Source: the human T2T-CHM13v2.0 reference genome, Homo sapiens. From it: DNA of 64,000 nucleotides. Within the stretch, counting starts at the first letter, position 1. Each line of letters begins with the position of its first letter. The stretch lies in assembly GCF_009914755.1 (NCBI RefSeq), contig NC_060931.1; one strand, 5' to 3'. Made by a program: the position numbers and the translations under genes. The notes beneath the pieces are model-generated. The model made no database searches and was not told where the DNA came from. It was given only the letters and a program-made list of their open reading frames with translations. Positions 1 to 64,000 of this stretch are shown in pieces.

Positions 1-54
1 TCCGTTGGCCTTCCAAAGTCCTGGGATTACAAGCATGAGTCGCCATGCCAGGCC
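1..54 (-). mobile_element. Alu 5' end (cut by window edge)
   Basis: ggccttccaaagtcctgggattacaagcatgag...ggcc is the reverse complement of the Alu left-arm start. Confidence 0.9.
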
Positions 55-1398
55 ATAAGCTTACATTTTAAATAAAATTCTAAACACTTTCCCCTTGCTG
101 ATCAAATATTTTTTAAATTAACCAGCCATACTTGTAACATTTTAAAGTGAAATTTTAGTTATAAAACACTTTCAAATCAAACACAGGTATCTAGGTTTGT
201 CTATGAAAAGAAAAATTATTGCCCAGTATTTAAACTAAACTCTCATTTCTTCCTATTTGTTTCTTTCCATTTCATAAGAAAGGAAAAATATGTACATATA
301 TATTTCAAGAAAATGCCTGTATAAAACCAGATGTGGAAAAGATATTGAAGGCACAAACAGAAAAACATTGCAGAAATCAATAATCAATAGCTATAATAAG
401 ATGTGGGTGGAAATTACTGTTAAAATACATTTGTTTATTGTATTATCTTATATTCTGATTTTCCCTGGAGTAGAATAAAAATTTCAGAAAAACTGTTTTC
501 CTTTGGGTTAGAGAGAATTTGCTATTAATATGAACACACACTGAAATCCACTCCATTACTTAAATAACTCTCACGTCCTATAATACTGTTATTTAATTTT
601 GTATTATCCTTAAGATGCCCCTCCCTCTTAAGGAAATGATATTTCTTCCATGTAAGGAATGCTTAGTAACCTTTCTAGGAGTAAGCTGAGAGTTCTTCAG
701 ATAACTATATTTTTTGGACCTACTGATCTACATAGCTTTCTTGCTTTGCAGAGTGTGAGTGCTAAGTTATAGAGTTTTATGCTATAGATACGTTCATACA
801 AACTACAGATACATTTCACATACAAACACACACACACACATATATATCTAATGGCTGAGATCCTATGATTACAGAATAATCAAGCTGTTTTAAATCCTCA
901 AAACTGGACATTGGCAGGGTTCCTCACCTCTACAACTTTGCATGATGTGTCTCTTCACAGAAAATTCATTTTACCACTCATTTGCCCACTGGACTTACTC
1001 ATTCCTTCACCTTTTCCTCTCTCCTGAAGTATTCATTTGTGAAATAAAGCAGATATACTGAACTACTAATACTACTGATTGGAATATGCAGCAGGTCTTC
1101 CATGAACAATATATTATAAGACAATATATTATTTAAATTTCAATTGTCTCACACTAAAAAGTCATAGAATAGCACTTATGACCTCTAATGGCTTGATTAT
1201 GGGGGTTCTAGCGTAGTATCATCACTGTAAGCATAGTGTCAATTTATAAAGAAGCAATGAGAATTGTTTAAGAACAAGCACTTTATGGTTATAAGAACAA
1301 GAATTATTAAATGGGAAGAGCATGAGTTAGTTAATTGAATTGAAATTATCCATGGATTTTCTTATGAAGCTTGTTACCTTTAAAACTGAATCCATATC

Positions 1399-1773
1399 AA
1401 TACTATGCAGCCATAAAGAAGAATGAGTTCATGTCCTTTGCAGGAACATGGTTGAAGCTGGAAGCATCATTCTCAGCAAACTAACATAGGAACAGAAAAC
1501 CAAACACCGCACATTCTCACTCATAAGTGGAAGTTGAACAATGAGAACACATGGACACAGGGAGGGCAACATCACACGCCCGAGCCTGTTGGGGGTTGGG
1601 GGGGCTAGGGGAGCGAGAGCATTGAGACAAATACCTAATGCATGCAGGGTTTAAAATCTAGATGACGAGTGGATAGGTGCAGCAAACCACCCTGGCACAT
1701 GTATACCTATGTAACAAATCTGCATGTTCTGCACATGTATCCCAGATCTTAAAGTAAAATTTTTTAAAAAAGG
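1399..1773 (+). mobile_element. L1PA (approx. L1PA7/8) 5'-truncated 3' UTR
   Basis: Typical L1PA 3' end (gcagccataaa...tcctttgcagg...gcacatgtatcccaga); TSD gaatccatatc at 1388..1398 and 1774..1784. Confidence 0.9.
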
Positions 1774-4284
1774 GAATCCATATCTTTAATGAGGAATCAA
1801 CAAGCCTAAAGAGAGTAAGCATTATTAAAAAGGATAAAGTAGAAGGACAATATCCTTAGTGAGTATAATAATATTCGTTATCCAGAAATTGTCAAAAGAC
1901 TTTCAAAAATATTTATATGATTATTTATGGCTTTTATTTATTGGTGGCTTCCAAGTTCATCTCTTGACCTAATTTTCTAGACCTGTAATTTTTCAACAAT
2001 CTTTTTGCCATCTCCTCTATATTTTTGGACTCTGAGAACATGTTGGAAGGAAGAATTATTCCTTCTCCAATATCATTATGACTACCCTTTAAGCTAGTTC
2101 TTAACATTAAGCACTAGGAGACTCTGCCAGTCTTGAATCCTCAGTTCCCATTTCTGAGGTGCTGTTTCTATGACATGGGCTTTAATATATTATGCCAATG
2201 TTGCTTGCCAGAATTAATCTTGGCAAAAGACCATGATTTCTCTAACTGAATCTCCAGTTACAACACAATATAGCACATCCACGTTTCTAAATGTTCCCAA
2301 TTAAAATATTAGAACTATTGGTCTGTGGAAAATTGTTTGATACAAATCTACAAGAGAGAGAGAAAGTTTTTAGCTATTTATAACCTTTAAATAATTGGAA
2401 TTATTAAACTTCTGGAATGCTCATACTCTAAAATTTTGTTACATTTATTTATTAAATAAATTTCAATAACTAAAACAAACAGCCAATTTATCTGGGATAT
2501 TTTTAAAAACTGTTCCCTATTAAAGAGACATAAATTAAGTTGGAATTATCTTTAATAAGAAAAAGATTTTAATTTCTGTATTGTTATATACTTAGCTAAT
2601 ATATTATACATTTTTAAATATTTATTAAAGAAACCAAAGCTATCTATATTTTATTTTTAATACATGATCTCAATATAGAAATTATAATTTTAATATTATT
2701 TCTTATTATTTTCTTCTTGCATTCTGGAGATAGGATAGATTTTTTAAGTGTAAAATTTGTGTCAATTATTAGAATACAAATAAGATAAACTTCTGGACAA
2801 TTTGGACAGCTAAGAGCCATTTCCTTAATATAAATTTCAGTTAAATGAATTATTTTACATGAACGCTTAGTAGAGTTGAGCCAATTTTTAAATAATAACA
2901 TGCCAAGCGAAAATGGACACTATATACTGTTTGCTATTACCTGAAGGAGGGTAGTAGTCATAAAATTATGAAGCTGAGAACTCACTCTGCAAGAGGAAAG
3001 TAAGAGCCTGAGTACTTGTAAATAAGGCATTCTCTTGCAGAAATGTTTAGAGAAAGTGTGAAATTTTTATATTTCTTTTAACATGATAGACAGTTATTTG
3101 TATGAATATTCAATGCCTATTGGGGGTTCATGGACAGACAAACAGGTTTATATATTACCCTTAGTGTTTTAAAATTTTGGCTCTCATAGATTAACAGACT
3201 AAATGGTGATAATTTTGGCAAAACTCTTTGAATGTAATATTCTATAAATTATATTACATATAAGTTGGTGACAAGTTCATGAAGCTTTTATTTTGGTCTC
3301 TACCTATATATTTACCAACTATAAAAAACAAAATGGAATTCTGAATTTCCCAAATCAGGTAAAATTAGTAAATTTTTCAGTTCATAAAATAATCAACTCT
3401 ATTAAAGAATCTCACTGTATTTCATGTTATTTTTAACTATATTTGACACCAAATCTCTCAAGAACAAACCCATCTTCAAATGTGAAGAATACTTACTATA
3501 TATTATAAAGATTACAAACACCATCACTTTTAAATTTATACAATACTAATTTAACATAAAATGATTCTTTACATTTTTGTTAACATAAACTAGTTTGCTT
3601 TTATTCTTGTTGAAATTAGTACTTAACCTGGGCAACTTCTATTATTTACAGTGATATAATGTTTTAGTTTTAACTAGAACTTTAATAATCAACATTAGAG
3701 TATGCCATAGCGGTTAAGCTCAAGGAGTTTGTTTCTATTTGATAAGATAGAACTGGAAACATGAAACAAAAACGATGTGCTAACTCCAGTGTTACTGTTA
3801 AAGTTCAGAAGACACAGTGATAACAGTTAAGAAACAGTTTATAGAAGACTAACAGGCAGTAACATTCAGAATTTACCATAATGTCATATAAATATTTTTG
3901 GCTTGTTTACATTTTGAATAATCAGACAAAAATTCTCTAAATTTAGGATTTTATTATATATATTTAAAAATAAATGTATAAGCCATTATTAATTAATGTA
4001 AACTCAAATTATTTTATTGACTTTGAAAGGTAGAAGAAATTTAGAGATTTTCTAGATTAGAAGTCATCAACTGGGCTGTACATCAAAATTTGTGGGGCCT
4101 TTAAAATGTAGCTACTCAAATCTTAACTATTCATGTCTTCTTCCCTATTTAATTTATATATATATGGAACTAAAGCCTCATCATTTCAAAACACAGTTCA
4201 AGTAAAAGTGTTTAACACCAAAAGGCGTTTCTTTTTCTATTGGCATTTATGCTTTTGCACCTGTAGCTGTCTCTATCTTTTGGT

Positions 4285-4460
4285 ACGTATATGCATATTT
4301 ATATATGTATTTATATACATATCTATGTATATATAATATTATACCTGTTATATTTAGGTATATATTTGTATATCTATATTTATATATGTTTATACTTGTA
4401 CAAATATATATTTGCACATATATAATTACATATATTTATAATCGTGTGTGTGTTTGTGGT
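4285..4460. repeat. Degenerate (TA)n low-complexity tract
   Basis: tatat/tatatt-rich run ending in (TG)n. Confidence 0.75.
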
Positions 4461-6859
4461 TATAGACACATATGCACATGAGGGGATACTTGGGGATACC
4501 AGAGCATAAAATGCTAATTATAATACCTAATTATGTATGTTTAAGACATGGACAGATGAGTGAGGGAGATGTCTTCATGTAAAGGCAAGATAAGTGCTTT
4601 TTCTTGTTTCAAAACAAATGGAGAACAATATAGTACATTTATTATTCCTATAAATGAGAATAGCTGTGATCTCTGGTGAAGAGCATACTCTGTGACTTGG
4701 AAAGGAAGGAGATCCCAGAAGGCATTTTTGGTACAGTGGTGCACAATCAATCAAACCAAAGAATTCCCAAGTTCCTAAACTGGACATTGGTAGCTTGATT
4801 GTTTTTGTTTGTCAATGTAACATGCTCTCTGCTAAATAAAAAAATCATAAATGTAATCGCAGTATTACATTTGTAAGTAATTGTACATATAATCCATAAT
4901 ATAAAACTACCAAACATTAATAATGTGTTTGTACACTTTTTAAATATTGTTCTAGAATTGTGGGAAAACATAATACCATATGGCAATATGTCTAACTCCA
5001 AAAAATGAACATTATAGTTGTGAGATAAAACATTTATATATTAAATCTTTAAAAAATTCTGTATGCTAAATCAATCACCTGAGAGTGTTTTAGGTTTTTA
5101 GAGCACAGAAAGAGACAGCAGTTAGAAAAGAATTCTTACAGGAAGTAGAGGAGAAAATACAGTACAGAAATTCATCTTCAGCTAGAAAAAAATTACAATT
5201 TATTATTATTTTCTTTTTTGCCATTATAAATGGTCAGATAAGAAAACCTCAAATCCTTTCAAAAATTATGTTTCCATTTTAATTTTACTAAATAAATGTA
5301 TGTCCAATTGTTGGTTAATGTAAGATCCAATTTATTTCACATAATTTGAGTATAAGAATTAAGTTAGAGATTAGTCTGTTTTTGAATTGTCTGTTCCAGA
5401 ATTATCTGAAATTCTTAAAAATTAAAAATACCTAATTTTCCAAGGATTCTAATTTTGTAGGCCTATGATGGGTTCCAACAATTTCTGTTTTGAGCAAGCT
5501 ACTCATCTGATTGTGATGTGCAGAATGTGTAAGATCACTGTTTCAATGAATTGTCCAATAAATACTAAATATGGTTGAGGATTTGATGAAAAATTCCAAG
5601 TCTTTGCAGTAGAGTTCAAGATGCAAAATGATAGTTACAGATTCCTAAAATGTTCCAATTCCCCAATTAGATTTAGGTTCAAGTATTTCTATTTGTTATA
5701 TGAACTTTGTATTTGCCTTTTGTAAAGTGACAGATTTTCCACTATAAACTGTATTTTGTGAGTGCTTTATGGCTTTATTTTTTCTAACACTAGTATGATG
5801 GATTATGTATGATTCATTATATGATACAAGTCATGATTCAATTTTGCAGACTAATAATCTAAATCAACAAGAGCTATACTAGCACTACTACTATTCATAT
5901 GATACATTTCATTGAGTTTACATGAAATTTCAGTAGAGCTGTAAAGTTAACGATTTATTGTCCGCATAAATGTAGCTCTTAGATTTGGGTTCCCATTTTT
6001 ACTAAGTTAATGAGAACTAAATTTTTTATCTGCGTGGAGAAAATGTTTAGGTGGCAATTAAAAAAAATCATCTGGAACATGCGCTTAAATATCTCTTTAA
6101 GTTTTATATATCAATATTTTTTTAAAACCTTTAAAAATCTCAAATGGAAACTCAGAAAAACATGATGATGCTCATCAGATAAAAAGTTAAGAACAGTGGG
6201 GGATAATTCTTTAAAATTTGTAATCAAAATACATAATTTTTACTCTAAAATATTCTTAAGTGCGTTGACTGTGTGCACCAGTGATTTCCAAAGAGCAGGT
6301 TGTAGTACTATCACCAGCATACATTAATTGAATGAAAGTAATCAAAAAGTCTATTTGAGAATTTTGTTTTTGATGGTAATCAGATCAGCAGCTCTGAAGG
6401 GCTGTACTGCTACAAATAAAAAGGTTCTAGTAAAATATTATGATTAATGTGTACCATGGGATCTATAGAATTGACATTTTATGGTCAGGAGAAATTTTTT
6501 TTAAAAAAGAGAAATTGCAACTCAAATTTGCAAGTAAATGATAAAACTGGCCAGTGACTTTATCAGCACTTCAATCCTGAGGTTCAGATTTGAAGCAGCA
6601 GGAAATAAGATAGCTGAAAACCAGGTACAAAAGGCTGCTTGAAGAAGATTACAGTAGTTTTTAATGGGTAATGAGCCCTGTCTCAAAACAGAAGCAAAAG
6701 GTAAGTTCTTTTTGGAAGAAGGCATCCTCAGCTTTCACTCCAGGATTCCCATTAGATCACTCATATGTGAATCAAAACCAAAGATCTCATAGAGGAAAAT
6801 GACCCATTAAATGAGCATTTGCTAATACAGCCAGTAGGAGTTTAGGCCTCTAAGTGCTT

Positions 6860-7790
6860 CATATATTTAAATTATTAAGAGATAAATATAAAGTGTTTAA
6901 AAAGTAAAACATAGACTATCAGGAAAAAGAAGCAAAGACTATAAAAAATGATCCAAGCATATTTAAAAAGAATTAAACGTAACTTTTAGAAATTAAAAAA
7001 AATGGTTTAAAACAATGAATAGGTTAACAGTAGACAAAACGTAGTCGATGAAATAATCAGTAAATTGGAATGTAAATGTAAAGAAATTGCACAGAATGTA
7101 GTACAAAGAAATACAAATAAAGAGGAATGATTAAGAGAAATGGAGAATCAAATGAGAGTGTCTCATATCTAATTGGTATCCAAGTTCTAGAGAATAAAAA
7201 GGAAGGAAAATATGCACCATTTGAAAGCATGGTGACCATATATTTTCAAGAACAGATAAATTCACATATATAGAAAGCATAATGTACTTCAAACAGTATA
7301 TCTAAAAATGAATCTATCAGAACACATCATAAAACTAACACTAAAGAAGAAAAGATGTTAACAGAAGTAGTATTTGCCGACTTCTCAATGATTGCTACTA
7401 TTAATTTGTGTTAATTACATTATCTTTCAAGAATATTTAAAATAAAATATTAAATGAAATAAAAAAGAGTTTATCATTACTATTCCCACATTCTAAAGGC
7501 ATTTATAAATATTTATTTGAAGAAAAGAAAAAATCATCACAGAAGGAATGTCTGAACTTGAAGAAAGAAGGAAAAGCAAAGAAGTGGGGCAATGTGTTGG
7601 TACATCTAAACCTACAACTTTCCATTTCTGCTTAAAATCAATGATAATAAAAATAAGTAAATAGTGTTATTAAAAATACAAACACTGAATACATATTAAT
7701 CATATGTATATCAAAGAGACAAAGGTAATTTAAGTATTTTAAGATTTTGAAGTTGACTGGGAGAAGCTTTCAATATTTAGTACGAATGTT
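6860..7790 (+). mobile_element. Old L1M fragment (ORF1-like region)
   Basis: A-rich degenerate L1 ORF1-like text (ctaattggtatccaagttctagag...tattttcaagaa). Confidence 0.5.
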
Positions 7791-7821
7791 TGTTAAGCTT
7801 TTATACCAGTTTTCCAATTAT

Positions 7822-8520
7822 TGTCTTTCAGCTTTAAATCACTCTTTTTGCCTTGATTGTGAAGCTGGAGTGCTCTAACTTTTGAACATTTCTCTTTACT
7901 AAGTGATATAGTTCTAGGCTTTGTGAATAGAGAGTTCTGGAGTTACAGTACCAAGCAAAACCCTCAGAAGTATGCCTCTCTTCCAAGTTTCAATCCTCCT
8001 TTTATTATTTTTTATTTTTGTCATGGGATTCCAGTAATCCTCAGACAGTGTCCTACCCACTATCTGCTCACATTCTCCACCTAGCAGCTTCCAAGCAACT
8101 CCAGGAAATGACTTCCACTGGTAGTTCCACCTACACCCTCAGGCATGCTCTCAGAGCAGCATTGGTGGGCTGCTTTCCCATCAGTGGACTACTTTCCTGG
8201 CAATGCCAGCTGTGTCTTCAGGGTACTCTGTCTGTTTCTAAAGACCAGTTCAGGCCAGAGCCTTCTGGCAGCTTTCTTTACCATGAAGAGGCTGCATGTT
8301 CTTGTAGTAGCTACATCCTCCTCCAGAGGTAATATTCTCAGCCTCAGAGAGGGAGGCCCTCTCCTAATCTTACAGTGTTTTCACTGTCCTTTCTTCCTGA
8401 GCCTAGAGTTAGTAGCTATTCTTTTATACTTGCTATTTTTGAAACACTTAGTGTTTTCTTATAGCACCTTTGTAATTCATTACAATTTATTAGTTAAAAC
8501 ATCTTTATATTGAGTTTTAA
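7822..8520 (+). mobile_element. LTR33-like (ERVL) solo LTR
   Basis: Starts tgtctttcagct...acatttctctttac...aggctttgtgaatagagag, resembling the LTR33 consensus. Confidence 0.55.
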
Positions 8521-9159
8521 ACTGTATATTATTTTATGGTCTGCGTTTTTAAATTGGCAAGTTGCATTTATTTACATTCATTGTGGTGGTTGATATATTT
8601 GAATTGACTTGTATAATCTTACTTGTACTTTTTAAGTAAAATTCTTTATATTAAATTTTACCTGTTCAAATGAGTAAGGTTTTTGTCTATTTAATGAATT
8701 CATTCTGACTGGTTCAAGAAAAATTTTCAAGGTGACCACTAACTGATAAAAATATAATGTATTATTCTGAAACCAGTGGAGGGAAAGAATAGAAAAGAAT
8801 TCAGTGTACCAAAAGAGAAAAAAATTAAGAAAAGGAACAATAGACAAAGTTTTTAGAAAGTACAGCTAAGATCATAAAAGTCAAATTCGGATATATCAAC
8901 AACTAAAATAAATGTAAATGTACGCAGTTGCCAATGAAAAAAATACAGACCACAATATTGAGTTTAAACATTAGACTACAGAGTTACACAAAGAGCGTTT
9001 TACATAGCAAAAATATGAGGACACAGAGAGGTTGAAAGTAAAATGAAAAAGGACAGATAGTTGATAAATACAAATGGCAGGCCAGTATTAGGTATAAACA
9101 GCATTCATATATTAAAGAATAAAAGAAATGTGGTCATTAAAGCAAATATGCATAGTTTA

Positions 9160-10735
9160 AACAAATAAGCATAGGAAGAGATGCTCAACATGTTATTAGT
9201 CACTAAGGAAATGCAAATTAAAACCATAACGAGATACCACTACACATTTATCAGAATGACTAAAATAAAAATAGTGACAACACCAAATGCAGGTGAGGAT
9301 GTGGTGGAACTGAATCACTCACACTTTGTTGATGGGTATGTAAAATGGTCTAGCTGCTGGACCAAGCTTGATAGTATAGTCTTCTTATTTTTAGTTTATT
9401 TTGTTTTTGGTTTTCTAGTTTCTTGAGGTAGTAATTTAGGTTATTAATTTGAAACTTTACTCATTTTTAGCATTTACTGATATAAATTTACTTTCATGTA
9501 CTGTTTTAGTTGCATCCCATACTCTGATAGTGAATTCGTATTTACACATTGAAGCATATTGATGATAAATGTTTTAAAATCCTCCTCAGACAATTCCAAA
9601 ATCAGATTCAACTCAGTGCTAAAGTCAGTTGATTGCTTTTTCTCATTCCATTTGTGATTTTCTTACTTCTTTGTAATACAGGTGATTTTCTATTGTATCT
9701 TGAATATTTTCTCTTATATAAAAAGATTCTGGGTCCTAATTAAATTGTTTTGCAGCAACAGCTGTCATGTTTAGGTTTAACACACGGGCATTGCTCACTT
9801 TTGTGAGCTGTGTTCCCAATGACTAGTTTAATTATCAGATGCTTTGCAATGTTATTTCAGTCTAGTTTGTATATCTGGTGCCACTGGGACTTTTGCTGTT
9901 CACTTTGGTCCTTTCTGAGGTGGTAAAAAGGATTTTCCCACTGGGTGTCGCTCCATCAAGAGGTGGATCTGAAGTCCACAGGGACAAAGTGTCTTTCAAG
10001 CCTGATGACTCTGTCTGCAACTTTCTAGTTACTTCCACTTGCCCCAGTGTTTACTGGTGGAAGGGAGGAGTCACAGGCATACATAGATAAAGATGCTTCT
10101 TTGACTAGGCACTTTTTATGTTGAAAAGCATTGCTTTTGCCTTTAGGAGACATAGACCACTTTCTGGGTCAGGTCCTTGTTGTACTGAGAATTCCCCCTT
10201 GCAGTGTCTTCTGCTGTCCCAGTGTCCCTAGGCAGTGGAGGAGAATCTCAGGCCTATGAGGTTGAAAGGTATCCCAGGGCTGGCCACTTATAGTGGTTGT
10301 GTGTCTTTTGCTTGTTCAGCTTACCTGCCTTGTTGTCTCTCTGTAAGAGATCTAGTCGCAAGAGAGCGCTTCTAACAGCTGCTTATTGTTGGTGAAAATC
10401 CTGATTAATCCTCAATTTTTTTGGACATTGCTGACATTGTCAGAAGGATTCCCATTCCCTCCTGAGGAGAAATGAGTACTCTGTAGGCTGCCTTCTGTTC
10501 CTAGGTTGGGCTCAGGAAATAAAGTCTGGTTTACCTTCTCCTGTTGGGTGGGAAGACGTGAGGTGATATGCCAATATATTGTTCCTCAAATCCTGGGGTT
10601 CCAAGAAAGAATATATTCTTCCCATCTTTCAAAGTTCTTCCTGGGTTGCTTCTTGTGTTATTTCCAGGGTTCACAGTTTTGTCTGGCAGGAAAGCAGGGA
10701 GAAAATGGACTATGTGATCTTGACTGGAAGTTAAC
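9160..10735. mobile_element. Old L1M fragments (+ strand ORF2 end 9160..9350; - strand 5' region about 9400..10735)
   Basis: gaagagatgctcaacat...gaaatgcaaattaaaacca is the L1 ORF2 end (ORF 9181..9426: EMQIKT-RYHYT); the rest is L1M-like. Confidence 0.6.
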
Positions 10736-11380
10736 CTGCTCTTATTGAAAAGGTATTTAATAATTAGTCTATTCCTAAAAACTCCAAGACCAGGGAGAAG
10801 GCAGAGGTCATAGAACATTATGGACCTTAGGGAGAGAATATTAATTTGCAATTGGTTCCAGGGTTCTTTTTATCTATTTAACTATCTTAACTTTTACAGA
10901 CATTCACCAAATATTCAATAATCTTTCCTTTCTCTGGAGAAAAGGGAATAAAAAAATCTTTGTTAATTATATTTTTCTTTAAAGTCACAATAAGATTTTC
11001 CTTCAAAAAGTTTAATTACACATTATTGTGACAAATGACATATGCTGTGCTTACCAAATTTTTGTGAGACATCTTTATCTCAATATTGTCAGTTTATTTT
11101 TGTATGGTACCATAAAATATCTGCTCAACCAGTGAATCTGTCTCAAATGAAATAATGGATCTATGAATTAATCTCATCATTACTGGTTATTTCTGTCATA
11201 AGGAGACTATAAAAGGGACATTAATACCCCCCTAGCTTGATGCAGACACTTTTGTGTGCAATCCCACACAATCCTGCTTGGGGCTGCAAAGTAAAAAGAA
11301 ATTCCACAGAGGGCTGAAAGCAGTGTGGTAATATTCAAATTTTACATAATGTTGTTTGAATTGAAAATAAAGAGGTTACT

Positions 11381-13097
11381 AAACAGTGCTCAAAGAAATC
11401 AGAGATGACACAAACAAATGAAAACAACATTCCATGCTCATGGATAGGAAGAATCAATACTGTTAAAATGTCCATACTGCCCAAAGCAATTTAAAGATTC
11501 AGTGCTATTCCTATTAAACTACCAATGACATAAATGACATTCTTCACAAAACTAGAAAAAACCTATTTTAAAATTTATATAGGACCAAAAAAGAGCCCAA
11601 ATAGCCAAGGCAATCCTAAGCAAAAAGAAAAAAGCTGGAGGCATCATGCTACCTGACTTCAAACTATACTGCAGGGCAACAGTAACCAAAACAGCATGTT
11701 ACTGGTATAAAAATAGACACATAGACCAATGGAACAGAATAGAGAGCTCATAAATAAGGACATACACCTACAACCATCTGATCTTCCACAAAGGTGACAA
11801 AAACAAGCAATGGGGAAAGACTCCCTATTTAATAAATTGTGCTGGGATAACTGGCTAGCCAGATGCGTAAGACTGAATCTGGATCCCTTCCTTATACCAT
11901 ATACAAAAATCTACTCAAGATGGATTAAAGACTGAAATTTAAAACCCATAACTATAAAAACCCTGGAAGACAACCTAGGCAATATTATACTGGACATAGG
12001 AAAGAACAAATATTTTGTGATAAAGATAGCAAAACCAATTTCAACAAAAGCAAAACTTGACAAACTTGATCTAATTAAACTAAAAATCGTCCACACAGCA
12101 AAATAAACTATCAACAGAGTACACAGGCAGCCTACAGAATGGGAGAAAATATTTGCAAAGTATGCATCTGACGAAGGTCTAATATCCAGCCCCTATAAGA
12201 AACTTAAATAAACTTACAAGCAAAAGATAAACAACTCTATTAAGAAGTGCATAAAGGACATGAACAGACACTTCTCAAAAGAAGACATACAAGCAGCCAA
12301 CAAACACTGAAAAACTGCCAATATCACTGATCATTAGAGGAATGCAAATCAAAACCACAATGAGATATCATCTCACACCAGTCAGAATGGCTATTATTAA
12401 AAGTCAAAAAAATAACAGATGCTGATGAGGTTCCCGAGAAAAGGGAACATTTATATACTGCTGGTAGGAGTGTAAATTAGTTCAGCCATTGTGGAAATAA
12501 GTGGGGCAATTTCTCAAAGAACTTAAAACAGAATTACCATTTAACCCAGCAATCCCATTACTGGGTATATACCCAAAATAATATAAATCATCCTACTATA
12601 AAGAAACATGCACACATACGTTTATTGCAGCACTAATCACAATAGCAAAGACATGGAATCAACCTAAATGCCCTTCAATGGTAGACTGGATAAATAAATG
12701 TGGTACATATATACCACAGAATACTACGCAGCTATAAAAAAGAATGAGATTATGTCCTTTGCAGCAACATGGATAGAGGTGGAGGCCATCATTCTAAGCA
12801 AACTAACACAGGAACAGAAAACCAAGTAACACATGTCATCACTTATGAGTGGAAGCTGAACAATGAGAACACAAGAATACCAGGAGAAGAATAACAAACA
12901 CTGGGGCTTACTTGAGGATGGAGTGTAGGATGAAGGAGCGGATCAGAAAAACAATCTATCAGATACTATGCTTATTACCTGGGTGACAAAATTATAGGTA
13001 TGCCAAACTCCCATGACACACAGTTTACCTATTGTAACAAATTTGCTCATATACCCTTAACCTAAAATAAAAGGTAAAAAAAGAAAAGAAAAGAAAG
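11381..13097 (+). mobile_element. L1PA15/16-L1PB-type, 5'-truncated (ORF2 C-terminal part and 3' UTR)
   Basis: attccatgctcatggataggaagaatcaat...aaagctggaggcatca...gaatgcaaatcaaaaccacaatgagat...aataaaa and A-rich tail; ORF2 disrupted. Confidence 0.92.
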
Positions 13098-13753
13098 GAG
13101 TTTGAAATTAATATATGCCTAATTATGAGGTTTTTCCTGCCCCCATTGTTTCATTCTTCTACCTGCCTTCAAGATATCATTATCATACCCTAAAATCCTT
13201 GACTTGACTACTACACAATGTGTGTCTGTAACAGAATTGCACATATACTGCATACATTTGTACAAATTTAAAAATAATACCATCATCAAATATAACCTTC
13301 ATCCTGAAACGAGTATTCAATATTGTCTTGCTTTGTTTTAACTTTATAACTTTACAAAGTGTCTATAATGATGTTTGTAATCTTTTGGTACTCGAATTAT
13401 TAGCCTAATCTTCCCCTTTAATTAAGTCATTAAAAAAAATGAATGGCGTATTGCTAGGTCCCATGCATATTGCTGGGTGTTATTACTGGTCATTTCACCA
13501 TAATTTCTTCATTTTGACAACTGCATTGCTATTTACCATTGTTTTTACACAACATCAAGATCTTGGGTATTATTTTGTATGGTAGGTGCTAATTTTTAAT
13601 AAAAATGACTTATCTAATGAAAGAAGGCCATAGCATAACAATGATGACAGTGAGTCATGAATGTCCAATTTTGTGTACTTGAAGTCAACTTTATGAATTA
13701 AATGAAAATGTCCTTTCAGGCTTTTGTTTCCAAAAATCTGGCAGAAGCCTCTT

Positions 13754-14274
13754 TGTATTATTCAGAATTTTTCAGAGAAACAGAACCAATAGGAGATGGG
13801 TGGGTAGGTAGATAGATAGAGAATTGGCTCACATAATTATGAGAGGCTGGAAAGTCCCACCGTCTGCTGCCTGTAAGCTGGAGAACTAGGAAAACTAGTG
13901 ATATAAGTCAGTCTCCGACCAAAGGCATGAGAACCAGGGTTGAGGGGATGGGGTGGAAATCTGCTGGTATAAGTCTCAGAGTCTGAAGGTCTAAGAAACA
14001 GGAGATCTGATGTCCAAGGTCAGGAGAAGATGGATGTCCCAGCTCAAGAAAAGAGCAAGATTTGCCCTTTCTCTACCTTTTTTTCTGCTCCGGCCCTCAA
14101 TGAATTGGATGACATTCACCCACATCAACAAAGGCAGACCTTTACTCAATCTACGGATTTGAATGCTAATCTATTCCAGCAACACCTTCACAAACACACC
14201 CAGAAATAATGATTTACCAGCTATCTGGGCATCTCTTCAACCAGTCAAGTTGACAGATAAAATTAATTATCACA
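13754..14274 (-). mobile_element. MLT2 (ERVL) solo LTR
   Basis: tgtatta...cagagaaacagaaccaatagga...agtcaagttgaca...atcaca; 5-bp TSD ctctt/atctt. Confidence 0.88.
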
Positions 14275-16639
14275 ATCTTCTATTACAAAATACCTGAAAT
14301 GATAAATCTGAGCGTACAGAATTGAATTTACAGGATAGAAGGGGAAGTTTATAGATGTCACCCATGGAGAAGAAACTGAAAGCCAGAGCAACAAGAGTGC
14401 AAACTCACTTTGCAAGGACACTAGAGGCTCAATTTGGGCAGCTTTGCACATGGCCCAAACGGTAAAAAGGCTTGCCATTTATGGTTTGCTCAGGGATTAT
14501 GGGACGCTAGGCATTGAGACTGTGTGAGAAAAGAAGTTAAAACTGGAAAGTCTGTGCAGAGTCACAAGTCATGAAAGCTGGTACTCTCACTGGGACTAGA
14601 ACTACATACATTCCACAGCAAGAAAGATTTCTCAGCCCAGAGATCTGGTAAGGAAAATCAAAAGTTCATTTAGATAAATTAAAGTCACAAACTTGTGTTT
14701 GTTCTGGTACAGAGTTCAAATTTACCTTATTTTCATACTGTGGAAATCCTGATGAAAAGATTAATAAAAAATTTGATTCAGAGTACACGGTATTCACAGA
14801 GTGCAAGACAGAAATAAAGGCAAATTTGTTCTAGAGGGATAATTTTATGAGCTAAAAACAATGGGCTTTTTATTTTTAAAAATCCCTATAAGCGCGCAAA
14901 ATGGTAAAACAGAAGTAATCTTCCAGGAAATAATAGGACTACCTAAAATAGACAATAAATATAAGTATATTTGAATTATACTTATTTTATATTAAGTAAA
15001 ATTTTAAATATTATAAACCACAAGCAAAGCATAAGGCTATATGAAAAATATAAGATTTGATCAAATGTCATTATTCCTGCCTTATAATTTGGAAATTATA
15101 GTAAACGCCATGTAACAAATATTTTTATGTAAGGACAGACTTTATGTTAATTATAGTTTATGATCTCACTATTGAACTCTACTCTGCCTTAATAATTATA
15201 AACAAATGCAATAAGTAATTTCCCAAATACAGACAATATGGCCTGTCAAGTATCCCTACATAGTGGGAGGCTCTCTACAACTTAGGCAAGATAAATTTGC
15301 TACCATTCAACAGCTTTATTTGAAGGAAAACAAACACTAATCTGAACTACCATATAATACAGGAACCAATGAAAGTAATGGAAAGTAATGATCTCTTTCT
15401 CTCTCTTTTGAAAATGGGTTTAGTTTGCAAGTAACAAGTCAGGGTAGCCATTTGTACAAAGGTTTGCTAAGAAAACCAGAAATGGTACTTGAATTATTAC
15501 TCAAATCCTCCCTTTTAATTCGGTTGTACTTTTTGGAAATTAGTTTGAAAGACTGGAATATATCCCTTAACTGGCATAATGGGATTCAAAAATCATTCCT
15601 TTATTATGTTTTTCTCCTTAGTTTATGGGATCAATTTTCCATATGGCATTTGTAGTACTTACAGGAAAGTTTGTATTTTGGCTTTCTCCCTGGTAAAACA
15701 CATGTTCTTGAGTTCTTGGAATCTGATTGAACATCCTCTGTCTCAGAGGATGCCCAAAGGCTATTTTTATGCTATCTCTGGGGTTTATACATACACAGCC
15801 TCCAGCCACAGGCTGGACTTTAATTACTTTAACTTAGGAGGGCTTTCCAGCTGAGGAATTCTGGGTGGGCATGGACATAATTTCCCTTTGTCTCTTTTTC
15901 CCCCTCATACAGACTCTTCTTTTTAAACAAAATAAAAAAGTAATAATAATGCTTCCCACCCTTGCTTTCATCCTGGCTTCTAAGATTTGCTGCATTAGAA
16001 AAACACGAGTAAAGTAGTAAGGATTAAACAACATCATTAAAAATCTAAGCAAATTCATATTCAGGTTCAAACAAATAACAAAAATAAATCTAACATCCTT
16101 CTGGCTTTATTTCTGCATTTTCTTGTTTGGGCCAAAGAAGAAAAGAGAAAACTGAGAAAGAAAACTTGCATGTGTATATGTATCCAATGTTGTTGTCATC
16201 CTAATGTTCAGAATCTCATGAGAAATCTGTTTCCCTTGCAAGTGCAGTTTTCTGTCTGACACACAGCACTAATATATTAAGATGGTATGAATGTTGACAG
16301 AAAGCAAAATGGCACTGAAGCCAACACAAAAGTCTCTGCTAAATCATAATCTGGAATTTCCTTTGTTATGGTCTGGCAAATTTCCCACTATCAAACTGGA
16401 GTAAAAATATAATACTACTGGGGATTAACCAGTATTAATTTGTTCAAATCTTTTCCATGCCCCTTAAGTTTCCAATACTATTTATTTATATTCAGCACAT
16501 GGCCTTGTCTACTTTAATGAATTAATACAGGGCATTCCAGATTAAATCCCCTAATTTTTATCCCCTAACATAAAATTTCAATGACCGTTTGTCCATTTAA
16601 AAAAAAATACCATGTATCTATCATACTTTACCTTTTACA

Positions 16640-17000
16640 GGCACAATTTATCAAGTAAGCCTCATAATCGCTCTAGGAGTTAGATGAGAAACAAAACATT
16701 GTTCCTATCTGATGAGTAAGAGAACAGAGACTCTGAGTAGTAAATGGCTTGGCTAAGTCACCAGCCTGGTGAATGAGCAAACAGGTGCCAGCCACAGGCT
16801 TCTGCCTACCAGCCTACACATTCTTGAGTCAGAATTTGGGGTTCAAATTTTGTCTCCATGGCAGTTCCTAGACAAGGAACCTCACAGTTACTTTCTTGTA
16901 AAATAGAAATGAAACCTTTTTATCGTTTATATTTTTGTAAGAATTAAAGGATATGTTCTATACAAAGTATTTAGAACAGCAACTATATGGTATGTTGTTA
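16640..17000. mobile_element. Two adjacent MIR fragments in opposite orientation
   Basis: MIR core-like text on each strand (cagagactctgagtagtaaatggcttggctaagtcacc; ttggggttcaaatt...tgtaaaatagaaatg). Confidence 0.55.
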
Positions 17001-17652
17001 ATAAATATAATTGTTTTTATTTTTTCCTAAGAAATAATTTTTTCATCGCTTTGTAACCTTAGTACCCCTACTTATATTCTTTTTCTCATTATAGTCTATA
17101 AATATCCTTCCTCCTTTAAATATTGTAACTTACTCTCTACCTCAGATCTTTTCTGTCTACCAACATTTTCAGGATTCTTTATTATACATGCAAAAATGAA
17201 CATTGTTACTCTAAGTATCATCTTTTTTTTTATCCTCTACTGACTCAATTTTTTTCTCTCAAAGAACCATGCATGAATCATGTAACTTTCCAGCTGGAAA
17301 TGACCTTCCAAGTCATCATCTTTGTTTCACTGATTAGGCACATAGACCACAGAGAAGTTACCTCTTTGTGCAAGAAAAAAGGCACCACCTAAAAAGTAGA
17401 ATGAAGCCTTGAAACCTAGTCAGGTCTCCTGATGGGAGGGAACAGTGTACTCTTTCACACTCCCACACTCGTTCTGCCTCCACTTATACACTCAATTATC
17501 CATCAATTTTTGCCTTTTGGATTTTAGCTCCACTACTCTTCTAAAAAAATAGTAACTTTTGGCTCACTCTCTTCAGAATATAAAACCCTTGACTTCCTTT
17601 TACACCTCCAGTTTGCAATAGAATGCACAAAGTTGAATTTACATTTTAGTTC

Positions 17653-18414
17653 TGATATGCACAGGAGGCAAGAGGGCGGGGTCCCTGGTGAGGGCTCCAC
17701 CCTCAAGCCTGGAAACCCACGGCCCTAAATAAGAACAGGCATTCCTGTTTTCATGTCCAAATGTTGCCTTTTCCAAGACCACTCTGGCCCACCACACCCC
17801 TATCCTGTACCCATATAAACCCCAAGCTCCACTGGCAGAGCAGCAGAGCGGCACAGCAGAGAAGGAGAGAAAAAACAAAGAGCTGAACGTGGAGAGGCGA
17901 AGAGGCAACTGAATGTCAGAGACTGTGGATAGACGTGGCTTAACTTCAGACAACACGATTTTGGAGAGAAGCCCGGCCGGAGGCAACCAGGCTTCAGGAA
18001 AAGATTATCTTCCCACTCCGTCCCCTTTCCTGCTCCCCATCCCACTGAGAGCCACCTCCATCACTCAATAAAACCTCAGCATTCACTTTCCTTCAAGTCT
18101 GAGTGACCTGATTCTTCCTGGATCCTGGACAAGGACCCAGGTAACAAGAGGGTAGGGTGAAAAAGGCTGTCACCCTGACTCTCCACTGAGCTGGTTAACA
18201 CTTAGCTGCCCATGGATGGCAACTGCTAAAAGAGCACTGTATCACCCCTAGACACTGCCATGGGGCCGGAGCCCAAAGTGCTTGCCCTGGCTCCAGCACC
18301 TGCTCACCTGTGTGCTCTCCCTCCCATAAGGGGTTTGAGTTAGAAGCAGCCGAGCAAATGAGCCACACCCCTGTCACAAGTCTCTCTAAGGGGTTAGGGA
18401 ACTCTCCCATTTCA
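17653..18414 (+). mobile_element. LTR1-family (ERV1/HUERS-P-type) solo LTR, 762 bp
   Basis: TG...CA termini (tgatatgcacaggaggc...ctcccatttca), internal AATAAA, perfect 4-bp TSD gttc. Confidence 0.85.
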
Positions 18415-18670
18415 GTTCTTCTGTTAAAATGTACCAAATTTTTAATTCTTATATTACCTACTAGAAATGCTCTACCAAACTCTAATTTCACCCTCTTTTC
18501 TCAAATGCACTTCCACCTTTGGTGACTGAGTTCTCTCATTTGGCTTCAATCATAACATCACTGTAAAATCATTTTATAAAACTGATTAATCAATTTAATG
18601 TATATTTTTTGAACTCCAACTATGAGACAGGCCCTATGCCACAATAGAAACTTTACAGGCTAGTGGGATT

Positions 18671-18874
18671 CACTGGTGTGCTGGTACTTAACAACTGACT
18701 CAACCCCTTCTCCAAAGAAAAAGAAGTCTGTAATCCATAGAGTTTGCCAAATTCCATGATGTAAATATTTTAAAAATGTTTAAGCTACCAAGGTGTTACT
18801 AAATGAAATGTTGGGAAGAGACACTAATAACAAACATTTGCAATCCAGTATGAGCTCTTTCTAACATGCCAGTG
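18671..18874. mobile_element. MER63-like hAT non-autonomous DNA transposon
   Basis: Imperfect TIRs cactggtgtgctgg ... ctaacatgccagtg, about 200 bp. Confidence 0.6.
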
Positions 18875-21100
18875 AACTTGTGAATATTCAATGGAAAAAT
18901 CCAAGTAAACATATATTTATAAACTTCATAAATGCTGAGTCTAACTTGGACTTCTTTCACAAGTATTTGCAAAGAACCTAGGTTAATTTTCCATTACAGA
19001 CCCCCAAATCCTCACAATATTCATCATACATTTCTTTTTCCCTTTGCAGAAAAAAACGCACTAAAAGTGTTACTACAGATATTACTGAAAAGGAGCCATT
19101 CTTTGATCTGTGTGCACCTTTTAAAAAAATTATTAAACTTCATTTGTTAGAGCAGTTTTGGGTTCATTGAGCAGAAAGTAGAGAGTTACCATATACTTCC
19201 TCTTCCCATACATGCACAACCTCCCCACTATGGATATACTGCACCACAATGGGACATTTGTTGTAATCAATGAACTACATTGACACATCATTACCAACTA
19301 AAGTTTATAATTTACATTAGGGTTTACTCTTGGTGTTGTATGTTGTATGGTTTGGGGCAAAAATATGACATGTATCCACCATTGTAGTATCATACAAAAT
19401 CCACTGCCTAAAAATCCTGTGTTCTCCCAAGCTAAATCATTCCTTCTTCTCCCAAACCCCAGAAACCACTGATATTTTTACTATATTTATAGTTTTGAAT
19501 TTTTCAGAACATTATATAATTGGAATCATATAGTGTGTGGCCTTTTCAGACAGGCTCTTTTCACTTAATAATATGCTTTTATGTTTCCTCCTTATCTTTT
19601 CATGGCTTGACAACTAATTTCTTTTCAGTACTGAATAAAATTCCAATGTCTAGATGTACCACAGTATATTTATATATTCACCTACTGAAGGCCATTTTGG
19701 CTGCTTCCTCATGTTGGCAGTTATGAATAAAGCAACAGCAAATATTTGTATACAGGTGTTGTATTGACATACGTTTTTAAGTCATTTGGATAAAATACCA
19801 AGGAGCACGATTGCCAGATCATACAGTAAGAGTATGTAAGAAACTACTGCACTCTTCCAAAGTGGCTGCATTGTTTTGCATTCCCAGAGCAATGAATAAG
19901 GGTTCCTGCTGCTCCACATACTCACCAGCATTTGGTGTTGTCAGTGTATTAGAATACTTTTCATCATTCTAATAGGTTTGTCATGATATTTTATTACTGC
20001 TTCAATTTGTAATTCCCTAAAGATACATGATATTGAACATCTTTGCATATGGTTACTTGCCATCTATCTATCTTCTTTGGTGAATTACCTGCTCAGTCCT
20101 TTCCTCATTTTTTATTCTGGTTGCTTGTTTTCTTATTGTTGATTTTTAAAAGTTCTTTATATATTTTGAATAACAGTCTTTTGTCAGGCATGTCTTTTAC
20201 AAATACTTTCTCTCACTGTGAGTTTTCTTCACTTACTTTTGATATTGTAATTCATAGTAAAGGGAAATTTGATCTTAATGAAGTCCAGATGATCAATTCT
20301 TTATCTTCATGTATCATTCCTTTCATGTTGTATAATATCTAAAAAGTCAGTCCCATCCCAAAGTCCTCTAGGTTTACTTCTATGTTATCTTCTAGGAGTT
20401 TTACAGTTTTGCATTATATATTTAGAGGTATGATCCATCCTTAATTTTTTGAGGAAAGGCATAAGGTCATTGTCTCGGTTCATTCCTTTGCATGTGAATT
20501 TCTGGTTGTTTCAGCATCATTTGTTAAAAAGGCTATCTTTGTATTGCTTTTGTCAAACGTCAGTTGACTATATTATGTGGGTCTATTTCTCGACTGTCTA
20601 TTCTGTTCTGTTATTCTGTCGTATATTCTTTCACCAGTACCACACTGTCTTGATTACTGTAGATTTATAGTAAATTTTGAAGTCCCATGGTAGTATCAAT
20701 CTTCTTTCTTCTCCAGTAGTGTGTTGAAAATTCTGGGCCTTTTTCCTCTCCAAATAAACTTTAGAATCAGTTTGTCAATATTCACAAGATAAATTGCTGG
20801 GCTTTTGACTGAGATAGCATTGAATCTATAGATCAAGTTGAGAAGAACTGGCATCTTAAAAATTTTGAGTCTTCTATCAATGAACATGGAACAACTCTCC
20901 ATGTAGTTTTTCTTCAATTTTTTTAGAGTCAGTTTTGTAGTTTTCCTCATATACATCTTATACATATTTTGTTAGATTTATACCTAAGTATTTCATTTTT
21001 AAGGGTGCTAATGTAAATGGTATTGTAGTTTTAATGTCAATTTCTACCTGTTTGCTGCTGATATATAAAAGAAAGCAATTGACTTTAATATATTAAACTA

Positions 21101-21408
21101 GGCTTGGCGCGGTGACTCACACCTGTAATCCCAGCACTTTGGGAGGCTGAGGTGGCCGGATCACGAGGTCAGGAGATCAAGACCATCCTGGCTAACACAG
21201 TGAAATCCCGTCTCTACTAAAAATACAAAAAAAAATTAGCCGGGCGTGGCGGCGGGTGCTCGTAGTCCCAGCTACTTGGGAGGCTGAGACAGGAGAATGG
21301 TGTGAACCCGGGAGGCAGAGCTTGCAGTGAGCCGAGATGCACTTCAGGGTGGGCCACAGAGCGAGACTCCATCTCCACATAAATAAATAAATAAATAAAT
21401 AAATAAAT
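21101..21408 (+). mobile_element. AluY
   Basis: Y-type diagnostics (ggctaacac, gaatggtgtgaacccgggaggcagagcttgca); (TAAA)n tail. Confidence 0.93.
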
Positions 21409-21410
21409 GA

Positions 21411-21520
21411 CATATATATATGTATATGTATATATATGTGTATATATATATGTATATGTATATATATGTGTATATATATATGTATATGTATATATATGTG
21501 TGTATATATATATATATATA
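21411..21520. repeat. TA/TG-rich minisatellite, 30-bp unit x3 (21421..21510)
   Basis: tgtatatgtatatatatgtgtatatatata repeated three times (third copy has one difference). Confidence 0.9.
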
Positions 21521-23427
21521 AAACTAGTATCCTGCAATCTTGCTATAATGGTTTATTAGTTCCAGAAGTTTTTTGTCTATTCTTTTGGGTTTTTTTACAT
21601 AGAAAAATATGTCATCTGCAAACAAAGACAGTTTTATTTCTTATTTCCCAATCAGTATACTTTTTAATTCCCTTTCTTGTCCTGTTGCCTTATCAATGAT
21701 GTTGAAAGCAGTAGTATAAGAAGAAATCCTTGCTTTATTCCTGATCTTACCAGGAAATCCTAGTTTTCCACCATTAAATATGATGTTATTTGTAGTTTTC
21801 TGTAGATTTTAAAAATCAATTCAAAGAAGCACTCCTCTATTCTTGGTTTGCTTAGAGATTTTTATCATGAATTAGGGTGGATTTTATCAAATGCTTTTAC
21901 TGCATCTATTGATGTGCTCCTGGTATTTTTCTACTTCAGCCTGGGGATTTGATGGATTACATTCATTGATTTATATATTTTGAACCAGCCTTGTATACTT
22001 TGGATAAACACCAGATCATGACATATAATTATTTCTATAGATTTTTGGATTTGATTTGCAAATATTTTATTGAGGATATCTGCATCTACTTTCATAAGAA
22101 ATATTGGTCTGTAGTTTTCTGAATAGTGTCTTAGTCTAGTTTTGATATTAGACTAATTCTGGCCGCATGACACCTCTTTAAAATAAATAGATAAATTGTA
22201 CCTTTTCACAAACAGAACACAAAATTCTTACAAAGTACTTCTGACAGCTTTGTCCAGAAACGGAACCAGCTTGCACTGTTTGTAGTTAAAAACAAGAGAG
22301 GTGCCTGCATATTAACATGACTCAAAATAAGCAATACGTTTATGGTTCTATGAAATTACTGCCAATTATTTTTGCCCCAGTGAGGTTACAGCAAGGGTCA
22401 GAAAACTTCTGTTTACAAGGAGGCATATGGTTGTGGGTATAATACTTTGGGACAATAGTATCTTCAAAATTTGACAAAAATTTGTTCTTATAAAAGAAAA
22501 AAACTTTGTCATTTATTTTATCAGTAGGTAGATTCTAAATGCTTCATAATATTGTTTTGGGTAGAAAACAAAGAAATGCAAAGCAATCATTTGTCTGTTG
22601 TCTTTTTTCTTTTCTCCTTTTTTGGGGGGAGAATTAAAATTTGCAGTCTTAAAAGTAAGACCAGTTTCCTTACTTTAAAAGATCTTAATGTTAGTCCGGT
22701 ATTAACAAGACATTCATCCTGATTTTGATACCTAATTTATAAAGATCCAACCTATTTCTATTTCCTTTTATCTATCTTCAAATTGGTTCCCTTTCACTAC
22801 TTGAAGCCTGAATCATAATTTCACCTAGGTCCTATTCTATACTTGCATAATCAAGTTCAAAACCTCATATTGATTTTAACTGTTCTTACTCTTTTTTTTT
22901 AATCTCAGGATTCATTTAGTTACAAGTTTCACAAACCTGGCCTCTTTAAAATAAATTTTTTCTATCCTCCAGAGCATTTTGCTTGTGACTCCTTTTTGGC
23001 CCATTTGCTTTGTACTATAGTTATGTGTAAGTGAATACTAACTTCTCCGATAGACTGTACCTTGAGAGCATATAATTTGGGGATGTTATGTCTATTAAGT
23101 TCTAGCCACTGTATTTTTCCTCTTTAAATTTGTTGAACTAAAATATGACATATAAAATAGATACATGTTGTTTTGAAAGTAAATAATTTTTTTGTCTTGA
23201 AAAAGACCAATTGAGTGTTAATGTGAATGTAAAAAAATATAAAACAATTAGAAAAGTCAAGTAGATATTGATGGTCTTAATAAGATAAAAAAAGAGGAAT
23301 CAGGACGTGTCAACCAAAACATTTTGTTTTAGTTCAAATAATTTCAGCAGTAATATCCCTAAAACTAATCCCTAAAGCTGCCATCCAGAACACTGCAACA
23401 GATAATTTTTCCAAAATGTTTTATCTG

Positions 23428-23730
23428 GGCTGGGCGCAGTTGCTCACGCCTGTAATCCCAGCACTTTGGGAGGCTGAGGTGGGCAGATCACAAAGTCAGG
23501 AGTTTGAGACCAGCCTGGCCAACACAGTGAAACCCCATCTCTACTAAAAATACAAAAATTAGCTGAGCATGGTGGCAGGCGCCTGTAATCTCAGCTACTC
23601 AGGAGGCTAAGGCAGGAGAATTGCTTGTACCTGGGAGGCAGATGTTGCAGTGAACCAAGATCACATTATTGCACTACAGCCTGGGCAACAAAAGCAAAAC
23701 TCCATCTCATTCAATCAATCAATCAATCAA
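23428..23730 (+). mobile_element. AluS with (TCAA)n tail
   Basis: Full dimer; TSD aatgtttta(t/c)ctg. Confidence 0.95.
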
Positions 23731-24329
23731 TGTTTTACCTGTCAAAATGTATGCGTAAGTGGTTAGACCGCTCATTAGTACTTAGATAATCTAAGCCATG
23801 TTGTTATACTCACAGTTCCCGATCTTATTTTTCATCTCAATTATCTAATTTTTGTACATTATTTCTCAATGCATGTTGTAAGGAGCATTGCTTTCCCAAG
23901 ATATGCCATAAAAGTTATTCTATGGGCAATGAGTTTGGAAACTATTATAAACTATTACTCCCAATCTTCTCAGAGAAATTCATAGGGCATAAGTATTAAA
24001 CACCCTGAGAATTTGATCAGAGGATTTAAAAAATTGAAATTATTGATCTCATACTTTCCTATATATATCTACATTTATCTATCTATCTACCTACCTACTT
24101 AACCTATCTACCTACCTACCTGTCTGTCTGTCTACATTATAATCTAGTTCTACTTTGATTAATGTTACTGAATTCTGGCCAGGTTTCCCAAATAACCTTT
24201 ACAAAAAAGTATGCTTATCATATTAAGTAGGTAAATGCACATGACAGTGTAAAAATTAGAGAGAATTTCAGTCTCTCTATGAAACCATTCAAAGTCGAGT
24301 AAAACTCAAGTAGTGATTGTAACAGCTAA

Positions 24330-24565
24330 AACAATAATAAATACTAAAATGTATTCACTATGTCCCTGGCACTGTGAGGGATTCACATTTTTATTTAATC
24401 ATCTGCCAAACCCTTTGAGTAAGTATTCTTAGCAGATGTCACTTGTGAGTAAACTGAGGCCCACAGAGTTAAGTAACTTTCTTAAGTTATTCAGTCCATA
24501 AGGAAAAAATGGGAATGTCTGCCAGGTTTACCTAATGCCAGAATCCATGCTTCTAACCATTATTT
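24330..24565 (-). mobile_element. MIR
   Basis: aaactgaggcccacagagttaagtaactttcttaag MIR core. Confidence 0.75.
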
Positions 24566-24612
24566 TAAACTTGCTTTCCAAAATAGAAATTGACTAAGAT
24601 GACATATGTGAT

Positions 24613-25092
24613 TGCTATGATTTGAATTGAGCCCTTCAAAAATATATGTTCGAGTTTTATCTCCTGATACCTATGAGTTTAATATTTTTTAGAAATATAT
24701 TCTTTGTGTATGTAATCAAGTTAAGATGAATCATGTTAGAGTAGTGTGTACTCTTAACCCAAAATAATATCCTTATAAGAAGGGGAGAATCAACACAGAC
24801 AGAGACACACAGGGAGGGCATCATATGACAACAAAGGCAGAGATGACAAAAAAGACAGAGATGGGAGTAATGTGTCTGCAAACTAAGGAATGCCAAGGCC
24901 TTCTAGCAACAGCAGATGCTAAGAGAGAGGCATGGAAGAGATTATTCCCTAGCGTGTTCAGAGAGAACATGGCTCTGCTGACACCTTGATTTTAGACTTC
25001 TAGCCTGCAGAACTGGAAGGGAATACATTTCTGCTGTTGTAAGCCACCCCCAGTTTGTGTTACTTTGTTACAGCAGCCCTAGAAAACAAACA
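24613..25092 (+). mobile_element. MLT1C-like MaLR LTR
   Basis: tgctatgatttgaattg...ccttgattttagacttctagcctgcagaactg...tttgttacagcagccctagaaaac. Confidence 0.85.
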
Positions 25093-26183
25093 AAAATAAT
25101 CAAATACACTCAGTATTTAAAGCTAATAGGATGCACATATTTCTCATATTTTCAGAAATGTTTACAGATCATTAGGAAAGTATTGTTATAGAATATAAAT
25201 CCCATCCCCAAGATTATAATGCCACGAAAATAATTAAAATTATTTTAAGTTCATGCATCTGAAATAATAATAATAATAGTATGTGAATTATCATTTAGGA
25301 AATAAATATACATGCTTTTATTTAAAGATGTGTTATATATGCTTACTTTTTATTAATTTTGCTAAAATTTAAATTAAATAAAAGATTCTGTATTTCTGGT
25401 TAATAATGTATTATGGGGAATAAGTCCTGTGATTTATTTTTCCCCCACTTAACAATGGAATAATTTACAGAAGAATTTGAAATTTTCAAGACAGGAAATG
25501 CCATTTTATGTCCATTTTTGTCTCTTGGTTTTGTTTAATTATCAAATCTCTCTCTCTCTCTGTAGATACATATATGTATATTATATATATAAATATGCAC
25601 ACGTGCAGATAAACACATATATCTATATGTGAGTATATATTTGTGTGTTTTTTCCAAGAAATACACTGGTTTCTTGTAATGATATATAATACCCTCATAT
25701 AACATTGAGTCATTAGCCCCAGGTCAATTGTATTCCAGTAAAAATAAAAGATGAGGCCAAATCAGAGACAATGTTCATCTCAAGTAGTTGATTTAATAAA
25801 TCACTTAATACTGGAATAAAAATGCCAATACAGATAAATTTCAGATTGCACAGATATTTCAATATCATTTTCTGTGATTTTCAAAACACAATATTATCTT
25901 TTATTATTGTGGAAGCTGAAATAAATATTTGTTAAAATAAGTAAATATTAAACTTTACCAAGAAACCTCTGGGTTTCCTTATATTTTATCATTTACCAGT
26001 ACTGCAAAAAATATCAAAGAATTAGAAAAGCACATAGTTTCAAAGAATATTAGCTGGTAAAATTGAAACCTATAATTTTTCCCCAAACCAGTTGCTTATA
26101 TAAATTTTTACATAATCTTATAACCTAAATAAAACCATGAGAGCATAAAAGAAGTGTCTTGATACTAGAAAAAGATTGCTGTT

Positions 26184-26647
<464 letters not shown>

Positions 26648-27201
26648 TCACTTAACTTGGAACAAGGTTAATTCTTCCCTATCGCAATAAAACATGTTAA
26701 GAAGCTCACCTTGGAAGAGTTTTCTCAAGGAGTGACTTAGAGATCCAAGTTCCTTTCATCTCATAATGTTTCTGTCTTTAAAAGACGACCTAAAATCACC
26801 TTGCAAAGGCAAAGTGGACTTTACACTTGGGTTTTTATTGCAGGCTTGGGAAGGGGCATCTGCTATATCTGAGTCATGTGGCCCCAATCTCACTGAAAAG
26901 AAGTCAGAAAATGTAGTATCCCTCTGTACCCATAAAATAAAACAGGATCTGGTAAGCACAAAATAATTTCTCTGTCATTACTTCAACTACATGACTGCAA
27001 AGCTGCACGTTTGAGAAAACATCGATAGTCACATTGCTTTTGAATATCAGTGAGGCAAGTCTAAGTTTCTTTTGTGTAAAATGATAGAGAAATATAAGTT
27101 TCTCCTAGGTTTTCTCCAGCTCTAGAATTCTCATACTTACTGACAATAAGCACTTAGGCCACAATGCATTTTTTTCTACTCAGAGTTCCTAAGAAATTTA
27201 C

Positions 27202-27264
27202 AGATAGATAGATAGATAGATCAATAGATAGATAGATAGATAGATGTGTAGATAGATAGATTGA
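27202..27264. repeat. (GATA)n tetranucleotide microsatellite, interrupted
   Basis: agatagatagat... with tcaa and gtgt interruptions. Confidence 0.9.
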
Positions 27265-27964
27265 TTTACAGACAGTAATTATGTACTTATTTACTGAATA
27301 TATACATATATATACATGAAAGAAATTCTATGCTTATTACATAGAGATAAAAGATAACAAGAAAGAATCCTGCCTTCAAGGGCTTAACTACCTCATAAGA
27401 TAAAGAGTGTTTATTATTATATAAGCCAGAAAGATTTCTGTGACAAAATATAGATGTAAAAAAATCACTGGGACACTGAAAAAGAACAATTAATTTCCAA
27501 TTTAAATTTCTACTAGAACTGTGATGGGTTTTTTCCTTCTTCTTCTTTTGTTTCCTTCAGCTTGCATTTTTCAAAATTTTTTTCTCAAAGTGTGATCTCA
27601 CATCTTATAAATAAAATCTGTAGTAGGTTAGTTCTTTATGCTATATTTTTAAAATTTTTAAGTTATGCCATATTTAGTGCATGCAAGAAATTGATTTACA
27701 GTTTCAGTTTTATATTAACATAAACAAGTTACGAAACATTATGCTTTTTAAAAATATCCAAGCTTAGTGATTTTTATGCTGAGGCTTTTATTCCATAATC
27801 TGCAAAAAATTAGAATATTTTTGAAGTGTTTATCAGTCACACTTAAGTGGTTTCTAGTTTTTGTTTTGATGAGGCAATGACGAAAATCCAATCTTAACTA
27901 TGTACAAGCAAAAGAACAACAATTTTCATCACTTTCTTCTCCAGCTATGGAAATGTTTCTAGTT

Positions 27965-28215
27965 TATTCATTTATGGAACACTTGTATAGTGCTTATTAC
28001 TATGAGCCACTCAGTACTTTACAAATATTTGCTTTTAAAAACCTCATGTCTACCTTCAGGGGTAGGCACTACTATTATCACCATTTTACAATGAGGAATC
28101 AAGTTAAGAAAGGTTCAATAACTTGCCCAGCTTCACAAAAAACCTTAAGTGGTGAACCTGGGATTCTTAGCCAAGCATTCTGGCTGAAGAATCTCTGCTC
28201 TAAACATCATGCAGT
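27965..28215 (-). mobile_element. MIR
   Basis: ccattttacaatgaggaatcaag...aataacttgcccagcttcac MIR core. Confidence 0.75.
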
Positions 28216-30882
28216 GGTATAAAAGAAATTTGGCAACATCATTGTCACTAAATACATGTGCATATAGTTAATGGCTCTAGCGGTTAGTAGGCATCCAGGT
28301 TAAAGATGAATAGATTCAGTATCCATTTATTTTTATTTTTTTGGCATGAAAAGCTTTCCAAGAGAAAAATAGCCACAGACAGACATTCAGCTCTTGGTAA
28401 TGCCTTCATGCTTCAGATGGTCATTTCTGAATTTTCTAACATCTCTCTGTTAGAAAGCAAAATTCTTAAAATTTCTTTTCCAAAGAGGCAATTTTCTTAT
28501 AAAACTAGATAAATTTAATGGGGTTGTTGCCATGTACTTTCAGACTAGTTCCTTAAAACAGCAGTCAGTTTTAAGAATTTGACTATTCATAAACACATTC
28601 AAAGAAAGACAAACATTAATTTATATCATTGACTCTATTAGTATTTTTAGAGGTAAAAGAAATAGCTTATATTTTTACATGTCCAGTTTAAAGCACTATA
28701 CTCCTTTTAGTGTTTACAAATAAAGGGCATGTGTTTGGTAACAGTTTCTTTAAAAGAATCACTGAAGTGACAGTGATTATTTAGAAAATATGCTCTAAGA
28801 AAATTTATCATGCTCTTTGCAGGAGACAAAAGAGCCTTCCATTTTTTTTAATCCAAATTCTTGTCAGCAAGTACATGATGGGGTAATAGACAATATATGA
28901 TTATGCTACTTTTTTATATATCAGTAAAGATATTCTTAATTTTTCTTCAGATCTAGGCAGGAGCATTATCGGTGAATATTGATTTACTTACCTTGTGTGT
29001 TACAGATACAAAAATTTTGTCTTTGATTAGATAAATGTACATTTCCTTGCAGTTATTTTCTTTGTTTCACAAGAAAGGCCTCCTTCTATGTGCTTTTCCT
29101 AATTTACATAAGGTACAACACTGATAGCCAAGAGAAGCCACCAAGGTCACACCCATTTAAAAGGACAAGTTTTTATAACTTTGTAAAAACTTGTTTCAGG
29201 TATCAGGACTCAACTCACAAATTATGATTTGATAAGAAAATCTGTTGAAACTTCTTCAGCTCATCTGGTCTCAGAACTATTTTTCAATTTTCCAATAAAT
29301 TGTTTTTCTCACTTTTTACAAATAACGTGAGGCTCCTTGTCTTGTAACAATGCAACTTGGTTGGATGCTTCTAGTAACAAGTTCTCAACCGACACAATAC
29401 TAAATGACCTACAGCTTATTTTATTACAATAAATAGTGCCCTTGTAAATATCAGGACCACATTTAATTTTCACTAATGAGCACTTTGTTGAAATATTCAG
29501 AATGCCTTGGTGATTTGAAACTAGGTACAATGTAAACATTGTAGTCACTAATTTCTAATCATTGTCACTGCAAAAATGATCTATAAAAAGTTATTTTTTC
29601 ATATTTCTTTTACAAAAGGTATACTCAAATATGCCAATACTACCTAGAGCTTCTGTGCAGATTTATTGTGAAGTAAACACCATAACATATGTTAATAATT
29701 AGCATCTCAATAACAATTAGCAGCTCACTAATATAAAATAAAGCCACAACACTGTCATATTATCATCTGTACTGAAGTCAGAAATAAATCTCACAACAGG
29801 AGGAAGTAAACAATACCTGTTCACGAAGTCAACTTACAAAAGTACACTAGCCTGTGCATTGTACCCAGGTTCAAAGCCACTTCTCCCCAGTCATTTCGGG
29901 TTACAGCCAGTGAAATGGGTGTGAAATAGCTGTGCATTGGTCTGTAAGTTATGGCTGTTTTCTAAGAGTTCGTAATTTTAGATTCTGAGCCCATTTTCTG
30001 CCAAATTTTTTTCTTCAGGAATTTTCTGCTGCTTAGGTGGATGTTAGGCCTCTCTAGGGAAGCTTTGCTTTTGTTTCTGCCAGGAATTCCTCACAATAAA
30101 ACACCAAGACCCCTTTCCTTTTAACGTCTTGTCTGGGTTTTCCAATAATTTGCAGTGTGCATAATTCAAACCCAATATATTTCCTTTACATTTTGGAGGA
30201 CGCGTTTTCCCCTTAATTCAGAGCCTAGGCCTAGATGGGCAAACTTTCTTATTGTCTACTCCAGGCTAGCGTGTGAAGGTGTCCTTTCCAAGTTTTCATC
30301 CTGAAGGACCTCTTATTTTATGAGGTTCCAACTGCCTGCCCTTATTGCTCCCAAAGTTTTACTTCCTGTTTCCAAGTGGCTGTGAAACCTAAACCTCTTC
30401 TTTACAGAGAAGATGCTCTCAGGGCACTTGGCATCATTGAGGAGCCTCTGTTTTTGGCCCCTGAAATATCCCCTAATTTTTTTTGAGGTCACATTTCCAC
30501 ATTAAAGGCTAGTTATATTCTATCATACATTTCCAGGTGTTTTGTGCCAGGAAATTCTTTGGAATATTTACCTTCTAGGTGAAAATGGAAATAAATTGTA
30601 AATCGTGTAAATTGTAATACTGCTGATTATGGTGCTCCTGGTGGGGCAGGAAAATAGGGTCTGGAGGCAGGGAACATAAGGCCAATTCACACTTCAGCTG
30701 TGACAGGAAATATCCTCTCCACAGGGCGAAGGCCAAGTAAATGACTTTGTAACTTTACTTCATCCTCTTCATTTACATAGGGCATACCCCCAAGTAGAGG
30801 GTAGTTAAACGCCCCAAAATTCTGTAACAAGGCCTTTGAGCCCCTATGCTCAGGCCTGCTCCCACACTGTGGAGTGTACTTT

Positions 30883-31167
<285 letters not shown>

Positions 31168-31287
31168 TGGAGTGTACTTTCATTTTCAATAAAACCTTTC
31201 CTTCCTTCCTCGCTCTGTTTGTGCGTTTTGTTCAATTCTTTGCTCAAGAAACCAGGAATCTGGACACCCTCCACTGTTAACATATTT

Positions 31288-31305
31288 TGGAGAGCCAGCC
31301 AGGAG
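31288..31305 (+). other. Retroviral primer-binding site complementary to tRNA-Arg(ACG)
   Basis: tggagagccagccaggag versus TGGCGAGCCAGCCAGGAG (17/18), 5 nt after the 5' LTR end. Confidence 0.85.
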
Positions 31306-32258
31306 GAAGAGGTTAGCCCAAAGTTTGGGATTTATTTTTCTCCTTTCTCCTTTTCCTTTCTGCTCCATACAGGGGAATTTCTCTTTCTCTTTCTCTCTTT
31401 CTCTCTCCCTCTCTGTCTGTCTCTGTCTCTGTCTCTCTCTCTCTTTTCCTTTCCAACCGGGGATCCTTGGTGGGCAGCGCCTAAACATGGAAGCAACTGC
31501 AGGTTTCTGGCCATGGCCAGTGAAACTAAGGGGTTTCCATGCGGAGACGCCTAACTGCCAACACCAGGTTTGCTTAAGGAATCTGGGTCTGTTTGATTTT
31601 TGTTTCCTTTCTTTTTCGGTCTTTCAGTGGCTGTTTATAATTGCTCTGCCCCATAGGGGAAAGGACTTTTTAAAAAATCTTTTCTGCAGGTGTTCCCCGA
31701 TCCCTGCGTGTGGTGCACCTCAGAGCAAACTCACACATGTTTCAGGGGACTTAAACATTCTTTTCTTATGCTAAATTCTTCCCTTGTCATACTCAACTGG
31801 CTAAGGACAAAAAGGCCCACCTGGCACCCAGTTCTCATTACAGTTCATGGCTATTCTTACAAAGCTCATAGTATGCTCTGGAGGGGAAAACCGGCACTCG
31901 CCGCTGGTGCCCACCTAAGGTCAGATTGGACCCCACAGGAGGACCGTCCGGGGGGCCTGCAGACCTCAACCTTCCCCAAGGGGATGCTCTCTGCTCTCCG
32001 CAGAGGTTCTGAGGTCTAGTACTAAGCCCTCCTTAGGATTTTCTCTCATAGTTGCAATGCTGTTTGGCCCCAACATTGTTTGGAATCTGGAGTTTACTGT
32101 TGAATGGGAAAGCAGAATGGCATTGCATGTATCCAGGCTTTTGTTCTGCGGTTCTAAGCAGGGGGACTGATTAATGTGTGACACCCCCCTTTGGTACTGT
32201 TTGGCACCAGGGCTCTTTGGAGTCTGGAGAGGTTTGGCCTTTAAGAATCAAACTGCCA

Positions 32259-32574
32259 GGCCAGGTGCGGTGGCTCACACCTGTAATCCCAGCACTTTGA
32301 GAGGCCGAGGCGGATGGATCATGAGGTCAGGAGCTCAAGACCAGCCTGGTCAACATGGTGAAACCCCATCTCTACTAAAAATACAAAAAAATTAGCTGGG
32401 CATGGTGAAGCATGCCTATAATCCCAGCTACTTGGGAGGCTGAGACAGGAGAATTGTTTGAACCGGGATTGGGAGGTGGAGGTTGCAGTGAGCCGAGATC
32501 ATGCCACTGCACTCTAACCTGGGCTACGGAGTGAGACTCTGTCTCAAAAAAAAAAAAAAAAAGAAAAGAAAAAG
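32259..32574 (+). mobile_element. AluSg-like inserted in the ERV internal region
   Basis: Full dimer with short right-arm insertion; imperfect TSD aagaatcaaactgcca / aaaaatcaaactgcta. Confidence 0.93.
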
Positions 32575-35500
32575 AAAAATCAAACTGCTATGGAGACTGC
32601 TTTACCCAAAAGTTTGGTTCACAGCCTTTATTGGATTATCTACTGGGGCAAAGAAGTAAAACCAGCAAGCTTTTATTGCTATCTCATGGCTAAGGTTCCA
32701 AGCCATTGGATCTTCATTTGTGTGTGCATACATGTCTAGAAGTGTTTATTTGTATGTACACTTATTGTTATATGTTTTACCAAAATTGGCTTATAAGTAA
32801 AAGAACGCTCATAAATTAAGTAAATAAGTGTAAGCAATTTTCAAGTTCACGTGACTTAAAGTGTAACTTTACTAAACAAGCTAGCTTTAAAATTATGGGT
32901 GGAATAAAAATAGAAATGCCATCAGAATTGTCAGTATACATTTTTGTCTGAATTTTATGTTTGTCTTTGCTAGATATTTTAAAATGTCAGTGTTAATTCA
33001 AGCTGGGAGCTGCTTGGGGAAAGCCTGCCTCCCATTCTATTCAAAGTCTCACTGAGATAAATACATATCTGATTGCTTCCTCTGGAAAGGCTAATCAGAA
33101 ACTCAAAAGAATGCAACCATTCCTCTCACACCTACCTGTGACCTGGAAGCCCCAACTCCCCTCCCACTTCGAGTTGTCCTGCCTTTCAGGACCAAAGGAA
33201 GGTTCATTTTACATATGTTGATTGGTGTCTCATCTCCCTTGTTAAAAGTAAAAAATTAAGTACAGTGATTAGGATAAATGTTTGAGGTAAACTTTTTGTG
33301 TAAATTAAAATCTTAAAGTTATTCTTAATGCTCATTTAATATCTGGGTCATTTCCAATTAAGAAAGTGTTGTAATATGGGGAAGTATGCTACTAAAATTG
33401 TGGAGTTGTTCTTATCTATAAATGCCCATATCTAATAGTTCAGGATTTCTTGCTTTTTAGGGTTTCACTAAAGTTTCAGTTTACTAAGGATAAAATTCTG
33501 GTTAACACATAATTCTGTATACAAAATGTGCCAGAAAGAGTTATGTTATGAGTGGAAAAAGAATAATTTTGTCTAATTCAAAAGTTATCTAAAAGTTAAA
33601 TTACAGATTTAAAAAGGTTGTTTATGAAACAATGTAGTAAGGAATCATTAAGTAAGGGAGAAAGATGTGGAAAAAGTTTATATAATAAAATATTCTTAAG
33701 AACCTAATAAAGAATTGGGGACATTTTGCAAATTAACATGTTCATAGTTAAAGCTCTTAGTCTTGATTAAAGTCAAATAAGAAGTATTGTAAAAAATGCA
33801 TAGGCAGTTTGGCAATTTTTTTTTAATATAGTTAAGCATGAAGCTGGATTTAGCATGGAGCCAAATTTCACATACATGCTTGCTTTGCTTCACACTATGT
33901 TTACTGTTTTTCATAGATAATGCTAGAGTACTTATTGGTCAGGTGCCTAAAGTGGATTTCTTGATTGGACAGAATGTATAATGATATTGGTGAACTTAAG
34001 AATATTGAATTGTGTGTCAGGAATGAAATATTCATTATGTGGGTTTTGGGGGCCCTAGGTAACACTATAGTCTCCAGGGTAAATTGAGTAGGAAAATTTA
34101 GGGTTGGTTTCCTGTTTGTTTTTGCTTCTAGTTTTCATTTGTTTGCTGTTTATTCTCCTCTGGCTTTGCTTGTGTATCCTTATATATAAAAGCATGATGC
34201 TTTTTAGTTTCTAGTGGAAGGCTTGTATTTGGTTCTATGAATAGTTATTTTGTTTCCTATGCATTTATAGGGAGTCATCATTTATTCCATTTATCTGGAA
34301 TTCCCAAGGTACCTTGGTCAGGCCGCAGTAATTAATGGAACACACCAACTTTTTATCCTTATAAACTAACTTTTTAGATTTTAGGCTAATACTTTAAGCA
34401 TGTTGAGTATACTTTCATAAATAGAATTGGAGTCATATTTCTCTCTCTCTGCCTAATTTCTCCAAAATTTGTAAACTATTTGTGAATATTCTTAATTCAT
34501 GGCAATATGTTTGTTTGCATACAGTCAAGCAGGGTCACTAAGGCTGCTTAGGGAGAGAGAACTCAGAAACCTGGCATGCCAGCAAAAGGATAAGAATTTC
34601 TTACCAGTCAATCTCTGGCCTCTTTCTTTCTGTGCAAACTGGTTAATCACCTCTGTAAAGTTTTAAATTAATTGGTTTAATAATAATGAGAGCTTAAATA
34701 AAATATTTTGCCAGAAAAGTAGAAAACGTACTGCCTCTTAGTTCACATGACTTTAGCAGTCTTTGGGAAATAAAGACGGTTTTACAGATTATTGGTAAAA
34801 TACAATGTATTCAAAATATACACATGTGGTCTAAATTATGTTCAAATATTAGGTTTTCTAAATGCTTTCAGGTCATAAACTGCTTCTTTGGCTTTTGAAA
34901 ATTCTTTAACTTGCCTGCTTTCCAGCTAGATAAGGCCAGGAGAAACGTGGAGTTGGCCACACTCCTAACTATGCTGGAAATAGTCAAACCTTAGAACACA
35001 ACTTACCAGGTTTTACATTAAAGTTAAAATTGCTAAGAGTCGCCACTGTAACTTGCAGTTAATACTACTAGAAACAGTTTCACATGCAAGGTGTGTAAAA
35101 ACAGTAGAATGTATTTTTTCTTTTGTAAAATGTTATAAAAGGTTTTTGCTTCTTTAAAATTTCTGCATCATCATTTTGACAAAATAAGTAATTTATGGTA
35201 AGCTGGAATTCCAAAATCAAACTTCAGTTTCAAATTTGTCTTTCTTAATGCCTGGTTTTCTGGATGGATCAGAGGGCCCCTGAAAACATCCAGAAATGAG
35301 GTAAACAGGGGTATTTGTCATGTTTAGGTACATGGAATTGCCAAAATGATGTTCAATATTCTTTAGGTTATATTTTTGTGAATAATACTAATATATGTTC
35401 CAAAATAGTATGGGATTTCTGAAATAGTATATGCTATCAATTATAATTATGGTTATTATGCTAAGTTATGGTAAACCACAGAAATAACCAAATTTCCTTG

Positions 35501-36420
35501 TATAAAGCTACTAACTCAAGTAGAACAAAAATTAATTAAACACCAGGAAAATACCTTGTCAGATTTTCATGTTAAACCAGCTGATACTGAAATTGTTTAA
35601 ATAGTTTATAAACAGTGCTTGATCCTATATTCCTGGGCACATAATTAAAGCTTCAGGTACAGTTGGTCACTTGGTGGGCCATTTAAACAGTTTATAAAGG
35701 GTCATTGTCAATGCATGTTTTCTGGTTGTATAAAAGTTTTCCCATGGAAGAGGGCTGATATTATAACAGATTATTATGCTACACTGTATTTTCACCAGGT
35801 AAAAAAGCTTTTTATGGTTTGTATCCTCTGAGAACATCGGAGAAAGACTGTCCTTGCCATCCACACTACAACAAAACTTCAGGACCTTGGGCTTTGGGTT
35901 CATAGTCTCAAAATTGAGATCCCACCACACTTTTGGAACTGTGTACCCATTGGAATGTATTTTACCAATAATCTGTAAAACCTTAACAAGGGTAAACTTA
36001 ACCAGGGAAATTTCTCCCAAGAAGAACATGGCATCCTTGATGTGAACAGCCTTTCCCAAGTTCACAGGTTAAGACTTTTACTGTCGTGAAACTCTTTTCT
36101 TTGAATATTTTTTTTCTTGCTCATGCCTCTACAAACAAACAAACAAAAAAGCGGTCTGTTATGTGCACTTATGGGGTTATACTTTTATTTGTGAAGGAGT
36201 TTGCAGCCAGCCTTATACATGGATAACCTTATCTTTGATAGATAAAGACAAAGGCCCAATGTAGGCAAGAAACTTTAATGGTACATACATTGCCTCATAA
36301 TCAGTCAAAAACAAAACATTGGTTCACTCCTCTAAACCCACATCATGGGTTAAAGAGTACACTGCCAGGAGGCCTTCACTCTTCTAGAAGGGCATCATTT
36401 GTTAGGTCCTTTTTCCATGG

Positions 36421-36845
36421 TTTAAAGTAAAAGAAGCAATGATTAGAAATGTATACCTCATGATAGGCTCTGTAGCTAATTCTACTTTAAAGGTTATTGT
36501 TACACAACAGACTTTGAATTCTCTTGTGAAAATTATGCTAAATAATAGAATTTAGTAAACAGAAAAGTACCTGTGCAGCTGCTGACACTTGTGGCCTATG
36601 GAGAAATACATCAAATGCAGATTATAAAAATTCAGTTGTAGAGGATTAATGAAAAGACCACGTAGTCAAGCAAGTAGACTCTTCATTTAGCTCATTCTTT
36701 AATCTATTTAATTTTAGGTGGTTTGGTTTATGGGGACCCTGGGTAAGGAACATACTCTGAACTATTGGTATTATCCTCCCAATAGTCATAGTAATAGTCT
36801 CCCTGGTGAGCTGTATTCTCTCAAAGGTTTTAAATGCTTGCATGC
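36421..36845 (+). pseudogene. Degenerate retroviral env TM-subunit remnant
   Basis: EAMIRNVYLMIGSVANST...QQTLNSLVKIMLNNRI, then KQKSTCAAADTCGLWRNTS (decayed CX6CC), then WFGLWGPW...IGIILPIVIVIVSLVSCIL anchor; stops and frameshifts. Confidence 0.8.
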
Positions 36846-38370
36846 AGCCATCTCTAGAATGTCTTATGGTCTCTCTTCAATGGGAATGACAAGAGCTGAA
36901 AGAAATGTGCAACAGTAAGGACACTGTAATCTATAAATGACATGCTGAGACCAGAAACCCAAAATGATGGTAACTAAGAGTGGTGCTGAGGCCCTAAGTT
37001 TTGGTCATACTTTCACCTAAGTGAGAACCTGACCAAAAAGGGGGAATTTTTAAAACAAAAGTCTGGGAGGCCATTGTTTTGGACTCAGCTCATGCACCAG
37101 GCCCCAACAGACCAAACCAAACCAAAATGGAGTCTTTGTGCTAAGACTTTAAGGAAACACATGGATTCGAGAACAACCAAGTTTTGTTTTTTCTTCTGCA
37201 AATCTTTATAACAAACATTTCTGACAGCATAGGTATCCACCCCCGGAAGTTCCCATTAAATATTTTAAACAAATTCATTTCCTCTAGCCTAGAGACTATC
37301 CTCCTTCAGATGATCATGCAACAAAGGTTCCAACCAGTTCCAGGTGAAGACACCACCCCTGGCCATCAAGACGCTACCCTGCCTCCACTAGATAGAGCAG
37401 GATGAGTTCTGTGATCCCCAACAGATAGGGCCACTATGCCTCAAGCCAGCATGAAGCAGTTACAGAAAAAAGATCATTGGTCCCTCTGCCTCCCACAAAG
37501 ATTTATGGGGATCACATCTCTCCGTGGGGAGATGAGGCAGGAAAATAGGGTCTGGAGGCAGGGAACATAAGCCGATTCACACTTCAGATATGACAGGAAA
37601 TATCCTCTCCATATGTCTGTAGGCCAAGTAAATGACTTTGTAACTTTACTTCATCCTCTTCATTTACATAGGGTATACCCCAAGTACTGGGTATTTAAAC
37701 GCCCCAAAATTCTGTAACAGGCCTTTGAGCCCCTATGCTCAGGCCTGCCCACACATGGTGGAGTATACTTTCATTTTCAGTAAAACCCATCATTTCTTCC
37801 TTGCTTTGTGTGTTTTGTCCAATGCTTTTTTCAAGAGGCCAAGAACCTGGACACCCTCCACCGTTAACACTGGGATCAGGAATAGCAGGAGGCAGCAGCA
37901 ATTTGTTCTTTCGTAACTTAATTTGAGTTGTCTATAATTTACATTTGAAACAAATTTGTACATCTTACAACCCCAAATGGAGCATCTTAGTGAGTGACAT
38001 GCAACCTAGATAAGAATAACTATACCAGGCTGCAAGCTTTTTGAAAGCAGATAAGTTAGTTCTCAGAATGACCAGAGGCACCACCATACAGTTTGGCCCA
38101 ATGTTTGCACTGTATTTTAAAAGTGAGGCTTCATGTAAAAGGAATGCATTGGGCCTTGAAGGATAAGAAGAATACTAAGAGGTACAGAAGAGAGTAAAGG
38201 ATGCATTAAATTGAATTCAAAATCCAGAGTTCTTAAAGCTGATGCTATAATCCAAGGATGAAAGCAGATGAGTAGATGTCATTACGTAATGACAGTAGCC
38301 AAAAGAGATTTCAAATATCCTTGGAAGTCATAGTGGTTAGGAATTGCCTTTATTATAAAACACGTGATAT

Positions 38371-38757
<387 letters not shown>

Positions 38758-40209
38758 CTAGTGCCTGATTTTGTCAAAACAAAGGTGTGTGCCACCCAAT
38801 TCTTGCTTCTGTGAAATATGCATTTTCTAGCAACCAGTTTATCATCATGATGCAGTTTATTACCATGACCTAAGAGTTTTCTTAGAAACATGAGCTTCAG
38901 ATCAATAAATCAATTGGCAATAACAAATTTGAAGTTGGCAATAGCTAATGGCATCTGTAAAATTTATCTCATTAAGACATGCTAACATACATTTGGAAAT
39001 TAGTTTATCTGGGAGGATATAGCAGAATCTTGTGTACGTGTTTTTTGGGTGCTATATTAGGAGTCTTTTGTTGTTGTTATTTTAGAAACAAAAGGTAGAC
39101 ACTCTATATCCGAACTGCTTCAATTAAAATTTTCAAGACATAGAGATCATGTGGAGAAAAATATTTAATCACATGGGAAATCATCTATGAAAGATTTCCA
39201 GATGTTTATAAAATAATGATTGCTATGATTTGAGATACTTTTCCACCACAGGAATCGTGAGAGTAGTCTTTGTGGTTATGTTTTTGTCAGATGATAGAAG
39301 GGTATTGTAACTAAAGGGCTGGGACTAAGGATTGGCTCTACTTTCAATAACTATGCTAGGTTGGTTATTTAACTCTGTAAACAAGAGCTTCTTCACACAT
39401 AAAATGTGAATATTAATTTGTATGTGTTGCCAAAAACCTTCAGAAAAACCTTGTGCCAATTCAATTTGAATTCCCACAGAAATGAGCTGTCAATTCCCCA
39501 TACCATTTCCAACAAAAAATATCATCTGCTTTATTTTATAATTCAATACAAAAAAAAATTAGATTGTTTCATTTTCCTTTCTTTACTTGCTAGTAAAGTT
39601 GGTAATATTTTTCATATATTAACTTTCAATTCCTGTTGAGATTTTTTCCTTCTGATTATAAAATCACTTTATTGACTAAAAATATTAATATTTGAAATTA
39701 CTTTATAAATGCTTCAAATATATTTGTGCTAATGTTTTGTTTCCTTTTTAATTTGCTTTATGCTATTTTTGGACTGAAGACAGGTTAACTGTCTTTGTAG
39801 TTAGACCTAGCAATCTTGTCCTACATGAGGTCCCAACTCTCTTAGATGTCACACAGGTTAATTTGCATATAATGAGAATTCATGCTTGCCTTGTGATGAC
39901 CCTTCCTAAATTAACATTTCATAATTATTTTCATATGTTTCTTCATATTAAAGATTGTTACATATTAATTTTTTATCTTTTTAAAGTAGGAAACAGTGTT
40001 CATTGTTTTCCAAAATGGATTCTTATTCTAACTTCATTTATGTAATAATTTATCATTAACCTACTATTTTATATCTTGGATCCTAGACGTACTATTATTT
40101 TCCATTGATATATATATATATATATATATATGTATCTATCATTTACTAGAAATATATATTTTAATGCTATAACTTTCTAACATTTTTATGTTTGCTAAGC
40201 CAAAATTGG

Positions 40210-40602
40210 TATTTCTCTTAGGATACTTTGAACAGCCATTACAAAATACCATACATAGCATGGCTTAAACAAAAGAAATTATTTTTTCACAGTTCTAGAG
40301 GTTGGTAAGTCCAAGATAAAGATCTGGCAGTGTTCAGTTTCTGGTGAGGGCTCTCTTCCTGGTTTGCAGGTAGCCACCTTCTCATTGTGTCCTCATATGG
40401 CAGAGAGGGAGAGCAAGCTCTCTGGTGTCTTTTCTTAGAAGGACATGAATACCATCAGACCATGTCCTCACCTTCATTTCTTCCTCTAATCCTAATTACC
40501 TCCAAATACAAACATGAGTAATTTCCAAATGCAGTCACACTGGGAGTTATGGCTTCAATGTGTGAACTGAGAAGGGGGGGTATAATCATTCAGTCCATAA
40601 CA
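40210..40602 (-). mobile_element. MLT1A-like MaLR LTR
   Basis: cacagttctagaggttggtaagtccaagat...tctggtgagggctctcttcctgg...cattcagtccataaca. Confidence 0.85.
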
Positions 40603-42195
40603 GTATTGAACTTCCATTTATAAATAACATAAATTTTTGTTATTTGTTTATTCTTACAGATAAAATTCATCCATCTCTGCCCTGGCTTTAGGTAATAATA
40701 CTCTATTGAGTTTACTTTCATATGTCAGCTTCAATCTTTTTTTGAACAAAGTGTAGTATAAAAAATTTTATTGTACTAGAGAATTTTGGCTTCAACTTAT
40801 TTTTTCTAAATGATGCATTTTGATAACTTCCACCTAAAGTTTGGTTGGAAGTATTTTTAGAGAAAAGGTATTTAAATTTAGTAACAGTGTCTTCAGTAAA
40901 GTTAAGCTCACCCATCTGATGGTAGGAAATGTATAGCTTTTTGCCTACTCTCAAGAAATCAAATATTCTTTCCTGAACCAATACTTCTAGTCCCATAAGA
41001 GAAAAAATTTGAATGATTTTATACATGAAGAACAGAGATCATTTATTCTTATACCTATTGGAATGTAGGAATTCACACATGAAATGAAAGTGACACTGAT
41101 AAGTTTGCAGAAGTGCAACTATGAAGGACATCTACTGAGAAACTGTGTCTTAGAGTGTATTGGGATGTATTATTGAAAGCTGGCATAAGGAGAATAGGTT
41201 CATTAGCTTATGACATCTTCTGAGTCATGGTTGAAGCCATTCAAGTCACTTTATTAAATTTCTCCCTACAAAGATTTTTGGCCTGGTTTATTGTGTTTTC
41301 CAGACATAATAAGCCTAAAGGGGGGATTGTAACAGAGTCATGACTACCACTAACCATTTTAGCTCACTAAGAACACATATGAAAGTGTTCACCATGCAAG
41401 AGTATGCACAGGCTCTAAACAATGTCTGTGGTTTTAAATATTTTTTTATGAGAAGTTATTGTCTTTTCCATAGGATCCAGTGTTAGAATTCTAACTGTTC
41501 TCAAGTAGCAAAAAGAGTGTAAACAAAATCATAAGATTAAAAAATTGGCACTATCTATAAAGGCAAATTTTCTTTCTATATGCTTCTGCCAATGAAAGTA
41601 ATGTACAGAATTTTATTGATGTAAGTCTTGAACAAGCCAAGTAAAATATATTCTTGCATTAAAATTTTTTTTAGAAAAACTTAGAATTTTTGCCTCTATA
41701 CTTCATGTTTGTGAGACTCTGAGGCTGATCTCTCAGAATCTTTATCAGTAAAGAATATTAAGATATTTCTTCCTTGAAAACCAGAGAGGGTGAGAAGAGG
41801 AAGACAAACCACCAAAACAGATTAAAATGTATCAAACTAACTTCTTAAAACTCTAGGATATATGTTTGCTTGCTTATGGAAATATGTTTAACCACAAAAT
41901 AATCCTTCCAACAACTTCTGAAATACAACCAGAGGTATCAGCACTCTTCATCTAAGTTCAGATTTGTAAGACAATCAAATTAGTTTAGAAGTCACACAGG
42001 TTAATTTGCATATAATGACAATTGTATCAATGTATGTTACAATTAGAATATTTTTGGACCAACATGCTACTCTCTCAATTTAGATCCATACCCAAGACTC
42101 TGAAATGTAACCATTTACAACTTTCCCTCATTTTTATTTCTCTAGAATGTGCTTTCAAAGGGATAACAATGTCACAAGCAGTGACTCATTCTTAC

Positions 42196-42341
42196 CAGAA
42201 CACTGATGGTCACCTGAGCAGTACCACTTCTCTGTCTGAGGGGGTCAGGGATGGCATCGTTGTCCAAGTCTGTTACTTTTACAGCTATCTTGTACTGTGA
42301 TTCAATTTCTCTGTTTAGTGAATCTAATAGCTTTATCACTC
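42196..42341 (-). pseudogene. Cadherin pseudogene exon J (146 nt, phase 1-0); last recognisable exon
   Basis: tttatttttgcatcag| GVIKLLDSLNREIESQYKIAVKVTDLDNDAIPDPLRQRSGTAQVTISVL |gtaaga. Confidence 0.9.
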
Positions 42342-42805
42342 CTGATGCAAAAATAAAGGGAGACCTGTTATCCCAGGATTAGTAAATATTTTCAATTTAT
42401 TCTAAAATGTTAATTCTATAAATGAAATCATTACAATAATGAATAGAAATTAACTAATACAAATCAATTCATTATATATTCATACCCCTAAAGTGTAATT
42501 ATAACAGGTATTAAAGTATGCACTATTTTACTCACCTGTTAAGTCATGTTCTTGGATACATGGAAAAGCACATGTGCATAGCCTTTCTGAAGATCAATAT
42601 AGCAAAGATCAAAGCTTTAGTGCTTTGCCTTAGGTAAGTAAGAATTTATGGATACAGCTAACAAATCCAGGTGAACATTAAATAGTTCAAGAGAAAGTTT
42701 TTAAGATGTTCTCATGATCATAGTTTCTAAATAAAATAAATTTCCAATGAGTGTATATGAGCTCTTTACTTTTATGATTAATTGATGTCAGCGTTTTTAC
42801 AATAC

Positions 42806-43027
42806 CTGTATCTGGTTCAATGTAAAATTTGGGAGGTGTTCCCAAATTGCCTCCAACAACGGTATATTCCATATTATTAAATGGCCAGTCTGCATCGGTA
42901 AATGTAACTTTTCCAACTAGTGTATCAACTGGACTATTTTCAAATACACTGAAGGTAAATGCTGACGCACTTCCAATTGGATTCAGTTCATTTATGCGAC
43001 TCACCCTTACAATGACTGTAATAATTG
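42806..43027 (-). pseudogene. Cadherin pseudogene exon I (222 nt, phase 1-1)
   Basis: ctttcttttccatag| TIITVIVRVSRINELNPIGSASAFTFSVFENSPVDTLVGKVTFTDADWPFNNMEYTVVGGNLGTPPKFYIEPDT G|gtattg; ORF 42687..43004. Confidence 0.92.
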
Positions 43028-43789
43028 CTATGGAAAAGAAAGCACGTAAAAATGCAGCTTAGGCAATAATGTGTCTTCTTCAATAATCCTTTTTTTCTTT
43101 TATTTTTTAATTAACACCTCATATTATATATTACATTTATTATATTTTATACTAAAATCTCAGGGCATAAATTATACATTTATATTGATAAGTTTTAACA
43201 TTAAATTATTGCCTTTTCACTTATAAAGCATTTTAAAATAAGTTTAGGAGTAAAACATTCCATTGATTCTTTTTGAACACTTGTCAAAGCAATTGTCTTT
43301 TACAGTGTGTTTATATATAAATGCTACTATTCTGAATTAAAGATCATAGTTTCCAAAATCTGACATACTATTCACCAATTGAAATATAATTAAAATACTT
43401 CAGCATAATAATGAAATAAATGCTATTTACTATGAGAATCTGAGTATTAGTATTTTCTCTAAAGTAGAATAAACAAATAATTCCTTGAGAAAGATTTTAA
43501 ATACACAAGTATTCTAAAAATGTTGATTTTTGACATTGTCTTTTAATAACTGTAATGTGCTGTATTAAACATTTGGGTTTCATTCTCTCTAGTTTGTTTT
43601 TATGTAGACTCTCAGTTTTTAAATAGTTGTGCATGAGCACTAAATAGGTTAATATAAGAATATATTGCATACTTTAACAGATTATTGGAATACTTATAAA
43701 TATGACAAACTTCTCAGATCCAATTTTTAAATGCACTGGGTGTTTTCTATGTCAAACTATTTTAATATTTCAAATTGGTAATTTCTTAC

Positions 43790-43895
43790 TTGATAGTACA
43801 GGACTTCCTTCATTAGACACTTTCACAAACAATGTATGTTTGAAATGCACTCCTGCAAAAATAGCATTATCAAAATCTAGATGTCTAGGTCCAAT
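43790..43895 (-). pseudogene. Cadherin pseudogene exon H (106 nt, phase 0-1)
   Basis: tttttcatctacag| IGPRHLDFDNAIFAGVHFKHTLFVKVSNEGSPVLS |gtaaga. Confidence 0.88.
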
Positions 43896-44033
43896 CTGTA
43901 GATGAAAAACAGTATATCAATGGTTCACTTTGTTTTCTTTGGTTAAAACTCTCTTTTGTCATTTACATGAATCCAAAATGAAGACATATGAAACTTATAT
44001 TGGTAACTAATTAGTGAAAGTGATATTCTAGAA

Positions 44034-44360
44034 CAGCACTGTCCAATGGGAATATAACGTGAGCCATAAATGTGTGCCACCTATGAAATTTAAACCTTTC
44101 TAGTAGCCATATTTTAAAATACACATAAACAGTAAAATTAATTTTAATAAAGTATTTTATTTAATCAAACATATCCCAAATACTACCATTTTAAATTACA
44201 ATCAATATCAAAAATACTGATATGTTTACATGTTTGTTCATTCTAATTCTATGAAATTCATTGCTTAATTGAAAACTGTAGCATATCTTAATTTGGACAA
44301 AACATATTTCCTGAGCTCAAAGGCATATGTAGATAGTGGATTCCGTACTGGAGAGCAAAG
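44034..44360. mobile_element. MER33-like hAT-Charlie element
   Basis: cagcactgtccaat...tgagcca...ttctagtagcca...gtactggagagc; about 325 bp. Confidence 0.75.
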
Positions 44361-45849
44361 TTTTATATAATATACAACTATAAATTTATTGCAAAACTAA
44401 GATGATATTACTGTATATTCTGGAACTTTGTAATTACCATACATTGTAAAAATATGCTAAAAGCAAACGTAGGGTGTCATATTTATGTGCATTTGTTCAG
44501 CCTGATTCATTTGTCATAGATTGCCATTTTCTTATACATTCTCTTCATAAACAGTTACTATGATGTGTAAAAAGTAGTCGTCATGAATTTGTGTTCTTTT
44601 GAAATGAGTTAGATCTGGGTTAGTATTAGTGGAAATAATCTGTAGGCAGCAAGCTTTGAATTGCCAGCTTCAAAATTATGCGAAAACAGAACTTGAGATC
44701 CATTCTGCTGGGAGAGGTCAAAGCATCTCATATTTTTGCTCTTTCACTTTACTCTCCTGGGAAGAATGTGCAGGGCAGGCATGATGCTTTCAGGATCTTT
44801 AATAACGTTAAATACAAAGGGAAGTGGCAAGAGTCTTCCCCTTCACAATCCTCAGGGTGGTTGTAGCCTAGAGTACGTCTAGGGCCATCCAAGGGGAGGA
44901 GTGGAAAGAATGTGATTGCGTGCTGTGTCTTCAGTTCTTCTGAGGTCTTTTTTGTGCCTCAGCCACATTCACATTAACTATTTTTCTCAACAAACAGCCA
45001 ATACCTATTAGGGAGGGAAGTTATGTGTAGCAACTGGATGCTGAGTTCGTGCAAAAAAGGATAGGTGAATAAAACTGTTTTCTTAAAATTCTACAATGTT
45101 CCCAGTATTATAGAAATCAGAGTCTGTAAATGAATTAGTCAAATGGGGGAAAATAGTTTTTCATCAATGAAGTAGCATATTAAGTGATCTCTAAGGTGCT
45201 TTTCAATATTAGAATTCTGTAGTCTATATTCTAAATAGATAAAGAAAAGTAAAGAGAACAATGGCACTGAATCATATATCAGTCAGGAAGTTAATAATTT
45301 ACACCAGTAATTATTTTGTAAATTTATTGTATGCCTTTTCGATCTATCGATATTGAGAGAATATGAAAATACAGAAATAAATTTAGCAATGAAAAGAACT
45401 ACAACTACAATAAGGAAATAGCCAGAGGCAGACACAGCATCTATGGAAATTCTGTATGTGTCAGAGATAGCATTAGAAGTCTGTAGAAATATCACTGTGA
45501 CAGTAGGTGCTCCAAATAGTGAAAAATAATTAATTGCATTCCTACTTTACTGCAGATCACAAAATAAGTTCTTTTACATTTAGAAAAAGTTAAATATGAA
45601 AGGCCACTTGTAAAAATATTTACAAGAAAATATAGGATATTTTCCAAAATATCAGAGTATATCACACCAACAATAACAAAACAAGAATGGATAAAGACAT
45701 GATTATGCTTTTCACACAAAGGAAATACAAATATTTAATGTTTATCCACAGAATTGGTGAATATATGGAATGATGTGCAATCTCATTATCAATCAGGCAG
45801 AAACATGTTAAACGATGTGACAGTAGAAGTTATTATAAGAATATTGCTC

Positions 45850-46540
45850 AAGAGCAATGCATATCCATTTCAGGTGACAGTATAAGCTGGTACAACCTCT
45901 TTGGAAAGCAACTTGGCACTAACTCATATAGTTGAACATTTAAAAACATTATAACATGGCAGTTCTGTTCTGGGGGCACTAAGAGAAACACACAAGAATG
46001 TTCATTACAATGATACACATAACACACAAAAACCAGGAGGAAATTCAAATCTCTACCAATGGGAGAATGGTTATAGTCACACAATGGAATATTAAGATAT
46101 ATAATGGGACATTACAGCAACTAAGTGACTGATAGGTAGATAGACAGATAGATGATAGCTATGATAAACGAGTACTCCCTGTTTGACTCAAACACGTAAT
46201 GAATCAAATATCAATCACAGAAGACTGCATAGATATACCACGTTTTTAAAGTTCAAGAACTAAGCAAACATAACCATGTTATCTAGTAATATGTACATTG
46301 ATGACAAAACTCTAAAATCCCCAAGTAATGACAAACACAAAATTCAGGATATTGGTTGTGTCTAGAAGACAAGCAGAGGGATGGCAAAGGGTGGCAGCAC
46401 AGCTGTTAGTAATATTCTAATTCTGAAGTGAGATGATGGGCTCAGGGGTTCATTTTATTGCTATGCTTTATTACTTGCAAATATGTTACTTATGTTATCT
46501 AATATCAAATATTACATCATAAAATAATAATTAAAAAATG
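45850..46540 (+). mobile_element. L1ME-type 3' fragment
   Basis: tggtacaacctctttggaaagcaacttggca...cacaaaattcaggat. Confidence 0.65.
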
Positions 46541-47764
46541 AATTGACTAGTAAAAATATATTGGGGTGTTTTTCAGGTCAATGCTCATTAAAGAGAAATA
46601 ACCTCATAAAATACATGATTAGTAATACTGACTTAAATAAATATTCATTTTTTATTATTTTATTAATAAGTTCAATATATTGCATATGAAATCATTTGGA
46701 TTCATTAAATAGTAATTCATTGTTAAACATTACAATTACATGGCTATCACTGGTACCCTGGTGAATATCATTCCTCAATGAGTAAAGGTAAATTTAAAGT
46801 TAATATCTACTAGTCTACTAGAGCTGTAATCATTATTTTAACATAAAATTCTTGATGCTTATTATAAATCATAGTTTTGAGTGACTGCTAAGCTCTTTTT
46901 ATCTCATTAATATAATACACATGCCAATGTATGGCATCTAAGAACAAATGTTTTATTTTTAATTTTTTAAAATTTGTATTTTAATTATGCCCTTTTATGA
47001 GTTTAAAACTCAAACATCATTGGAAAGCCAAACACATGTTCTATGTTCTTCTAGTAAATGTTTATTCCCTAAGCATTAAAATTGTGTCAGTTTCTTTTTT
47101 TACACACTAGCTTCTTTTCTCTAGCTGCTTTAAGATAAGGATGTTGCCACTTTATGACTCTTTTTGAACTTAATCACCCTTTGAGAAAAATACTATTGTT
47201 CTCATTCCAATAATAGTTGGAAAAAAGAAAAAGAGGTTATACCATATGCCAGGGAATTTAATAAAGATTAATATTTCATAATTTTCAGGCAAAGGTAGAA
47301 AGCCATCATAAAATACTCTGGGTCAATAGTTTTGCTTCTAGGAAATTTATGTGGCTGGTTTTATGATTTTAGTCAAATTAGAACAGGTCCACTACAAAAA
47401 TTTTGTTGTTGTTTACTCATGTATTTTGTGTGCTTGTTTTATTTGTTTTCTTCTTGTTAGAGTTGCATGAATAAGGGAGATTCAAAGAAATGTTATTCAG
47501 TGCCATGATCTTCATATTCCTAATTGAGGATATTTTTAATGTTTTATTATTTTCAATGTTTATCAGGATACAAATGTAATATATGTAGTTTACAAGTATC
47601 TGTTTTGATATTCTAGTCATATCAACAATATATTCTAATTGCAAGGAATTATGAAAATGTGGCATTGATGCATCTGGCAATAATGTTACTAAATCCTGTC
47701 AATGTCTTACAAAAATGACTTTTACAGTATAATTTTGTTCATTTTATTTACTCATTCATTCAGT

Positions 47765-48030
47765 ATTTTATTTTTTATTGATACATAGTGTACATATTTT
47801 GGGGTACATGCAACAATATATTTGTATGATTTGTAAAGATCAAATCAGTATAATTGGGATATCCATCACCTTAAATATTTGTCTTTTCTTTACACTAGAA
47901 ATATCCATATTATTTTCTTCTATTTTGAATTATACAATGGATTATTGTAAACTACTGTCACCCTACTGATGAAACACTAGGTCTTATTTCTTCTATCAAA
48001 TGGTAGATTTGTACCCATTAATTGCTCATT
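47765..48030 (-). mobile_element. L1MA-type 3' end fragment
   Basis: tgtacatattttggggtacatg...atcaaatcag...gggatatccatcacct. Confidence 0.75.
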
Positions 48031-48886
48031 AATAAATATATATATCTCTAAAAACACTGAATATATGTCAGAAACTAGTTTAATAACAGATTTTTTTCTT
48101 TTACCATCTAATGGGAGAAACAGATGGAATGTGTGATTAGTGCTATGGTTGGAGAGATACAAAATGCTGCAAGAACCCAATGAGACGTGCCTAATCCAGA
48201 CAAGAGGGAGAAGAAGTATTAGGGATGGCTCTTAAAAGAAACAATCTCTAAACAAAACCATGAGGGTTATGCAAAAGTGTGTGAGTACTGGGGATACAAC
48301 ATAACTGAGGAGGAATTTCTAGCAGTATGAATAGCATGAACAACAGGACAAAAAGGCAGAGGTGAAGGACATCCATTGTTTTAAGATTGTGAAAGTGGTT
48401 CTGTGCCTCTCAGCCACAAAGTATAAGACAGAGAATGATAATGTTAGGGGTTTGTGTGAAATGCAACTTGGATAGAGGTCCATTTACAATGAATTCAGTA
48501 TCAAAATAAGGTAAAAAAGAAGTGCTTGTTACCTGTGTCTACTCATCCAGACCATGTTTGGTTTCTTATCAGTTAATGAAAACAAACTCAACATGGGTTT
48601 GAACAACTTTTTTCACACCAATGTTCAGCCATTACCCAGGAATCTTTGTTGAACACAATGTCTAATCTAACCCCACCTATTCTTTTAAAAATATGTGAGT
48701 ATAACAACATATAGCCTGACTTAGGTCTCAAAATTTATTGGAAATAAAGTTCTAAATTTCTTTAATTGGTAAAATATTTGAGCTATGGTACATCCCAGAA
48801 TACAGTAATAAAGTATGCATATTAATTATCTTCATATACCATATTTGATAGTTATTGAATATATTTATTAAAAGTAACTATGGTAG

Positions 48887-49676
48887 TGATATGGACAGGA
48901 GGCAGGGAAATACTGGGTAGAAGAGGGTGGTCCCCGGCTAAGGCTACACCCCCAAGCCTGGGACTATGGCCCAAAGTGAGCACATGTATTCCTGTTTTCC
49001 CATCCAAATGTTGCCTTTTCCAAAACCATCCTGGCCTGCCCCGCCCCCCATCCTGTACCCATAACCCCAGGCTCCACTGGTAGAGGGGCAGCAGAGCAGC
49101 AAAGTGGCTGAGCAGCAGAGAAGGAGAGAAGAAAAGCAGCAGCTGGACATCAGAGAGAACAGCTTGACAGCGGGACTTCAGAGTTCAGTTGGGGCCAAAT
49201 TCCAGGGGAAGACCACCTTCCCACTCCATCCCCTTTCCCGCTCCCCATCCCACTGAGAGTCACTTCCACCACTCAGTAAGCTCTTCTACATTTACCACTC
49301 TTCAGTTCATTTGTGCAGCCTGATTCTTCCTGGATGCTGGACAAGAACTTGGGTACCAAGAGGATGGGTGTGAAAGGCTGTCACCCTGACCCTCCACTGA
49401 GCTGTTAAGCACTTAAGCTGTACATGGACAGCAAAGCTAAAAGAGCACACTGTAACACACGCCCTCTGGGGCTCTGGGGTCACAGGTACCCCCTTAGACG
49501 CCATGGGGAAGCACAGAGTTGTACTCCTGCCAGTGCCCAGAGGCATGAGTTCCAGCCCCTGCACCCACTCACCTGCATGCTCGCCATCCTGTGAGGGGTT
49601 GAGAGCTGAGGGCTGAGCAAATGAGCCACCCCCTTCGCAAGTCCTGCATAGGGGTCAAGGGAATGGTCCCGTTTCA
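48887..49676 (+). mobile_element. LTR1-family solo LTR, 790 bp, in the intron between exons G and H
   Basis: tgatatggacaggaggcagggaaatactgggtagaagaggg...cccgtttca; perfect 4-bp TSD gtag; homologous to 17653..18414. Confidence 0.87.
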
Positions 49677-49971
49677 GTAGTTTTGGCACATTCCAAAGAA
49701 ATAGACAGTATTTTATTATAGAGCCATTTGTTTTAGGAAATTTATAACCTTCCTAGTTCAGTTCCAAAGATCAAAATTGCATTCCAGCATTCATCTCAAA
49801 CTAAGATATGTTGTTGGTAATTTAAGGTTCAATTAAAAATCCAGGAACAAATTCTGCCATCAGCTATTTGAATTACTGTAGTTCATTAAGAATTTTATAA
49901 TCATGAAAATAAAATATTTTTCTATCTAAGGTTAATCACAGGGGCACAATCAGAGAGCAACTTAAAAATAC

Positions 49972-50128
49972 TCTCAGTTCATTGTTTGTGAGGGTAAATG
50001 TTCCATTTGAAAAGGCATCCACAATCAAATGATACGTTATATTGTTATTGGGAGCAGTTCCATCCTTATCTGTACAAGTTAGAGAGACTAAAAGAGTTTC
50101 AACTGGGATGTTTTCAGGATGTTCAATT
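49972..50128 (-). pseudogene. Cadherin pseudogene exon G (157 nt, phase 2-0)
   Basis: ctactcatttcag| IEHPENIPVETLLVSLTCTDKDGTAPNNNITYHLIVDAFSNGTFTLTNNELR |gtattt (weak donor); ORF 49936..50166. Confidence 0.88.
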
Positions 50129-50559
50129 CTGAAATGAGTAGAATATGGAAAAATGTGGTATAACATGTTAATCTAGATTTATGCAGATGATAATATTTAA
50201 TAGATGTTTTAAAATGTGCTCATATTTTAAATAGTCACTTCTGCCAATAAGAAAAGTACAGTGTTGATGAAAAATTGTGTAAGATAAGAAATTATTCGGC
50301 ATCCTTGCTGAGGCTAAGGGAATTGAATTGCTATTATGCTGGATGAATAAGCAGCAACTTTAGTATTATGCACACATATTATCATTGAACAAAATGGAAA
50401 TTAGTATCTCCGATTAATAATTTTATATTTATAAATGCTAGACCTCTATGTGATCTCTTGAGATTAAATATTCCATGCTTTTTCTTTACTCAGATAATAT
50501 ATACTTGTCTCCCACTTAAAAATAAGAAAACTGAGAACTATTGACTATTAAATTTGATG

Positions 50560-50967
50560 GTTAGCAGGGACTGTTTATTCTTACCAATATTCCTGTGTCC
50601 CTCTACATATCCCAGTTTCCCTACAGCTACTGAAGTAGGCTACGTGAGATGTGCTGGCAAATGAAATGCAAGTGGAAATGCATTATATCAGTTCTAGGTA
50701 TGATGATTAAAATTTGGGGGTACCTTCCACATGCTGTCTTTCTCACTTCTCTTCATATGGTTGGGAGCACAAGGCAACATACTGCAAAGCCAAACAATTG
50801 AGTAGTCTAGGATCCCTGAGTCACAGCACAGAGTGCCACACAGTAGAGCCCACCAACCTGCACTACTCTTTGCATAAGGGGCAAAGAAATGCTTATTGGG
50901 TTTAGCCAATGATATATACATATGTTATTTTTTAAAACAGCAATCAGTGGTATCTTGACTAGTACAC
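50560..50967 (+). mobile_element. Old MLT1 (MaLR) LTR
   Basis: ggcaaatgaaatgcaagtggaaatg...ggatccctgagtcac...ttgactagtaca. Confidence 0.55.
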
Positions 50968-52330
50968 AAAATTATAATGGTATTTTTCTCTTTTTTAAAA
51001 GAATACATCTAATGTTAAGCATTTAAAATACCTTAGAATTAAAATAATAGAGGAATAAAAGGTGAGTTGTCTAATTTGTTAACATGAAAAATGTTTTAGA
51101 AACAAAAAATTCTAATACCTTCCAATATGAATCTGTAGACTACTAGCTGGAATAGAAAGTAAAAGCAAACAACTATTGGAGTGGCTACAGAATTCTTCTT
51201 TGTTCTTTGGCCTTTTGGTTTTATCAGAACATCTCTGACAAAAAGTTTACAAACAAACTAAAAGTTGATTTTTGAGTATAATGGAGCAATGGCACCATTT
51301 TTGTATGTGGATTTTCGACATTTTTTATTATAAAGTGATCAAATATATCCCTGCATTTGTATTTATAAAATATTGTTTTCAGTGGGAGAAAGTAATTCAA
51401 GCGTAGACCACCAAAAACCTTTTATAATGTATTATAAAATATCATTTATGCTATGAAAGTGAAAATTTTAAGTAAGCAGGAGCTTTTATTGTTCAACTTG
51501 CAGGACTATCAAAATTCTACTGCGTATAATTTATTTTAGGTCCATCTAAATAGTCTTTTGTTGCTGGAAGCACAGACTGCTATGGTTTTCCACAAATTTT
51601 CTATATGATATATAATAGTATTGATCATCATGTGATCATTATTAATAACAGATTATCACATGATCTGTTAATTCTGTAATCACACACTGTTGGAAAGAGA
51701 TATGTTACCAGAATATCAAAGAAGAGTATGTTACCAGATTACTCCTAGACTAAGTTAAGTCTTTTTGAGCCCTCCAGTATTCTGCAGAGAACAATACACT
51801 AAGGATCAGAAAATCTAGGTTTCAGGATCCAGCCCACTATGTATTAACTGTGTAAACTTTGTGAGTAAATGAACTCCATTTTAATAATAGAAATAACATA
51901 TCATACTTGCATTTTAAATTTCTATGTAATTTAAAAGCCAGAACAAAGAAAGTAAGTTTGTATGTGGCTTTAGAGCTATCATTAAGTTAATGTCAGTAAA
52001 ATACAAAACGAATTATACCCTTGCATTTATACAAATATATGATTTCTAATATAATAGCTCTTTTATCTCCCTGAAAGCATGAGCTAAACAAAATAATCCT
52101 TTGGAATCCTTTCTAGCTTTAATTTTTATACTTTTTAAAGAATTAATAAAGCAGATTCACTTGTACCAGGTAGGAAATGGAAAGAGAAGCTGCATAGTGT
52201 CTGAAAATAAAGGAAAGAATGAAAGGCTTTGGCTTCATTCCAGGGATGGTACGATGCTTATCCATTTATTTTTCTCCTGCTTCTCTCTGTGCCAAAATCT
52301 GAAGACCAAACAATTAGTATCATAACTTAC

Positions 52331-52509
52331 ATGTAAATATCCTGCGAGCATTGAGGTGGATTGTTATTTACATCTTGTAGAAATACTGACTGTCCCAGTT
52401 GTTGAATGTATTCGCTCATTGTCATAAGCTCTAAAATATAATACCCAAGACTTTGGTGTGCCTATGTCTTCATAATCCAAAGGATAGGCAAGTGTGACCT
52501 CTCCTGAAC
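52331..52509 (-). pseudogene. Cadherin pseudogene exon F (179 nt; frameshifted, 181 or 178 nt expected for phase 1-2)
   Basis: ctgccttttag| GSGEVTLAYPLDYEDIGTPKSWVLYFRAYDNERIHSTTGTV /frameshift/ LQDVNNNPPQCSQDIY |gtaagt. Confidence 0.9.
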
Positions 52510-53639
52510 CTAAAAGGCAGGCAGATGCAAATTTTTTCTTTACTCATAAAATGAATAAGTTATAAATTAAAAATAGTGGCATGGATAAAATAGTTCTAAG
52601 GATAAAATAAAGGTCAGTCATTGATCTGATGAAACTCACACGCTAGTCACAACTGTGTATCTGTAAGGAATGGTGGTTGGGTAAGTGACCGGGAAAGAGA
52701 GAAGTCTTCTTAACTGCATATTTCAGAAAATATTTCATGGGAGGGTCATGGTGGGTGGAGTGGGGAGCACAGAGTGCAGGCTAGGCTGGGTGTTGAAAAA
52801 TGAGTACAGGAAATCCAGGCAGAGACGACTGAGGTGAGGTGGGGATGTTGAAGAGGGTGTAGGTGGAGTGGGTGACAGTAGGCAAAGAGAAAAACAACAG
52901 AAATCAACAAAAAGAAAAACTGACAATGTTTTCATTGGGAATTCCTTTTTAAATAATTTTATCCCATCTATATTTGCAGAGCACGTAACCCTTATGTGAA
53001 AGGTGCTCTCTCCTTTATAACCTTGATTTTTAATCTACAGGTAAAAATATAATTGATGGTCATTCTCATTTCCTGCGTTCTTAGTTTCTAGGTATTTTGG
53101 TTGTCTAGAGTGCATTCTCTAGCGGATGCATCAGGAAGAACTAATAGGAGATATTGTTTCCCATGTTCTCAAATTTTTATATGCTGCCTTTTATATATGA
53201 GGTCATTTTGCTGAATGTAAATTTGTTAAATCACATTTTGTGTCCTCAAGTTTCCTAAATTGTTACTCCGTTAACTTACAGAAAGGATTTATAGAAAAGT
53301 CTGTTAACAATGTATTAATATTATTCCCTTGTAGGTGACCTACTCTTTTTGCCTAAAGGCCCAAATACTTTTCTAAAAAATTAACATCTAATAGTTTATT
53401 AAAATCTGGCTCAGATTCAGCCATTATGGATTAGTTTTTCCAAGAACCTAGTTTGCCTTTTCAAATCTTTTATTTTAGGAATTTTTTTTGGATGATACCT
53501 CTGAGCATTTGTTGTATTCCTTTGCCTTTTGTTTGCTTCTTCAGGAATTTTTAGAACATGACTTAAGGCGTTGGCTCTTCTCTGCCTATCTTCTATAGCT
53601 CTCATTTTCTCTTTCATTTCTATTTTAGTATAATTATTA

Positions 53640-55235
<1,596 letters not shown>

Positions 55236-56086
55236 ATCTCTCCTACCATCCCCTTCTCACTGCCAGTTCTGGCACCCTTCTCTCTGTCTTTGTATCTCTC
55301 TCTCTCTCTCCCCTTAACTTCTGACTTGCCATACCGAACCTTCTCTCCACAAGTCATCTTCCTTCTCCTTCTCAGATTCTGGCTCTCTACCAGGAGATCT
55401 TTTGGCTGATATGATAGATGGTTTGGGTTTAACCCAGCTCTTTTCATGTGTGAAAATGTACATCACCTCTTAAAAAGAGAAGACATCTTTCTTTTCTTCT
55501 TCTTGTTGTTTTATATTTATGTCTTTAGGGTTAGAAACTCCAAACTTTTGGCCATGTGGAAGGTAGGTAGAGTTACAAATGTCAAAATCCAGCAGATTGA
55601 ATTCAAGTGCTGGTTCTGCCACAGAAATCAGCTGCATGAGCTTGGATAAATTAAAATATTTTCCAGGCATCATATGTATGTGAGAATTAGGAGAGTAAAA
55701 ACCCAAAGGGGTTATTATGTATGCAAAGTTATTATATATGTGATATATAATAAATATTCAATTTATGTTTACTACTGCTCTGGTTTCCATAGGAAAATTT
55801 ACTTCTCAGAGAAAAAAAAATCATACAATAAAATCCCAGGGAATGCTATTGTGAGTTCGAATTGTTTGGGAGCCTCCTGGAGCAACCAGATTATACAGAC
55901 CATTTCCATACTTCTGAGAAGGAAGAAATAATCATTTCTACCTCATGAAAATATGCTAAATATGCTGCTAAATATTTTAAAGATGGTTTCATCTTAATAG
56001 AATGATAATCAGGTTTATTTTTCACTAGTAAAAAACACTGTTGAATATATTTTATAAAATCATTCACAATAAAAATATTATTGTAC

Positions 56087-56232
56087 CTTCATTTATAGAA
56101 AATTATTTTTGTGTCCCTATAAGTTCATAATGTACCGAGTGCCTTATGTCTCTATCAGTTGCTGTCAACCTGACCAACTTTGTTCCAACAGACAGATTTT
56201 CATAAATATTCATAGGTGCATCTGGTATATAT
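56087..56232 (-). pseudogene. Cadherin pseudogene exon E (146 nt, phase 2-1) with in-frame stop
   Basis: ttttgtcccacag| YIPDAPMNIYENLSVGTKLVRLTATDRDIRHSVHYELIGTQK*FSINE G|gtacaa; TAA at 56103..56105. Confidence 0.9.
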
Positions 56233-56939
56233 CTGTGGGACAAAATGATTTTTTTTTATCAGTCAGTATAAACAAATGTATTTTTTCATTTATGTCACAC
56301 AGCAAATATTTTACATTTCATATAATATGTATTGTGTAACAGTTTCAAGTCTGGCCTTCTTAATGTTTTTTCATTGTACATTATTAAATCTATTAGAGAA
56401 TGTTCACATTTTATAAAATGAACTTAAATTTTCTTTTACCTGTATCCTTTTTTCAAGTCTTTCTGCTGATTGGTAAATGCTACTTTATTCCACATTACAA
56501 AATACTACAGACGTTTTTGCAATGATTTTCATTATTTTTGTGTTTGGTCATATGTCCATATCAGCAAGTGTTTTTTGCCCAAATTCTCTTAAATACCTAC
56601 ATTGACTTTGCAATATGAACATATCAATGTACATTTTCTAGAATATTTTCATTATTAAAAATAAATACCAGAAAAATATGAAGCTTTGGATTATTCCATC
56701 AAAAAAATATTGGTTCTCTTCTGTAGTTTCAAGGCTGAAATATAAATGAGTTGGCTTCCAGTGCATGTAAAAAGAGCAATAAAATACAACTCATCAAGGT
56801 TTACTTTCTAGATCACTTAAAATATTTTTAAAAAATTAACAGTGGAAACAATAGCCAAACACTGGTCTTTATCCTGCTATGAGAAAAATTTCTGTGGCTT
56901 AATCTTATCATTTAAATATTTAGATTACTCATTGCTTAC

Positions 56940-57052
56940 GTAAGAACAGGACTCTTATCATTGACATTCTGGACGTTGATACTGATGGTGCTAATGCATA
57001 ACTCCAAAGACAGGTTTTGCCTATTTCTCACAGCAATCACTAAATGGAAATG
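56940..57052 (-). pseudogene. Cadherin pseudogene exon D (113 nt, phase 0-2)
   Basis: ttatttatttcag| HFHLVIAVRNRQNLSLELCISTISINVQNVNDKSPVL(T) |gtaagc; NVND-x-x-P linker. Confidence 0.9.
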
Positions 57053-57093
57053 CTGAAATAAATAAGAGAAGCTATAATGTGGGGTTTTTTTTA

Positions 57094-57425
<332 letters not shown>

Positions 57426-58395
57426 AAAATGGCAATATGTACTTTCTCAATAAAGTTAATCCTGAACTTTGTATGAGAGAACAAAGAAAACGAACAAAGG
57501 CAATTTGTTTAGGAGTGAATGGAAAACAGCAAAGTTGACTATAGGAGAAATGATCCTATAATACCAGGGTGGAAAGTATTATTATAAGCAACTAGCCAAA
57601 TGTCCTGGAAAAATAGTTGTTGCTTTTTTTTTTCTTCAACTCTCACATAGTGGTGTTATCTCACTATGGATAAGTTCTGGCCAAAACATTTGCAGTTTAG
57701 AAAGTCATGTTTTAGTTAAGATGATGTTAAAACAAACAAACACAACAACAAAACACAACAACATCAACAACAACAGACAGCCTGATAAGTCTACTACTGG
57801 AAATGTTGAGAATTGCTTAAAGAAACTGGAAAACATTTGAAATTTAAATAGTCTCATTTTCCAGGATGATTTGGTAGGAAAAAATGATTTGTTATGTGTT
57901 TTCATCTCCTTATACCTCACCCTTCTTTCCAATTATTTGCAAATTTCAAATTTGATCAGGACATTGCAGGGGAAAAAGGCCACACCAGGTCTCCACAATC
58001 ACATAAAGCCAAAGAGAGAGGCACTTTTTTAGATAATTCAAGACTAAAGAAGTGTACTTTTATTTAATTACCCAGAACATTGCCTCTGTTCCATGCTGTT
58101 GAATATGAAGACAATCCCTTCTCCAACTTTTATATACAGCCACAGAAACACACACAATGATTGAAATAATATTTAACTAAGGTCTAATGAAAAAGTACAC
58201 ATAATGAATCACATAAGCGTCTAAATTTATTTTCTTTTAAAATGAATTTCTGCTTGATCTCAGTGAATATGAAAATGCAATTACATAAATTTGATAACTT
58301 TTTATTTCAACTTAGATATGTTTTTAAAAATTATTTTATTGAAGGGTATTTAAAGGTATTCATTGTTTTATATTCAGTTTTATAATTAGTCTCAC

Positions 58396-58509
58396 CTTAG
58401 GATTTGTTTCATAGTCCAAAAGAGGTTCAGTGGTTTTAGAAATAACACCATTATGCGAATCCAAAGCAAAGTAGGCAGTGGCATTAATTGAAGAATTTAA
58501 TATTAAAAA
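58396..58509 (-). pseudogene. Cadherin pseudogene exon C (114 nt, phase 0-0)
   Basis: gtgttgcag| FLILNSSINATAYFALDSHNGVISKTTEPLLDYETNPK |gtgaga; LDYE motif; not in the ORF track. Confidence 0.9.
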
Positions 58510-60478
58510 CTGCAACACACACATACACACACAAACATGGTTAATACATTATTGAGTAAGCATGAATTCTGAACTGACAGCTTTGATGCAACGATTTGGC
58601 AAGATGTAAACCAAAATAAATTTTGCGAAGACTGCCTATAAATTAAAATCTGAACTTACTTTCAGTTCCAGACTTCAAAAATAATCTATATATTCTTTCA
58701 CGTTTTAGTTGTATTTTTTTCCAATGCATTTTATACTAAAATATTAGAGCATTTTTGGTGAATAGCTTTCAATAATTTCATAATTAGTTTACTTTCTAGT
58801 GTTGCATTTACAGATTTTTCCAATATTAAAAAAAAGCTGTTCCCTCTTGAATACTCAGGAAGTATATCTAAAGGAGGCACATGAACTGAATTATTTGGAA
58901 GAAGCCGTTTGATTTCATCTCTGAATTGATTTTCTGCATGGCAAAAATAAAATATTGCCTTGGACAAAGCTATTATTTTTATGGGCATCGGCATGTTTCT
59001 CTCCATTGTTATCAAGACAAATATTAAAGATTTTGAAAAGGATTTCATAAAGAAATTATATTATAAACACTCACATCCAGATTCCAGCTCAAAAAAACCC
59101 TGCAATAAAACCTGGAAGATCTGATACCCAATGCCATTTCCAAAGAATGCATAATAGCCATTTTGATGGTCATATTAACCATCTTTCATTTGCCTGTAAG
59201 TGAACAACAAAAGTTGGCTTATATTAGACTAAAATCCTCTTAAATGTCCTTATGAAAATAATCTCTTTGTTTTCCCCCATTATTATGGTTTTAGATTTGT
59301 TAAACATCATCATTTTCCAAATGTTTGTTTTCTCTTTCCTAATGACTTTTACAATAAAATCTAGATATTACATTAATTTTTGGTAATGGAAACTATGCAT
59401 GTAAGCACATAATTATAATGGATACTTTTGTAGACACCCATCCTTCACACATATGGACATATTCTAGTTTAAATGCACACACCCACGTACCCCAATATCC
59501 TAACTCTATCCTCCCAACACACACACTAACACATTCACACAAATAGATGAGCTGAACCTGATATGCCAGGAATTACATTGTTCCTGTGTTGTAATCTGTC
59601 CTCAGTCTGAAATTCACATGAGCAAAAAATGTAATCAAGTGGATTAATCAATATCTCATTATAATCAGGTAACCAGAAAAATTACATATAGACTAAATTC
59701 TCCACAGAGCTTTCTCCCAAACTTTAGTTTCAACCATATTCCCAAGTGATATTTATGTGTATCTTTATAGCAAGCATGAACAAACAGAAAAAAAAGTTAG
59801 TCTCTTCTATGGAGAATTTGACTCACTAAATTTCGGGCAGAGTATTCCAGTGTATTAATCAGATTTATGATATATTGCATCATCAAGAAAACAATTTTTT
59901 TCTTACAAATATAATTAGATTAAAGGTCATATGTATACCAGAAAAATTTCTGAGAAAATACACAGTGATGAATTATCTTAAATTTCTTCTTTACCCCCAC
60001 TTAAGCTGTAACCATTTTGTCACCTAAAATTTATTCTCTCCTCTTTATGAATTATTGCTAAAACCAGAATTAATATGAAGGCCTAAAATATCCTTTACTC
60101 ACATTGTATGTATAATAAAGAAAATATGCCTGATTGGGATGAATAAAAGGCAATGAACAATGAAAGAACATTCTATTCATGCTCGTAAATGTCATCAGAT
60201 AAATGCCAATAGATGTAAGCTCTAGTTTTTCACAATGCTTTCAGACCATTTGAAATCTGTTTCTTTCATTTTGAAGCCAGAGCATTTTAATTCTATGTTA
60301 CTAGTCCCAAAGGTTTAAGTCTCCTCTCTCACTTCAGTGACTACCATACACATAAAGAATACTTTAATTAACAGCCTGGCAAAATAATATTTTGTGCATT
60401 AAAAATTGAGCACTCTTTTGGGTTTTTTTTCTCATCCAAGTTGGGCAAAAATAAATAGATGAAAATAAAAAAACTTAC

Positions 60479-60570
60479 TTCAACTTCCTGTCCTAGATCT
60501 GGATCTCTTGAAAGAATCATATATATAAAAGTAGATGCAGGAATGTTTTCAGGAACAGACACTGAAACAC
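60479..60570 (-). pseudogene. Cadherin pseudogene exon B (92 nt, phase 1-0)
   Basis: aattgtatag| GVSVSVPENIPASTFIYMILSRDPDLGQEVE |gtaagt; PEN and DxD motifs. Confidence 0.9.
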
Positions 60571-60869
60571 CTATACAATTACACAATCATGAACAATAAT
60601 TTAAATTCAAATGTCTTTCTTTCACTTCTTGCTTCATGCTGGTACCGTAAATTACCATGCTGTATTTTCCTTAAAATGATCTTCTTCATATTTGTTTCAG
60701 AGAAACAAAAAACCCCTACAAATACTTACTCCCATTAACATCAACATTTAAAAGAGCCATCATAATTCAGGTTGATATTCCTACCTTTAAACTTTGGGCT
60801 ACTGTATAGAATGGGATATAATTGCTCAAAGTCAATGGCCACTAAGATATGATTTCTACTTTTATTCTT

Positions 60870-61090
60870 TTATATTAGGATATTGAAGCTTTTTGTCTCC
60901 TTTCACAATCATGTACAAAAAAGTAGAGCACAGCCTGTGAAGACAGGAAGAAATGCACTTGAATTCCTGCTCCATCACTATTCTCACCTGTACAATGGGG
61001 ATAAAGTACTTCTCCAATCTTAGAGTAGTTTTAGAGATTAAATAGAATACTATACATAACACATCTCTCAAATGCTCAACAAATGCTACT
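60870..61090 (+). mobile_element. MIR
   Basis: ttctcacctgtacaatggggataa...gagattaaatag. Confidence 0.7.
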
Positions 61091-61731
61091 TGCCTTTTTC
61101 CAACCATCGCCCCTCATCCTCCTTCCAATGCTACCAACTATGATTCTGTGTAATCCCAAAATCAAATAACATAAATGCACATTTAGACTACTGATAGTTT
61201 CTTTACCTGTTATGTGATTCTACGAATACTTTTTTTTAAAAGAAAAAAGGCTTAATGTTTACTGTGCAGCTGAATCTTGGATATCAAATCCAGTGAATAT
61301 TGTATCACAATCTAGACTGGGTAGTCCTGTAAGGGTCTCTTTACAGGACTTTCTAAGGATGTTATAGAACAACTTTGGTGCGACTAGGACTTGCTTATTT
61401 TGAACCTTTGTTTCAAACTGAACATGTGTAGGCAGATTCTCTAATTTAGTGATTTGTTCTGGTTAATTATAGCAACTGGATAATTAAACCCAGTAAATGA
61501 ATTGAATATGTGTGTGTCAAATCAGCAGCTTGAAAATCATGTCAATGTCTTTGGTAATTCTTGGTCACAGAGACCCACAGAGTTGCCCTACTTTAAACAG
61601 AAAGTGACTTCTTGTCCTCGCTTCTCTTATGTCCCAAGGCCCACAGCCCAGATGATGGAAGAGGAAGACATCCCGATCTTGGTACTGCTCTAGCAGTTTA
61701 TGCTGGTTCAGCCAAGCTTGTAGTAGAAATC

Positions 61732-61746
61732 GGGTCAAAATGACCT
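61732..61746. promoter_or_regulatory. Perfect palindromic IR3 estrogen-response-element consensus (motif only)
   Basis: gGGTCAaaaTGACCt matches RGGTCAnnnTGACCY; function not shown. Confidence 0.4.
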
Positions 61747-62989
61747 TCTTGAGATCCACGTGTATCTTTTTAAAGTTTACTATAATTTTGGAAGACTGAA
61801 AGGAAATTACAAAGAACATCAATTAAATTGTTTCAAAGTGGTCCAAAAGATCATATCTTCACAAACACCAAACCCATTCGTTGGTACCTTGCCAAGGCTC
61901 ACCTAGGAGACTTTTCTTGGTTAAATTTAATTTCTGTGAACAAATTTCTTTAATATAAACTTCTATTTTTAGATATGTTTATTATTATGTATATCAGAAG
62001 ATATGTTCTGATTCAAAGTAATAAATCTGTGTGTTGTGCGTTTTGGAACTTTTGGGTTTCCAAAAAGGTGATGTTTCTGAACATTGAGAAGAGATCATTC
62101 TGGTGGTAAGAAATAGAGCAGCAATGAACAGGCATCCAGGAAAAACAAAACAAAAAAGAGACTATTTTAATGAAGTTTGCCTTGTTCCACTTGCCCTCAA
62201 CTTCTTTTTTATCTCATTGCCTCCCAGTTATTTGGGTAGTTTCTCTTAATAGAAATAGAGAAAGAAAAGCAGTAAAACAAAGAAAGCAGAAGGAGTAAAG
62301 TCTTTATGGTAGGTGAGCAAGTAAAGTTAGAAATAAATGGAGAGAAAAAAATGAAAAGACTAACTAATAGAGCAAATATAATTGTTGAGATCCAGTGGAC
62401 CCAGCCAAAATTAAATCAAGCCAATCTATGTTTTCTGAGATCCAATCATGTGCAAGGTCTCAAGTATATTCAAATGTTTTAAAGATTGTGTTTTTAGGTC
62501 CTCATGAAAAACACAAATACACCTAAGAGTGAGGTTAGGGAACAGTATATGAGGTTGTGATTGACACAAAGTAGAATAGCATATTTTAACATTTTATCCA
62601 CAAAGACATACTGATTCCAATAGATGATGCATGCTTTCTTTCATGAGGTAAGTGAAAGAATAAAATTTCATTTACAAAACTTAATTTATCAAACTTTTCA
62701 AGACTATGCCTATTGTAATCATACTGAAAGCTACCTCTATATATTACTTTAAATCTATTATAGTTTGTACAACTGAAAATTTATTTTAAGCAAGTATTTT
62801 GGAGGCAAGAATAGCAGATGAAATAACTACATACTACTAGGAGTAATGATGACACTTAAGAGGCTGAAATTTTATATAAATACAGCTAGAATTTTTAATT
62901 TAAGAAACATTAAAAATGAATAGTGGAGCAGGTTTACTAAAATGTTGGAAAAGAATAATTTATTATAATCATACAAAAATAAATGATTC

Positions 62990-63500
62990 TATACAAATGG
63001 TATATGTGTTTATAATTATCTATTTATATGTGGTATATATATTATTGTATACACCAAATTAAAGGAAATGTGTTTATAGTTTGTATCATGTATCATTTCA
63101 TGCTTATTATTTTTTGAAGATAATCTTTAATGGTTAGATAGCAATTCATCAAATGGACATAGTGTCTTTTAATCAATTTCCTATTCTTAGACATTTTGGT
63201 TATTTCAAACCTTATACTATTACAAACTTTGAACATAAATCTTGATTATATCTCCATTATTTCTGTAAAGATGAATTCAGGGAGAAATACTCAGGTAGAG
63301 ATTATAATCATTTTTAAAATAACTGTTCATGAAATAGTATTCTAGGTGGTTATTCTAAAATCCCACTTTATGAAAGTGATAATTTCTGTATACTCTAGCC
63401 AATGCTGATTTTTTTCCTATTATTTTAATATTTTGGCCAATTTAGTAGGTGAAAATTGTATTTTATTGTTTAGATTTGTATGTGTTTGATAACTTGTGAG
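62990..63500 (-). mobile_element. L1ME-type fragment
   Basis: tagacattttggttatttc...ttttggccaatttagtaggtgaaaa resembles the reverse L1 3' end. Confidence 0.6.
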
Positions 63501-63783
63501 GCTACATATCAATCCATATGTTACAGATACAATCAGAATAATTTTGTCATTACTCCTAATACCCTATCTGCCACACACAGAAATAACTATAATTTGAATT
63601 CAAATTTGAATTATAGTAACTTTATTTTTTTTCTTTTTAGGAACATGCTATGTCTCTCACTTTATTTGCTTTTATTTACTTCCCATTTATAAAACTAGAA
63701 AGCTTAAACTATAATTCCAGTTTTATTTTTAAATTTTATTATTGTCTCATGAATTTTATCAATAAAATTGACTTGTATTATAC

Positions 63784-63966
63784 CTGCTCCTGTTGAAAAA
63801 CTTGGATCACAGGAAATAGGATCATCTACATTCTCCACAAAAACTGTAAACGTATAGCTGCTGGTATTATTCCCATTATCTGTTGCCTCAGTTTCCAAAG
63901 AGTAGATTTTGGAGTTACTTGGGTTGTCAAGATTCAAAGGCTGAAGAAGAGTGATTGTTCCTGTGA
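63784..63966 (-). pseudogene. Cadherin pseudogene exon A (183 nt, phase 1-1)
   Basis: ttctttttattag|TC ACA GGA... TGTITLLQPLNLDNPSNSKIYSLETEATDNGNNTSSYTFTVFVENVDDPISCDPSFSTGA G|gtataa; overlaps ORF 63704..63937. Confidence 0.9.
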
Positions 63967-64000
63967 CTAATAAAAAGAAATAAAATGAAGAAAAATGACC

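What the first reader, a model, noticed from the sequence alone, without database searches (positions are those of the whole stretch)
42196..63966. Well-preserved lost cadherin: 10 exons, all 20 splice dinucleotides canonical, only two disabling lesions
Seen: 1458 nt of phase-consistent exons encoding about 4.6 cadherin repeats; only four exons appear in the ORF track. PPxC...LTCTDxD cysteine spacing and many small exons recall CDHR3/CDHR4 rather than protocadherins. Established: CDHR3 is an airway cadherin and the rhinovirus-C receptor. Inference: this is a unitary pseudogene of a little-studied cadherin that is intact in other vertebrates and was lost during primate evolution. It is the most substantial biological system in the window.
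Basis: partly seen in the sequence, partly recalled or inferred. Interest (0 to 1): 0.85.

Follow-up and report, generated by a model that had tools for sequence, protein, structure and literature searches.

The report
Dead human copy of cadherin Cdhr17
This stretch holds the middle ten exons of a broken human copy of Cdhr17, an old and unstudied vertebrate cell-surface cadherin that is still intact in rodents, rabbits, bats and pangolins; it is an ordinary single-copy dead gene whose leftover exons are now labelled as two non-coding RNAs.

Summary
On the minus strand there are 10 phase-consistent exons totalling 1458 nt. All 20 splice dinucleotides are AG/GT. There is one in-frame TAA (56105-56103) and one 2-nt frameshift (near 52387).

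The exons match residues 282-767 of the ~1030-aa mammalian Cdhr17 (Gm28710) proteins at 64-87% identity. In a tree the human reading sits beside marmoset and mouse lemur inside that clade.

The genome holds no other close copy. Every other cadherin match is at most 39% identical, and the DNA is single-copy.

"Only two lesions" is true only inside the window. In the flanks I found 11 more exons of the same gene, spanning about 112 kb in all. Gene-wide there are 2 nonsense codons, 7 frameshifting indels and a 6-nt deletion in the membrane anchor.

Human has changed 15 of 255 residues that are invariant in 31 therian orthologues. Intact controls changed 0-11.

The verdict is a transcribed unitary pseudogene of Cdhr17. 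Its exons are reused by lncRNAs LOC100128317 and LOC105369146. The case is real and tidy, but an ordinary kind of finding.

The parts
63784..63966 (-). It encodes the second half of EC3 and is identical to an exon of lncRNA NR_126025.1. Exons 1-7 lie outside the window, at window places 90779-90747, 89712-89545, 79887-79717, 73129-73035, 71038-70916, 69046-68943 and 66502-66357. Exon 1 has a 1-nt deletion and exon 2 has TAA at 89566-89564.
   Evidence: AG/GT flanks and 183 nt. 80.6% identical over 62 aa to pangolin P0002 residues 282-343. Hub table. Outside exons.
60479..60570 (-). Exon 9, the start of EC4. It lies inside the lncRNA terminal exon 58448-61795.
   Evidence: AG/GT flanks and 92 nt. 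87.1% identical over 31 aa to rabbit P0005.
58396..58509 (-). Exon 10, the middle of EC4. The equivalent 38 aa are missing from the mouse, squirrel and jerboa proteins.
   Evidence: AG/GT flanks and 114 nt. 82.5% identical over 40 aa to P0002. Orthologue sequences.
56940..57052 (-). Exon 11, the end of EC4 with its linker. It carries G->S and E->K at sites invariant in 31 orthologues.
   Evidence: (64.1% to P0002, 81.6% to lemur).
56087..56232 (-). Exon 12, the start of EC5. It contains the in-frame TAA.
   Evidence: 83.3% over 48 aa, with '*' opposite Glu.
56103..56105 (-). Lesion: nonsense codon TAA where pangolin, rabbit, lemur, mouse and marmoset have Glu.
52331..52509 (-). Exon 13, the end of EC5 with its linker. 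It contains the frameshift.
   Evidence: two HSPs in different frames, 69-81% and 74-79%.
52384..52390 (-). Lesion: net 2-nt deletion. The exon is 179 nt where the orthologue protein implies 181, and the frame runs into TAA 8 codons later.
   Evidence: Codon count against P0002.
49972..50128 (-). Exon 14, the start of EC6. It holds the CTDKD half of the retained cysteine pair.
   Evidence: (81.8-84.9% over 53-55 aa).
43790..43895 (-). Exon 15, the end of EC6. It is identical to an exon of lncRNA NR_136264.1 and has D->N at an invariant site.
   Evidence: Hub table.
42806..43027 (-). Exon 16, the EC6/EC7 linker and start of EC7. It is identical to an exon of lncRNA NR_136264.1.
   Evidence: Pfam Cadherin 28.9 bits. 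Query, with 47 hits.
42196..42341 (-). Exon 17, the end of EC7. It is identical to an exon of lncRNA NR_136264.1 and has D->N in the LDRE-like motif. Exons 18-21 lie outside the window. Exon 18 (-2121..-2259) has compensating -2 and -1 frameshifts. Exon 19 (-2439..-2690) has two 1-nt deletions. Exon 20 (-18812..-18936) is the membrane segment, with a 6-nt deletion. Exon 21 (-20701..-20794) has a +1 shift.
   Evidence: (76-78% over 50 aa). Outside exons.
1..42195 (-). In-window part of the 44-kb intron between exons 17 and 18. It contains no cadherin-coding remnant. It holds the non-cadherin lncRNA exon 10535-10682 and the RefSeq enhancer 31642-32206.
   Evidence: tblastn with three orthologues found no match to residues 768 onward in the window.. 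Hub table.

Best explanation
The window holds exons 8-17 of the human remnant of CDHR17. This is the orthologue of mouse Cdhr17 (Gm28710, LOC102640594).

The ancestral gene encoded a type-I membrane protein of about 1030 aa. It had a signal peptide, eight calcium-binding cadherin repeats, a Thr-rich stalk, one membrane-spanning helix and a short tail with no catenin-binding domain. It belongs to the same branch of the superfamily as CDHR3 and CDHR4.

In the human genome it is a single-copy, intron-containing (unitary) pseudogene and can make no protein. The first 60 codons already hold a frameshift and a stop. Seven more ORF-breaking lesions follow, plus a deletion in the membrane anchor.

The locus is still transcribed. 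Its old splice sites still work, which is why RefSeq lists pieces of it as two lncRNAs.

Shown here: the exon structure, the lesions, orthology, single-copy status and the excess of changes at conserved residues. Inferred: that constraint was lost roughly 20 million years ago on the lineage to apes, and that the RNAs have no function of their own.
For: - Structure: 21 exons are colinear with orthologue residues 1 to about 974, and 41 of 41 splice dinucleotides examined are canonical.
- Lesions: TAA in exon 2 and in exon 12. Frameshifts in exon 1 (-1), exon 13 (-2), exon 18 (-2 and -1), exon 19 (-1 and -1) and exon 21 (+1). A 6-nt deletion in exon 20.
- Orthology: the conceptual translation is 86.3% identical to marmoset (377/437), 81.4% to mouse lemur (574/705), 80.6% to pangolin (767/952), 72.9% to mouse, 56.0% to crocodile and 43.2% to shark. 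In a FastTree of 32 rows it is sister to marmoset (support 99), then lemur (82), inside a Cdhr17 clade with support 100.
- No parent copy: a whole-genome protein search gave 70-79% identity only at this locus. The other 77 of 79 listed matches were 23-39% identical and lie on other chromosomes; I recognise some of those positions from memory as CELSR, FAT and protocadherin genes. A 1901-nt DNA query matched only itself.
- Relaxed constraint: human differs at 15 of 255 sites invariant in 31 therian orthologues (5.9%). Leave-one-out controls range from 0 to 11 changes (0-4.2%), with a mean of about 1.2% by my sum.
- Timing: 13 of the 14 human changes covered by another primate are absent from that primate. 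Since the split from marmoset, 9 of 21 human-derived changes hit invariant sites, which make up 110 of the 399 sites compared. In marmoset the figure is 4 of 32.
- Motifs: several human changes fall in motifs I recognise from general knowledge as calcium-binding ones. These are D->V in TDED, D->N in DVNDN, D->N in LDRE and E->K in NVNDE.
- Transcription: four lncRNA exons have exactly the cadherin exon borders (hub table).
Against: - Orthologue DNA could not be fetched, so no dN/dS value and no lesion-by-lesion dating exist.
- Synteny with mouse was not tested. I know only that the human locus lies between SEMA3C and HGF (PMC8263547, passages read).
- All 'intact' orthologues are computer-predicted proteins.
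- One intact control (guinea pig, 11/265 = 4.2%) comes close to the human value, so the conserved-site excess is clear but not extreme.
- Only one human assembly was seen, so individual lesions could be polymorphic. Nine independent ones can hardly all be.
- A function for the RNAs is not excluded.
Confidence: 0.93

Rival explanations
1. The pseudogene has been taken over as a functional long non-coding RNA locus. Selection on the RNAs, not chance, would then explain why every splice site survives.
For: Two curated (BestRefSeq) lncRNAs reuse the old exons with exact borders (hub table). 41 of 41 splice dinucleotides are canonical. A RefSeq enhancer lies in the 44-kb intron (hub table).
Against: At about 2-4.5% neutral divergence, 82 splice bases would be expected to take only 1.6-3.7 hits. 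No hit at all then has a chance of about 0.03-0.2 gene-wide and 0.17-0.45 for the 20 in the window. This is my arithmetic from recalled rates. The annotated RNAs stop inside or skip old exons: exons 11-14 are in neither. No paper I found assigns them a function; the 8 papers are GWAS or expression lists by title and abstract, and I read passages of one. There is no Rfam match in the window.
Confidence: 0.08
2. It is a working or polymorphic protein-coding gene, and the lesions are assembly errors or rare alleles of the sequenced genome.
For: Only one assembly was examined. The in-window part has just two lesions and reads very cleanly.
Against: There are nine independent ORF-breaking lesions in seven different exons, plus a deletion in the membrane anchor. 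There are also 15 changes at invariant residues. RefSeq curators treat the transcripts as non-coding (hub table). Old and New World monkeys have only 144-445 aa fragment models.
Confidence: 0.01
3. It is a duplicated or processed pseudogene of a cadherin that is still intact elsewhere in the human genome, such as CDHR3 or CDHR4.
For: It belongs to the same clade as CDHR3 and CDHR4 and shares their cysteine pair.
Against: Introns are retained, so it is not a processed copy. Nothing else in the genome exceeds 39% identity to the orthologue protein (with a stricter first look, so weak matches may be missing). The DNA is single-copy. CDHR3 and CDHR4 proteins are only 28-35% identical to the family and form separate clades with support 100.
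Confidence: 0.01

Closest known systems
Mouse Cdhr17 (Gm28710, LOC102640594) and its vertebrate orthologues
   Same: The exon-encoded protein is colinear from the signal peptide to the tail. Identity to mouse is 72.9% and to pangolin 80.6%. The eight-repeat layout is the same, as are the PxC...CxDxD cysteine pairs. The human reading nests inside this clade.
   Different: The human copy has 2 stops, 7 frameshifts and a shortened membrane anchor. Human keeps the 38-aa exon 10 that the mouse, squirrel and jerboa proteins lack. No published function for Cdhr17 in any species was found.
CDHR4 and CDHR3 (the latter known from the literature, recalled, as the airway receptor of rhinovirus C)
   Same: They share one supported clade (100) that excludes the protocadherin, CDH8 and PCDH16-like rows. 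They also share the cysteine-pair signature, which occurs twice in CDHR4 and once or twice in CDHR3. I recall the many-small-exon gene structure of CDHR3 and CDHR4; I did not check it.
   Different: They are only 28-35% identical and form separate clades. CDHR3 and CDHR4 are intact human genes, by recall. Nothing here links Cdhr17 to virus entry.
Classic human unitary pseudogenes (for example GULOP, CMAHP, UOX; recalled)
   Same: Single copy, introns kept, functional orthologues in other mammals, disabling lesions in the human copy, and the locus is still transcribed.
   Different: Those have known lost functions and dated lesions. Here the lost function is unknown and the date is only a rough inference.

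Membership tests
Cadherin superfamily (extracellular cadherin repeats) | Repeated ~110-aa EC domains recognised by Pfam PF00028 | tested here: met
   8 of 11 window ORF pieces hit PF00028 (E from 1.6e-6 to 0.066). Each piece is half a domain, and only one reaches the gathering score. Orthologue P0002 scores 285 bits with 7 stretches.
Cadherin superfamily (extracellular cadherin repeats) | Calcium-binding linker motifs (PEN, DxD, LDRE, DxNDN; recalled from general knowledge) | tested here: inconclusive
   The motifs are visible in the translation. Several are mutated in human at sites invariant elsewhere: D->V, D->N three times, E->K. This fits decay. Binding itself cannot be tested.
Cdhr17 orthology group | Nests inside the clade at the place expected from the species tree | tested here: met
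   FastTree of 32 rows: human with marmoset (99), then lemur (82), inside Euarchontoglires; clade support 100. This is a quick method. The careful IQ-TREE run did not finish.
Cdhr17 orthology group | Exon-by-exon colinearity with the full-length protein | tested here: met
   21 exons match P0002 residues 1 to about 974 in order.
Cdhr17 orthology group | Conserved synteny with the mouse gene | not testable with these tools
   The human locus lies between SEMA3C and HGF (PMC8263547). No mouse genome was on hand.
Unitary pseudogene | ORF-disrupting lesions | tested here: met
   2 nonsense codons and 7 frameshifting indels.
Unitary pseudogene | No functional paralogue from which it was copied, and introns retained | tested here: met
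   Introns of 0.2-44 kb lie between the exons.
Unitary pseudogene | Functional orthologue in other species | tested here: inconclusive
   One search lists many long predicted orthologues from shark to mammals, and 31 therian ones served as the reference set, where they changed few conserved sites. All are predictions, and no experiment or paper was found.
Unitary pseudogene | Lesions fixed in the species | not testable with these tools
   Only one human assembly was available.
CDHR3 / CDHR4 proper | Groups with CDHR3 or CDHR4 orthologues | tested here: not met
   Separate clades, each with support 100, at 28-35% identity. It is a sister family, not a member.

The most novel reading that the evidence does not exclude
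CDHR17 is a gnathostome-old surface cadherin that has been discarded repeatedly and independently in mammals. Candidate losses are apes or anthropoids, whales, sirenians, ruminants and carnivores. In the human lineage the loss came late, after the split from Old World monkeys. Repeated loss of a CDHR3-like apical cadherin would point to a conditionally costly function, such as serving as a pathogen entry receptor, rather than to simple redundancy.
Probability: 0.1. Interest if true: 0.6.

Novelty: new member of a known kind. Interest (0 to 1): 0.3.

Why it matters
- It gives two 'uncharacterized' human lncRNA genes (LOC100128317, LOC105369146) an origin. They are the two halves of one dead cadherin gene.
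- GWAS hits assigned to them (glaucoma, glioma and tumour-marker papers listed) therefore fall in a gene relic, not in a purpose-built RNA gene.
- It adds a clean, datable case to the catalogue of human gene losses.
- It flags Cdhr17 as a vertebrate-wide cadherin with no literature. Mouse knock-out results for it could not be carried over to humans.
- None of this overturns anything, because unitary pseudogenes are a well-known class.

Tried and rejected
- Further cadherin exons in window 1-42195: tblastn with three orthologues found none. The next exon lies 44 kb downstream, outside the window.
- The lncRNA exon 10535-10682 has no cadherin frame and no Pfam match.
- Solved structures: the best match is CELSR1 (8vy2, E 2.6e-68), followed by desmocollins and protocadherins. 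No CDHR3 or CDHR4 chain is among the best 60, so the PDB gave no help on subfamily.
- Other long ORFs (48855-49184, 49310-49654, 52738-53034): no Pfam family.
- Rfam over the whole window: 0 matches.
- Literature: 0 papers for Cdhr17, Gm28710, CDHR17P, LOC102640594 or the full name. Two papers hit 'Cdhr18' only, and the term was not in the held part of the one I opened. The seven papers with 'unitary pseudogene' + cadherin + primate look like general reviews or unrelated studies by title and abstract, and I did not read them.
- The IQ-TREE mixture run did not finish in 300 s. I used FastTree instead.
- Not attempted: structure prediction, complex prediction and the representative-library search. 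They would not bear on the verdict.
- dN/dS, lesion mapping on the primate tree and synteny could not be done, because no other vertebrate genome DNA was reachable.


Full report
**1. The observation**

Reading the minus strand between 42196 and 63966, I delimited ten exons by their flanking AG and GT and by codon phase. They are 63966-63784, 60570-60479, 58509-58396, 57052-56940, 56232-56087, 52509-52331, 50128-49972, 43895-43790, 43027-42806 and 42341-42196. They add up to exactly 1458 nt, and all 20 splice dinucleotides are canonical.

Joined, they read through in one frame except at two places.
- A TAA at 56105-56103.
- A frame change near 52388-52386. That exon is 179 nt where the orthologue protein implies 181, so the net change is a 2-nt deletion.

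Pfam's Cadherin model matches 8 of 11 ORF pieces. The scores are weak because each exon holds only half a domain.

**2. What it is**

The 73-aa translation of the largest exon found 47 proteins with E from 9.5e-44 to 1.7e-6. They carry a jumble of automatic names (CDHR3-like, CDHR4-like, FAT-like, CELSR-like). They also include 'Cadherin related family member 17 [Jaculus jaculus]', 'Gm28710 [Phodopus]' and 'Predicted gene 28710 [Apodemus]'.

A second search with the mouse-lemur protein added the mouse protein LOC102640594 (962 aa). It showed the family from shark, coelacanth, amphibians and crocodilians to marsupials and placentals.

Full-length members are about 960-1090 aa. Each has a signal peptide, linker motifs marking eight repeats (Pfam counts 6-7), a Thr-rich stalk, a hydrophobic membrane segment and a short tail.

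tblastn places the ten window exons on residues 282-767 of pangolin P0002 at 64-87% identity per exon. That runs from the second half of EC3 to the end of EC7.

**3. The rest of the gene**

Nothing in window 1-42195 matched residues 768 onward. The window's own genome could be searched, so I fetched 80 kb to the left and 120 kb to the right. The remainder was there.
- Upstream: exon 1 at 90779-90747 and exons 2-7 between 89712 and 66357.
- Downstream: exons 18-21 between -2121 and -20794, plus looser tail matches near -21860 and -28330.

All 41 splice dinucleotides examined are canonical. These outer exons are more damaged than the window part.

| Exon | Lesion |
|---|---|
| 1 | 1-nt deletion, putting TAA at codon 8 |
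| 2 | TAA for Lys (89566-89564) |
| 18 | -2 and -1 shifts that cancel but scramble the second conserved cysteine motif |
| 19 | two uncompensated 1-nt deletions |
| 20 | two codons lost from the membrane segment |
| 21 | +1 in a T run |

With the two window lesions, the gene-wide tally is 2 nonsense codons, 7 frameshifting indels and 1 in-frame deletion in about 2908 nt. 'Only two disabling lesions' is therefore a property of the window, not of the gene.

**4. Unitary, not duplicated**

A six-frame search of the whole genome with P0002 gave 79 matches. The two at 70% and 79% identity are in this window. The other 77 are 23-39% identical and lie on other chromosomes. From memory I recognise some of those positions as CELSR, FAT and protocadherin genes. 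That search used a stricter first look, so weak matches may be missing.

A 1901-nt DNA query (42100-44000) matched only itself. The introns are retained.

**5. Orthology and family**

The conceptual translation has X at every break and was built and used only inside scripts. Its identity to orthologues is as follows.

| Species | Identity |
|---|---|
| marmoset | 86.3% |
| mouse lemur | 81.4% |
| pangolin | 80.6% |
| rabbit | 79.8% |
| mouse | 72.9% |
| opossum | 69.5% |
| crocodile | 56.0% |
| shark | 43.2% |

In a FastTree of 32 rows it is sister to marmoset (99), then lemur (82), within a Cdhr17 clade with support 100. Cdhr17, CDHR4 and CDHR3 together form a clade (100) that excludes the two protocadherins, CDH8 and a PCDH16-like protein. 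This is a quick method with few outgroups.

The pattern PxC, then 29-33 residues, then CxDxD occurs twice in each of 6 Cdhr17 orthologues, twice in CDHR4 and once or twice in CDHR3. It is absent from the 4 other cadherins. Human keeps the one in the window and has lost the other to the exon-18 frameshifts.

Cdhr17 is thus a sister family of CDHR3 and CDHR4, not a member of either (28-35% identity).

**6. Loss of constraint and a rough date**

Across 31 intact therian orthologues, 255 aligned sites covered by the human reading are invariant, and human differs at 15 of them (5.9%). Each orthologue tested the same way against the other 30 differs at 0-11 sites (0-4.2%, mean about 1.2% by my sum). 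The three 'LOW QUALITY PROTEIN' models (humpback whale, dugong, manatee) differ at 8-11%.

Of the 15 human changes, 14 are covered by at least one other primate, and 13 of those are absent from that primate. One of the 15 sits at a frameshift border and may be an artefact of how I cut the pieces.

Against marmoset there are 399 shared sites, 110 of them invariant. Of 21 human-derived changes, 9 fall on invariant sites, so conserved positions are not being avoided. In marmoset the figure is 4 of 32.

The marmoset model has Lys and Glu where human has its two TAA codons. The Old World monkey and capuchin models keep Asp at the two human D->N changes in exons 15 and 17.

Taken with substitution and indel rates that I recall rather than measured, all of the following fit about 0.02 neutral substitutions per site: 8 indels, 2 stops, and an amino-acid divergence about half that expected for full neutrality since the marmoset split. 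That suggests something like 20 million years, with a very wide margin. This date is inference only.

The monkeys are not clearly intact either. Their gene models are 144-445 aa fragments that skip exons.

**7. How it works now**

It makes no protein. The hub's table shows two curated lncRNAs on the same strand.
- NR_126025.1 uses exon 8 exactly, then runs on through exon 9 into exon 10.
- NR_136264.1 uses exons 15, 16 and 17 exactly, then a non-cadherin exon at 10535-10682. It ends at -2146, inside exon 18.

So the relic is still transcribed and its old splice signals still function. At about 2-4.5% divergence, the survival of all splice dinucleotides needs no selection. By my arithmetic the chance is roughly 0.17-0.45 for the 20 in the window and 0.03-0.2 for all 41.

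**8. Known or new**

I found no paper naming Cdhr17, Gm28710, CDHR17P, LOC102640594 or the full gene name. The two LOC names occur only in 8 papers that, by title and abstract, are GWAS, linkage or expression studies. I read passages of one of them, which gives the gene order CD36, SEMA3C, LOC100128317, HGF (PMC8263547).

I could not consult GENCODE or HGNC, which may already list the locus as a pseudogene. The kind of object is well known, and this is a new, well-resolved instance of it.

**9. Verdict**

Interest is modest. This is a clean human gene loss of an ancient, unstudied cadherin, useful for annotation and for interpreting mouse data, but not surprising.

Noticed in passing
window 58396-58509 (exon 10) compared with P0051, P0004, P0029: The 38 residues encoded by this exon are absent from the mouse, squirrel and jerboa proteins, where exon 9 joins straight to exon 11. 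Rabbit, pangolin, lemur and marmoset have them, and so does the human relic. Rodent Cdhr17 would then have a truncated fourth repeat.
   Followed up: partly
protein hits (P0039, P0053, P0056, P0131, P0134, P0135): The family looks patchy in mammals. The whale, dugong and manatee models are flagged LOW QUALITY and show 8-11% changes at invariant sites. Reindeer, yak and raccoon dog have only 301-354 aa fragments. No long model from any carnivore, ruminant, horse, elephant, ape or Old World monkey appeared. This suggests repeated independent loss.
   Followed up: partly
window 10535-10682, minus strand: An exon of lncRNA NR_136264.1 with good AG/GT flanks that is not derived from the cadherin gene. 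It has no cadherin frame and no Pfam match. It lies in the 44-kb intron between exons 17 and 18, so it looks like a newly recruited exon.
   Followed up: partly
window 54197-54532 and 57047-57435: The ORF translations in these two masked stretches look like Alu elements, by recall. Both lie in introns of the relic, and the second lies just upstream of exon 11's acceptor.
   Followed up: no
window 48850-49650: A locally G+C-richer patch (0.415 for 48-50 kb against about 0.3 nearby) with open frames of 110-115 aa on the minus strand. There is no Pfam match and its nature is unknown.
   Followed up: partly
window 30001-32000: The highest G+C in the window (0.466). It coincides with the RefSeq enhancer 31642-32206, inside the 44-kb intron of the relic.
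   Followed up: no
P0003 (mouse lemur, 714 aa): The only long primate model is itself incomplete. It starts in EC2, skips the membrane-segment exon and reads the next exon in another frame, so its tail resembles the human +1 frame of exon 21. The lemur gene may also be damaged, or the model may be poor.
   Followed up: partly
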